This document shows positions 1 through 64,000 of a stretch of DNA of 64,000 nucleotides, one piece after another. Numbering within the stretch: position 1 is the stretch's first letter; each line of letters begins with the position of its first letter. The DNA comes from Elsinoe ampelina (taxonomy: Eukaryota): contig ML992502.1 of assembly GCA_010093995.1 (NCBI GenBank), positions 737,001 to 801,000 of the forward strand. The letters run 5' to 3'. The position numbers and the translations under genes are program-made. The notes below the pieces were generated by a model. It saw nothing but the letters and a program-made list of their open reading frames with translations. It was not told the DNA's origin and did not search any database.

Positions 1-1812
1 GTAGTAAAAGTCCTCTATGCTAGGATACACCTTAAAGGCGCCGCCTTTAGGTAGTTTAAGCCTTATATAAGTAGCTACCTAGATAGATAACTAAGCCTAG
101 ATATAAAGGCTATCTTTAAGAGCTTTAACATCTTTTAGACAAAGATTAAGTAAGTCTTTAACGTATCTAATAAAGAGCGCGTTGCTATAATAAAGATCTA
201 ATAACTATAATAATATAAGTCTATAGCCTAGTACTATTCCTAGTTCTAATAACTTATAATACACCTAGATTAGGATAATAGTACTAAACATTCTATATTC
301 TACTAAGAACTAAGCGACTTAGTTAAAGACTAGATAATACTTAAGCTACCCGACAGCCTTTAGGAATTAGTAGACACTATAATTACTATCGATAATAGAC
401 TTTATAAACGACATATAGAACGTTATAGAGGATATAAGGCAAACACTAGATATATATGTTCCTCTCGAAACTATAGAGACTCTATAGAACTTAACGCTAT
501 ATACGAAGGTTGCCTCTTATAGGTATAAGGCTAAGGCTATAGAGGAAAGTTCCTTAGTAGAAAAGAGAGAGAGAAGTACAGATAAGACAATTTATATTTT
601 AAGTATAAAAGACCTAGGTATTAGGCTAGGAACTACTAACAAGGGGCGCTAGCTAATAGATTATATATAATAGTTACTAGGCTAGTAGAAAAAAAGGCCG
701 ACACTACTATAGAAGACCTAATAACCTTTAGCATAGGTAAGGAAACATAGAAGAAGTCTATAACGACTTAAGAGATAAGAGAATCCTCTCTAAATATTAC
801 ACTTAATATCTCTACGACTAATAGTAAATAACAAAGCTAATATATAACGCTATTATAGATAGTATATTACGATAACTCTTGTTATATTTACTTATTAGAC
901 AAGTAGAGATCTAGTTAGTTTCTATATAAGCTATCTAAGCGTAGGTAACTAACGAAATAGCTAGACTAGGAACCTAACCTAGAAGAGCTCTCTATAATTA
1001 GTAATAACATTAACTAACCTTAGAAGGTAGTTAGCGACAATTACTAATATACAATTATCAAAATAAAGTATTAGGACGCAAGTACTATACAATAATATAG
1101 TAGCCTTACCTTTAGCCCTTATAGTAAACTATAAGGAAAGGTATATTATATATCGCTCTAGAAATGTATAAATCTAAATTACAAATAGTACTATACTATC
1201 TACTTATATAATATACTTAGAGAAGGCGCCGTTAGTCTCGAATATACTATAGACTTCTTAGTAATCGAAATAGGTAGTATTATTCCCTATAGCTAAGTAA
1301 GAGAATATACTTAGTATAGCCTTACTAACTATAACTATACTAGAGGTAGTAGCGATAAAGAGAAATATAACAAAGAATATACTAAACAACTATAATATAA
1401 CAATATAGATAAAGACTTATCTAATAACAAAGACAACGATATACTACTACTAGGCAGACGACTTAAGGCATACCTTATAGAAATATAGAGAAATTATATA
1501 ATAATATATATCTACTACTAGAGTAGGACATAACAAGACGAATCTATATAACTTGCTTTTGTCTTTGACACTAACGTATAGCTCTATCTAGAGAGAATAG
1601 TTATACCGATATAGGTATATAACACTACTTAGTGTAATTAGTAGAGAATTATTAGACTTTATAGTTATTAAGGAACGTAAGTACTAGAAGTATACCTTGT
1701 TATATTAAGTAGCGACAAAACACGACTTACCTAATAGATATAGTACTAATAGTAGATACGTGTAGGAAGGGATTAGCTACTTATCTAAGGAGCTACAATA
1801 ACAAAAAACTAG
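1..1812 (+). pseudogene. gag: gag ORF of Gypsy copy 1 (RIP-destroyed, long C-terminal extension)
   Basis: CCHC knuckle reconstructed as CFECKRPGHRARDC. The same frame ends at ACA AAA AAC TAG (1801-1812). Confidence 0.8.
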
Positions 1813-4800
1813 CTAGTTATTACCTAATAAGGTAAGATAATAACACTAGCTAAAGCCTTAGTATAATAAAGATCTATATGTTAAATTACTTTATACTAGA
1901 AGTCTAGATATAAGGAAGTAAAGTAAGAGCAATAATAGACTTAGGAGCTAACTATAGCTACGTCTCTATAACAATCGCTAATTAGCTTAAACCTTATTAA
2001 TATTAGAAGGAGTTACCTTACTTACTTACTATAGCGAATAGAACCTCTATAGGGAAGAATAGGAAAGTTACTTAGGAACTATAAAACGTTATAATCTAAA
2101 TTAAAATACATACGGAAAAATAATTAATCGATATAGTAAATATATAGTATAATATAGTACTTAGTATAGACTAGCTTTAATAATATAATCTAGACGTAGA
2201 CTAGATTAAAGAAACACTCGAATTTCCTAGGTATAATTATAGAACATAGAAAGTATAATTAGCTCTATAGATACTAACTATAAGGATAGTATAAGTATAA
2301 CTAATAGTTAGAGCTATCGCTAGCGTAAGTAATTAAGTACTTTCGCTGGAATATAAAGACTTTAAGGACTTATTTAAAGAAAGAGAAGGCATTATAGCTT
2401 TACTCTAACATAAACTATAGAATTATAAAATACCTTTTAAAGAGAGTAAATCCCTAATACACTATTAAGGTCTTATACTACTATTAAAATAAGAGGAGAA
2501 TGTTCTTAAGAACTATATCGACAAGTACTTACTTAAAGGATTTATACAACTATTAAAATTACTTATTACATACGGAGTGCTTTTTACACCTAAAAAGGAT
2601 AGAACATTATAAATATATATTAATTACTAGAAACTTAATACACTTACTAGGAAGAATCGCTATCCCCTACTAAGGATTAACAAACTTTAAGACTAACTAC
2701 TTAGAGCTAAATAGTTCACTATAATTGACATTAGGGACGCCTATTATTAAGTATAAATAAAGGAGAGTAAGGAGTAGAAAATAGCTTTTAGAACGTAATA
2801 GAGTCTATATAAGTACCTCGTTATGCTCTTTAGGTTAACTAACACTCCTATAACCTTCTAAGAGTTAATTAATAATACTCTATAAAAATACCTTAATAAC
2901 TTTATCTTAGTATATTTAGATAATATTATTATCTTCTTAAAGATATATAATAAACATGTAAGACATATTCGTAAAGTACTATAGAAACTAAAAGAGAAAG
3001 ACCTACTAGTAAAACTCTCTAAGTATAAGTTTTATAAGTATAAGATACAATTTCTAGGCTATATTATATCTACTAATAGTATTAGACCCGATTCGAAGAA
3101 GATTAAATTAGTAAATAACTAGCTAGAACCTATAATAGTTAAGGAGGTTTAAGCGCTACTAGAGTTCTTTAACTACTACTATAAGTTTATTAAGGGATTC
3201 TCTAAGGTAGCTACGCTAATATCTAACCTTACGAAAAAGAAAACTAGCTTTATCTTTAACGAAAAATGTAGGTAGGCCTTTAAGGAGCTAAAGCTTAGAC
3301 TTATAATAGTACCTGTCCTAGTACTCTTTAACCTAGACTAATAAGCACTACTAGAAATAAATGCCTTAGACTTTGTAATAGAAGCGTATCTAGCATAGAA
3401 GGACATAGAAGAATAATGCTACCTAATTGTATATTACTTACGAAAAATGACCGGACCTAAACTTAACTACGATATATACGATAAGGAATTACTTATAATT
3501 ATAAAAGTATTCCGCGAGTAGAGAGTATACCTAGAAGAAATAACCTTACCTATATAAGTCTATACTAACTATAAGAACCTTCTATATTAGACAATAACTA
3601 AGGTTCTTAATAGATAATAGGTCCGATAGTTAGAAACACTTATAAGCTATAACTTTTAGATCTACTATGTTAAGGAATTAGAGAATAGTAGAGTAGATGC
3701 TCTTAGCTAATAGCCGGATTACTTAAAAAATATAACAATAATAGAGGCCTCTATACTAAAGTAGTAGGATAGTGCTCTAGTCTATAAGTACCCGAAGGTA
3801 GAGTAGTTATATAGCCTTATCTAGGAGCTTATATAAGAACAGAAATAAGAAGTTATTTAAATATACTATAATAACCTAATAGTAGAACATAGTAGGATTA
3901 ATAAGACTATTAAGCTTATTATATAAAACTACCTATAGAAAGAACTCTAAGACAACATTAAGATATATATTACTATATATAATACGTGCTACAAGTCTAA
4001 GTACTTACGATATAAGCTATATAGCCTACTATAACCCTTGTTACTACCTAATAAACTATAGTAATTAGTCACGATAGACTTTATAGGACCTCTACTACTA
4101 TTAGAAGAGTCTCTTATAGGTGTAAAGTATAATAGCATTCTAGTCCTAGTAGATAGATTTACGAAGTATTACTACTTTATACTATATAAGACAATAGTAA
4201 TAGCTAAGGATATAGCCTTTACCTTCCTCCGAATAATTATTTTATAATATAGAGTACTACGAGACCTAATAACTAATAGGGATAAGCTATTTATATTATA
4301 ATTCTAGTAATTATTTATAGACCTACTAGGAGTCAAATATAAGCTATTAACTTCCTTTTATCTATAAATAGATAGACAAACGGAATAGGCAAATTAGGTA
4401 CTAGAATAGTACCTATAATACTACCTAAACTATAAGTAAGACTTATAGGTAATACTACTACCGCTTATAGAACTTGCTATTAATAATAGAAAGTTAGCAA
4501 ATAGAATTTTACTATTCTACGTAAACTATAGAATACACCTAGATCTATACTATAACACACTTAGAATTAAGCTAATATCTAAGGATACTAATATACTAGT
4601 AGCTAACATTAAGAAACTATATAACTAGCTATACTATAATATAGTATTTATATTATAAAGAATAGTAGAGTTTGCTAACTAGAAGAGAATTGTAGGACTA
4701 ATTCTAAGAGAGGGAGAGAAGGTTTATCTCCTTAGTAAGAATATTAAGACTAAAAGACTAAGTAAGAAACTAGACTATACTAAGCTAGGACCTTTTAAAA

Positions 4801-5190
4801 TCCTAGAAAAGAAAAACAAAAACGTATATAAACTAGAACTACTAAGACATATAAGGATCTATCTAGTCTTTTATATATTACTACTAGAGAAAGCACTATA
4901 GAATACTATACCTAGACCTATTAAACTAGATAAAGAAACATAGAAGCTACGGTATAAGATTAAGAGAGTTTTATGTTATAAACTTATAAAAGGAAAACGC
5001 TACTATCTTATTTACTAGAAGGGACATTAGTATAGCGAAGTAATATAGGAACTAGAGAAGTACCTTACCTCGTAAGTAATTTTAGATTACTAGATCGAGA
5101 ACCTATCCTAAGTAAACTAACTAGATAGACCTAGCACTTCTAACACTAAACAAAAACAAGAATGCCTAAGGAAGATTACTTAAGTAATAG
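1803..5190 (+). pseudogene. pol: pol (PR-RT-RH-IN-chromodomain) of Gypsy copy 1; end approximate
   Basis: Protease (1929) and YLDD (2913) share a frame that is -1 relative to gag. Many TAA/TAG codons fall where Gln/Trp/Arg are expected. Confidence 0.92.
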
Positions 5191-5728
5191 AAGCACCTTA
5201 ATCGTTGCTAAATAAAGAACTCTAATTAGAGTTAGGCATAAATAATTACTAATTCTATAGAAGGATAGGATCCACCGACAATAGTATTTTCTTCTACTCT
5301 AAGACTTAAATATAAGTCTCCTCTAGAGAGATTACTTTCTCTGCCTTGTCCTTTAACTTTTATATCTCTTTATATAGGCGAAGCTTATCGCCTATAGCTC
5401 TCTAATGAGCCTCTTTTACCTTTTTATAAGCTTCTTTAGCTTCCTTTCTAGTAGCCTTAGCTATAACTAATTCCTTTCGTAAATAAATATACTTAGACTA
5501 GAGGCGCTACTATTCTAATTTTGTTACTTAAATATTATAACCTAAGTAGTTACTTACGACATACTAGCTATAGATACCCGACCGAATATAGACTTTATAG
5601 TCTAGCCCCTTCAATTTGCAACGAGAATAAGCCTATAGTATATTAGTTCCGAATAGTTCGATAAACTCTAAGAGATTCTTTCGTATAGATATACTAGATT
5701 CCCTATGCCTTTAATAACTAGGAGACAT
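5180..5728 (-). pseudogene. antisense extra ORF of Gypsy copy 1 (Zn2Cys6-like cluster plus coiled coil); end approximate
   Basis: ATG at 5728. Reads ...EFIELFGT...A(C)SRCK.KGLD(C)KV.IRSGI(C)..(C)V... followed by an A/E/K-rich helical stretch. The same ORF is present in the other two copies. Confidence 0.65.
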
Positions 5729-5802
5729 ATTTAGTATATAGCGTAAGAAGATAAGAAAGGACACTTACTTATTAGGACAACTTAATTAAAGGAGGAGAGT
5801 AA

Positions 5803-6265
5803 TGTTATAAACTAGTAGGATAGCTAGAACGTAGGGATATTAGGACTAATTAAGCTACTAAGGTTATTACGTGACCTAGCTCGATATTTACTTAGTTCTC
5901 TATCTTCTCTAGCGGCTCTACCTCTAAAACTATAGAGCGTATAGGTTACTAGCGGACATGTACTCTATATTACCCCTAACTCTTACTATAGAGCATATAG
6001 AGTATATAGAGCACGCGGATTAGAGTATATATATATAGGAATAGTCCTTACCTTATATAAGTACTATAGTTAACCTCGTCTAGATAGTAAACACTAGTAT
6101 TACTAAGGCTAGCCTTTATAATACTATCTAATTGTACTTTATTATCTATAAGATATACCTTCTCTAACTCTTATCTTAGTGCTATACTACTATAGAAGTA
6201 GAACTACCTCGTTCTTAGCTTAGCTTAGACTACTAGTGTAGACTATGTTTAGACAGTTTATAATA
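5803..6265 (+). repeat. 3' LTR of Gypsy copy 1 (463 bp)
   Basis: Starts TGTTATAA right after the polypurine tract and ends GTTTATAATA (RIP form of GTTCGTAACA). Same length and sequence as the four LTRs at 41896-55755. Confidence 0.95.
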
Positions 6266-6793
6266 CTTTAATTAATTAGTAAAGGCTAATTACTTAGTAT
6301 ATATCTACACTATATACTTATTTAGATTTTATATATATTATTATTTTAAGTATATTAGTTATACTACTACTACTTATTAAGCTATCTTATTTGTCTAAAG
6401 CTTAAAGTAAATTACTTTATTATTAAGAAGAGAGAAAGGAAAAGCTATTATAACTCTATTACTAGCTGCTTATACCTAAGCTATATCTACTACTTAGTAC
6501 TATTATTACTTTTAATAATCCCTATCTATTCCCTACCTTAAATTACTTCTTTATAGAAGGAGAACCTCTTTCCTTATTACTACTAGTAGACCTTATAGAA
6601 GTGTTAGATCTAGACCTACTATGCCTTACTAGTGCTAGACCTAGTATAAAGGCATAAATAGGAGAAAGCTAACTAGAGTAGCTAGTAGCTATAATTCTTA
6701 TAAGCTCTACTACATAGTTTATTACTATAGTAGCTAAGTTACGAACCTTAGTAGTAGTTAGGTTAGTAGGATCTATAAAGTTTATAGGGACTA
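6266..6793. repeat. unclassified RIP-degenerate repeat into which Gypsy copy 1 inserted
   Basis: TpA-rich and CpA/TpG-depleted; not part of the Gypsy family sequence. Confidence 0.6.
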
Positions 6794-7643
6794 NNNNNNN
6801 NNNNNNNNNNNNNNNNNNNNNNNNNNNNNNNNNNNNNNNNNNNNNNNNNNNNNNNNNNNNNNNNNNNNNNNNNNNNNNNNNNNNNNNNNNNNNNNNNNNN
6901 NNNNNNNNNNNNNNNNNNNNNNNNNNNNNNNNNNNNNNNNNNNNNNNNNNNNNNNNNNNNNNNNNNNNNNNNNNNNNNNNNNNNNNNNNNNNNNNNNNNN
7001 NNNNNNNNNNNNNNNNNNNNNNNNNNNNNNNNNNNNNNNNNNNNNNNNNNNNNNNNNNNNNNNNNNNNNNNNNNNNNNNNNNNNNNNNNNNNNNNNNNNN
7101 NNNNNNNNNNNNNNNNNNNNNNNNNNNNNNNNNNNNNNNNNNNNNNNNNNNNNNNNNNNNNNNNNNNNNNNNNNNNNNNNNNNNNNNNNNNNNNNNNNNN
7201 NNNNNNNNNNNNNNNNNNNNNNNNNNNNNNNNNNNNNNNNNNNNNNNNNNNNNNNNNNNNNNNNNNNNNNNNNNNNNNNNNNNNNNNNNNNNNNNNNNNN
7301 NNNNNNNNNNNNNNNNNNNNNNNNNNNNNNNNNNNNNNNNNNNNNNNNNNNNNNNNNNNNNNNNNNNNNNNNNNNNNNNNNNNNNNNNNNNNNNNNNNNN
7401 NNNNNNNNNNNNNNNNNNNNNNNNNNNNNNNNNNNNNNNNNNNNNNNNNNNNNNNNNNNNNNNNNNNNNNNNNNNNNNNNNNNNNNNNNNNNNNNNNNNN
7501 NNNNNNNNNNNNNNNNNNNNNNNNNNNNNNNNNNNNNNNNNNNNNNNNNNNNNNNNNNNNNNNNNNNNNNNNNNNNNNNNNNNNNNNNNNNNNNNNNNNN
7601 NNNNNNNNNNNNNNNNNNNNNNNNNNNNNNNNNNNNNNNNNNN
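6794..7643. other. assembly gap (N)
   Basis: Run of N. Confidence 1.
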
Positions 7644-8133
7644 ATTAATATAGTATAGTAAGAAGGTAAAAGTGTTATATAAAAGAAAAGGCTACTACTA
7701 GAAGTATAATAAAGAAAGGAGAAATTATAAAGAGGCTAGTTAGATACTTATATCTCTTTAATTAAGACTTATAAGCTAGTCTATTTATATAAACAATAGC
7801 TGCCTAGCTATTATTAATAGTTACTATTATTACTAGCAATTATAAGCTAAACTAATAGTAAATTCTTACTAATAATTAGCTAACACTAACAATTATAAGC
7901 AATTATAAAGAGATAAAGTAATAAGCTAATTACTTTACTTATATATAATAGGACAGTTCTCTAGCTTTAACAATCTATACTAGAGAGGGAGTGTTGTAAT
8001 AGAAGGCTAGTACAGCTTCTCTAGTACTAAAGAACTAGCACTGATAAGTCAGCGCATGCACAGTAGATAAATCGGTTATTGTAACTCTCTGAATGAAACA
8101 CACGTCTCTCGATCCGATTTGCCAGTTACAACA
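7644..8133 (+). mobile_element. 3' end of a second LTR retrotransposon family (probably Copia-like) with a 142-bp LTR at 7992-8133
   Basis: Polypurine tract AGAGAGGGAG (7982-7991) is followed directly by TGTTGTAA and, 142 bp on, TTACAACA, an 8-bp terminal inverted repeat. RIP fades across the LTR. No coding motif was recognised, so the superfamily is inferred. Confidence 0.7.
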
Positions 8134-8597
8134 CACAGTTCAGGACGAGCTTAATTCATATCTCCAACGACGCAAATCGTGAACGTCGCATTCCAACCAA
8201 GAACCAGATCGCCATGGTGCATCGCTGCTCCCTGGAAATATGGCTGGTGCATAGCATGCATGACCTGCAACCGGTTGTCTGGTGCCGTCGGTTTCTGGGG
8301 TGGCTGGACGGCAAAAGTTTAAAACGGCGCTTCCCGCCATCTCTGTTCCCTCACCACCACAAAAAACGGTCATACCAGGCACGCCAGCCATCTGCCGCCC
8401 AACTTTCATATATCTCGTCAGGAATTTTTAGGGTAAGAGAAACATTCTATTTCCTATTCCAACAGAAACCACCTCTTCTACAAACACCCTTTATCCTTCT
8501 TCACCAGACAAAGACAAGTCGAGCACATTACCCAGAGGAGGCCTGACTGTCATCCACCTTCGATAACTATCCTTCTGCTTTTCTACTTCACAGCAAG

Positions 8598-9575
8598 ATG
8601 CGTTTCTCTACAAGCTCTGCTGTCCTTACCCTCTCGTGTCTCAGCTTCGCGGTGAATGCCCTTCCTGTGACCTACTCGATAGTCGACGTTGATGGCGGCA
8701 ATGCAGCTCCAACCAAAGAGCCAGAGCCCGAAACCAAGACGGTGACCGATGTTGCACCCACAAAGGCACCCGTCACTATCATACAAACAGTCACAGTGTC
8801 TGATGAGTCGAAGCCAACGCCGAAGCCTTCACCATCAGTGGTCGACAATGATGAGCCAACCAGTAGCGAGAAGCCAAAGACCGTGGTTGTCATCGAGACG
8901 ATAGCTGTCCAGCCGGTGCCTGTCATCACATCACAAGCGTCTCGACCAAGTACCACCGCAGCAAGCACATCTTCAACATCATCTTCATCGTCAAGATCGT
9001 CTAAGAGCTCGACAAGCAGCTCTACCAAAGAGGAGAAGACCACAAAGTCAACTGCCGCAAGCACATCGTCCTCGACATCTTCGGCACCAGCTTCATCGGC
9101 GAGCGTCCAAACCAGCTCCGTGACTAACGCAGCACCGTCTACTATCGCACCAACTACAACGAGTTTCTACCCCCTCCCGAGCTCGACCTACACATACCAA
9201 AACACCTCCATCATTTCAAACACCACAAGCACTCCCGCGACTTCTACCTCAGCTTTGGCAACCCACTCGCCCATCAAGCTTCTTCCGACCACCTTCGCGA
9301 CTTTCACCTCCACTGCGGAGGAGTCATCATCTACCATTTCCACCACCTCTTCAGTCTCGTATGACGATGGCATGTGGAAGACTTACTACCCACCCAAGCC
9401 TACCTCCACCACCACCACCGGACTCGCATCCTCGACTACCGAAGCAAGCACTTCCACAACCGAGACCACCACCTCCTTTCCCAGCGCATACCCCACCTTC
9501 AATGTCGTCAGCTGGAACCTGACACGCACAACTAGGCGACCACAGGATGTAGAGCATTTTTGGGAGCAAACATAA
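8598..9575 (+). CDS. secreted Ser/Thr/Pro-rich (mucin-like/cell-surface) protein
   Basis: 325-aa ORF with a signal peptide (MRFSTSSAVLTLSCLSFAVNA/LP) and a low-complexity S/T body. Confidence 0.8.
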   Translation: MRFSTSSAVLTLSCLSFAVNALPVTYSIVDVDGGNAAPTKEPEPETKTVTDVAPTKAPVTIIQTVTVSDESKPTPKPSPSVVDNDEPTSSEKPKTVVVIETIAVQPVPVITSQASRPSTTAASTSSTSSSSSRSSKSSTSSSTKEEKTTKSTAASTSSSTSSAPASSASVQTSSVTNAAPSTIAPTTTSFYPLPSSTYTYQNTSIISNTTSTPATSTSALATHSPIKLLPTTFATFTSTAEESSSTISTTSSVSYDDGMWKTYYPPKPTSTTTTGLASSTTEASTSTTETTTSFPSAYPTFNVVSWNLTRTTRRPQDVEHFWEQT

Positions 9576-11122
9576 ACACGACTAGCGAGGGACAGGAATC
9601 CCGTGAGAACACTAATGGTTCATGACAAGCGTTCAAGCGAAGCATATGGCATATAGCGTAGGACAATCGCCCAAAGAAGGCTCAGATGTATAGATTAGAT
9701 ATGATAATGGCAAACAATCAAATAAATAAACAATACCTATACCCTGCATCTTAGTGCTCGTGATGATTAGTGCTGATACTCGTAGAATGCTGGAGACCAA
9801 AGTACTGGTGAGGAGACAGGTATCAAAGCAGGATCACAGCTGTGACAACCATGCCTAGCAACCAACAGCACGTCGTCAACCCACTAGCGCCGCCAGTGAA
9901 ATGCAGCACGCCAGACTCGTTCCTCACCACAGTGCCAAGTGCGGCAGCGTTTCCAGCGTCGTCTCCTGGATTCCATAGTCCTGGCACTGCTCCTGGCTAA
10001 TCAGGTCGTGATCACCTCTCAGTCCCGCCATGGTTATCTCCCATGCCCAGAGTCTGCTGTGGTGGTAAGGCCATGGTCTCGTCGCCTGCGACTAGGATGG
10101 CGTCGCCTTGGGAGTTGGTAGTGAGCACAACTGAGGAGGGAGGAGGCGGGAATAAAATGGAGATCAGCTACTGTGATCATGCTCGCTTGGAGACAAATAC
10201 TGTCCCTGAGCTCAGCAGTAGTGCATACATCATGCAACGCATTTGCCACCGAGGAGATCTGATGTACTGATGGAGATAAGGCAGCGACACCGACATGCAA
10301 TGGCGTCGAGCGGGATGTTGACTTCTGCATTAGGCCAAAACGTGAAGCTCCACACTGTGGACGCTAACATAGTGTTATTTATAGGCTGACACGGGAGATC
10401 ACGGTCTTCGATTTAAGGTCGAAGAAATATGAGCTCTGTGTGTCGCCGAAGGCGAGTGTGACTTCAGCTCCACGAGGAAATGAACCCATACCTCGAAGCG
10501 AGCCTATTGCTACATTGAGAGAGGATGAACCAATGACGTACTCGAAAGTCTAGGGGTACACCGCACTTTTGATCGAGATGTTTCGTTTGTACGGTAAGGG
10601 CAAGTCAGGCTTATGGAGAACGTCTCCAGCCAAATCGATGCTTGTCATGTTCTGGCCCGCATCCTAGAGCATTCTCTATTCCTTGATTTCAGCGTATCCA
10701 GCAGACGATCCCCCGACTGTCGCCTGATGTAGTATAGAGGCCTCTCATTGGCCACTTCAACTGGCACGAGCCCGGTGACCGACGAATTCGCCGACACAGG
10801 CATCTCACTATCATGATAAGGGGCCCGTTTTGACGGTCTCGGTCGAGATGACTTGCCTATCATCTGCAATGATGCGGCCGAATCCCCTCTTCCGTTGACC
10901 GGGGTTTCCTATCTATTTCGCGACGAATCCCACGTTCTAACCAGCCGCGGTCCTGGCAGATTGAGCTGCTACGGGAAGACCATATTTTAGATACTGTGCA
11001 AAGGTCCACGCACAGCGCAAAGGCGAATATTGGTAGATTTTGCAAACCCGTCAATTGCGCTTTCAGAACTTCTCAGCATTCGACCGTCGTCCTGACACTG
11101 ACAGCCACGATGCGAGCTGACC

Positions 11123-13486
11123 ATGTCGGCGGGAAGGGAAGTCAGCCACATGAAGGAAGATTCGATAGATTCCTCATTGAAGATCCCACGGACACTTGAT
11201 CAGCAACTTATAGGCCCGCGAACGTTAGTGCAGCATCACCAGGATTCCGACCGCCACCTCGAATGCGAGAATAAGCCGCAAGCTAACATACCAAATGGCA
11301 ACGCTGTCTTGGAAATGCCTTCGGGTGGCTGTTTCCAACCAAAGACGGAAGACACTATCCAAGCGTCGGCATCTCAAGACGAAAGCCAGGTCGCAAAGGG
11401 CCCAAACGCGTTACCGAAGCCTAGAAGGAAACCCAAACGCATATCAGCACAGAAGGAGAAGGGCACGGAGAGGAGACAGGGAGCGAAGCAATGCAAGGGA
11501 AAGAGAAAGAAGCAGACGAAAACCACAGCTATTGAAGGCGAAGGATTCTCAGTGGAGGGTGGTGGGTCAGACCTCGTGGATCCGCAGCAAGAGCTTGTCG
11601 AGGACGAATCTGGTAAAGATGAAGAAGATCTCGACAACTTTGAAAAGTTCCTCGCCAAGCACGATTTCTGGAGGGAACGAGGGATACGTCGAATCCAGAG
11701 GTTAGAGCGCTGTAGCGTTGATCGAACAGACCCCAGGTCTTTCGAAGCCTTTCTGATAGGCGATGCGAATAAGTGTCGTTGGGAGGGTAGAGACCTATTT
11801 AAAGATCCCAACGAGAACGGTACCTACACAGAGTGTAAGCTCAGGACTATTAAGGCCCTTCTTAGGATCGTTGAGCGACGTAGGGCGCAAGCAAAGGTAC
11901 ACGATCAGATGATGGACGGCCAAAGTTTTGCCGGCTGTCACCTAGGAACATTGCTACGGTGGAGCGCAGAGGAGCTAACAGCAATGATCATTGCTTGTAT
12001 GCCTGCAAATACTACTGGTGTTCTCGGTCGTACGACACTCGGAGAAGCAGATATGGTCGACATGGCTACGTTCACTACCGAGGATCTTTCAGGTTGGATT
12101 ATCTACTTTGGCATGGTCATACAGCCAGATAGTACGGTAGAATGCTACATCGGTGCGGGCACCGATGCGAAGGGAAGTGGTAGACGCGTTATCGAGGGTT
12201 ATGAGAAAAGTTTACGGAAGGCGAGGAGCAATATTTGGAGCAGTGTCTTCTCATCAAGTCATTTTCTAATGCGAGCAGCGCTGCCGGGTGCGAAAGTACA
12301 TCTTCGACCACTTATTAGCGTGCCCATCCCACCGACCGAGGACCGTGCAATGGAAGCAAGAGCCTTCGTTAATCTCGTGGAGGGTCTACTAGTCGACTAT
12401 CTACAAACGCTAAATATGGACATAGTCCGCAGGGCCAAACCGGAAGATGAAGGCGAGGGGGCATGGCTGAACAGCCCCATCATTGGAGAAACATCATCCG
12501 ATCTAGCGCCAACACATCTCGAGAAGACCTGGATCGGTCTGAATAGAGCACATCCACTCTATCAGAGTAGCAAATCTCCCCACGCTCGACGTCATGACAT
12601 CACAGACTTGCTCTTACGGACTGCTAGGCAGTATGGCACTTCTCTTTGTCAGGTGTGTCTGGTTGTAGACATGCGTACCGTAAAGACTCGACAACCTGAC
12701 GTACTACATCCTCCTAAGTGGCTACCTAAGCTCATCTGCTCGCCGTGTGGTCAGTGGTTGCGGACTCGTAATCATGCAGCACTCAGGGACATCGCCACTC
12801 TAGCCGAGTTACAGTCTAGCCGTAAGACCACCATGGAACTAGGCGCCCATCATGTCCATATCGTGAAGCACGAGAACTTGCTAGCGACTGCTGGAAGCCA
12901 TTGCCCCTGGTGTAACGCCAGATTTGCTACACTACAGGACGGCGAATCCGATGGTATGGCGATGCTCCGACTTCGCCCAAGCAGATCCCACTGGACAATA
13001 ATGAAAGCAATTCCGAAGCAATCGAGGGAATTCTGGCCTTGGTTATCGGACATACCTGCCGTCTGCTTCAGCTGCTATTCGATTCTGTCCAACATATCAT
13101 ATGCAAAGGACAAGCCGGGTAGGGTAGCAAAACAACTTCATGCGCGAGATTTGCAAAACTGCGCGACGCCGCGAGAGGCATTACGCTGTCAGATAGCCTG
13201 GCAGCGATTGAAGGGAAAGAGAGCCTCTCGTATTGAATTCATACACATCGACGATGCAGGGTTTGTGCAACCGGGGCCAAGCGCAGGACCAATTGTGTAC
13301 GACCCTTGTGATACCGGCAACGACCTGTACCATAGAGACCCGGGCAAGCGCATGACTACTCGACAGGTAGCTGAATTCTTGGGCACAAAAGCTCAACGAA
13401 CGGGTGCCGCACAGTATTCTGCGACTTGCATTGCAGGTATTGTCTGCGAAGGCGGCGGGAGTGTCAAGTATCAGACCCGCCATTAG
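11123..13486 (+). CDS. hypothetical protein, putative GIY-YIG-like nuclease with C-terminal CxxC zinc motifs
   Basis: 787-aa intronless ORF containing WIIY-x13-YIGAGT...GRR, a later Glu (LVEG) and GLN, four CxxC pairs (CQVC, CSPC, CPWC, CFSC) and a basic NLS-like N-terminal patch. Confidence 0.65.
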   Translation: MSAGREVSHMKEDSIDSSLKIPRTLDQQLIGPRTLVQHHQDSDRHLECENKPQANIPNGNAVLEMPSGGCFQPKTEDTIQASASQDESQVAKGPNALPKPRRKPKRISAQKEKGTERRQGAKQCKGKRKKQTKTTAIEGEGFSVEGGGSDLVDPQQELVEDESGKDEEDLDNFEKFLAKHDFWRERGIRRIQRLERCSVDRTDPRSFEAFLIGDANKCRWEGRDLFKDPNENGTYTECKLRTIKALLRIVERRRAQAKVHDQMMDGQSFAGCHLGTLLRWSAEELTAMIIACMPANTTGVLGRTTLGEADMVDMATFTTEDLSGWIIYFGMVIQPDSTVECYIGAGTDAKGSGRRVIEGYEKSLRKARSNIWSSVFSSSHFLMRAALPGAKVHLRPLISVPIPPTEDRAMEARAFVNLVEGLLVDYLQTLNMDIVRRAKPEDEGEGAWLNSPIIGETSSDLAPTHLEKTWIGLNRAHPLYQSSKSPHARRHDITDLLLRTARQYGTSLCQVCLVVDMRTVKTRQPDVLHPPKWLPKLICSPCGQWLRTRNHAALRDIATLAELQSSRKTTMELGAHHVHIVKHENLLATAGSHCPWCNARFATLQDGESDGMAMLRLRPSRSHWTIMKAIPKQSREFWPWLSDIPAVCFSCYSILSNISYAKDKPGRVAKQLHARDLQNCATPREALRCQIAWQRLKGKRASRIEFIHIDDAGFVQPGPSAGPIVYDPCDTGNDLYHRDPGKRMTTRQVAEFLGTKAQRTGAAQYSATCIAGIVCEGGGSVKYQTRH

Positions 13487-13893
13487 CACCTCGACTTACT
13501 CCACGTCCAACAATGTAGCTCTTACAGCGCGCCCCATCACGCTCATGATCGCAATTGGAATGAATAAGTAGATATACACAGCTGAGCTGGAGCCCGATGC
13601 ACAGCATCGACGAGCATGATGAGAACTTGACAAAGTTCAAGGACCGAATCCAGCGCATTACTGAGAACAAGCACGCGACTTATGTACACGAGGGACATTG
13701 GCTTGTTGGGGTCCGGGAAGCAAGGCATTTTGCGCACCTTCGATCCTTGTACCAATACTATAATTTCTCGGAATGAAAAAGTCGTCACGCGGCATGCAAA
13801 GTCGATAACCCCTTTTTACCGTCTCCCCGTATCATGGGTATGCATTACCTGCATGATTTGAGTGCCCAATGCCCGTCAGGCCCGCAAAAGTAA

Positions 13894-14087
13894 TGCCCAC
13901 CTGAGGGATTGAACCACAGACCTTTTCATCACCACTCAATGTGTCGTATACTGCTGGACAGTTAGTAATGGTCGTCCGAACACCCGAAAAACCCTAACCG
14001 AGTGAAACGCTCTACCTATTCAGGAAGTCAGACAACGAAAGAAACTTGTTAGGGATCATTGGAGACATACCACTGAGCTAGACGGGC
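13894..14087 (-). tRNA. tRNA-Thr(CGT) gene with two spliceosomal-type introns and one canonical tRNA intron
   Basis: Exons 14087-14071, 14015-13999, 13950-13949 and 13929-13894 join to a 72-nt cloverleaf GCCCGTC TA GCTC AGTGGTA GAGC G TTTCA CTCGTAA TGAAA AGGTC TGTGG TTCAATC CCTCA GGTGGGC A. A box TAGCTCAGTGG and B box GGTTCAATCC are present. Confidence 0.88.
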
Positions 14088-14825
14088 GGGAGTCGCGTCC
14101 CACGACATCCATTAACGTAACGTCGCTTTTGGGACGAGCCGAAGATATAGGATTCATTATAGAATTTTCAATCCGGAGAGGAGCCCTGGCAGTGACGATT
14201 AACGTTGAACAGTGTAGTATGCTCCAACGAGCTGATGGAGTGAATTCGGATTGAGCTACGTAAGTTGACTTCATCCATTAAGGCTTGCCCAGGTCTCATA
14301 ACATAACGTGGCGTCTTGCCATCCCGCAGCTCTAGCTTTGCCAGTTCTGTTTCTGTGTCACTGCAGCTAATGCGAGCAAATTCTTGAAAACGTGCAGGCC
14401 GACAATCGACGAGTCGAGGGCTGGGAACCACTCAGCCTTGTTCTTCGAATCTTGTAGCAAAGGGTTGACCGACTGGTGACACCTTCCATGGCACCGCAGA
14501 GATGTCAAAATCTGGCGCGTTCTCTCGACGACGACTCCTGAACAGTCGTAATTGACGTACGTAAATCGTACATGTTGTCGCGCATCCTATTTATTCAGTA
14601 TTGTTGTATTTCTCTACGGTGTTCCAGATGCTGTATGAAATCCTTGGAGCTGGACGTGAACCAGAAGCTCACAGCCACAACCAGGAATGATGTCACAGTG
14701 CGCCACCATCACATGCAGGCTCCATCATCTTGGAACTGACCGGATTGCTGGGAAAAATTGCAAATACGACATTTCGGAAGACTTCATTCTTTATCTAATA
14801 CTCCAAAGATCTACAACAAGGCATC

Positions 14826-16300
14826 ATGCCAGCCATATTCGATTATCTGTCTTTCGCGCGCGCAAAGAAGGTGCTCCAATCCCCGGCGACTCACTCCAAG
14901 CAGGGCTAATCTTCACATAGAACACGGAAGATTTGGCAAAGACCAATCCTCAAAACCCAGTCCTCAAACATGATGATGAGCAATTTCTGCATCGAGTAGC
15001 ATCGCAAGATGTTCCGGCAGCTCCATTGCCACCCAGCACCATCAAGGACGATGGCACCGAAGAAATTGCCGAGTCGCAGCAACTGAAGGAGGTCGGCGAG
15101 GCAGCAGGAACAGTGGCCCTGCCCGCAGTGTCCGAGACAGGGAACACCGATCTCTCAAAGGCACCTGATGCTACTGCCACTGACAATAAGGAGGCGTCTG
15201 AAGCTCAGAAGCGAACGTGGGGTTCATATGTGCCGTCAGTCCCTTCGATCCCATCTATACCTTCACTTCCCGCGTGGCGATCGAAGGCGGCTGAGAAGGC
15301 ACCTGATGCTGTCAAGGACAAGATCGCCCCCAAAGATGAGTCTGGTGCGCCTATCGTATCTACGACTGCCACAGCCGACGACAAGGGTAAAGCACCCGCT
15401 ACTGGAGATGACGACAAGGCAGCCGATGCGTATCCTCCTGGTGTCAAGATCACAGAAGACGTCAAGCTGGATCAAGCGAAGCTCGATCAAGATGAAAAGG
15501 AGGTGTCCGTGATCCTTGACCGTCTTAATCTCTCCTCTATCAATAACAGAGTCTTCTCCTTCTCCGACAAGTCCCAGCAACTCTACCAAGATTTCACCGT
15601 CATCCTCAAGGATATGATCAACGGCGCACCAACAGCCTACCACGACATGGAGAAGCTTCTCCGCGACAACGAAGCCCACCTATCTGAAATGTTCAACAAC
15701 ATGCCGCCCTTCGTCCAAACACTAGTCAAGTCACTCCCAGCCAAGATGGGGACATCCCTTGGCCCTGAGATTCTGGCCGCCGCAAGTGAGAAGCCTGGCG
15801 CAGATATGAAAGCCCGCATGTCAGCGGCAAGCAAAACTCCCACAACCAGTAAGAACAAGAAGAAGGTTCCCAGCGTCAAGGGTCTGGCCAACCAGAAAGG
15901 TGCCATAGCAAGCATGCTCAGAAGCATCGTCACCTTTCTGCAGACTCGCTTCCCGGTCATACTCACCGGTACCAATGTCATCATGAGTCTAGCGGTCTTT
16001 ATCCTGCTTTTCGTCTTCTGGTATTGCCACAAGCGTGGCCGAGAGACAAGGCTGCTAAAGGAAGCAGATGCTGCATCTCTCAATGATGCCTCTGATGCCG
16101 AGTCTGGACTTGACGAAAGCCAGATTTTGACGCCCGAGTCAAGCACAGCGGAATTGGAGAAGGAATCTGGAGATCTTCCCAATCTTGATGATGTTGATGG
16201 AAAGGCCGCTGAAGAAATTCTCAATAGGCCTGAGCCAGCTGAGGTGCCGCTAAGAGAGGATGAAAAGGCCCTGCACGGCGATAAAGCTAGTGCGCCTTGA
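14826..16300 (+). CDS. conserved fungal single-pass membrane protein
   Basis: Predicted exon 1 14826-14870 (MPAIFDYLSFARAKK) and intron 14871-14920 (GT..GCTAAT..TAG), in frame with the 455-aa ORF. One TM segment (NVIMSLAVFILLFVFWYC) followed by HKRGRE. Confidence 0.8.
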
Positions 16301-16476
16301 ATACTTGAGGACCCGAGACCTAGACGAGAAACGATGGACGGATAATCACGATATACCCTTGGATCAGACTGAACTTGCTTCCATGATTTACGACAGCACA
16401 ATGTAGTCTTAGCTTCAGTAATTACACGTTCATACACAAGTATATACACACCCTTTCCCCCCTTCCCATCCCTCCT

Positions 16477-17515
16477 CTAATCCACCTCCGGCACAGGCAG
16501 TCCATCCACAATCTCCATCCTCAACTTCAACTTCTCCATCGCCTTCCTCGCCTCCTGCGTCCTCAACTCCCTCGTCTCCTCCTCCGTGACCAACACAAAA
16601 TCATACGTCAACAACTTCGCCCCCTCCTTGACCCCATACTTCTCCACCTCCCCTTTCCCAACCTCTCCCAGACTAACAATCAAACTCTCCTTGACCCCAA
16701 ACACCGCATCACTACTCTCATACGGATCACCCTTCAGATACAATGCCGTAATCAAATGATCATACCCCTCCTTCTGAAACATAAAATGCATGTGTCCCGG
16801 CCTGTAGCAATGCCGTCCCAGCTGCACCAACAATTTCCCCACCGGCCCATCGTGTGGGATAGGGTACGGCACCGGCACAATGCCCTTGAACCAGAACTGT
16901 CCCTGGCCATCACTCTTCAGCACCGCCCGTCCATCCGGCTCTTCTCGTCCTTTATACTGCACGTCGTAAAACCCCTTACTATCCGTCTCCCACACATCGA
17001 TCGTCACGCCCTTGAGGGGCCTCCCCGACGTGTCCTTCACGCTGCACACGACCAGCAGCGGCGTCCCGTCTGGGTCATGGGAGATGGCGTCCCCGCTGGC
17101 GAGTGTGTGGGCGTCATGGGTGTGGAAGGGGCCCAGGACGGTGCCTTCCGTGGAGTGTGAGGGTTTGGGGTGGTCGATGCTGTCGACTAGCAGGGAGAGG
17201 CCGAGGATGTCGCTTAGCAGGATGAATTCTTGGCGGACGTCGGTGCAGATTTGGCCCGTGGAGGTGAGGAATTGGATTGCGGTCATCCATTCGGCGGTGC
17301 TGAGGCGGGTTTCTTGAGAGGGTTAGAGGGGGGTGGTAAGGGGACGGGGACGGGGACGAACCGCGGGCGTAGTCGTGGAGGTGGGTGACGAGGCGTTCGA
17401 GGAGGTATTTGAGGCGGGGGTTGGAGCAGCGTGAGTTGATAAGGTGGACGTTGTCGGTGATGTTGTCGATTGTGAGGTCTTTGAGGGGAGGGATGTCGAC
17501 TTTGGAGGGATCCAT
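16477..17515 (-). CDS. intradiol ring-cleavage dioxygenase (hydroxyquinol/catechol 1,2-dioxygenase family)
   Basis: LVTHLHDYAR/ETRL, EFILLSDILG, GTVLGPF, GFYDVQY, YPIPHDGPVG and RPGHMHF (Fe ligands Tyr/Tyr/His/His). One intron at ~17313-17361. Confidence 0.95.
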
Positions 17516-17871
17516 GTTGAGGGAGACTGGTGGGGGATGCCCGGAGTCGTGAGCACTGTTTTGATGGAGAGGTCAAGGCGAAGGCAGTGGCAGTGGCAGT
17601 GGATACTTTTGGTTGAAATACAGGTGAAGATGATGCTATGGCTTGGGGTAATAAGAATATTTCTAAGAGGAAGGCCAATTAGCTGATCATGAATAATTAT
17701 GGAGGGCTTCAATTGTTGCCAAAGCATTAACAATTCCCTCTACTACCCCGCCCCCACATTCAGAGCCGCACAGGCGGAAAGTCCCCGTCCGGCAAATCGG
17801 TCGGTCCCCGATCATGGTTGAAAAAAGTCCTTGCATCCAGATTTTACATATCGAGGGTCGTTATACACACA

Positions 17872-19491
17872 TCACATCCCACTCATCTCTCTTGTAAGAC
17901 CGGCTGCTACCCAGCCTCTGGCAAAATTCCGTCCTGATGCCAATAGCACCGTAATCCACCAGGCTCTTCCGATCCAACCATCGTACCACCTCGCCAATCC
18001 TCCACCACTCTTTTTTCTCTGCGCAATGACCAATCGCCAAATGACCTCCTCAAAAACGACAGCGAAACCATTGATGGCAAAGAACTTTGCTTCTCCAGTT
18101 GCTCTGCTCCACTCGCCCCCAAGCACACCTCTGACGGCGAAGCTGTGACAAAAAGCACTGCTCAGGAACCCGCCTAGCACTTTGCCCACATCAGCTCGCT
18201 CATCAGTCCGCTTTCCCGTCAGCTTCCGCTCGATCCACTCCCCTGGCCAAACACCGTAGACCAGGAAGAAGCGGGCGAACAGCCTGTGCCAGCCATACGA
18301 CCAGAAACCTCGAACAGACCGGATATTCCATATTCTTGTCGTGTACAGAGGCGGAAAGTATGCGAGTGGACTTGGTGCTAATGGCGAGCAGACAATGGCG
18401 AAAGCTGAGTGTGCGAACGAGAATGCTGCCATGAGAAAGGCACCCAGAGCCGCTGTCAGGAGCAGCTGCTGAGGAATGTTAAGGCGTGTGTCGAACAGAC
18501 TGATTGGCTGAGAGCCTGGTGTCCACGCAACATTATCGGCATCCTGCAAGTACCGGATGTATGTGGTCCGGATAATGACGAAGCAGACCGCCAGAATTGG
18601 CACAACGTGCACGCATATGGAATGTAGCCTGTTCTGAACTGTTGGCAGCCAGGTCTTACGCGTGTGTCGGACGTCGCTTGTGTTCCACGAGAACCCTACA
18701 CCTCTCATACTCAGTTCGAGCTCAAGCGCCCAGGAAGCGCGGTCGAGGAAGGTGTGAGGCCAGCCGTCTTCCGAGATGGCATGTTCTGTCACTGGCTGAG
18801 GCGACGGCCCTGATAAGGTTTTCGTAAGCATAAAGTAAGACTCGTCCAAGGTAGGCAGTGAACCTCTGCGGTACACGTTGTCGAGCATATCAGACGCCGA
18901 AATCGCTCGTGATTGCGAACTGGATGTGGAGGGTTTCGCTGAAGACTTCGAAATACTCCCGTCTGCGGGGGCTTCGGGAGCGGAGGAGGCAGCCTTGCTA
19001 TGGCCGTTGGTGAGTTTCGTCTTGTCTCCTGCCTTCTCGGGAAACTGCTTCCTGACATCACGAAAGCCTTCGAATAGAGGAGTCTCTACGCGAGGCTCAT
19101 GCCTGTATCGAACACGACGAGGGATATGCTTGAAGAGGTAAGGCGATAAGAAGAAAGCATCCAGGACCCGGGCACCTCCATACAGTCCCACCAAACCAAG
19201 CTGATAGGTAAGTCCGATGCTTTGTGGTACGTGATAGGCCAGTGGTAGACGAAAGAAGAGAAACCCTGCGAGAAGAGCGAGGCTGTTTCGAAGAAGTTTG
19301 ACTGCTGGGGTATCGATTGCCTCGGGCGGAGGTGGTGGCAGGAAGAGTAGAGCTAGGTAGTATATGACGGGCGGGAGTAACATAGATTCTAGTGTTAACG
19401 GGATCGTTCCTGGTATCGGGTGCAACCCTGGTCGCGGCTCCATTGACATGGCATAGGTATAAAGCTCGCGAAGCGAATTGACGTCGTACAT
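17872..19491 (-). CDS. membrane-bound O-acyltransferase (MBOAT_2/wax-synthase-like)
   Basis: 539-aa multi-TM ORF with RGVGFSW, SVRGFWSYGWHRLF and FLSSAFCH motifs. Confidence 0.85.
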   Translation of the reverse strand: MYDVNSLRELYTYAMSMEPRPGLHPIPGTIPLTLESMLLPPVIYYLALLFLPPPPPEAIDTPAVKLLRNSLALLAGFLFFRLPLAYHVPQSIGLTYQLGLVGLYGGARVLDAFFLSPYLFKHIPRRVRYRHEPRVETPLFEGFRDVRKQFPEKAGDKTKLTNGHSKAASSAPEAPADGSISKSSAKPSTSSSQSRAISASDMLDNVYRRGSLPTLDESYFMLTKTLSGPSPQPVTEHAISEDGWPHTFLDRASWALELELSMRGVGFSWNTSDVRHTRKTWLPTVQNRLHSICVHVVPILAVCFVIIRTTYIRYLQDADNVAWTPGSQPISLFDTRLNIPQQLLLTAALGAFLMAAFSFAHSAFAIVCSPLAPSPLAYFPPLYTTRIWNIRSVRGFWSYGWHRLFARFFLVYGVWPGEWIERKLTGKRTDERADVGKVLGGFLSSAFCHSFAVRGVLGGEWSRATGEAKFFAINGFAVVFEEVIWRLVIAQRKKSGGGLARWYDGWIGRAWWITVLLASGRNFARGWVAAGLTREMSGM

Positions 19492-20136
19492 GGCGGCGGA
19501 TCACCACCAGAAAATAGAAAAATGGTCAATACTGTACACTTGACATGGTAAGAAGTAAGAATCACCCACACAAGAGAATCACATGAAAATTGGCAGAAAC
19601 AACAAATGTCGAAACGATGTCATTGTTCGGGGGGGCAGATTTCAGATCTGGAGTTGGGCGAGCCAGATCTGAAGCCAATCGTCATCGATCGACGTGAGAT
19701 CGGTCTAGCCGTTTTGGGAATCCTCGCGGTCCTCTACTTTTACGAGCACGACCGAGGTCGCTCGAAATTGTCCTCAGAAGGATATTTGGCCAGAATGTCA
19801 TCAGGTTCGCTTGTAAATTCACCATCAGAGGATACTACCTTCTACCACTACATTATCAAAGATAGACAGATCAGTGGAAAACATCAGGATCACAGGCTGA
19901 CTTTTGCGGCAATACACCTTCTAGCCCAGAGATAAATCCTGTCTGAGCACACAATAGCGTGGTTTGGTGTGCCGATCCAGTGTTGTGTCTGCATCTTACT
20001 GCCACCATAGAGTGTAAATGACATGGACTGCGACTTGCCTTATCATACTTAGTTTCATACTGTCTACTGAATGCTAATATCATGAGCTCCGTACGTTTCG
20101 AAATGCAGCTCGTGAGTCGTAACGCTCTCGTCGCAT

Positions 20137-22357
20137 CTACCAGGCCTCCCAGCGCTGGCCTCCCAGCGCCACAAGACGGTTGAAAAGCTCGTCGCGCAAC
20201 ACCATCGCAGTCACCGTGTAGCTCTCTCCAGTCTTGGTGACAATCTCAAGACCATCTGCCACCTCCCTGTCCAACGCCCAGCCGACAACCAATTTCGCCT
20301 TCCATCCAAGCCCACCGATCTTCTTCAGTTCCTTGATGTCGGCGACCGCTACAGACCAGACTGGATGCAATTCGTCTTCGGTCCTACCTATGGTGCCCTT
20401 CTTCTTGATGTCGGAAGACAGACTGAAGGAAACACATGGAATAGTAGCCTTCGTACTGACATAAGTGTGGCCTCTCTTTCCATGGTAGCGGCAAGCGAAA
20501 TCAACTGGACCGCTGAGCAAGGATGTTTTGTCCTTGGGAACAACGCCGAGCCGGTTCTTCGATGCATCGCTGCCTGCCTTGGCCTTCAGGTGATCGGCAC
20601 CAAGAGTAGATTCGACCGTGGCTTTCACACTGCCTTTGAAGAAACCCAGGATCTTGCTGCCTTTCTTTCCGTGATGCGTGGACTTTGATGCATCTATGTC
20701 GGATCCGCCAGTCTCATGCTTGACGTTCGGGTCGTGCTTCTCCATAGCATCTTTCAGCTCATCCTCTGTGGCGTTGAGGGGGTAGTCGGAACCTGCTGCT
20801 CGCAGATGCTCATCAGTAACATCGGCGCTCTCATCTGGCGGTGGCTGCGCAGATGTTGGTGGCGGAGGTAACGGACTCTTTCTCGCCTCGCCCAGTCTTA
20901 ACAGAGTAATGGTAAGTTGGGCATTTGTGGGCACGCCTTTAAGAATCGTATTGCGGACCTCGAGAAGTTTCTGCCAGTTGGGGAATTTGTTGTTAAGCCA
21001 TTCCAACGCAGGAAAGATGACAGGATCGCCGAAGAAGCCAGCACCAATGCCGAAGGTAAGCCCCTTCATAAACATGTAGGAGCTGACGAAAATGCTCATA
21101 CCGAGGAGCGGTACTACCAAAGCCGCAAGGCGCAACCTGTACAGATCGTGAGGGAAAGGCTTTGTTGGCGATAGGGCATTTCCGAAGCGCTCCCAGGTGT
21201 CGCAAACATCAGCCAGACCGTGCATAATGGGCCTCATCTTAGTCCACATGGCGTTCTCAACTGGTACTTTGGCCTTGTCGTTGTCGGCACTCGCGGATCC
21301 TCCAGACACCTTGACGCGGGCCGAGCTTGCACCAACTGCCAAAGCTGTGGGATCAGGGACACTGCTGTTTGGAGAGTCCTCATCCTTCTTTCCTGGTGGA
21401 TCATTCTGGGGGTGCTTTCCACTAGCGCTGGCCAAGGCAACTGAAGCGATACCGTTGACAAAGTGGCTAGCTTCTGCTTCAACAGCTTCACCTTTATGGT
21501 TTTCTGGTGCACCTGTCGCACTGTCTGTGCTTCCCAGCACTCCTGCTTTTGGCTTTTGCACGCCTCCGGTCTTACCGTCGACGAGAGCTAATGGTGCTGG
21601 CGGGAAGAGCAGGTCGCGTGAGGGCGGATATACGATGAGAGCAACGAGAGTTGTCGTGAAGAGGGGTACGATAAAGTCGAAAGCCCAGGCGAGGAAGTAT
21701 GCCTTGAAATAGTCAGTCGCCAACTTTTACTTTCTGCAGGTCAACGTCACTTACAGCACAAAATGCCGCCGTCCGCCTTCTCTCCCTCCAGGATCGGAGT
21801 CTCACTATCTGCTTGCCGAAACCCATGAGACCAATGATCACAGTCATGTACAATCGCTCGAGCTGAGCTCGGAGCTTGTCGGGGCTGAACTCCTCAATTT
21901 TGGGGCATTAGCATGTCTATTCTGCTCGGAATATGAGTATATGTGACCTACTCATCTGCGATGTTGAGGTCCAAGTTGCCGGGGACAGGATGGGGATACT
22001 CCTTGACGTGGTACATTTGCTAGCCTACGATTAGGCACGCACACAAGTACTCAATCGTGTAGAGCTTACCTTGTTAAACCTTCTGACCAAAATCCAGAGC
22101 TCTTCGTTCTCCAAACCTCCAACCAGTGGAGCTGGGATCTGCTCCTTTGGCTCATTCCAGCCCAGGTCGCGCACTTCCTCGTCGTGATCTTCCTGAGCGA
22201 CGCCTTTCTCGTCATGATCAGCCATAGCTAGAGCGTGACTAGCTGTAGCTTCCTGCGTGAGCGAAGCATGCTGTTCCTTCTTATCTGGCTCGGACACAGG
22301 TTGCGTGTCGTTTGGGATGGGCAGGAGGTCTTTGTAGACCGCACCTGTGCCCGCCAT
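20137..22357 (-). CDS. conserved fungal membrane protein (DUF3292-type)
   Basis: Spliced gene: exon 1 ...LWILVRRFNK, short exons (..FSPDKLRAQLERLYMTV..LRSW) and a long final exon ending GGQRWEAW. Family name from recall. Confidence 0.8.
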
Positions 22358-22677
22358 GCTTCCAATTTCTGCTAAGCAGCAAACGAAGCGTTCGAAGATT
22401 GGTGGAAGAGTGGAAAGCTCTCAGGGTGTGAGTATCTCAGGAAGGAATGCAAAGAAACAGGATTTCGTTATCGACAGATGCAATTCCGATGATGCGGCGG
22501 CAGCCACATGCACATGTTTGACCAAAAAAGCCTGTGATGTCACCGGCGATCACTTTTCGATCTCCTTTGGGACGATCCCCCGGAAAATCAGTTCAACCTT
22601 AACCTGCATGTGGGAAGAGCCGCACATCAAAGGCTGGCATGGATGTGGTTGTTATTATGTACACTATATTCGTTGCA

Positions 22678-24270
22678 TCATGCGACTACGCCCTCAGACC
22701 TCAAGCTCTCAACATCCGCTGTCGAATAGCCAAGCATGCTCGTCAAGACTTCCTGCGTATGCTGACCCAGTGTCGGCGGAGGTGTCCGGATGCCAGGCTG
22801 CGAGTCAGAGTACTTGACCGGGGTGTTGACAAGCTTTATGGTTCCGCATGCTAGATGTTCAACCTCTTGAACCATATTTCTGGAAAGTGCTATACCGCAA
22901 TTAGTCTCGCATCACTAGCTTGCGATAAATACTCACTGTGCTTGTGCTCTAGAGTCTGTTTAACGTCATTGATGGCGGCATACGGCATTCCACTTCCTTC
23001 AAGAACATCAAGCCACTCTTGTGTCGTCTTGGTCCTAGTGATCTCCTCAATGAGTTCTTCCAAGAGGTCTCGGTTCCTGACACGAGCTGGGTTCGTCGAG
23101 AAACGCTCATCCTGAGCCCATTCCGGCTTACCAATCCTTTGGCAGAGCACGCCGAACAGTCGATCATTACCGCCACCAAGCATTACATCACCGTCTTTCG
23201 TCTTGAATCCTTTGTATGGTACGATCGAAGGGTGCGCAGTCCCCCAACGACCAGAGTCTGGCTTCCCACTGATTAGTACCGAACTGGCGATGTTGGCGAG
23301 TGTAGCGACCTGGCAGTCGCTCAGGGCTACGTCGATGTGCTGGCCTTTGCCAGTCTTCTGGCGAGCTAGCAGAGCTGCCATAACAGCGTTTGAGGTGTAC
23401 AGCCCAGTCGTCAAGTCAGTCACGGCCACCCCGACCTTGACTGGTGGACCATCTCGAGCTCCTGTAATGTGCATCAAGCCGAATTCGCTGATAGATGTGA
23501 GCCTTTCTGCACGAGCCGCGACGTACGAGCACTTACGCCTCGACCATGACATCGTAGCCAGCACGGTTTGAGTATTCTCCAGTCTGTCCATACCCAGTAA
23601 TGCTGGCATACACCAAGTTTGGATTGAGCTTTGAGACGGTGTCAAAATCCATACCATACTTCTTCAATGCTCCAGGCAAGTAGTTCTCCACCAAGACATC
23701 TGATTCCTTGGCCAGCTTATGAAGGATCTCTACACCAGAAGGATGAGCAAAAGACAATCCAAGCGATTTCTTGTTGCGATTGACCTGAACAATTAGTCCC
23801 AGACAATACTGTCAATCGGATGGCGTACCGAGAGGTAGTAAGCACTTTCTCCTGGCTTGCTGGCAAAATTACCCTGGATGTGGTCCGCGTATGGTGGTCC
23901 CCAAGCACGTGTATCATCACCACGGGTAGGATGCTCAATCTTGATAACCTCGGCTCTGCCCTCATCAGTCTATTGGCTTTATCACCTCAAGGAGGCCGTA
24001 CAGGATCATGCATACCCGAGATCACCCAAAATCTGCGTACAGTATGGCTGTCCCAATGTCAGTAATGTGCTGCAGCGCAAGGTAGACGCGAAAATGTACT
24101 CCAGCCAATACTCTGGTCATATCCAGCACTTTCACGCCAGCCAGCGGCAGCTTCGAAGCATCAGGTGTTTGCCCCGCAGGAGTTGCAAGGCTTCTCTTCT
24201 GGCAAGCAATTGAAGGCGCCCGTCGCCGGCATACTTGCCAAGCTCGAGCGGAGAAATACGCAGTGGCCAT
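22678..24270 (-). CDS. CoA-transferase family III (CaiB/BaiF; succinyl-CoA:glutarate CoA-transferase-like), mitochondrial-type N-terminus
   Basis: [64 protein letters not shown] and PPPTLGQHT motifs; several GT-AG introns. Confidence 0.93.
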
Positions 24271-24550
24271 CCTCAACGACTATACATATGACATAGAGAG
24301 GAAGCTGTAGGAGGAGAGAGGAGCTGCGAGATCGGGGGAATGTATATCGCTTTGCCTCGGCGTTCCATCATCGGCGCCGGCTCAACACGTCCGATGCATT
24401 TTCTGGGGTGAAAAAAGCTCGAGCTTCGGACAATGACTGTTCGGAACGTGGTCCGCATTAAACATCCCATTGAGCTCTCAATTCTTGCTTCTCACTTCTG
24501 TTTCTCCTCTCACATAGAGCTCCGAACAATCTTCCACACCTGTCGCCATC

Positions 24551-25777
<1,227 letters not shown>

Positions 25778-26055
25778 GAGAATGTAGGAAAAGAAAGTAA
25801 TAGATACCCACGATTAGACCAAAGCACCGCGGAGCAATACACGCTTCATATGGCAATGACCCAGTTGCGACATACGTGACAAAGAGATGAATGCTTTGAT
25901 GCTCGATGCTCACTTGCCGTACAACGACCTTGTATCATTTGGTATCAACATTATTCGAAAGCTTTACGCTTCGCTTCGTCCCAACTCCTTCGACATGCAA
26001 TCGGCTGTGTCCCATGCTGTTCATTCAGTATCAATGCTCCTCGCTCCTACTCCGC

Positions 26056-26748
26056 TCATGATTCCTGGTTCACCGTTTGCTACCCAAGTCAGCATCTGTC
26101 CCTCACCCATAACCCAGCGTACTCACCACCAACCAATCCATACCCTCATTCACCCCCCGCCCATCAATCGCCGAACAAGCCATGATACTCCAATTCCGAT
26201 CCTTCAACTCCCCCAACCTCAACGCCTCACTGATCTCCCCGGCCCCTTTCGCACCAGGCTGATCCTGCTTATTCGCAAACACCAACAACGCCGCATCCCT
26301 CAACTCCTCCTCGTTCAACATGGCCGCCAACTCATCCGACGCCGTGCTCAACCGGTCTATATCCGTCGAGTCGATCACGAATATCACCGCCGCCGTGTTG
26401 GCGTAGTAGCACCGCCAGTAAGGCCGTATCGAGGTCTGGCCGCCGAGATCCCAGACGTTGAAGTTGAGGTTTTTGTAGGTTACGGATTCGACGTTGAAGC
26501 CGATTGTGGGGATTGTGGTGACTACTTCGCCGATCTGGAGGGGATGAGTGGGAGCAGGAGGAGAGGCAGGGAGAGGGAGGGTACCTTGAGGCGGTAGAGG
26601 AGGGTGGTTTTGCCCGCGTTGTCCTGGTCGTGTGTCAGTTTGGCGGAGGGAGGGAGAGGTGAGGGGGGCGTACCAGGCCGAGGATTAGTATTCGTATCTC
26701 TTTCTTTGCCCATAAGAGGCGCGAGAAGATGGAGAGTGTGCCGCCCAT
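26056..26748 (-). CDS. ARL1: ADP-ribosylation factor-like GTPase Arl1
   Basis: MGG N-terminus, [26 protein letters not shown] and FANKQD; three introns; last exon QTVNQES*. Confidence 0.95.
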
Positions 26749-27198
26749 GCTCGCCTGCTCTTCCTCCTCCCCCTTGGATCTTACAAATCAAGCGGAGCTG
26801 GGGAGTGGTATGCGCTAATGTAGAGCGACGGATATTGGATTTCGTAGGCGGTCTGAGCAGTGTGTCGTCGCAAGGAGGGAGAGATTAGAGGTAAAGTCGT
26901 AAAGGGAGTAGGAAGTGAGATGTTGTTGAGGCGAGGTCGGCAACGGAGCTGGCTTCCTGAAAGATGGAATCAGCATCAAGTGCCTGCCAAGACAAATACA
27001 AGCCGCACATATTATGTTGACCTTCCATCTTACATGTGCAGTATTACGTACACTATTTCCAGGCTTCTGATCAATCGGACATTCCATTCAAGGCTCCATA
27101 GGCTCCATCTCGCCATGCCTGCAATCGCACCCTAGCCACGACCCACGACATCCTGGAGGCGAACTTGTGCTAAGCATTCTATCCGTGATACCAGTAAC

Positions 27199-29609
27199 AT
27201 GGTCGGAAAGAAGTCAGGAAGGGCTCTCCTGCGGGAGGAGGGTAGGTTATCCACGATATTGCTCATCGGTCGATATACTGATGGTATCAAGGCCTTCAGC
27301 GGACCGACAACAATATGGATCTTACCAGCTTTCCCGTGATTCCGATGATCAACCAGAAGAACTATTACACGTGAGTGCAGCGAGTTCCCCGTTCAAAACG
27401 CGGCCAATTCACCAACCTCTTCATCATGTCTTGCCGAACTGCAGGCAGACGCACATGCTGACTAGTGGTAGGGAATTCATGAAGAGGGACGACCAGATCC
27501 TTGCCACTCGACTACAGAATGAGGATGCCCGTAATCGCATGACCAAGGCCGCTCGGGACAAGGACAGAGCTCTTGCCAACGGGACTCACAATGGCGATGC
27601 CGACGTCGACATGGAGGATGCCGATGCTGCAGATGATGAGACCGAGAGCGAGGCTTTCGGCTCCAAGACTATTGTCATTCACCCTGGGAGCCAGAACATG
27701 AGGATTGGTCTTGCCACGGACGCCCTACCAAAGTCGATCCCAATGGTGATTGCACGGAAAGCACAGCAGGCAGAGTCAGAGGAGAACGACGGAGAGCCGA
27801 GACCGAAGAGGCAAAAGCTAGAGGACGGCGAGCTAGGTGAAGAGTCGACCTGGTTCGGCCCAGAGGTATGCTAGCACAAATTACCAAATGTGCGTGTCTG
27901 ACAACAAACAGTTCGCCGCAGAATACAATGCCATGGCGGCAGAGTTCAAGACATTTAGGCGTGTCAACAAGCGAAGAGTCCTTCCAAACTCGAGGGAACT
28001 GGTCTGGAATTGGAATTCGAGAAACCCGCCCGATGTCATTCCGAGGCACAACGATCCCATTGAGATCGACTGGACCGATGTTTCTGATGCACCCGACTTC
28101 GTGACTGGACAAAAGGCACTGCGCATACCTGATCAATCGAAGCCAAGATACCGCTTGTACCGACCCTGGCAGTACGGCATGCTCAACGAAAAGGAGTACA
28201 AGCACAAGAATCTGCTGTATATGGACCTCTTTACGATCATCCGAGAGACCATCATCTCTGAAATTGGAGTCTCGAAACGAAAAGACTGGTCTCAGTACAG
28301 CGTTGTGTTCGTCATTCCAGATCTTTACGAGAAAACCATTGTAGCTCAAGTACTGCACGAGCTCCTCATGGATTTCGGCTTTCAAAGGGTCTGCTTCATG
28401 CAAGAAAGTCTGGCAGCCACGTTTGGTGCAGGCTATTCCAGCTCCTGTATTGTGGATGTTGGCGCACAGAAGACTTCGATCTGCTGTGTCGAAGACGGCA
28501 TGTGTATCGAGGATTCGAGAATGAATCTCAAATATGGTGGCGACGATGTCACAGAGACATTTATCAAGATGATGCTTTTCGACAAGCTCAACTACAGCGA
28601 GATGAATCTAAATCGCCGCCATGATTTCATCCTTGCAGAGGAACTGAAGCAGAAGTTTTGCACACTTAGCGACGAGCACATTAGTGTTCAGCTCTACGAG
28701 TTCCATGTCAGAGCATACAACGAGAATACTCGCAAGTACTCGTTCAAGACTTACGATGAGATTATGCTCGCGCCAATGGTAAGACAACGAGACAGTACCT
28801 TGACAGACTTCTGGCTAATCACTTCTCAGGGCTTCTTCCGCCCAAACATCTTCGACCACTCGAAAAAGCTCATCGGCCGCCGCAGCATCGTCGCCCGCTC
28901 CACCGACCTCTACGACGGCAAGCCCAACGACCCCATCTCCCCCCCTCAACTCAAAGCCCTCGAATACGCCCTCGAAAACATCCCCAGCGCCGTCTCCCGC
29001 GCCGCCGCCGAGCCCAAACCCAAACCCAAGCCCCTCCCAACCAACCTCGCCCTTTCCACCCCTCAACGCCCCGGGGCCCTCGGCAACATCTCCCACCTCA
29101 TCGACGACGGCGAACCCACCCCCCGCTCCAGCCCAGGCGGCACCCCCGCCCCCGAAGACGGCGCCACACCCCGCCCCGCCCGCGACGGCAGCCCCGGCCC
29201 CAACGCCCCTTCCGATGACGAAGACGCCGAACCGGACGACCTCTCGGAGCGCGTCGTGCCCATCATGCCGCTCGACGCCGCGATCCTCGCGTCCATCTCG
29301 GAAGGCGCCCGCGGAGACGACCGCAAACTGCGAGACTTCCTGGGCGGCATCATGGTCATCGGAGGCGGGAGCAAGATTGCGAACTTCAACGCGTACCTGG
29401 AGCAGAAGCTGAAGCTGCTCAGGCCGGATTTGGCAAAGGATATACTGATAGGGCCGCCGCCGAGGGAGTTGGATCCGCAGGTTTTGGTCTGGAAGGGGGC
29501 CAGTGTGTTTGGGAAATTGAGGGGGACGAATGATAGTTGGATTGGTGGGTTGGAGTATGATCGTCTTGGGGCGAGGATTTTGAATTATAAGTGTATGTGG
29601 TCTTGGTAA
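27199..29609 (+). CDS. ARP8: INO80 complex actin-related protein 8
   Basis: MVGKKSGRALLREEG, INQKNYYT, VIHPGSQNMRIG, QESLAATFGAG, VDVGAQKTSICCVEDG and WKGASVF; four introns. Confidence 0.95.
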
Positions 29610-29990
29610 GGTGAGGTGGAAGAGGGAGTGGTGGGGTGGGACGGGCAGGTACGGAGAGGGAGGGGAGTGGCAAGCGAGGTCGGATGGTACATCTTGTCGA
29701 GGATGTGATGTAGTCTGCAGGCAAGGCGTCTGGGCTGACAGTAGTGGTAGATACGAAAAGCTTCCGTTGATTTCCTTTCCGCCTCATAGCTGAGTGATTC
29801 GCATCTTGAGCAGAGACGATGAATCGTGTTAGTATCCGCCTCGGCGCTTCACGCATGTAGCAGACGGGAGCGTTCATGTGAGCAGGAAGAATATGTCTCG
29901 TTACATCATTACGTAAAAAATGGATGGGTATCATCTCCCGAAAACCGAACAAAAGTACCAACCAGCCATGAAATACCAAATCAGCCCTCG

Positions 29991-32900
29991 CTAGTGATTA
30001 TACAGAGCACTCGGACTCCACGTCCGTCCGGCATTCTTCCCTCGCCATGTCGCTGCGTCGACGCTGACTTCTTCGAACGTGCTGAGTGGCTCGAAGCCCA
30101 TAGCCGAGAAGCCGTCGAAGTTGCCGTCTCCATCCATCTATATCTGTCAGCATGCTTTGATTCGACTTGAAGAGGGGAATAGACCTACATAGTCAAGGAT
30201 ACATCTTTCGCAACCCTGTTGCCGCACCTGCCTGACGCCGAGCAGGATCAAGCCCTGCAGAAGAGTGCTGTACTCGCCTACACTAGGGCTGATGACAGGA
30301 CTGGAGATGCCACCCGTCATCTCTCCGTCTTTCATGGCCGGGACGAACTCTGCAATCTGGCTCTGCATGTTGTACAAGACGACTGTCCCTACCAAAGTGC
30401 CGTCTTCGGGGCGCTTGGCTCGGATGATGCCGCAAGCAGTGGGGTCTGACAAGGCCATCTTGTACACCTCAATCAAACCCTGTCGATTCGATGTCTTTAC
30501 ATGATCCAGGATGGCGGCGTGGTAGTCCCAGCCGTAGATGAGGTCAAAGTCTGCACCGGCGCTTTGCAGACTTTTTGCCATACCGCTGGGCGGCGACCAG
30601 GAGGATAGGTTACGGGCGATCATGCTGCAGATGGGACGAGAGAAGGCGGAATTCCAGCCGAGATTGTTGAACCATTGACGGAGTCTCTTACGTTCCGTCG
30701 ATTGACCTGATGGGATACCGATGTATATCGAGGGCAGACGGGAGCCCAGCTGGAATCGCTTGACGCCGTCTTTCTGGACCAAGGTGCGGATTGCACGATT
30801 GTAGAGAGAGTGACCAATACCGAGCTTACGTCGGGTCGGGTCAACGAACAGACCACCAATGGCACCTGTGCCGGTTGTAGAGAAGAAGTACGTGCTGCAG
30901 AAGCCATACAGAGCAGCCGTGGAGGAGTTTCGGACAACGAAGTGAGTCTCCTGTACATCTGATCGGCGGAGTAAGAAAGAGTTTGATGTTGCGCCTGCAA
31001 GTTCGGATCGAGTGTTGGGAGAATTCGCATCAACCAGAGCCTTGAGTAGTGTGTCGAGTGCAGCTGAATCCCTTTCCTCGTTGAAGGTCTCGACAAGCCA
31101 ATGCTGCTTTGACTGAGACAACTTTTGTGATTGAGATATTGAGCCTGGTAGCGAACCGCTGGGTTGAATCTCGCCGTAGATGACCTTGACCAAAGACATC
31201 AAAGCAGTCTCGGTGTAGTCGTATGTGCATACATATGTGCCAATGGAAGAGTCGTGAGCAAAGTCGTATGGCGAGCTGACCGCAACTACTACTAGTGGCT
31301 TCTCCCGACGCTCATTAGAGTTCTGGTAGGAGCTATTGCAAATCATTGATACATGCTTGGTGAAGCCGGATTGATACAGATTCCTGTTTGCATCTGCAGT
31401 GAGTACAATCACAGCACCAGCTCGTTTGATAAGATTCTCGTGTTGAGGTCGAACGCCGTTGGCTGTGTAGCTCGTATGAAGCACTCGTCCATTTCGTAAT
31501 CGTGCAAGAGAGCGGCCAAGCTCTCTAAACACCCGTTCCCCACTCATTACTGACGCAGTACGTTCTGATGCCTCAGGAGATCCAGTTGATCCTAATTCGG
31601 ACAGTGTTCTTGATGCTGCTGATGCTGCGAGCGGCTTGATGAGCGGAGTAAGAAGGAGAAGCTCCTCGTCTGGTTCGAGGATATTCGTCAGAGGTAGAAG
31701 ACCATTCTTGTCCCTCACCACTGTGATGCTGGAGCTGTAAGCACTTGTGGAAAGTGTTGTATGTGCCGGTTGGAGCTCTGATAGTAATTGCACACCGCGC
31801 GGATTCAGCGCTTTCTCCCAAGACGTGCACCGAGCTTTCATCTTGAGGACACGGCGTAAGGATGTGTATATCCTGTCTTTCGTGATCATCGAGTTTTCAA
31901 TTCCAAGTTTCACGCCCTGAATGGCGTCGGTCTGACAGGCGAAGGACCGACAAAGTAGAATGAGGTCACACCCGGCGTTGACAGCCATGACAGTTCCACC
32001 ACCGATGCCAATGTTGTGACTCAAAGCCTCCATTTCCAAGCATTCTGACACTACTACACCATCGAACTTGAGGTCCGTCCGAAGCAGACCGTCGACAATC
32101 TGGTCTGATAAACATGCATGCATGACATTGAGACCAGGAGATGACATGGCACATCCTCCGACCATAATTGCATCTAGGCCTTTCTGAATAGCGTCTCGGA
32201 AAGGAATTAGAGCACTTAGACTGAGCTGCTCTATCGACTCGGTAATGGTCGGTACGTCTAGTGCTGATCCAAGAAATTCAAGGTTGCCATAGGATGGAAA
32301 ATGCTTGCCCATGGTCGCGAGTCCCGCATCTTGATATCCTCGCATGGATGCTACGCCATATTTCGAGACTTCTTTCGGGTCATCGCCGCTCGATCGCACA
32401 CCCAAAGGCTGGCTCCTTGTGTTGGTGAGCACGTCGATGCATGGACCAAGGATCCAGTTGATCCCGCATGCCGAGACCTCTTCAGCGGTGGCTTTGGCGA
32501 CCTCATAGTTCAAGTCCACGGATCCTGTAGCCGCTAGACCCATGGCACTCGGATACTGTCGGATATAGATCTCATCAAAGAGACTGTTGACACCCCCATT
32601 CTCCTGATCGAGACCAATGAGGAGTGGGACAGGATGACCAGCATCGTAAGCTATCTTTTGTAAATCGTAGACCAGATTCTTTGTGTCCTCGGCGGCTAGA
32701 CATGATCAGTATCACCTTGCGAAATCATGGACATTCTGAGAAGGACCGGAAGAGGAGAGTATCGAATGGTGACTGACATTTGAGGTTCTTGGCCGTCAAT
32801 AAGACAGAGCCAAGATGATTTTGCTGAATGAGCTGTCGTATTTGTGGCGTTACTTGAGTTCCATCAAAGCCTACAATTTACTATCAGTACCGAGACTGAT

Positions 32901-33053
32901 CGACCTCGGATAAGATTGCACATACCCATCATAAAGAGCTGCCCGAGCGCCCTACATAACCATGATTAGCGACCGCATCACGTGACCAAGAAACCAAGCG
33001 TACTTGTCGGTATCATCCCACACAGGATCCAGCCTAGGAACGGATGAAACCAT
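29991..33053 (-). CDS. ngs1: GH3 beta-N-acetylhexosaminidase-like domain plus C-terminal GNAT domains (Ngs1-type GlcNAc sensor)
   Basis: LIGLDQENGG, KHFP and AVSSPYD GH3 motifs followed by GNAT motif A (VDPTRRKLGIG); several short 5' exons and a 3' exon 30137-29991. Confidence 0.85.
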
Positions 33054-33818
33054 GGCGGGCACGTGATGGAGGAAGGACGTGGGAGTCTGGTAGTATCAAG
33101 GTGCAATACAACGTTGCGTTCGCTGTGGCGCCTGATGTTGCATTGCAGAGCGGAGCCCCGAGGCGGCTGGCGATCCGAGCCTATTCGAGCCCGATATGAT
33201 ATGCTGACGGTCCGGTGGGATGTGATGAAGCGAAAAGAAAGCGGGTATGCTCCTCGGTCCTTTGATTGAGTGCGCGAGACGTCGGTATACCGCAAGTCAG
33301 AATGCTGAAGAAGGTCGATGATAGCCCGGTCGTGCGAACTGTGTCCCTATGCGCTGCCAAGAAACAGACCCAACCAGTCTTCATTGGATCGACATAGCCG
33401 AGCTCCAGATTCGTGAGTGTTCGTGAGTACCGTACATTTGCGCTGTTGGACAACCATCTCTTTGGAACCCAGCTGTTGCCATCCTTTAAGCATCGTCGGT
33501 TGAGCAGCCATAGCAAGGACCAAGAAGACGGCAGACCACTCTTCACTCTAGAACAGTAGATCGAGAGCGGCTCTGCACATCGAAGAGTCCCTGCGCGATC
33601 TACCCACACCACACCAATCTCCGCAATCTCCATGGTGCGAGATGGAGGTGCTGAAAAAGCTCGATGCCTTTCATCATGACGCACTCTCTTCAGGAACACC
33701 AGTCCATCTCCTGCGTCTGATCACTTTAGCCAATCGTGGTAGGTAGACAGGTAAGATTACCCCAGCCCGCTCGCATTCACCAAGTACGTCTCCATTTTAC
33801 CACCCAACCACGACAGTC

Positions 33819-34738
33819 ATGTCTACTCGAGTCGCTGCAGTCACAGGAGCAAACAAGGGTATTGGACTAGCCATCGGTATGAATTTGACCCCATCGTGAC
33901 AACTGAATGAAGACTAACATGCCCAGTCCGTCAGCTCGCTCTTCAATATCCTCAATCGCCTTTCCACAGCGGGAGCTTCCTCATCTACCTCACCGCCAGG
34001 TCTGCCGAAAGAGGCGCAGAAGCCGTCAAGACCATCAACAATGACCCACAACTTAAAGAGGCCAAGGTGCTGGCGCAAGATGGAGGTGACACGACTATCA
34101 AATTCAAAGCACTCGACATCAGCAACACCATGAGTATTCGCGATTTCGCCGAGTCCTTACACAAGGATCATCCTGATGGCATTGACTTTGTCATCAACAA
34201 CGCCGGTATTGCGATGGAGGGCTTCGATGCGAATGTCGTCAAGACCACTCTTGAGACCAACTACTATGGCACGCTGGAGGCGACTCAGACACTACTCCCG
34301 ATCATAAAGAAGGGTGGCCGGCTTGTCAATGTGGCTTCCATGTCCGGACATTTGAACAAATATTCCAATGATGTTCGAAAGAACTTCATTTCCGCAGCGG
34401 AGACTGGTGTGCCAGAGTGCACATCCATGATGGAGACATTCAAACAGGCCGTATCTGATGGCAAGGAGAAAGAGCTTGGATGGCCACCTGCCGCCTATGC
34501 TGTCAGCAAGGCTGGCGAGATTGCCTTCACAAAAGCCATTGCGAAAGAGCAAGCGGCGAATGGCAAGGATGTACTCATCAATGCCTGCTGCCCAGGGTTT
34601 GTTAATACCGATATGACCAAGGGCAGGGGTCAGAAAACTCCTGATCAAGGTGCCCTGACACCAGTCATGCTGGCTCTCCATGACATCAAGGGCAAGACTG
34701 GCGAGTTCTGGCAAAGCGAGAAGATGATTGAGTGGTAA
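33819..34738 (+). CDS. short-chain dehydrogenase, carbonyl reductase (CBR1-like)
   Basis: VTGANKGIGLAI, NNAGI, TNYYGT, NVAS, YAVSK and CCPGFVNTDM; one intron at ~33877-33926. Confidence 0.93.
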
Positions 34739-35062
34739 AGGCATGGTTAATTAGTTTGATGCGGCGTCCATATCGGCTAAATTTGCACGGGACCGCCAAG
34801 ACATGTAGCCAACGACAGAGCTCGTCCTAGTAGATGTTACTTCATTTTTATGTTACTTTCTGCCAACAACCTGTTCAATTCTACCTCTGGACATTGAAAG
34901 TCACGTGTCGGCATGAATTGGCATCGCGTCTCTACCTCGATGACTTGCTGAGAATTGAGACTGGCGGGATGACCAGCGGCGACATCTGTGACCATCCAAC
35001 CAATTTTTCGCGAACTGGCCACAAACGACCACAAGCGCGTCTCAAATCTTCCTATCAAAGTC

Positions 35063-36880
35063 ATGGCGGAGGATCATGGTCGAAATAATCAAGAAGCTGA
35101 TGGAATTGATGATAATCCGGCCGCCACAACCCAGTCATCCTCAAACAACATGGACCATGGCCAAGATGACATGGAAATCGATCTCTTCGACAACGCAGGC
35201 TGGCGCTCTGCGCCTCACGCGATTGCCGTAAAACCACCATCGGTTGACAGTCCGACTGCTTCGACACCTCTGACGACAGCTTCCTCTTCATCGGCGTCAG
35301 CTAGGGGCTCTGGCCGAGGTCGCGGGCGTGGTCGCGGTGCTGGACGTGGCGGGCGTGTAGCCAGACCCTCAAATGGCGCGATTCACACTGATGTCTCGAA
35401 CGGAGTCGACCCAGCATCTGCAGTCACTACCCCGACCGCCTCTCGTGGCAGCGTCCGTGGTCGATCTCGTACCCGTAGTGTTGGACGGGCGTCACGAGGA
35501 GGACGAGGTGGGAAACGACGAAGGGACAGTGATGAGATCAAGGCCGAAGACAGTCCATCAGATGCCCATCCGTCCGATGAGGAAGCAGAGGAAGAATATA
35601 CGCCGCAGGCCACCGCCACCAGATCCGGGCGGTCAGTCCAGAAGCCAACATCCTTCGCCCCGCCACCTCTGCCTTCACCAGTCGCAGGCGTGAAGCGGAA
35701 GCGACACATGCACCGCAAAAACCCAGAATTGTCGGTGTGTCGAGTCTGTCTCCGTCCTCACAGTCCGCTCGGAAACATGATAGTATTTTGTGACGGCTGC
35801 AATACACCATACCACCGATACTGCCATCGACCTGCAATCCAACAAGTTGTAGTCGATGAGCCAGACAGGGAATGGTATTGCGCCGAATGTGGGCGGGAGA
35901 ACGAATTCCAATACGACATTTCTCTCTTCAAACCTACCCAAAACATGACCGACGAACAGGTACTTCCTGCGCCTCTCCTATTTGACATTCACTGACACTG
36001 CCAGAAACGTTCCCACCTCGAACGAGTACCCCAACCTGTCCTCATCCGCCTCCTCATCTCCGCCTCTCACACCCACCCCGACATCCCCCTCCTCCCTCCC
36101 GACGTACACACCCGCGCCAACGCCCTCGCCTCCATGCCCCCACCCCCACCCACAAACGGGCACACCTCCTTCTCCATCCCCCCCAGCACCGCCCCGACCA
36201 ACGGCCACTCCGCCACCAAACTCACCCGACCCCCCGACGACGAGCACGAAACCGGCTACGAATCCGACCCGCCCGCGCACTACCCCGTCCCCGGGCGCGG
36301 CCTCGCCTCCACCCTGCCCCCCGAACGCACGCACCTCCACTTCCTCGTCGACACCAACCGCGAAGTCTACACCCACCTCTACCAGTCGCACCCCCAAAAA
36401 GCCAACGAGGGCATCTTCGGCCCCAAAATCAGCGAGGAGCAACGCATCGCCGACGTCGCGCGGCGGGCGAGGGAAGAGATTGAGATCAAAGTCGCCATGG
36501 AGATGCAGCGGGTCAAGCGGGAGAAGGCGGAGACGCAGAGGCGGTTGCAAGAGGATATAAGGCGCAGAGAGGCGGAGTTGGACGAGAGGTTGGCGAGGGA
36601 GAGGAGGGAGAGGGAGGTGAGGGAGGTGGAGATGGAGAGGGAGAGGTTGAGGCGGGAGGAGGAGGAGGAGGATGGGGCGAGGGAGGATTTGGAGATGTTG
36701 GATCGGGAGATTAGTGAGGGGATGGAGGAGGGGGGAGGTAAGGAGGATGAGGGAGGGGAGGGGCAGGGGACGGTGGTGCAGCAGGAGGAGGGAGAGGGAG
36801 GGGAGAAGAAAGGTGAGCAGGGCGAGCAGACGAGGGGAAGTAGGGAGAGTACGGCGGATAATATCCAGGTTGCGCCGTAG
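35063..36880 (+). CDS. PHD-finger chromatin protein
   Basis: C4HC3 PHD finger (CRVC..IVFCDGCNTPYHRYCH..WYCAEC), GRG repeats, an intron at 35960-36004 and an E/R-rich C-terminus. Confidence 0.88.
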
Positions 36881-37049
36881 GTGATATCATCATGGAGGAG
36901 CATGGGAAAGAGAGCAGATGGAAGAGGGTGTGTTTGTATCACTATTTCGCTTGACTTGACTCGAATGGAATGGATAATTATCACCATCATTGATGCCAGC
37001 GAGGCTTGTGTTTATATGCAGCATATGCTGTTGGGAAAGAGCTCGAGCT

Positions 37050-39797
37050 CTACAACGTCCCAGTACCACGGTAGTTGTCCGGGTCTCCGTCCAGGTCTCC
37101 CTCGTAGAGATCCTCATCGACGTCTACGCCCTCTTCCTCCTCCAGTTCCGGATCCGACTGCATGTCCCAATCGACACCGACGTCGACACTCTCGTCGTCG
37201 TCGTCGTCTTCTTCCTCTTCTTCCTCCTCACCGTTGTCGGGAATCTCAATCGGTCCCTGCTGCTCTGCGCCCCGCTGCTGCGATGTCTCGGTCGTAGCTA
37301 CAGTTGCTTCCTCTGGCTTCTCCGCCTCTGCTTCGGGCTCAGGCGCAGGCGACGCACTTGCTGCACTAGCGGAGCTCGTCCTGCGCTTCTTCCTCTTACT
37401 GACGTCCTCTCCACTCGCTTCACGCACCCTCTTCAGTGCCGCCTTCTCCTCTTTCCTGCTCGTTGCTTTGCCCATGCTGACATTCTCTTCTCGTTCTTCG
37501 ACCCAGCTTGCGTCTCCAATCTGCACTCTCCTCCTGCCCACGGACGAAGCGACGCTACTCGCGCGACTCCTGCTGGTGCTGCTCACTTCACTCTCGGTGG
37601 AGCTGAATGCGGACCCCTCCCTCTCCCTCCTGCCTGGCTGACTGGCGTTGACACCATCGTAGATACGATTCAGAGCCTCGTAGTCGATGTTCTTACTGAA
37701 AGCGGGAGGAGCACGTTTGCTCAGCATTCTTGCTGTCGCATCGGCCGGACTGGTGACGGGTGATCCTTCAAGGACTGTACCGTCTCCCATCTTGCTCCTC
37801 CTTCGCTTTTTCTTCTTCTTGTCTGACTTGCCCTCTGCCTTTTCAAGTTCTTGTCGGAGGATCTTGGCTTGTTGAGCGCGCAGCCAATCTTCGTTATCAC
37901 GCAGCCAGATAGCCTCTTTGACTCTGGCTGTCTCTTCGTCCAGGACAGCATTGATCACCTCGGGGTCGTCGGCAAACTCGTCTGGATCAATAATCTCGCT
38001 ATCCGATATGGTGGAAATGGTACGCCCTTGAGCCGCGAGACGATCAGCTAGTGCTCTAGCTGCAATGCTGCGTTGTTCCTCAGCAGTCTGCTTGGCTCGT
38101 GCATTCAGCTTCTCGCGCTCGGCATCATCACGAGCAGATACGCAGTCTTCATCTTGCAAGATCGACTTGATATCGTATTCCAGCTCGTTCTCAGAAGCAA
38201 AGTCAGCCTCGGTGAATTGGATTACCGGCGGCTGCTTGCGACCACGCTTCTTCGGTGGCTCGTTGCCGTCTGATGGGGCAGTCTGTGCTGTTTGAGATGA
38301 TGGCAGGGGAGGTATGACAAAGCCATCTGCATCGCGGCGTGTTTCCTGAGTCGCAGATGGTGGGAAGCTGGCCGCTTGTGGTTGTGAGGTAGAATCTTGA
38401 GTTTGGGAAGAGTCTGGCGTTGGTAAGGGTGCGTTTTGGTTCTGGGAGATGGTGTCGTTGGTGCGGACTGAATTTCTCTTCCTCTTAGCTGGTGTGACCG
38501 TGCCAGTACCTTGGGGGGCGCCAGAAGCTGGAGCAGAATTGGCAGGTGGAGTAGTCTCCTCTGAAGAATCTGGTACGTCACTCGTCGGTGCCTCGGACTG
38601 TGACCTTTCACTGTCAACGTCGGATGGTGCCAAAGAAGATTGTCTAGATGTGTCTGAGATGGTTTCGGCGGTCTTCTGCTCCAGTCTGGCCATACGCTTT
38701 CTCAGATGATTTTCTAGTCGACTTTGACGCATATTGGCAGCATTGACAGAAGGAGGGTCGTGAGCGTACTTGAGTCGAAGGCCGTTGATACGGAATTGCT
38801 GAACGCTCATGGCACTACTCCTTGTCTGCTTGAATTCCTGGAGACGACTGTTGATGGTAATGTTTGAGACCTTGACGATGTAGACTACTTCTCGGACAGT
38901 TCTGCGGAAATTGTTCATGCGGGCAGCGAGAATAATGCATGCACCACAGAGACCAGCAGGGTGACGACCAGTGACCATCCAATCTCTCTTCATACGTCTA
39001 ATGATTCGAGCGGCGTCTGCCGCGACTTCTCTGGTCTTGTCGCCGAATTCCAGTCTCTGACAGTATTTCATGAGAAGTGGCTCAATCTCCATAAGCACCT
39101 TGACATTATGTGTCTGTCGAAGATAGAGTACTTTTGTCATCTCCTTGTAGATGTCACCGAGTGAAAAGACATTGACCTGTTGTGTCTCCGCAATGTCCAT
39201 GAGCATGATGGTATTGTTCTCCTCACGACGGCAGGCAGCATACAGACATGCGGCGGCGACTTCATTCGTCCTGCGACCTTGAATGAAGTTGTTGGCGGAC
39301 GCTAGTCCCCAGATAGTGTTGGCCATTTCTTCGACTGTCTTGCTGATACCGAGTTGAATACACATCTGTCTGAGCTCGTTCCTGCCATTCTCCTTGGTCT
39401 CTTCGCGAGTCTCACGTGTCGATCCTCCTAGCCTGCGATTTGCCTGACTACCGAGGGTGTTGGCGTGACGAGCATCATTTCCAATGTATCCGCCCTGGAC
39501 TTCAGCTCTGCCGGTGGACGATTCGCCGAACGTAACTTCCGAGACGATATTGTTTTCACTGAGTTGATTACCGCAATTGGTACAGATCAAGCAGCCATCG
39601 TGGGTTTCGAGCTTAGGATTATCGCAGCATTTGCTTGTTGTTTCTGTAGGCGCTGCGTGGACGGGTGGGGTTGCAGACACAGGTGGTGGCGTGGCGGGTA
39701 TGCCTGTGAATGTCTTGTTGCGTCCAAGACGACGTACACCTGGTCGTGGCTTGGAGATGGGCGGAGCGGGAGGCATAGTGAATGCCACCGCCGTCAC
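37050..39797 (-). CDS. BRF1: TFIIIB subunit Brf1
   Basis: Zinc ribbon (CCDNP..CTNCG), IVSEVTFGE, cyclin folds (IQGRR..AACLY.ACR; RDWMVTGRHPAGLCGAC) and C-terminal Brf1 blocks (KEAIWLRDNEDW, FSKNIDYE). Confidence 0.96.
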   Translation of the reverse strand: MTAVAFTMPPAPPISKPRPGVRRLGRNKTFTGIPATPPPVSATPPVHAAPTETTSKCCDNPKLETHDGCLICTNCGNQLSENNIVSEVTFGESSTGRAEVQGGYIGNDARHANTLGSQANRRLGGSTRETREETKENGRNELRQMCIQLGISKTVEEMANTIWGLASANNFIQGRRTNEVAAACLYAACRREENNTIMLMDIAETQQVNVFSLGDIYKEMTKVLYLRQTHNVKVLMEIEPLLMKYCQRLEFGDKTREVAADAARIIRRMKRDWMVTGRHPAGLCGACIILAARMNNFRRTVREVVYIVKVSNITINSRLQEFKQTRSSAMSVQQFRINGLRLKYAHDPPSVNAANMRQSRLENHLRKRMARLEQKTAETISDTSRQSSLAPSDVDSERSQSEAPTSDVPDSSEETTPPANSAPASGAPQGTGTVTPAKRKRNSVRTNDTISQNQNAPLPTPDSSQTQDSTSQPQAASFPPSATQETRRDADGFVIPPLPSSQTAQTAPSDGNEPPKKRGRKQPPVIQFTEADFASENELEYDIKSILQDEDCVSARDDAEREKLNARAKQTAEEQRSIAARALADRLAAQGRTISTISDSEIIDPDEFADDPEVINAVLDEETARVKEAIWLRDNEDWLRAQQAKILRQELEKAEGKSDKKKKKRRRSKMGDGTVLEGSPVTSPADATARMLSKRAPPAFSKNIDYEALNRIYDGVNASQPGRREREGSAFSSTESEVSSTSRSRASSVASSVGRRRVQIGDASWVEEREENVSMGKATSRKEEKAALKRVREASGEDVSKRKKRRTSSASAASASPAPEPEAEAEKPEEATVATTETSQQRGAEQQGPIEIPDNGEEEEEEEDDDDDESVDVGVDWDMQSDPELEEEEGVDVDEDLYEGDLDGDPDNYRGTGTL

Positions 39798-40532
39798 TCA
39801 CGTGACCTCTGATTGTCGTTGATACTGTCGGATAGTGCAGTGAGAGGTGATGCTGTTGTGAGAGGCCTGGATGACTCAATCGGGATTTTCGATGGAGGAA
39901 GTGGGGTTGTGTGGCCCGGTCGGAAAGAGCAAAAGCTCCCGTCTCACCGCAGATGGTAAAAATTCTGCGGTGACCTTGCACGACTCTGGTTCGAGTTCGA
40001 CTGGCTGCTTTTGCTCAGCAATTTCTCATCCCAATGTTGACATTGGAAGTCCTCTGGAATGCGGGCTGCTTCAGCGGATGCTGTTGCTCTGAATTGCATT
40101 CCCCTGCTATAAGGTATCTGCCCTCGAAAGTCCTCTTGCGTCGAGTGAGTAGAAGTACTGCCATGACACCTTCAACAACGCAGTCAATTGACTCTGTGAA
40201 TGTAATACATGCTCTCTTTTCCACCATTTCATCTCAATAGGCAGGACAATAGGGTTCTCAAGCCACAATGCGGGACAATGCAGCACAAGCCCGTTCACGA
40301 GCATTCTCACTTGCACCCAAGCTTTGTCACGGCTCTGCCTGCCGTGGGCTCTGGATGTCTATGGAGATCATCAGCCTTTGATGATCGTCGGTCTTATGCG
40401 GATCACTTGCTGGGTAAGGGGTGTCCCAAGCCATGGGGAGATGAAGGGGACCATTCACCAACAGGTCTGATCACTTCGCTGAAAGCCGAGAGGCTCTTCT
40501 GTTCCTTTTACACGGACCAGACTTTGGCGCTA

Positions 40533-40572
40533 CAGTCGTTTTGAGTTCAACCGAGCCACCCCGGGCTTGGCG
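40533..40572 (+). repeat. left TIR (perfect 40-bp core)
   Basis: Exact reverse complement of 57766-57805. Confidence 0.97.
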
Positions 40573-40700
40573 TGTTATACTCCGCGTCGACCTCTCGTTA
40601 TCAAATTTGGCTAGCTAGAAGTCCATAGAGAATACCGATAAATTAAAGCTAAAAAAAGGTATAATAGTCGCTATACTACTCTAATTAGGTTGTCACTGTT

Positions 40701-41705
40701 ATAGTTAATTATTAGATAGCTAAATTGAAACTAGCGGACGTGTAGTTCTTACTTACTAAAGGGTACACTAATTGTGCTATTTATGCTACTACTAAGGTAG
40801 CTAGAGCTATAATCTACTAAATTTGACTATCCCTTAAGTTCTTTAGTACTCCTTATCCTCCTATTAAAGCTTATATACTATACCCTTATACTCTTACCCC
40901 TTTCTTAGAAGATATAAGTCCTTTATAGCTAAGCTCTTTCTATACTAACCTATCTAAGGAGGTAATAGCCTACCTAAATAATATCTCTACTACTTATCTT
41001 AACGAAGTTTAAGCCTTCTTAAGAGAGATATATAATTACTAGGTGTACTTAAGTATAATCTAGTATATAATCTAGCGCTAGTAGTAGTCTCGAAAGGTAG
41101 CTAAGAAGGTAGCGGCTAAAAGAGATATAATACTTAGGGCAAATTAGACTCGAAGGTATATACTTTAGCTAGTCGATAGAATTGTTTATATTAATAAGTT
41201 AGCTTATAATAAGTATATAGCGTAGAGAAGGTATAGGTAGGCGCCTATTAGTAAGGAGTGTATAGATATCTAGCTAAAGTAGCGTAGTAAGAGATAGAGT
41301 ATATTACCGGCTATTACTATTAATAGCTATCTCCTTAGTACCTTAATCTACTATAGATTAATCACTAGTAAGATCTTTATTAGCTAGCTAATAGATGTAA
41401 TAATACTAGAGCTTCTAGCTAGTATAATCTTCGTTATAGATAATACTTTAATCTACTAGAGCGATAAGGTAAAGAAGCTAGTATAAGAGTATAGAAGTTA
41501 CCTTAAATACCTACTGCTCTATTTGCTAGATTTTAATCCTATTAAGTAATCCTTCTCGGTGCTAAAGGCGTAGGTAAAGTAACACTATAATCTAGTCGCT
41601 AGGTACGAGAAATACGCTAATTTCTTAGAGCTAGCTATCTACTTATATAGCGGACTACACGCTAAGGCGCACTTTAAGAGCTATAGATATAGTATAAGGT
41701 TATAG
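40701..41705 (+). pseudogene. DD34E transposase (RIP-destroyed)
   Basis: De-RIP reading gives an HTH-like N-terminus, IDES..N..T..RRYGWAP, RWSILPAIT, MDNASIH (D at 41439) and YLPPYSPDFNPIE (E at 41544, with 34 intervening codons). Probable intron at ~40914-40968. Confidence 0.9.
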
Positions 41706-41895
41706 GGGATCTATTTAGTACGTAAGAAATTACTTATATTAAATAAGTTTAATGCTAAGACCTAGTAAAAACTCTTTACTACTACTATAACTACTCTATA
41801 CTATACGTGTACTACTTTAAGTTAGATAAACTAAGTCTAGTTCGGTAGCCGAACTAGATTAATATCTATCTCGGCCGCTAAGCTAGTTAAATTGT

Positions 41896-42358
41896 TATTA
41901 CGAACTGTCTAAACATAGCCTACACTAGTAGTCTAAGCTAAGCTAAGAACGAGGTAGTTTTACTTCTATAGTAGTATAGTACTAAGGTAAGAGTTAGAGA
42001 AGGTATGTCTTATAGATAATAAAGTACATTTAGATAGTATTATAAAGGCTAGCCTTAGTAATACTAGTGTTTACTATCTAGACAAGGTTAACTATAGTAC
42101 TTATATAAGGTAAGGACTACTCCTATATATATATGTTCTTTACTATATACTCTATATGCTCTATATACTCTATAGCAAGAGTCGGGGGCAATATAGAGTA
42201 TATGTCTACTAGTAACCTATATGCTCTATAGTCCCTAGAGTAGAGCTACTAGAGAAGATAGAGAACTAGGTAAACGTCGGGCTAGGTTACGTAATAACTC
42301 TAGTAGTTTAATTAGTCCTAACGTCTCTATACTTTAGCTATCCTACTAGTTTATAACA
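41896..42358 (-). repeat. 3' LTR of Gypsy copy 2
   Basis: 463 bp, with the polypurine tract adjacent on its internal side. Confidence 0.95.
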
Positions 42359-42432
42359 TTACTCTCCTCTCTTAATTAAGTTATCCTAATAAGTAAGTAT
42401 TCTTTCTTATTCTTACGCGCTATATACTAAAT

Positions 42433-42981
42433 ATGTCTCTTAGTTATTAAAGGCATAGTAAATCTAGTATATCTGTACGAAAGAACCTCTTAGAGTTTAT
42501 TAAATTGTTTAGAACTAACATGCTATAAGCTTACTCTTATTATAAGTCGAAAGAGTTAAACTATAAAGTCTATATTTAGTTAGGTATTTATAGCTAGTAT
42601 ATCGCAAGTAACTACTTGAGTTATAATATTTAAGTAACAAAATTAGAATAGTAGCGTCTCTAGTCTAAGCATATTTATTAGTAAAAGGAATTAGTTACGG
42701 CTAAGGCTACTAGAAAGAAAGCTAAAGAAGCTTATAAAAAGGCAAAAGAGGCTTATTAAAGAGCTATAGGTAATAAGCTTTACCTACGTAAAGAGATATA
42801 AAAGTTAGAGGACAAGGTAGAGAAAGTAATCTCTCTAGAAGAGACTTATATTTAAGTCTTAGAGTAGGAGGAAATACTATTGTTAGTAGATCCTGTCCTA
42901 CTATAGAACTAGTAATTATTTATACCTAACTCTAATTAGAGTTCCTTACTTAGTAACAATTAAGGTGCTCTTATTAGTTAA
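42433..42981 (+). pseudogene. antisense extra ORF of Gypsy copy 2 (Zn2Cys6-like plus coiled coil); end approximate
   Basis: ATG at 42433 and ~180 codons. TAY codons are spaced x2-x6-x8-x2-x7 and followed by KELV..AKATRKKAKEA..KAKEA. Confidence 0.65.
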
Positions 42982-45233
42982 GTAATCTTCCTTAGGTATT
43001 CTCGTTTTTGTTTAGTATTTAGAGTACTAGGTCTATCTAGTTAGTTTACTTAGAATAGGTTCTTAATCTAGTAATCTAGAATTACTTATAAGGTAAAGTG
43101 CTCCTCTAGTTCCTATATTACTTTACTATACTAATATCCCTTCTAGTAAATAAGATAGTAGTATTTTCCTTTTATAAGTTTATAACGTAAAACTCTTTCG
43201 ATCTTATACTATAGCTCCTATGTTTCTTTATCTAGTTCGATAGGTCTAGGTATAGTATTCTATAGTGCTTTCTCTAGTAGTAATATATAAAAGACTAGAT
43301 AGATCCTTATATGTCTTAGTAGTTCTAGTTTATATACGTTCTTATTTTTCTTTTCTAGGATCTTAAAGAGTTCTAGCTTAGTATAGTTAAGTTTCTTACT
43401 TAGTTGCTTCGTTTTAATGTTTTTACTAAGGAGGTAAACTTTCTCCCCCTTCTATAGAATTAGTCCTATAATTCTCTTCTAGTTAGTAAACTCTACTATT
43501 CTTTGTAATATAAATACTATATTATAGTATAGCTAGTTATATAGTTTCTTAATGTTAGCTACTAGTATATTAGCGTCCTTAGATATTAGCTTAATTCTAA
43601 GTGTGTTATAGTATAGATCTAAGTATATTCTATAGTTTATATAGAATAGTAAAATTCTATTTACTAACTTTCTATTATTAATAGCGAGCTCTACGAGTAG
43701 TAATAGTGTTACCTATAAGTCTTACTTATAGTTTAGGTAGTATTATAGGTACTACTCTAGTACTTAATTTGCCTATTTAGTTTATCCGTCCGTCTAAAGA
43801 TAAAAGGAGGTTAATAGCTTATATTTAACTCCTATTAGGTCTATAAATAATTGCTAGAATTATAACATAAATAGCTTATCCCTATTAGTTATTAGGTCTT
43901 ATAGTACTTTATGTTATAAAACAATTATTTAGAGAAAGGTAAAGGCTATATCCTCGGTAGTTACTATTATCTTATATAGTATAAAGTAGTAATACTTCGT
44001 AAACCTATCTACTAGGACTAGAATACTATTATACTTTATACCTATAAGAGGTTCTTCTAATAGCGGTAAAGGTCCTATAAAGTCTATTATAACTAATTAC
44101 TATAGTTTATCCAGTAGTAGTAAGAGTTATAATAGGCTATATAACTTATGTCGTAAGTACTTAGACTTATAGCATATATCGTATATAGTAATATATGTCT
44201 TAATATTATTTTAGAGTTCTTTCTATAGGTAGTTTTATATAATAAGTTTAATAGTCTTATCGATCCTACTATACTCTACTATTAGGTTATTATAGTGTAT
44301 TTAAATAACTTCTTTCTTCTATTCTTACGTAAGCTCCTAGGTAAGGCTATATAACTACTCTACCTTCGGGTACTTATAGACTAGAGCGCTATCTTACTAC
44401 TTTAGTATAGAGGCCTCTATTATTATTATATTCTTTAAGTAATCTAGTTATTAGCTAAGAGCGTCTACTCTACTATTCTCTAATCCCTTAATATAGTAGA
44501 TCTAAAAGTTATAGCTTATAAGTGTTTCTAACTATTAAACCTATTATCTATTAAGAACCTTAGTTGTTGTTTAATATAATAGGTTTTTATAGTTAGTATA
44601 GACTTATATAGGTAAGGTTATTTCTTCTAGGTATACTCTCTATTTACGGAATGCCTTTATAATTGTAAGTAACTCTTTATTATATATGTTATAGTTAAGT
44701 TTAGGTCTAGTTATTTTTCGTAAGTAATATATAATTAGGTAGCGTTATTCTTCCGCGTTCTTCTACGCTAGATATGCTCTTATTATAAAGTCCGAGGCAT
44801 CTATTTCTAGTAGTGCTTATTAGTCTAGGTTAAAGAGTACTAGAATAGGTACTATTATAAGTCTAAGCTTTAGCTTCTTAAAGGCCTATCTACATTTCTT
44901 ATTAAAGATAAATCTAGTTTCTTTCTTTATAAGGTTAGATATTAGCATAGCTACCTTAGAGAATTCTTTAATAAACTTATAGTAGTAGTTAAAGAACTCT
45001 AGTAGCGCTTAAACCTCCTTAACTATAGTAGGTTCTAGCTAGTTATTTACTAACTTAATCTTTTTTAGGTTAGGTCTAATGCTATTAGTAGATATAATAT
45101 AGCTTAGAAATTATATCTTATATTTATAAAACTCACACTTAGAGAGCTTTACTAGTAGGTCTTTTTCTTTTAGTTTCTATAGTACTTTACGAATATATCC
45201 TACATATTTATTATACGTCTTTAAGAAGATAAC

Positions 45234-45696
45234 TATTACGAACTATCTAAACATAGCCTACGCTAGTAGTCTAAGCTAAGCTAAGAACGAGGTAGTTCTA
45301 CTTCTATAGTAGTATAGCACTAAGGTAAGAGTTAGAGAAGATATGTCTTATAGATAATAAAGTACAATTAGATAGTATTATAAAGGCTAGCCTTAGCAAT
45401 ACTAGTGTTTGCTATCTAGACGAGGTTAACTATAGTACTTATATAAGGTAAGGACTACTCCTATATACATGTATTCTTTACTATATACTCTATATACTCT
45501 ATATACTTCGTAGCAAGAGTCGGAGGTAATATAGAGTATACATCCGCTAGTAACCTATATGCTCTATAGTCCCTAGAGTAGAGCTACTAGAGAAGATAGA
45601 GAACCGAGTAAACGTCGGGCTAGGTTACGTAATAACTCTAGTAGTTTAATTAGTCCTAGCGTCTCTACGCTTTAGCTATCCTACTAGTTTATAACA
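45234..45696 (-). repeat. 3' LTR of Gypsy copy 3
   Basis: 463 bp, homologous to the other LTRs. Confidence 0.95.
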
Positions 45697-47918
45697 TTAC
45701 TTTTCTCCCTTAATTAAGTTGTCCTAATAAGTAAGTATTCTTTCTTGTCCTTATACGCTATATACTAAACATGTCTCTTAGTTATTAAAGACATAGTAAA
45801 TCTAGTATATCTACACGAAAGAACCTCTTAGAGTTTATTAAATTGTTTAGAACTAACATACTATAAGCTTACTCTTATTATAAGTCGAAAGAGTTAAACT
45901 ATAAAGTCTATATTTAGTTAGGTATTTATAGCTAGTATATTATAAGTAACTACTCGAGTTATAATATTTAAGTAATAAAATTAGAATAGTAGAGTAATAA
46001 AATTAGAATAGTAGCGTCTTTAGTCTAAGTATATTTATTTACGAAAGGAATTAGTTATAGCTAAGGCTACTAGAAAGAAAGCCGAAGAAGCTTATAAAAA
46101 GGCAAAAGAGGCTTATTAAAGAGCTATAGGTAATAAGCTTTACCTACGTAAAGAGATATAAAAGTTAAAGGATAAGGTAGAGAAAGTAATCTCTCTAGAA
46201 GAGACTCGTATTTAAGTCCTAGAGTAGGAGGAAATACTATCGTTAGTAGATCCTATCCTACTATAGAACTAGTAATTATTTATGCCTAACTCTAATTAGA
46301 GTTCCTTACTTAGTAACGATTAAGGTGCTTCTATTAGTTAAGTAATCTTCCTTAGGCATTCTTATTTTTGTTTAGTATTTAGAGTACTAGGTCCGTCTAG
46401 TTAGTTTACTTAGAATAGGTTCTTAATCTAGTAATCTAGAATTACTTACGAGGTAAGGTACTTCTCTAGTTCCTATATTACTTCGCTATACTAATGTCTC
46501 TTCTAGTAAATAAGATAGTAGTGTTTTTCTTTTATAAGTTTATAACGTAAAACTCTTTCGATTTTATACTATAGCTTCTATGTTTCTTTATCTAGTTCGA
46601 TAAGTCTAGGTATAGTATTCTATAGTACTTTCTCTAGTAGAGATATATAAAAGACTAGATAGATCCTTATATGTCTTAGTAGTTCTAGTTTATATACGTT
46701 CTTGTTTTTCTGTTCTAGGATCTTAAAGAGTCCTAGCTTAGTGTAGTTAAGTTTCTTACTTAGTTACTTCGTTTTAATATTTTTACTAAGGAGGTAAACT
46801 TTCTCCCCCTTCTATAGAATTAGTCCTATAATTCTCTTCTAGTTAGTAAACTCTACTATTCTCTATAATATAAATACTATATTATAGTATAGCTAGTTAT
46901 ATAGTTTCTTAATATTAGCTACTAGTATATTAGTATCCTTAGATATTAGCTTAATTCCGAGTGTGTTATAGTATAGATCTAGGTATATTCTATAGTTTAC
47001 GTAGAATAGTAAAATTCTATTTACTAACTTTCTATTATTAATAGTAAGCTCTACGAGTAGTAATAGTGTCGCCTATAAGTCTTGCTTATAGTTTAGATAG
47101 TATTATAGGTACTACTCTAGTACTTAATTTACCTGTTTAGTTTATCTATCTATCTATAGATAAAAGAAGGTTAATAGCTTATATTTAACTCCTATTAGAT
47201 CTACAAATAATTACTAGAATTATAACGTAAATAGCTTATCTCTATTAGTTATTAGGTCTCGTAGTACTCTATGTTATAAAACAATTATTTAGAGGAAGGC
47301 AAAGACTATATCCTTAGTAGTTACTATTATCTTATATAGTATAAAGTAGTAATACTTCGTAAATCTATCTACTAGAACTAGAATACTATTATACTTTATA
47401 CTTATAAGAGGTTCTTCTAATAGTAGTAAAGGTCCTATAAAGTCTATTATAACTAATTACTATAGTTTATCTAGTAGTAGTAAGGGTTATAATAGGCCGT
47501 ATAGCTTATATCGTAAGTGCTTAGACTTATAGCATATATCGTATGTAGTAATATATGTCTTAATATTGTTTTAGAGTCCTTTCTATAGGTAGTTTTATAT
47601 AATGAGTTTAATAGTCTTATCGATTCTACTATGCTCTACTATTAGGTTATTATAGTGTATTTAAATAACTTCTTTCTTCTATTCTTACGTAAGCTTCTAG
47701 GTAAGGCTATATAACTACTTTACCTTCGGGTGCTTATAGACTAGAGCGCTATCTTACTACTTTAGTATAGAAGTCTCTATTATTGTTATATTCTTTAAGT
47801 AATCTAGTTGTTAGCTAAGAGTATCTACTCTACTATTCTCTAATCCCTTAATATAGTAGATCTAAAAGTTATAGCTTATAAGTGTTTCTAACTATTAAAC
47901 CTATTATCTATTAAGAAC

Positions 47919-48508
47919 NNNNNNNNNNNNNNNNNNNNNNNNNNNNNNNNNNNNNNNNNNNNNNNNNNNNNNNNNNNNNNNNNNNNNNNNNNNNNNNNNN
48001 NNNNNNNNNNNNNNNNNNNNNNNNNNNNNNNNNNNNNNNNNNNNNNNNNNNNNNNNNNNNNNNNNNNNNNNNNNNNNNNNNNNNNNNNNNNNNNNNNNNN
48101 NNNNNNNNNNNNNNNNNNNNNNNNNNNNNNNNNNNNNNNNNNNNNNNNNNNNNNNNNNNNNNNNNNNNNNNNNNNNNNNNNNNNNNNNNNNNNNNNNNNN
48201 NNNNNNNNNNNNNNNNNNNNNNNNNNNNNNNNNNNNNNNNNNNNNNNNNNNNNNNNNNNNNNNNNNNNNNNNNNNNNNNNNNNNNNNNNNNNNNNNNNNN
48301 NNNNNNNNNNNNNNNNNNNNNNNNNNNNNNNNNNNNNNNNNNNNNNNNNNNNNNNNNNNNNNNNNNNNNNNNNNNNNNNNNNNNNNNNNNNNNNNNNNNN
48401 NNNNNNNNNNNNNNNNNNNNNNNNNNNNNNNNNNNNNNNNNNNNNNNNNNNNNNNNNNNNNNNNNNNNNNNNNNNNNNNNNNNNNNNNNNNNNNNNNNNN
48501 NNNNNNNN
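47919..48508. other. assembly gap (N) inside copy 3
   Basis: 590 N. Confidence 1.
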
Positions 48509-51500
48509 TACGTCCTAAAAGCTATCTTCTACTCCTTGCTCTCCTTTATTTATACTTAATAATAGGCGTCTCTAATGTTAATTATAGTAAACTATTTAGC
48601 TCTAAGTAGTCGGTCTTAAAGTTTGTCGATCCTTAGTAGAGAATAGTAATTCTTCCTAGTAAGTATATTAAGTTTCTAGTAATTAATGTATATTTGTAAT
48701 ATTCTATCCTTTTTAGGTACAAAAAGTACTCCGTGCGTAATAGGTAATTTTAATAGTTATATAAATCCTTTAAGTAAGTACTTATCGATATAGTTCTTAA
48801 GAACGTCCTTCTCTTATTTCGATAGTAGTATAAGACCTTAATAGTGTATCGGGGATTTACTCTCTTTAAAGAGTATTTTATAATTCTATAGTTTATATTA
48901 GAGTAAGGCTATAATATTTTTTCTTTCTTTAAATAAGTCCTCGAAGTCTTTATATTCTAGCGGAAGTACTTAATTACTTATACTAGCAATAGCTCTAACT
49001 ATTAGTCGTACCTATACTATTCTTATAGTTAGTATTTATAGAGCTAATTATACTCTCTATGTTCTATAATTACACTTAGGAAATTTAAGTATTTCTTTAA
49101 TCTAGTCTATGTCTAGATTATGTTATTAAAGCTAGTCTATGCTAAGTACTATATTATACTATATGTCTACTATATTAATTAATTGTTTTTCTATGTGTGT
49201 TTCGATTTTAATTATAACATTTTATAGTTCCTAAGTAACTTTCTCGTCCTTCCCTATAGAGGTTCTATTTGCTATAGTAAGTAGGTAAGGTAACTCCTTC
49301 TAGTGTTAATAAGGTTTAAGCTAATTAGCAACTGTTATAGAGACGTAGCTATAGTTAGCTCCTAAATCTATTATTACTCTTACCTTACTCCTTTATATTT
49401 TAACTTCTAGTATAAAGTAGTTTAATATATAGCTCTTTATTATATTAAGGCTTTAGCTAGTATTATTGTCCTGCCTTATTAGGTAACAACTAGCTAGTTT
49501 TTTATCATTGTAGCTCCTTAGATAAGTAGCTAATCTCTTCTTACACGTATCTACTATTAGTACTATATCTATTAGGCAAGTTATGTTTTATTACTATTTA
49601 ATATAGTAAGGTAAACTTCTAGCGCCTAAGTCCCTTAGTAACTATAAAGTCTAATAATTCTCTACTAGTTATACTAAGTAGTGTTATATACCTATATTAG
49701 TATAACTATTCCTTCCGGGTGTAGCTAGGTATTAGTATTAAAGACAAAAACAAGTTATATAGATTTGTCTTGTTATGTCCTATTCTAGTAGTAAGTATAT
49801 ATTATTATATAATTCCTCTATATCCCTATAAGGTATACTTTAAGTTATTCGCCTAGTAGTAGTATATTGTTGTTATTATTATTATTATTAGATAAGTCCT
49901 TATCCGTGTTGTTATATTATAGTTGTTTAGTATATTCTTTGTTATATTTCTCTTCGTTACTACTACCTCTAGTATAGTTATAGTTAGTAAGGCTATACTA
50001 AGTATATTCTCTTACTTAGCTATAGGGGATAGTACTATCTATTTCAATTACCGAGAAGTCTGTAGTGTATTTAAGACTAATAGCTTCTTCTCTAAGTATA
50101 TCGTGTAAGTAGATAGTATAGTATTATTTACAATCTAGATTTGTATATTTCTAGAGTAATATATAATATGCCTTTCCTTATAGTTCGCTATAAGAGCTAA
50201 AGGTAAGGCTACTATATTATTATATAGCGCTTATGTTCTAATACTTCGTCTTAATAATTGTATATTAGTAATTATTGCTAACTACCTTCTAAGGTTAGTT
50301 ACTATTACTACTAATTATAGAGAGCTCTTCTAGGTTAGGTTCCTAGTCTAGCTATTTTATTAGTTGCCTACGCTTAGATAGCTTATATAGGAATTAACTA
50401 GATTCTTACTTATCTAATAAGTAAATATAACAAGAGTTATTATAATATACTATCTATAATAGCGTTGTATATTAGCTTTATTATTTACTATTAGTTATAG
50501 AGATATTAAGCATAATATTCGGAGAGGATTCTACTATCTCTTAAGTTATTATAGACTTCTTCTATGTTTCCTTACCTACACTAAAGGTCGTTAGGTCTTC
50601 TATAGTAGTATTAGCCTTTTTCTCTACTAGCCCGGCAACTATTATATATAATCTATCGGCTAGCGCCTCTTGTCGGTAGTCTCTAGCCTAATACCTAGGT
50701 CTTTTATACTTAAAATATAGATTGTCTTATCTATACTTCTCTCTCTCTTTTCTACTAAGAAACTTTCCTCTATAGCTATAGCCTTATACCTATAAGAGGT
50801 AGCCTTCGTATATAGTATTAAGTTCTATAGAGTCTCTATAGTTTCGAGAGAAATACATATATCTAGTGTTTACCTTATATTCTCTATAACGTTCTATATA
50901 TCGTTTATAAAGTCTATTATTAATAACAATTATAGTGTCTACTAATTCCTAAAGGCTATTAGGTAGCTTAAGTATTATTTAGTCTTTAACTAAGTCGCTT
51001 AGTCCTTAATAGAATACTAAGTGTTTAGTACTATTGTCCTAGTCTAGATATATTACAAGTTATTAGAACTAGGAATAGTACTAGGCTATAGACCTACGTT
51101 GTTATAGTTGTTAAATCTTCGTTATAGTAATACGTTCCTTATTAGATACGTTAAAGACTTACTTAATCTTTACCTAGAAGATGCTAAAGCTCTTAAAGAT
51201 AGCCTTTATATCTAGGCCTAGTTATCTATCTAGGTAGCTACTTATATAAGGCTCGAACTACCCGAAGGTAGCGCCTTTAAGGTGTATCCTAGCATAGAGG
51301 ACCTTTACTACGTTATTAGCGTACTTATCTCCCTCTAGGGCGAAGAAGGCTTTAAGTTAAACAAGAAAGCGCCTTAAGTAGGCGTAGTCCCCGTAGAAGA
51401 GTTCTACTTCTAACTTAGGCTTACTCTATCCTTCTATACTAAAAGACCTTCTATGTTTGCCCGAGGTTAAACTAGTAGTAGATATGTCGTTAATAGTAAG

Positions 51501-51601
51501 CTTTCCTAGCTTACTAGCGATTAAAGATACTAATAGTAACTTAGAGCAAGAGTTACTTATTAACCTCGTAGCGTGCTATACTATAGTAAGGGTAGTTAAA
51601 A

Positions 51602-52064
51602 TGTTACAAACTGTCTAAACATAGCCTACACTAGTAGTCTAAGCTAAGCTAAGAACAAGGTAGTTCTACTTCTATAGTAGTATAGTACTAAGGTAAGAGT
51701 TAGAGAAGGTATGTCTTATAGATAATAAAGTATAATTAGATAGTATTATAAAGGCTAGCCTTAGTAATACTAGTATTCGCTATCTAGATAAGGTTAACTA
51801 TAGTACTTATATAAGGTAAGGACTACTCCTATATATATATATTCTTTACTATATACTCTATATGCTCTATATACTCTATAGCGAGAGTTAGGGGTAATAT
51901 AGAGTGCACGTCCGCTAGTAACCTATATACTCTATAGTCCCTAGGGTAGAGCCGCTAGAGAAGATAGAGAACTAGGTAAACGTCGAGCTAAGTTACGTAA
52001 TAACCCTAGTAGTTTAATTAGTCCTAGCGTCTCTACGCTTTAGCTGTTCTACTAGTTCGTAACA
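51602..52064 (-). repeat. 5' LTR of Gypsy copy 3
   Basis: 463 bp, TGTTAC...GTTCGTAACA. Confidence 0.95.
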
Positions 52065-55000
52065 ATAATAATATTGTCTAAATATACTAAGACAAAGTCG
52101 TCGAGGTATTCTTATAGAGTGTTATTAATTAACTCTTAGAAGGTTATAGAAGCGTTAGTTAACCTAAAGAGTATAACGAGGTACTTGTATAGACTCTATT
52201 ACGTCCTAAAAGCTATCTTCTACTCCTTGCTCTCCTTTATTTATACTTAATAATAGGCGTCTCTAATGTTAATTATAGTAAACTATTTAGCTCTTAGTAG
52301 TCGGTCTTAAAGTTCGTCGATCCTTAGTAGGGGATAGTAATTCTTTCTAGTAAGTGTATTAAGTTTCTAGTAATTAATATATATTTATAACGTTCTATCC
52401 TTTTTAGGTGTAAAAAGCACTCCGTATGTAATAGGTAATTTTAATAGTCGTATAAATCCTTTAAGTAAGTACTTATTAATATAGTTCTTAAGAACGTTCT
52501 CCTTTTGTTTTAATAGTAGTATAAGACCTTAATAGTGTATTAGGGATTTACTCTCTTTAAAGAGTATTTCGTAATTCTATAGTTTATATTAGAGTAAGGC
52601 TATAATACCTTCTCTTTCTTTAAATAAGTTCTTAAAGTCTTTATATTTCAGCGGAAGTGCTTAATTACTTACGCTAGCGATAGCCCTAACTATTAGTCGT
52701 ACCTATACTATTCTTATAGTTAGTATCTATAGAGCTAATTATGCTCTCTACGTTCTATAATTATACTTAGGGAATTTAAGTGTTTCTTTAATCTAGTCTA
52801 CGTCTAGATTATATTATTAAAGCTAGTCTATGCTAAGTACTATATTATACTATATATCTACTATATTAATTAATTGTTTTTCTATATATGTTTTAATTTT
52901 AATTATAATATTTTATAGTTCCTAAGTAACTTTCTTATCCTTCCCTATAGAGGTTCTATCTACTATAGTAAGTAGGTAAAGTAACTCCTTCTAGTATTAA
53001 TAAGGTTTAAGCTAATTAGTAACTATTATAGAGACGTAGCTATAGTTAGCTTCTAAATCTATTATTACTCTTACCTTACTCTTTTATATTTTAACTTCTA
53101 GTATAAAGTAGTTTAACATATAGATCTTTATTATATTAAGGCTTTAGCTAGTGTTATTATCTTACCTTATTAGGTAATAACTAGCTAGTTTTTTGTTATT
53201 ATAGCTCCTTAGATAAGTAGCTAATCCCTTCCTATACGTATCTACTATTAGTACTATATCTATTAGGTAAGTTATGTTTTGTTACTATTTAATATAGTAA
53301 GGTAAACTTCTAGCGCCTAAGTCCCTTAGTAACTATAAAGTCTAATAATTCTCTACTAGTTACACTAAGTAGTGTTATATACTTATATTAGTATAACTAT
53401 TCCTTCTAGGTATAGCTAGGCGTTAGTATTAAAGACAAAAACAAGTTATATAGATTCGTCTTATTATATCCTATTCTAGTAGTAGATATATATTATTATA
53501 TAATTCCTCTATATCCCTATAAGGTATACTTTAAGTTGTCTACCTAGTAGTAGTATATTATTGTTGTTATTATTATTATTAGATAAGTTCTTATCTATGT
53601 TATTATATTATAGTTGTTTAGTATATTCTTTATTATATTTCTCTTCGTCGCTACTGCCTCTAGTATAGTTATAGTTAGTAAGGCTATACTAAGTATATTC
53701 TCTTACTTAGCTATAGGGGATAGTACTACCTATTTCGATTACTAAGAAGTCTATAGTGTATTTAAGACTAATAGCCTTTTCTCTAAGTATATCGTATAAG
53801 TAGATAGTATAGTACTATTTATAATTTAGATTTATATATTTCTAGAGTAATATATAATATACCTTTCCTTATAGTTTGCTATAAGGGCTAAAGGTAAGGC
53901 TACTATATTATTATATAGCACTTACGTCCTAATACTTCGTCTTAATAATTATATATTAGTAATTATTACTAACTACCTTCTAAGGTTAGTTACTATTACT
54001 ACTAATTATAGAGAGCCTTTCTAGGTTAGATTCCTAGTCTAGCTATTTTGTTAGTTGCCTACGCTTAGATAGCTTATATAGGAACTAACTAGATCCCTAC
54101 TTGTTTAATAAGTAAATATAATAAGAGTTATTATAATATGCTATCTATAATAGCGTTGCGTATTAGCTTTATCGTTTGCTATTAGTTATAGAGATATTAA
54201 GTATAATATCTAGAGAGGATTCTACTACCTCTTAAGTTATTATAGACTTCTTCTATGTTTCCTTACCTACGCTAAAGGTTATTAGGTCTTCTATAGTAGT
54301 ATTAGCCTTTTTCTCTACTAGCCTAGCAACTATTATATATAATCTATTAGCTAGCGCCCCTTATTAGTAGTCCTTAGCTTAATGCCTAGGTCTTTTATAC
54401 TTAAAATATAAGTTGTCTTATTTATACTTCTCTCTCTCTTTTCTACTAAGGAACTTTCCTTTACGGCCGTAGCCTTATACCTATAAGGGGTAGCCTTTGC
54501 GTATAGTATTAAGTTCTATAGAGTCTCTATAGTTTCGGGAGGAACGTATATATCTAGTATTTACCTTATATCCTCTATAATGTTCTATATGTCGTTTATA
54601 AAGTCTATTATCGATAGTAATTATAGTGTCTACTAATTCTTAAAGGCTATCGGGCAGCTCGAGTATTATTTAGTCTTTAACTAAGTTGCTTAGTCCTTAA
54701 TAGAATACTAAGTGTTTAGTACTATTGTCCTAGTCTAGATACATTATAAGTTATTAGAACTAGGAATAGTACTAGGCTATAGACCTACGTTATTATAGTT
54801 GTTAGATCTTCGTTATAGCGATACGTTCCTTATTAGATACGTTAAAGACTTACTTAATCTTTGCCTAGAAGATGCTAAAGCTCTTAAAGATAGCCTTTAT
54901 ATCTAGGCCTAGTTATCTATCTAGGTAGCTACTTATATAAGGCTTAAACTACTCAAAGGCGGCGCCTTTAAGGTATATCCTAGCATAGAGGACCTTTGCT

Positions 55001-55292
55001 ACGTCGTTAGTATACTTGTCTCTCTCTAGAGCGAAGAAGGCTTTAAGTTAAACAAGAAAGCGCCTTAAGTAGGCGTAGTCTCTATAGAAGAGTTCTACTT
55101 CTAACTTAGACTTACTTCGTCCTTCTATACTAAAAGACCTTCTATGTTCGCCTAAGGTTAAACTAGTAGTAGACATGTCATTAATAGTAAGCTTTCCTAG
55201 CTTACTAGTAATTGAAGATGCTAATAGTAACTTAGAGTAAGAGTTACTTATTAACCTTATAGCGTACTATACTATAGTAAGGGTAGTTAAAA

Positions 55293-55755
55293 TGTTACGA
55301 ACTGTCTAAATATAGCCTATACTAGTAGTCTAAGCTAAGCTAAGAACAAGGTAGTTTTACTTCTATAGTAGTATAGTACTAAGGTAAGAGTCGGAGAAGG
55401 TATATCTTATAGATAATAAAGTATAATTAGATAGTATTATAAAGGCTAGCCTTAGTAATACTAGTGTTCGCTATCTAGACAAGGTTAACTATAGTACTTA
55501 TATAAGGTAAGGACTACTCCTATATATATATGTTCTTTACTATGTACTCTATATGCTTTATATACTCTATAGCGAGAGTCGGGGGCAATATAGAGTATAT
55601 GTCCGCTAGTAACCTATATACTCTATAGTCCCTAGGGTAGAGCTACTAGAGAAGATAGAGAACTAAGTAAACGTTAGGCTAGGTCACGTAATAACCCTAG
55701 TAGTTTAATTAGTCCTAGCGTCTCTACACTTTAGCTGTTCTACTAGTTCGTAACA
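55293..55755 (-). repeat. 5' LTR of Gypsy copy 2
   Basis: 463 bp with an 11-bp terminal inverted repeat TGTTACGAACT...AGTTCGTAACA. Confidence 0.96.
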
Positions 55756-55760
55756 ATTGT

Positions 55761-57523
55761 CTATTACGCTACGTAAATTAGTATCTATATTAGCTACTAT
55801 AAACTAGGTAAAAGTGCCTATTTTAACTACTAAGATAGTAAGGTATCTAACTCGCTTAATTCGATCTAGCTCGTGTAACTATCTTAGAGCGATACTAGCG
55901 CTTAAAAGGGCTAATTTAGCTTTAAATCTAGTATAGAAGGCCTTTATTAAAGGCCTAAGTATCTCTCTACCTATCTAAGCGTATATCTCTTATACTATCG
56001 AGGTTATAATTCTCCTTCTTTAGCTTGAATTTAACCTAATCTAGTACCTAAATATCTCTTTTAAAGCTTCTCTTTCTCTTTATCTACTTAAAGAATTTAG
56101 TTAAAACTTTATAAGGGTTAGCCTTAGAGGTAATAGGTAAGGATCTTAAGTCGTTTATAGGCCCTAAGCGCTACTATAGCTAGTAAGAAGCAATCGAGTT
56201 TATAATATTAATATAGTTAATAGGTGTTAGAGAGAGTATAAAAGGCGCTAAAGATGCTAAAGGCGTTAGTGTCGATAGTGTTAGTAGAGCGCTTTTAATA
56301 CTCCTTAAGGCCTTTAAGCAATTAAGGCTTAATATAAGGCCTATAGAAGAACAATTAATAGTAGCTTTACTATCGTAAATAGTAGTAGCCTAGGTATACT
56401 TATCCTTCGTTACAATCTAGTAGTGCTTACTAGTTAATATACGCTAGTATAACCTCTTATAGTTGTAGTAATTACAATTAGTACAAGTCTATACTAACTC
56501 TAATAGAGGCTCCTTATTACTATTTACGCCCTCGAGCGTACTACGTAATTAGCTTATCGCCGAGCCTCGACCTTATAATAGCGGCGCTAGCTACACTACC
56601 TATAAAGATAGTAGTATTATACTAGCTACTAGAGTTTATACTGTCCTTACTAGCGTTAATCTAAGAGAGGATTACTATAAAGGTAGTAGTAGTAGACCTA
56701 TTAAAGAGCTTAGAACTAGTATAGTTAAAGGTAGTTATACAACTCTTAAATTTACTATAGAGTTTATAGCTATTAGTACCTTCTTTATCTCGGTAGTAAG
56801 GCCGAGCCTAAGCTACTAGTAATTCTTAGTAAGCTAATCTTTAAGCTTATTAACTAGCCTCTATATCTTAGCTAGCTCTAATATCGCTACTCTAAATAGC
56901 TACTATATACTAAGACGCTTATAGGTAGTAGCGTAATTAAGTAAAAGTAGCTTAAGTATAGCTTAAGTAATAAGACTACCTTTCTCTACTACCTAATTAG
57001 CTAGTACTAACTACGATAGATTACTCGGCTAGCTAAATATATGCTTGTTATAGTATAGAGTCTTACTTCCGAGCTTTACTACTAGCCTTACCTCTACTAT
57101 CTAACTAAGATAGAGCGTATCTAAGTCGCTAGAATTAGTCTCTAGTAACTCTGGCACTTATAATAACTATAGTACCTCTATTACCTATATATCTAGCTCT
57201 TTCTCTAGTGCTATATTTAACTTAATTAACTATCTTAGCTAGTCTAGTGTAGGTGTTAGAAACCTTAATTAAAGAGATAGCTACTAAGATCTAGCTTATA
57301 AAGGTAGTATAACTTAGTTTATAGCTTACTCTATAAGCCTCTAAAGAGCTAGGTTAGTAGATGCAACCTCTAGATAAGGTGCTACCTACGCTAGCGCTAG
57401 TATATAGCTCTTTAGCTAGATAGTTAAACTATAACGAAGGTTATCTAGTACCTTCTCTAATAAGCTTAAGAAGTGTCTTAAAGAAGAAGAGACTAGTAGT
57501 AACAACAAAGGAGTAGAGGATAT
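55761..57523 (-). pseudogene. second ORF of the Tc1-type element (RIP-destroyed; probably continues at ~41890-41730)
   Basis: One frame from ATA (ATG) at 57523 reads as protein-like for ~590 codons, including W-T-C-x4-C-x-N-x4-C-W-x6-H and a helical C-terminal block (EVLTEFFEW...ENYDLD). Depends on de-RIP reconstruction. Confidence 0.6.
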
Positions 57524-57765
57524 CGTAATTGCCTCCTGTGCTGCCCTTAAAGGTTTCTTTACATAGCTAGAGCAATAGTTAGTTATAGAAGAAGAACACT
57601 TACGAGCTATAATTTAGTAACGTTAGTGTATACTAACTAGTCTATTACACCTTTTTTCAGCTTTAATTTCATTTAAATAGACGGCGTTGTCAAGCTATTC
57701 GACTCTATATTCTCTCTAGACCTCTAGCCAGCCAATTTTGGTGAGCAGAAGTCGGTGAAGAGTAC

Positions 57766-57805
57766 CGCCAAGCCCGGGGTGGCTCGGTTGAACTCAAAAC
57801 GACTG
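57766..57805 (-). repeat. right TIR (perfect 40-bp core)
   Basis: Reverse complement of 40533-40572, followed by TA. Confidence 0.97.
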
Positions 57806-58269
57806 TATCCTCTGGCCCCCACGTCGGCCTCTCCATCCAATCGTCGTCTCCCGCACTTGATTGATCGTCCCGCGCTACGAACATGCGCTCCTCTTCCCTT
57901 CTTGACTTGCTCGTCTCACCCTGTCGGACGCTCGTCGCACCAGCATTACTGAACATACCAAGGACATCCGATTGTCGCGCACACCGAATAAGCTGAAGAA
58001 TCTGCCATCTACATCTTTCCTCCCGCCTCCAGACGTCACCATTCCTCCTCAAGCATAGCGAAATTTCCGAAATCGATCACAGCACTGTACCATTCCCCTT
58101 CAAGATCCATGCAGGGCTTCTGATCACAGCTCGCGCACCAATACTGCACCGAGTCCTCACACCTAGACCGGTGCGCCTCATGTTACAGCGCAGCGTGCGT
58201 TGCTAGCAGGCCACCGCGGCGCACCACTTCCACCACCTATATCGAAGAGCAGGAGCGGGGTGTTTCAAG

Positions 58270-59968
58270 ATGGACGGGTTCGACACTTCAACCATGACCT
58301 ATATGGCGTCCGCCATGCACATGCCGCCTGTAACGGATCAAGATGGATTTTCGAAGCCGGGTCTGGCACCCATGGAGATGCATGACATGTACTCCAATTT
58401 TGACATGTCCACGTTCGCTGGGTATGTTACACTGTGCGAATTGTTCCACTGGAACAAAACTGATGTGGGATAGAAGCGAGGACTTTACATTTCATCCGCA
58501 TGGCATGCATCCCTCCGTTTCACCTGGGCTCAGGAGGATGCAAAGTACTTTTGAAGATCAGTTCTCAGATGTCATAAGTGCAGTCGAGACACAGACAAAC
58601 CACGAAGCACAAGACCCGGAAGCGACGATAGACAGGGACAACAAGCTTCTCAGCTTTTCGACACCATCATTTGACCATGTGCTATTAGACTACGCTTTTC
58701 GGTCCACGACCATATCGCTTGGCGCACAATTACACGGCATGTTCTTCCTTGCCGAATCACCCTGGGGAACGACAGCTGATGCAGTCCCACCGCCATCGGA
58801 GCTGACATGCTACCGCCGGAATTTGTTTCAGATCACTGGCAGCATTACCTTACCTCGTGGTCTACGATACATCCTTACGCCTTCTGGAGAGCAGCTGCCC
58901 ATTATTGGGCAAGAACTGACAGTCTCAGCCACTGAGTCTACCGAAGGAAACCCCGTAAAGATAATCTCGGTACCGTGGAAGACCCCTATCAATCCAACGC
59001 AAGCGCCGGCAGACGACAAGACCGAGCGAGAACCACCGACAATACCAATAGACTTAAACAATGCGCAAGACATGGACTCGGAGTTTGCACAATATCCATT
59101 TCAATGGAAGCGGCTCCAGTTCCGGATCGCCACCGCGAATAATGGCAGAAGGAAGGAATTACAGCAACACTTTGTCGTTCGTCTCAAAGTCCTTGCAACT
59201 CTCTCGAATGGTTCCAAGATGCCAATCTGCGAAGTTCGGTCAAGTCCAGTCATCGTACGCGGAAGAAGTCCCCGAAATTTCCAGTCTCGTAAAGATACTC
59301 CACTCAACGGGACTGCCAGCCATGCTCGAAAGGCTGGAACCTCGAATCCTCAGCCTCAAAACAACCGTACCACATCTGGAGACGCAGTCACCAAGGCAGC
59401 TCAAGCGAATGGTAATACCGCTCTAAAGGTCGAGGCAGTACAGCCAGCGCAATCCGTCATCTCTTGTTACGAACCCGATTTCCAGAACGGGCAAGACTTT
59501 TACGACGGCATCAGGACGAACACCATGCAGCAAGGCACCATGATAGCTGTCCCTCAAGAGCCCTTTGCCCTGGACCGGCACTTGGGCTATGCAGCTTCGT
59601 CCCCGGACATTAGTCGGCAGATGAGACCGCTCCCACATACATCACAACCGATCAATCTCTCACTTGTCGAGGACGATCCACCGAAGATGGTCGTCCCAAA
59701 AGATTTGGCCCCACCCTCGAAACGACCATCGATACCACCGCCCCGCCCGCCCAGCTTTAGCATAAACTCGGTCAGCACGCCAGACGAGAGCGCTGACTTG
59801 TTATACGAGTACTTCCCACTCGGACTGGACGATTGGATGCCGGCAGTACATGGAGTCTTCCGACCCCACGCGATCCACCACATCAAAGTTGCGGTTGACC
59901 CACGAGACCCGAGTGCAGTCCCTGCTCGCGGGCGAAGCAAGAGGTACTTTAGCGAGGCAGGAATGTGA
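58270..59968 (+). CDS. xprG: Ndt80/PhoG-family transcription factor, XprG/RON1/VIB-1 subgroup
   Basis: AQLHGMFFLAE, LTCYRRNLFQ, RLQFRIATANNGRRKELQQHF, VRGRSPRNF and YEYFPLGLDDW; exon 1 58270-58421, intron 58422-58473. Confidence 0.9.
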
Positions 59969-61657
59969 CTGAGGTTTCAGCGATGCCAGGCAAATTGTTC
60001 CTCGAGCATTCAGATGGCAGAGATGCAGCAAGGTACGGGACCAGTCCGATTATGATACCACAGTTTCTTTAATTGTATACCCCATGTAACGGCAGAAAGT
60101 CACATATGCGAGACAGATCTTTGCAATGCATCATGCCCATCATTCCGTTCCGAGTGACCCAAAGCATCTGCTGGTAGTTTGCATGGACGTACATGTATGG
60201 CAGACGTCATCCTGCATGGTGGGTGTGGTCCTCCGGCGCTTGTAGAAGTTTCCGGCTTGGTGTGACACAGGCGTCCTCCATCAACGACGTGAACCACGCT
60301 TGACATCTTCGACGCATTTGCAAGTATGCTACAGCGATCACTCACCCCTCCATGTGTGGTTGTCGTTCTGGACAACAGGTGGTTGAACACACCCGTACGA
60401 GGCATGTTCGTACGAAGTGTGCCTCCATAATCGGAAGCTCAAGATATCCCGCAGAGAAGGTCCTACCGACTTGAAGAAAGCAAGGGCATGATAATTGAGT
60501 AGATGTAGACTTGGTCCTGGTAGGATCTTTGGAGGAGCTCTTCGCTCTCACACCGTACCTGAGCGCCGCAGAAAGTCCGGCATTTACCTATGGCTCGTCT
60601 CATGCACTACGAACGCATGATCAGAGGTGCAGTCCGCTATGACAAGATCGGCATTCAAGTACTACCTGCAGACTTCATATTACCAAGATCTGAGGATGAA
60701 ATAGAGTCTTTGGAAAAATAAACATACAAGAATGCTGGGAGGGCGGTGGATAGCATCTTCGACGACATATGGTGCACATACTTCGTTGACTCCTGTAGGA
60801 AATGACAAAGCATGACACCCACTGCAAGATGTGCCCAACTCAAGATAGTCCTCTGATACTATCATCTTCTCAAGATAACTTGATATCTTTGATATGACGA
60901 GAAAGACGAGATAGACGAGGACAAACCTGAGTAGTGCCACGAAAAGCGCCTTTAACGACCCACCGTAGCTGATAGATGCATGTGGCATACGACTGCCATA
61001 CACGAGACGAGTGAGTGGCAAGCACTGCGAGATGCCGACCCACGATCGAAGGATAGTGATCAAGTATCGCTAGGATTTCAAGCAGCCATGAGCACCTTTC
61101 ACAGCACTCCGAACCTATCGATCTTTGACTCGTGCAGACCACGCCTGGTAATACTTTCTGACAGCTCGGAGGCGTACAGACCGCTTATCTCGTGCGACAC
61201 AGATGCATGTCACCTCACGGAAGGGACAGTGACAATCGCATGGATCGTGACGGAGCTCGTGAACAACGCAGAGTGACAGCAGGAAACAAACCATACAATT
61301 CTTCGCACCATTCTTCGCGCCAAAACATCCCTGCATCCTCGTGTTTCTTGTCAGCACAGACTAGTGCCCTGATTGGCCCCGTCTCAGCAAGGACGGACCG
61401 AATTGAGGATCGTCATGCACGCCCGAACCTTGATCGCTTTTTGTGCGGAGAGGGCGAGGAAAATCCATGCACGTCGCAAGGGCCGAAGGGACCCTGCTCC
61501 ATCTAATCTTTGCGCTAATTTGGCTCTTTATCGCCATGCCGAATGCTCGTCTTACCTATCTTTGTCTGAACCGTGAACCATATTTTGCAGCTCATCCGTC
61601 TCCTCTTCACCTTCAATCTTTCTCTACCTCCGCCACAACACACGATCCTCTCTCACC

Positions 61658-63254
61658 ATGGCGGAAACGATGAACGAGAAGACGGCCCACGACACCTTGT
61701 CTACTGCTGACTCGGACACTCCCATCGTCCGCCCCGCGGGATGGAAGTACAAGCAGTTCAAGATCGGACCCGTCACGCTTCCGTGGTATGCCTCTCCACC
61801 CACGCAGCTGGCGCTCATCGCGTTCGTTTGCTTCATGTGTCCCGGCATGTATAATGCTCTCGGTGGCATGGGAGGCGGTGGTCAGATAGATCCTGTCGCT
61901 GCTGACCACGCAAACGTTGCTGTCTATTCCACATTTGCTGTAATCGGTAAGCACGCGACCTGCTCAGTCTAAGTAATCATGACTGACATGGGCAGGATTC
62001 TTTGCTGGCTCGTTCGTCAATACGGTCGGTATCAAGGTCTCCCTTGCATTTGGAGGTCTTGGTTACACCATCTATGTCGCCTCCATGCTTTGCTACACCC
62101 ACACCCAAAACCAGGGCTTCACCATCTTCGCTGGAGCTTTGCTCGGTGCTTGTGCTGGTATTCTCTGGAGTGCTCAGGGCGCTATCATGTTGGCGTACCC
62201 ACCCGAGGAGTCCAAGGGCAAGTACATCTCCTGGTTCTGGATGATCTTCAATATGGGAGGTGTCATTGGCAGTTTGGCAAGATCGCCATGTCGCGCGGAC
62301 TCGGCCAGAGCTAATAATTACCAGATCCCTCTTGGTCAGAACATCAACACAACGACCAACTCGACAGTCTCTGACGGCACTTATATTGGCTTCATTGTTC
62401 TCACCTTTATTGGAGCTTGCCTTGCTTTGACTCTCGTCGACGCGAAGAGCGTGATCCGTAAGGACGGCTCGAAGATCATCCTCATGAAGAACCCAACCTG
62501 GCAATCCGAACTTCTCGGTCTCTGGGAGTCTATCCGATCTGACCCATACATCATCTGCCTCTTCCCCATGTTCTTCGCTAGCAACTGGTTCTATACGTAC
62601 CAGTTCAACGGAGTCAACCTTGCTCGCTTCAACACCCGCACCCGTGCTCTCAACAACGTACTCTACTGGTTTTCGCAGATAATAGGTGCGTTCATCTTTG
62701 GGTACGGCCTCGACGTTCAAGCCCTGCGCCGATCAGTTCGCGCTAAGATCGCATGGATCGCGCTTTTTGTCATCACCATGGTTGTATGGGGAGGTGGCTT
62801 TGCGTTCCAGAATGGTATCGACCGTGACATTACGGATGTCGAGGGCTATATCAAGATGGACTGGACTACCACGGGATACGTCGGTCCCATGTTCCTCTAC
62901 ATCTTCTACGGCATTTATGACGCGGCCTGGCAGACGTGCGTATACTGGTTCATAGGAAGTCTTACCAACAACTCACGCAAGATCGCCAACTTTGCTGGGT
63001 TCTACAAGGGCATTCAGTCTACAGGCGCGGCAATCATCTGGAGGCTTGATGCCCTCAAGATTCCGTATATGAACGAGTTCGCTTCGTGCTGGGCACTTCT
63101 GGCCGGGAGTCTGCTCATCGCAGCACCAGTCATCTACGTCCGTATCAAGGATCACGTTGACTTGGAGGAGGACTTGAAGTTTTCCGATGAGACAAAGGCT
63201 GAAGTAGTCGCTCATGGTGGGACAAAATCAGCGGATGATCACGAGCTCGCATGA
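61658..63254 (+). CDS. UNC-93-like MFS transporter (Ngt1 GlcNAc-transporter-like)
   Basis: CFMCPGMYNALGGMGGGG, WSAQGAIMLAYP, PMFFASNWFYTYQFN, FNTRTRALN and FAGFYKGIQS; introns at 61947-61995 and probably 62277-62324. Confidence 0.9.
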
Positions 63255-64000
63255 ATTGATTAAGGAGACCAGAGACTTGAGCGCCTTGCAATGACCGACA
63301 CGAGTTTGCTTTCCGGATCTGTATCACCATATGTGCTTCAATATCACGAGCTTTATTACATCCCTTCCTTCGTGCCGTTAGATCGTTCTGTCCCGCTCGC
63401 TGACACTGATCATCTGCTTGTCGATCGCCGCGCTACTGTGCCCGAGTTGCAGCACGTCAGACCTTGCATTTGGCCATGTTCAGGCCACTTGCACCCCGCT
63501 CTGCAACAACCAGTCGACTGATAAAAACTCGTGCATATTTTGTTGGCTCTAGAGTAAGACGGAAGGAAACGGATAGCCGCAGGATGATCACACTTGGTCT
63601 TGGTTGCGGCGAGACGAGACGAACGGAAGTGATGGGCAGCACAGACTTTCATCCACCAAAGATCCACCTTTGGTAAAAGATGGTGGGGGCTTCCGATGTA
63701 ACCTCGACCTGTCCAACGATATTGTTATTATCTCCCACCGCGGGATAATCAACCCCGAACGACGAATCCAATGGACTAGAGCTCCGACATACGGTCATTA
63801 CCGCTACTGCACGCGCTCCGATGCAGCATTGAGGCGCGTCCCACTACTCTGGTGTACGGCCTTCAAATCCGGAACGTCAACTCTAATCAGACCCGCCGAA
63901 TGGAACCTCAGAAGTCAACATCGCCCCAGCACAGTAGCAACAAGCTCGTCGTGGTCAGACTCTGCAGCAAATGGACACGTGCCAGGCCATGACAGACCTT

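Follow-up and report, generated by a model that had tools for sequence, protein, structure and literature searches.

A putative tRNA-Thr(CGU) gene of Elsinoe ampelina interrupted by two mRNA-type introns and a canonical tRNA intron

The minus strand of a 64,000-nt stretch of Elsinoe ampelina contig ML992502.1 (hereafter the window) carries, at positions 14087-13894, a tRNA that is split into pieces of 17, 17, 2 and 36 nt. With a probability of roughly 0.7, we interpret this locus as a nuclear ascomycete tRNA-Thr(CGU) gene whose transcript passes through two splicing systems. Two of the three interruptions have the borders of mRNA introns, and assembled contigs from two separate studies contain the tRNA with exactly these two pieces removed and the third one still in place.

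The exon and intron coordinates, lengths and letters proposed in the initial annotation all match the sequence, and they are collected in Table 1 together with the candidate signals for transcription. Positions within the tRNA follow the textbook standard numbering, and the list of conserved and tertiary positions used here is likewise the textbook one. Exon 2 contributes the remainder of the D arm, G26, the 5' strand of the anticodon stem and the part of the anticodon loop that ends with G35, the second base of the anticodon, while exon 4 supplies A38, the 3' strand of the anticodon stem, the variable loop, the T arm, the 3' strand of the acceptor stem and A73. Exon 3 measures 2 nt only if the cuts of the SEN endonuclease are added to those of the spliceosome, which itself would meet these two bases as the beginning of a long 3' exon. 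The 17-nt exon 2, on the other hand, is a true internal micro-exon.

Table 1. Parts of the split tRNA gene and candidate transcription signals around it (positions of the window).
Feature	Positions	Strand	Description
Two TATA-like motifs (TATAA, TATAT)	14144..14161	-	24-40 nt upstream of the first contig base (14121)
5' leader, at least 34 nt	14088..14121	-	covered by the X3 contig, whose ends do not mark those of the RNA
tRNA exon 1	14071..14087	-	17 nt; acceptor 5' strand, positions 8-9, D stem 5' strand, D loop to G18
A-box-like element TAGCTCAGTGG	14070..14080	-	fits TRGYNNARNNG (consensus quoted in PMC7954030)
Intron 1	14016..14070	-	55 nt, GT..AG; D loop, between G18 and G19
tRNA exon 2	13999..14015	-	17 nt; G19 to G35
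Intron 2	13951..13998	-	48 nt, GT..AG; inside the anticodon, G35/T36
tRNA exon 3	13949..13950	-	2 nt; T36 and A37
Intron 3	13930..13948	-	19 nt; canonical tRNA position 37/38
tRNA exon 4	13894..13929	-	36 nt; A38 through discriminator A73
B-box-like element GGTTCAATCCC	13905..13915	-	10/11 positions of RGTTCRANTCC (consensus: PMC7954030)
TTTT run	13886..13889	-	5 nt past the tRNA 3' end; weak Pol III terminator-like site

When all three introns were removed in silico, ARAGORN called a 72-nt tRNA-Thr(cgt), which agrees with the product that had been predicted for exact intron removal; with introns 1 and 2 removed, it called a tRNA-Thr(cgt) with a 19-nt intron. The spliced 72-mer has the stems of a cloverleaf (7, 4, 5 and 5 bp) and an anticodon loop of 7 nt, and its anticodon was called. 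According to ARAGORN, the 7-bp acceptor stem includes two G-U pairs, and the D and anticodon stems are perfect. The T stem contains one T-T mismatch (T51-T63), which counts against the reading as a working tRNA gene. The conserved positions are kept throughout, namely T8, A14, G15/C48, G18 G19, A21, G26/A44, T33, A37, G46, G53, T54 T55 C56, A58, C61 and A73 as well as the pairs G1-C72 and C2-G71. With decay, the loss of at least some of these positions would be expected. Minimum free energy folding of the 72-mer gave a structure other than the cloverleaf, with an energy similar to that of shuffled sequences, which is uninformative, as usual for tRNAs. The longest open reading frame in the spliced transcript amounts to at most 64 aa.

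ARAGORN placed the 19-nt intron in a shifted register, in which position 37 would turn from A to G. Since A37 is expected in tRNAs that decode ANN codons, the register at 37/38 was preferred. Intron 3 indeed opens with TACGA, as described in the initial annotation, but the pairing of this pentamer with the reconstructed loop sequence TCGTA that was proposed along with it had to be dropped, because both segments directly adjoin and no hairpin is possible between them. Judging from the letters, an anticodon-intron helix in which exonic CACTC pairs with GAGTG close to the 3' end of intron 3 is likelier. The codon that such a tRNA would read is in use: across nine Pfam-supported open reading frames of the window, ACG makes up 63 of 315 threonine codons, in line with the earlier remark on its use, and some decoder of ACG is therefore required.

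In its genomic form, the gene escapes the usual searches, as had been foreseen for standard tRNA finders. ARAGORN reported no tRNA gene in the whole 64-kb window or in a 394-nt genomic stretch, and Rfam gave no tRNA in the genomic form at the gathering score and none at E values up to 10 (13700-14300). That tRNA models overlook the unspliced gene is to be expected from its interruptions in the DNA. The same blindness would be met with a decayed tRNA pseudogene that has received chance insertions and is never processed. However, the joined form is present in RNA-type contigs of two studies, and the splice signals lie far beyond chance, which reduces the likelihood of such a pseudogene to almost nothing.

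Evidence at the RNA level came from public sequencing runs, 11 of which matched positions 13600-14400. Two of these are DNA runs, which may be the source of the window itself, five were inferred to be RNA from two studies, and the remaining four carry a second organism label (organism B). The contigs of four runs, X3 and X5 as well as X4 and X8 of organism B, were aligned to positions 13500-14500. Both junctions predicted from the sequence, AGTG/GTAG and CTCG/TATA, are present in a contig of X3 (3223 nt, depth 20.5) and in a contig of X5 (283 nt, depth 3.2), and these two runs belong to separate studies. In either contig, the alignment breaks off at 14068 and resumes at 13951, and the 13 letters between these points are the interior of exon 2; the first three letters and the last letter of this exon were aligned to identical letters at the intron borders. 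The contigs equal the exact removal of introns 1 and 2 over 519 of 519 letters in X3 and 283 of 283 letters in X5, and the 19-nt intron 3 is retained in both. At the 3' end of intron 2, the contig sequences used the distal CAG, by which the anticodon loop is restored, and left the proximal AG at 13955-13954 unused. The exact removal of introns 1 and 2 at the RNA level is supported by these contigs. With introns 1 and 2 gone and intron 3 kept, the RNA of X3 and X5 also has the form that an intermediate should have when the tRNA endonuclease follows the spliceosome, which is consistent with the order of maturation that had been proposed.

The RNA type of X3 and X5 was inferred and not taken from a recorded library type, and the joined form was examined in X3, X4, X5 and X8, with the DNA runs X1 and X2 outside the comparison. 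Both points would suit an explanation in which no splicing occurs and insert-free DNA, from other strains, a second locus or a retrocopy, lies behind the contigs. However, X3 also lacks the 53-nt stretch 14421-14473 close by, which reads CT..AC on the plus strand and thus GT..AG on the minus strand, and this second skip, together with a patchy cover of very unequal depth (20 versus 197), is the reason why X3 was taken as RNA and not as DNA. Furthermore, the window's own flanks were matched with no differing letters over 519 and 283 nt, and both absent pieces have GT..AG ends and branch motifs. An origin of the contigs from insert-free DNA is accordingly regarded as very unlikely. The interiors of introns 1 and 2 (bins 13976-14043) had no covering contig in X3, X4, X5 or X8, a coverage gap that counts as weak evidence for their removal; the contigs of X4 and X8, which stop short of the tRNA gene, and the stretch 14122-14239, which is uncovered in X3, are likewise coverage gaps and carry no weight.

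Both introns fit the U2 type: each begins with GT, closes with AG and has a branch-like motif of the form CTRAY 11-12 nt from the end. Intron 1 starts with GTATGT and holds CTGAC 12 nt from its 3' end (8 nt, then TAG), whereas intron 2 starts with GTTAGG, holds TACTAAC 11 nt from its 3' end and finishes with CAG. The 5' site of intron 2 departs from the usual GTRNGT, which is a point against it. To estimate how often such a combination would arise by chance, segments of the same lengths were counted on both strands of the window, with CTRAY scored 5-30 nt before the segment end. GT..CTRAY..AG was matched by 69 of 124,794 55-mers and 51 of 124,836 48-mers, counts in which real introns are included, and the chance for one fixed segment is about 5e-4 per intron. 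The spliced sequence is compatible with five equivalent cut registers for intron 1 and two for intron 2, one each being GT..AG. Allowing for these registers, the joint chance of both introns' signals is about 2e-6, and the splice signals of both introns are far beyond chance. A loose intron motif occurred 59 times in the window compared to 36 ± 6.6 times in shuffles, an excess too weak to characterise the introns of the genome, and GTTAGG of intron 2 falls outside that motif. For an introner-like spread, no copies of introns 1 or 2 were found elsewhere in the window, where the matches were chance matches of at most 13 nt.

Multiple introns in the D and anticodon loops of tRNA genes are on record from Cyanidioschyzon merolae, nucleomorphs and Crenarchaeota (PMC4090602), and introns 1 and 2 could by analogy be non-canonical tRNA introns whose removal falls to the tRNA splicing endonuclease instead of the spliceosome. 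The bulge-helix-bulge that would be expected then (two 3-nt bulges with the cut sites and a 4-bp helix between them) is absent, with 0 of 4 central-helix pairs for both introns in the GT-AG register and 3 of 4 in the best alternative equivalent register. Instead, the GT..AG borders, GTATGT, CTGAC and TACTAAC stand at the distances seen in introns, and the lengths of 55 and 48 nt resemble the RNA-confirmed 53-nt intron 350 nt away. We therefore give the endonuclease hardly any chance as the agent for introns 1 and 2 and infer that the spliceosome cuts them.

Which polymerase makes the transcript is a closer matter. In the DNA, the A box is continuous, with the first G of intron 1 taking the place of G19, and the near-consensus B-box-like element is the sole B-box match in the window. 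The starts of the two boxes are 165 nt apart. Both internal promoter elements of a type 2 Pol III gene are present. The unbroken A box, the near-consensus B box and the precedent of the intron-bearing U6 gene of fission yeast speak for Pol III. On the minus strand, however, intron 2 contains a TTTTT run at 13991-13987, ahead of the B box. If Pol III were responsible, many transcripts should stop there, before the B box is reached. This internal run is stronger than the TTTT behind the gene, and the next TTTTT downstream follows at 13780-13776. Together with the leader of at least 34 nt and the assembly of the RNA in ordinary long-RNA contigs, this tips our assessment slightly towards Pol II. 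The X5 contig reaches 14098 on the 5' side, and the TATA-like motifs upstream of the first contig base may serve as a promoter.

Some of the same features can be read in another way, as a spliced relic, i.e., a former tRNA within a non-coding Pol II transcript, with ACG being decoded by an intact tRNA-Thr(CGU) elsewhere. The RNA detected is the long-RNA intermediate only, in which intron 3 is kept, and the X3 contig runs far downstream into the neighbouring plus-strand gene. A relic would also be compatible with the mismatched T-T of the T stem and with the TTTTT inside intron 2, with just TTTT after the gene. Contigs carry no strand, and the X3 contig may have been merged with the converging mRNA of the gene at 11102-13486. 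What weighs against a relic is the precision of the arrangement: exact excision brings all conserved and tertiary positions back into place, together with a perfect anticodon arm and a canonical intron at 37/38, the AG in use is the distal one that restores the loop, and without selection there would be no reason for base-exact splice borders or for 72 nt to stay intact. A relic is thus judged unlikely, although it is the most serious of the competing explanations.

For a functional tRNA-Thr(CGU) gene, as we prefer to read the locus, the following maturation pathway is proposed. A minus-strand transcript would start at or upstream of 14121. The 55-nt intron of the D loop (G18/G19) and the 48-nt intron of the anticodon (G35/U36) would then be cut out by the spliceosome, and the product would be an ordinary pre-tRNA with an intron at 37/38. 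Before these spliceosomal steps, there would be no D loop, no anticodon stem and no anticodon. The tRNA endonuclease measures from the mature domain, and since the D loop and the anticodon arm exist only after the action of the spliceosome, it could act only afterwards. The tRNA splicing endonuclease and ligase would subsequently take out the 19-nt intron, and end trimming and CCA addition would yield a 72-nt tRNA reading ACG. We infer these later steps, from the removal of intron 3 and ligation through trimming, CCA addition and charging to use in translation. As a speculation drawn from the letters, an endonuclease working on a transcript that still holds intron 2 might, by its ruler, cut two bases into intron 2. 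The outcome would be a tRNA with the body of tRNA-Thr and the anticodon CGG, which corresponds to the proline codon CCG, and the order of splicing could consequently matter for fidelity.

A more far-reaching version would have this gene as the only source of tRNA-Thr(CGU), transcribed by Pol II, needing two spliceosomal splicings and representing the tip of a hidden class. We consider this combination doubtful. If it were true, the decoding of ACG would depend on the mRNA splicing machinery, and the hidden class would consist of spliceosome-dependent fungal tRNA genes that are skipped by tRNA finders.

The tRNA gene is located in a gap of about 0.75 kb, between the end of a 794-aa plus-strand open reading frame at 13486 and position 14240 or so, where a highly expressed minus-strand transcript has its 3' end. 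This transcript (14240-16300) is represented by a 1945-nt contig of X3 with a depth of 197 and ends about 150 nt upstream of the tRNA. Its RNA-confirmed 53-nt intron (14473-14421, minus strand) reads GTCGGT...CCCAG and has no CTRAY branch motif. Within 14240-16300, no Pfam match was obtained for the minus-strand open reading frames or for an overlapping 459-aa plus-strand frame (14921-16300); among the 14 open reading frames scanned at 11102-17322, a single match was returned, an intradiol dioxygenase at 16477-17322 on the minus strand. The 794-aa frame itself (11102-13486, plus strand) has no Pfam family, and RNA-type contigs extend beyond it to 13836 in X4 and 13890 in X8. The mRNA of this frame seems to run towards the tRNA transcript, whose 3' end it perhaps overlaps.

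Genes in the window further include DUF3292, NDT80/PhoG and Brf1, and the protein clusters closest to its products belong to Ascomycota. The Brf1 homologue (37050-39797, minus strand) has TFIIB repeats and a Brf1 TBP-binding domain and lies 23 kb from the tRNA. Brf1 is a subunit of the Pol III factor TFIIIB, and its nearness to a split tRNA is probably a coincidence. Two tandem direct repeat pairs were also noted, one at 41884-47918 (about 2.7 kb, 93% identity) and one at 48509-55757 (about 3.56 kb, 92.6% identity). Both pairs have an end segment of 460-475 nt in common and may be repeat or transposon remnants. Runs of N occupy 6794-7643 and 47919-48508.

In the accounts consulted (PMC5855946, PMC4090602, PMC7954030), the removal of tRNA introns is the task of a protein endonuclease and a ligase, and the non-coding RNAs listed with spliceosomal introns comprise only snRNAs, U3 and rRNA. 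A maturation by the spliceosome followed by SEN would, if true, join two pathways that are usually treated as separate. The gene would then offer a test case for the spliceosome on a highly structured and possibly Pol III-made transcript, for the way in which a 17-nt internal exon is defined and for intron gain in non-coding genes. In practical terms, fungal tRNA gene sets can be systematically incomplete, and isoacceptors that appear to be missing may hide behind mRNA-type introns. If the fungus had no other Thr(CGU) gene, faults in splicing would directly affect the decoding of ACG.

A literature search confined to full texts, with subscription journals and supplements outside its scope, brought up no paper that describes a tRNA gene with a spliceosomal intron. 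The sections consulted of a 2020 tRNA review mention the spliceosome once, for U6 (PMC7954030), and the description of tRNAscan-SE 2.0 has non-canonical introns handled in archaeal mode only, as far as its consulted part goes (PMC8450103). Metagenome contigs yielded 0 matches to exon 2 with its AG and GT borders and 0 matches to a degenerate pattern of exon 4.

With regard to known systems, multiple introns within a tRNA gene are not new as such. Crenarchaeota, the nucleomorphs of cryptophytes and chlorarachniophytes, and Cyanidioschyzon merolae have tRNA genes with two or three introns, which sit in the D arm and at odd positions of the anticodon loop and are missed by standard finders, much like the gene described here (PMC4090602). 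The non-canonical tRNA introns of eukaryotes, known from nucleomorphs and C. merolae, are attributed to the endonuclease in the same source. In these systems, the introns are 3-24 nt long or bear a bulge-helix-bulge, according to the part of PMC4090602 consulted, whereas introns 1 and 2 lack this motif and carry GT..AG borders, GTATGT, CTGAC and TACTAAC. For transcription, the tRNA-Sec of Trypanosoma brucei, which is made by RNA polymerase II (PMC2943599; cited in PMC7954030), provides the precedent of a nuclear tRNA from Pol II, which becomes relevant if the internal TTTTT excludes Pol III; that tRNA, however, has no spliceosomal intron.

The closest parallels are found among other structural RNAs of fungi. 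Spliceosomal introns are known in U6 (Schizosaccharomyces pombe and others), in U2, U5 and U1 snRNA (Rhodotorula hasegawae) and in ascomycete rRNA genes (PMC5855946), and the U3 snoRNA also carries them (PMC5832005). As in these genes, a conserved structural RNA is broken up by short introns of the GT..AG type with a branch site, which the spliceosome has to take out before folding and function are possible. The U6 gene of fission yeast is a small RNA gene with an mRNA-type intron (PMC5855946), and U6 is a Pol III product (PMC7954030), so that an mRNA-type intron in a Pol III gene with internal promoter elements has a precedent. Different from the snRNA, U3 and rRNA cases, the host is a tRNA, which does not appear in the consulted list of PMC5855946; two such introns are found within one 72-nt RNA, one of them splitting the anticodon; and a canonical tRNA intron is present alongside, so that two splicing systems are needed in turn. 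Since tRNAs are not parts of the spliceosome, the account given for snRNAs, reverse splicing into an RNA neighbouring the active site, is not directly applicable. The arrangement functions in the manner of fungal snRNA genes with mRNA-type introns, except that it occurs in a tRNA, twice, and in addition to a canonical tRNA intron.
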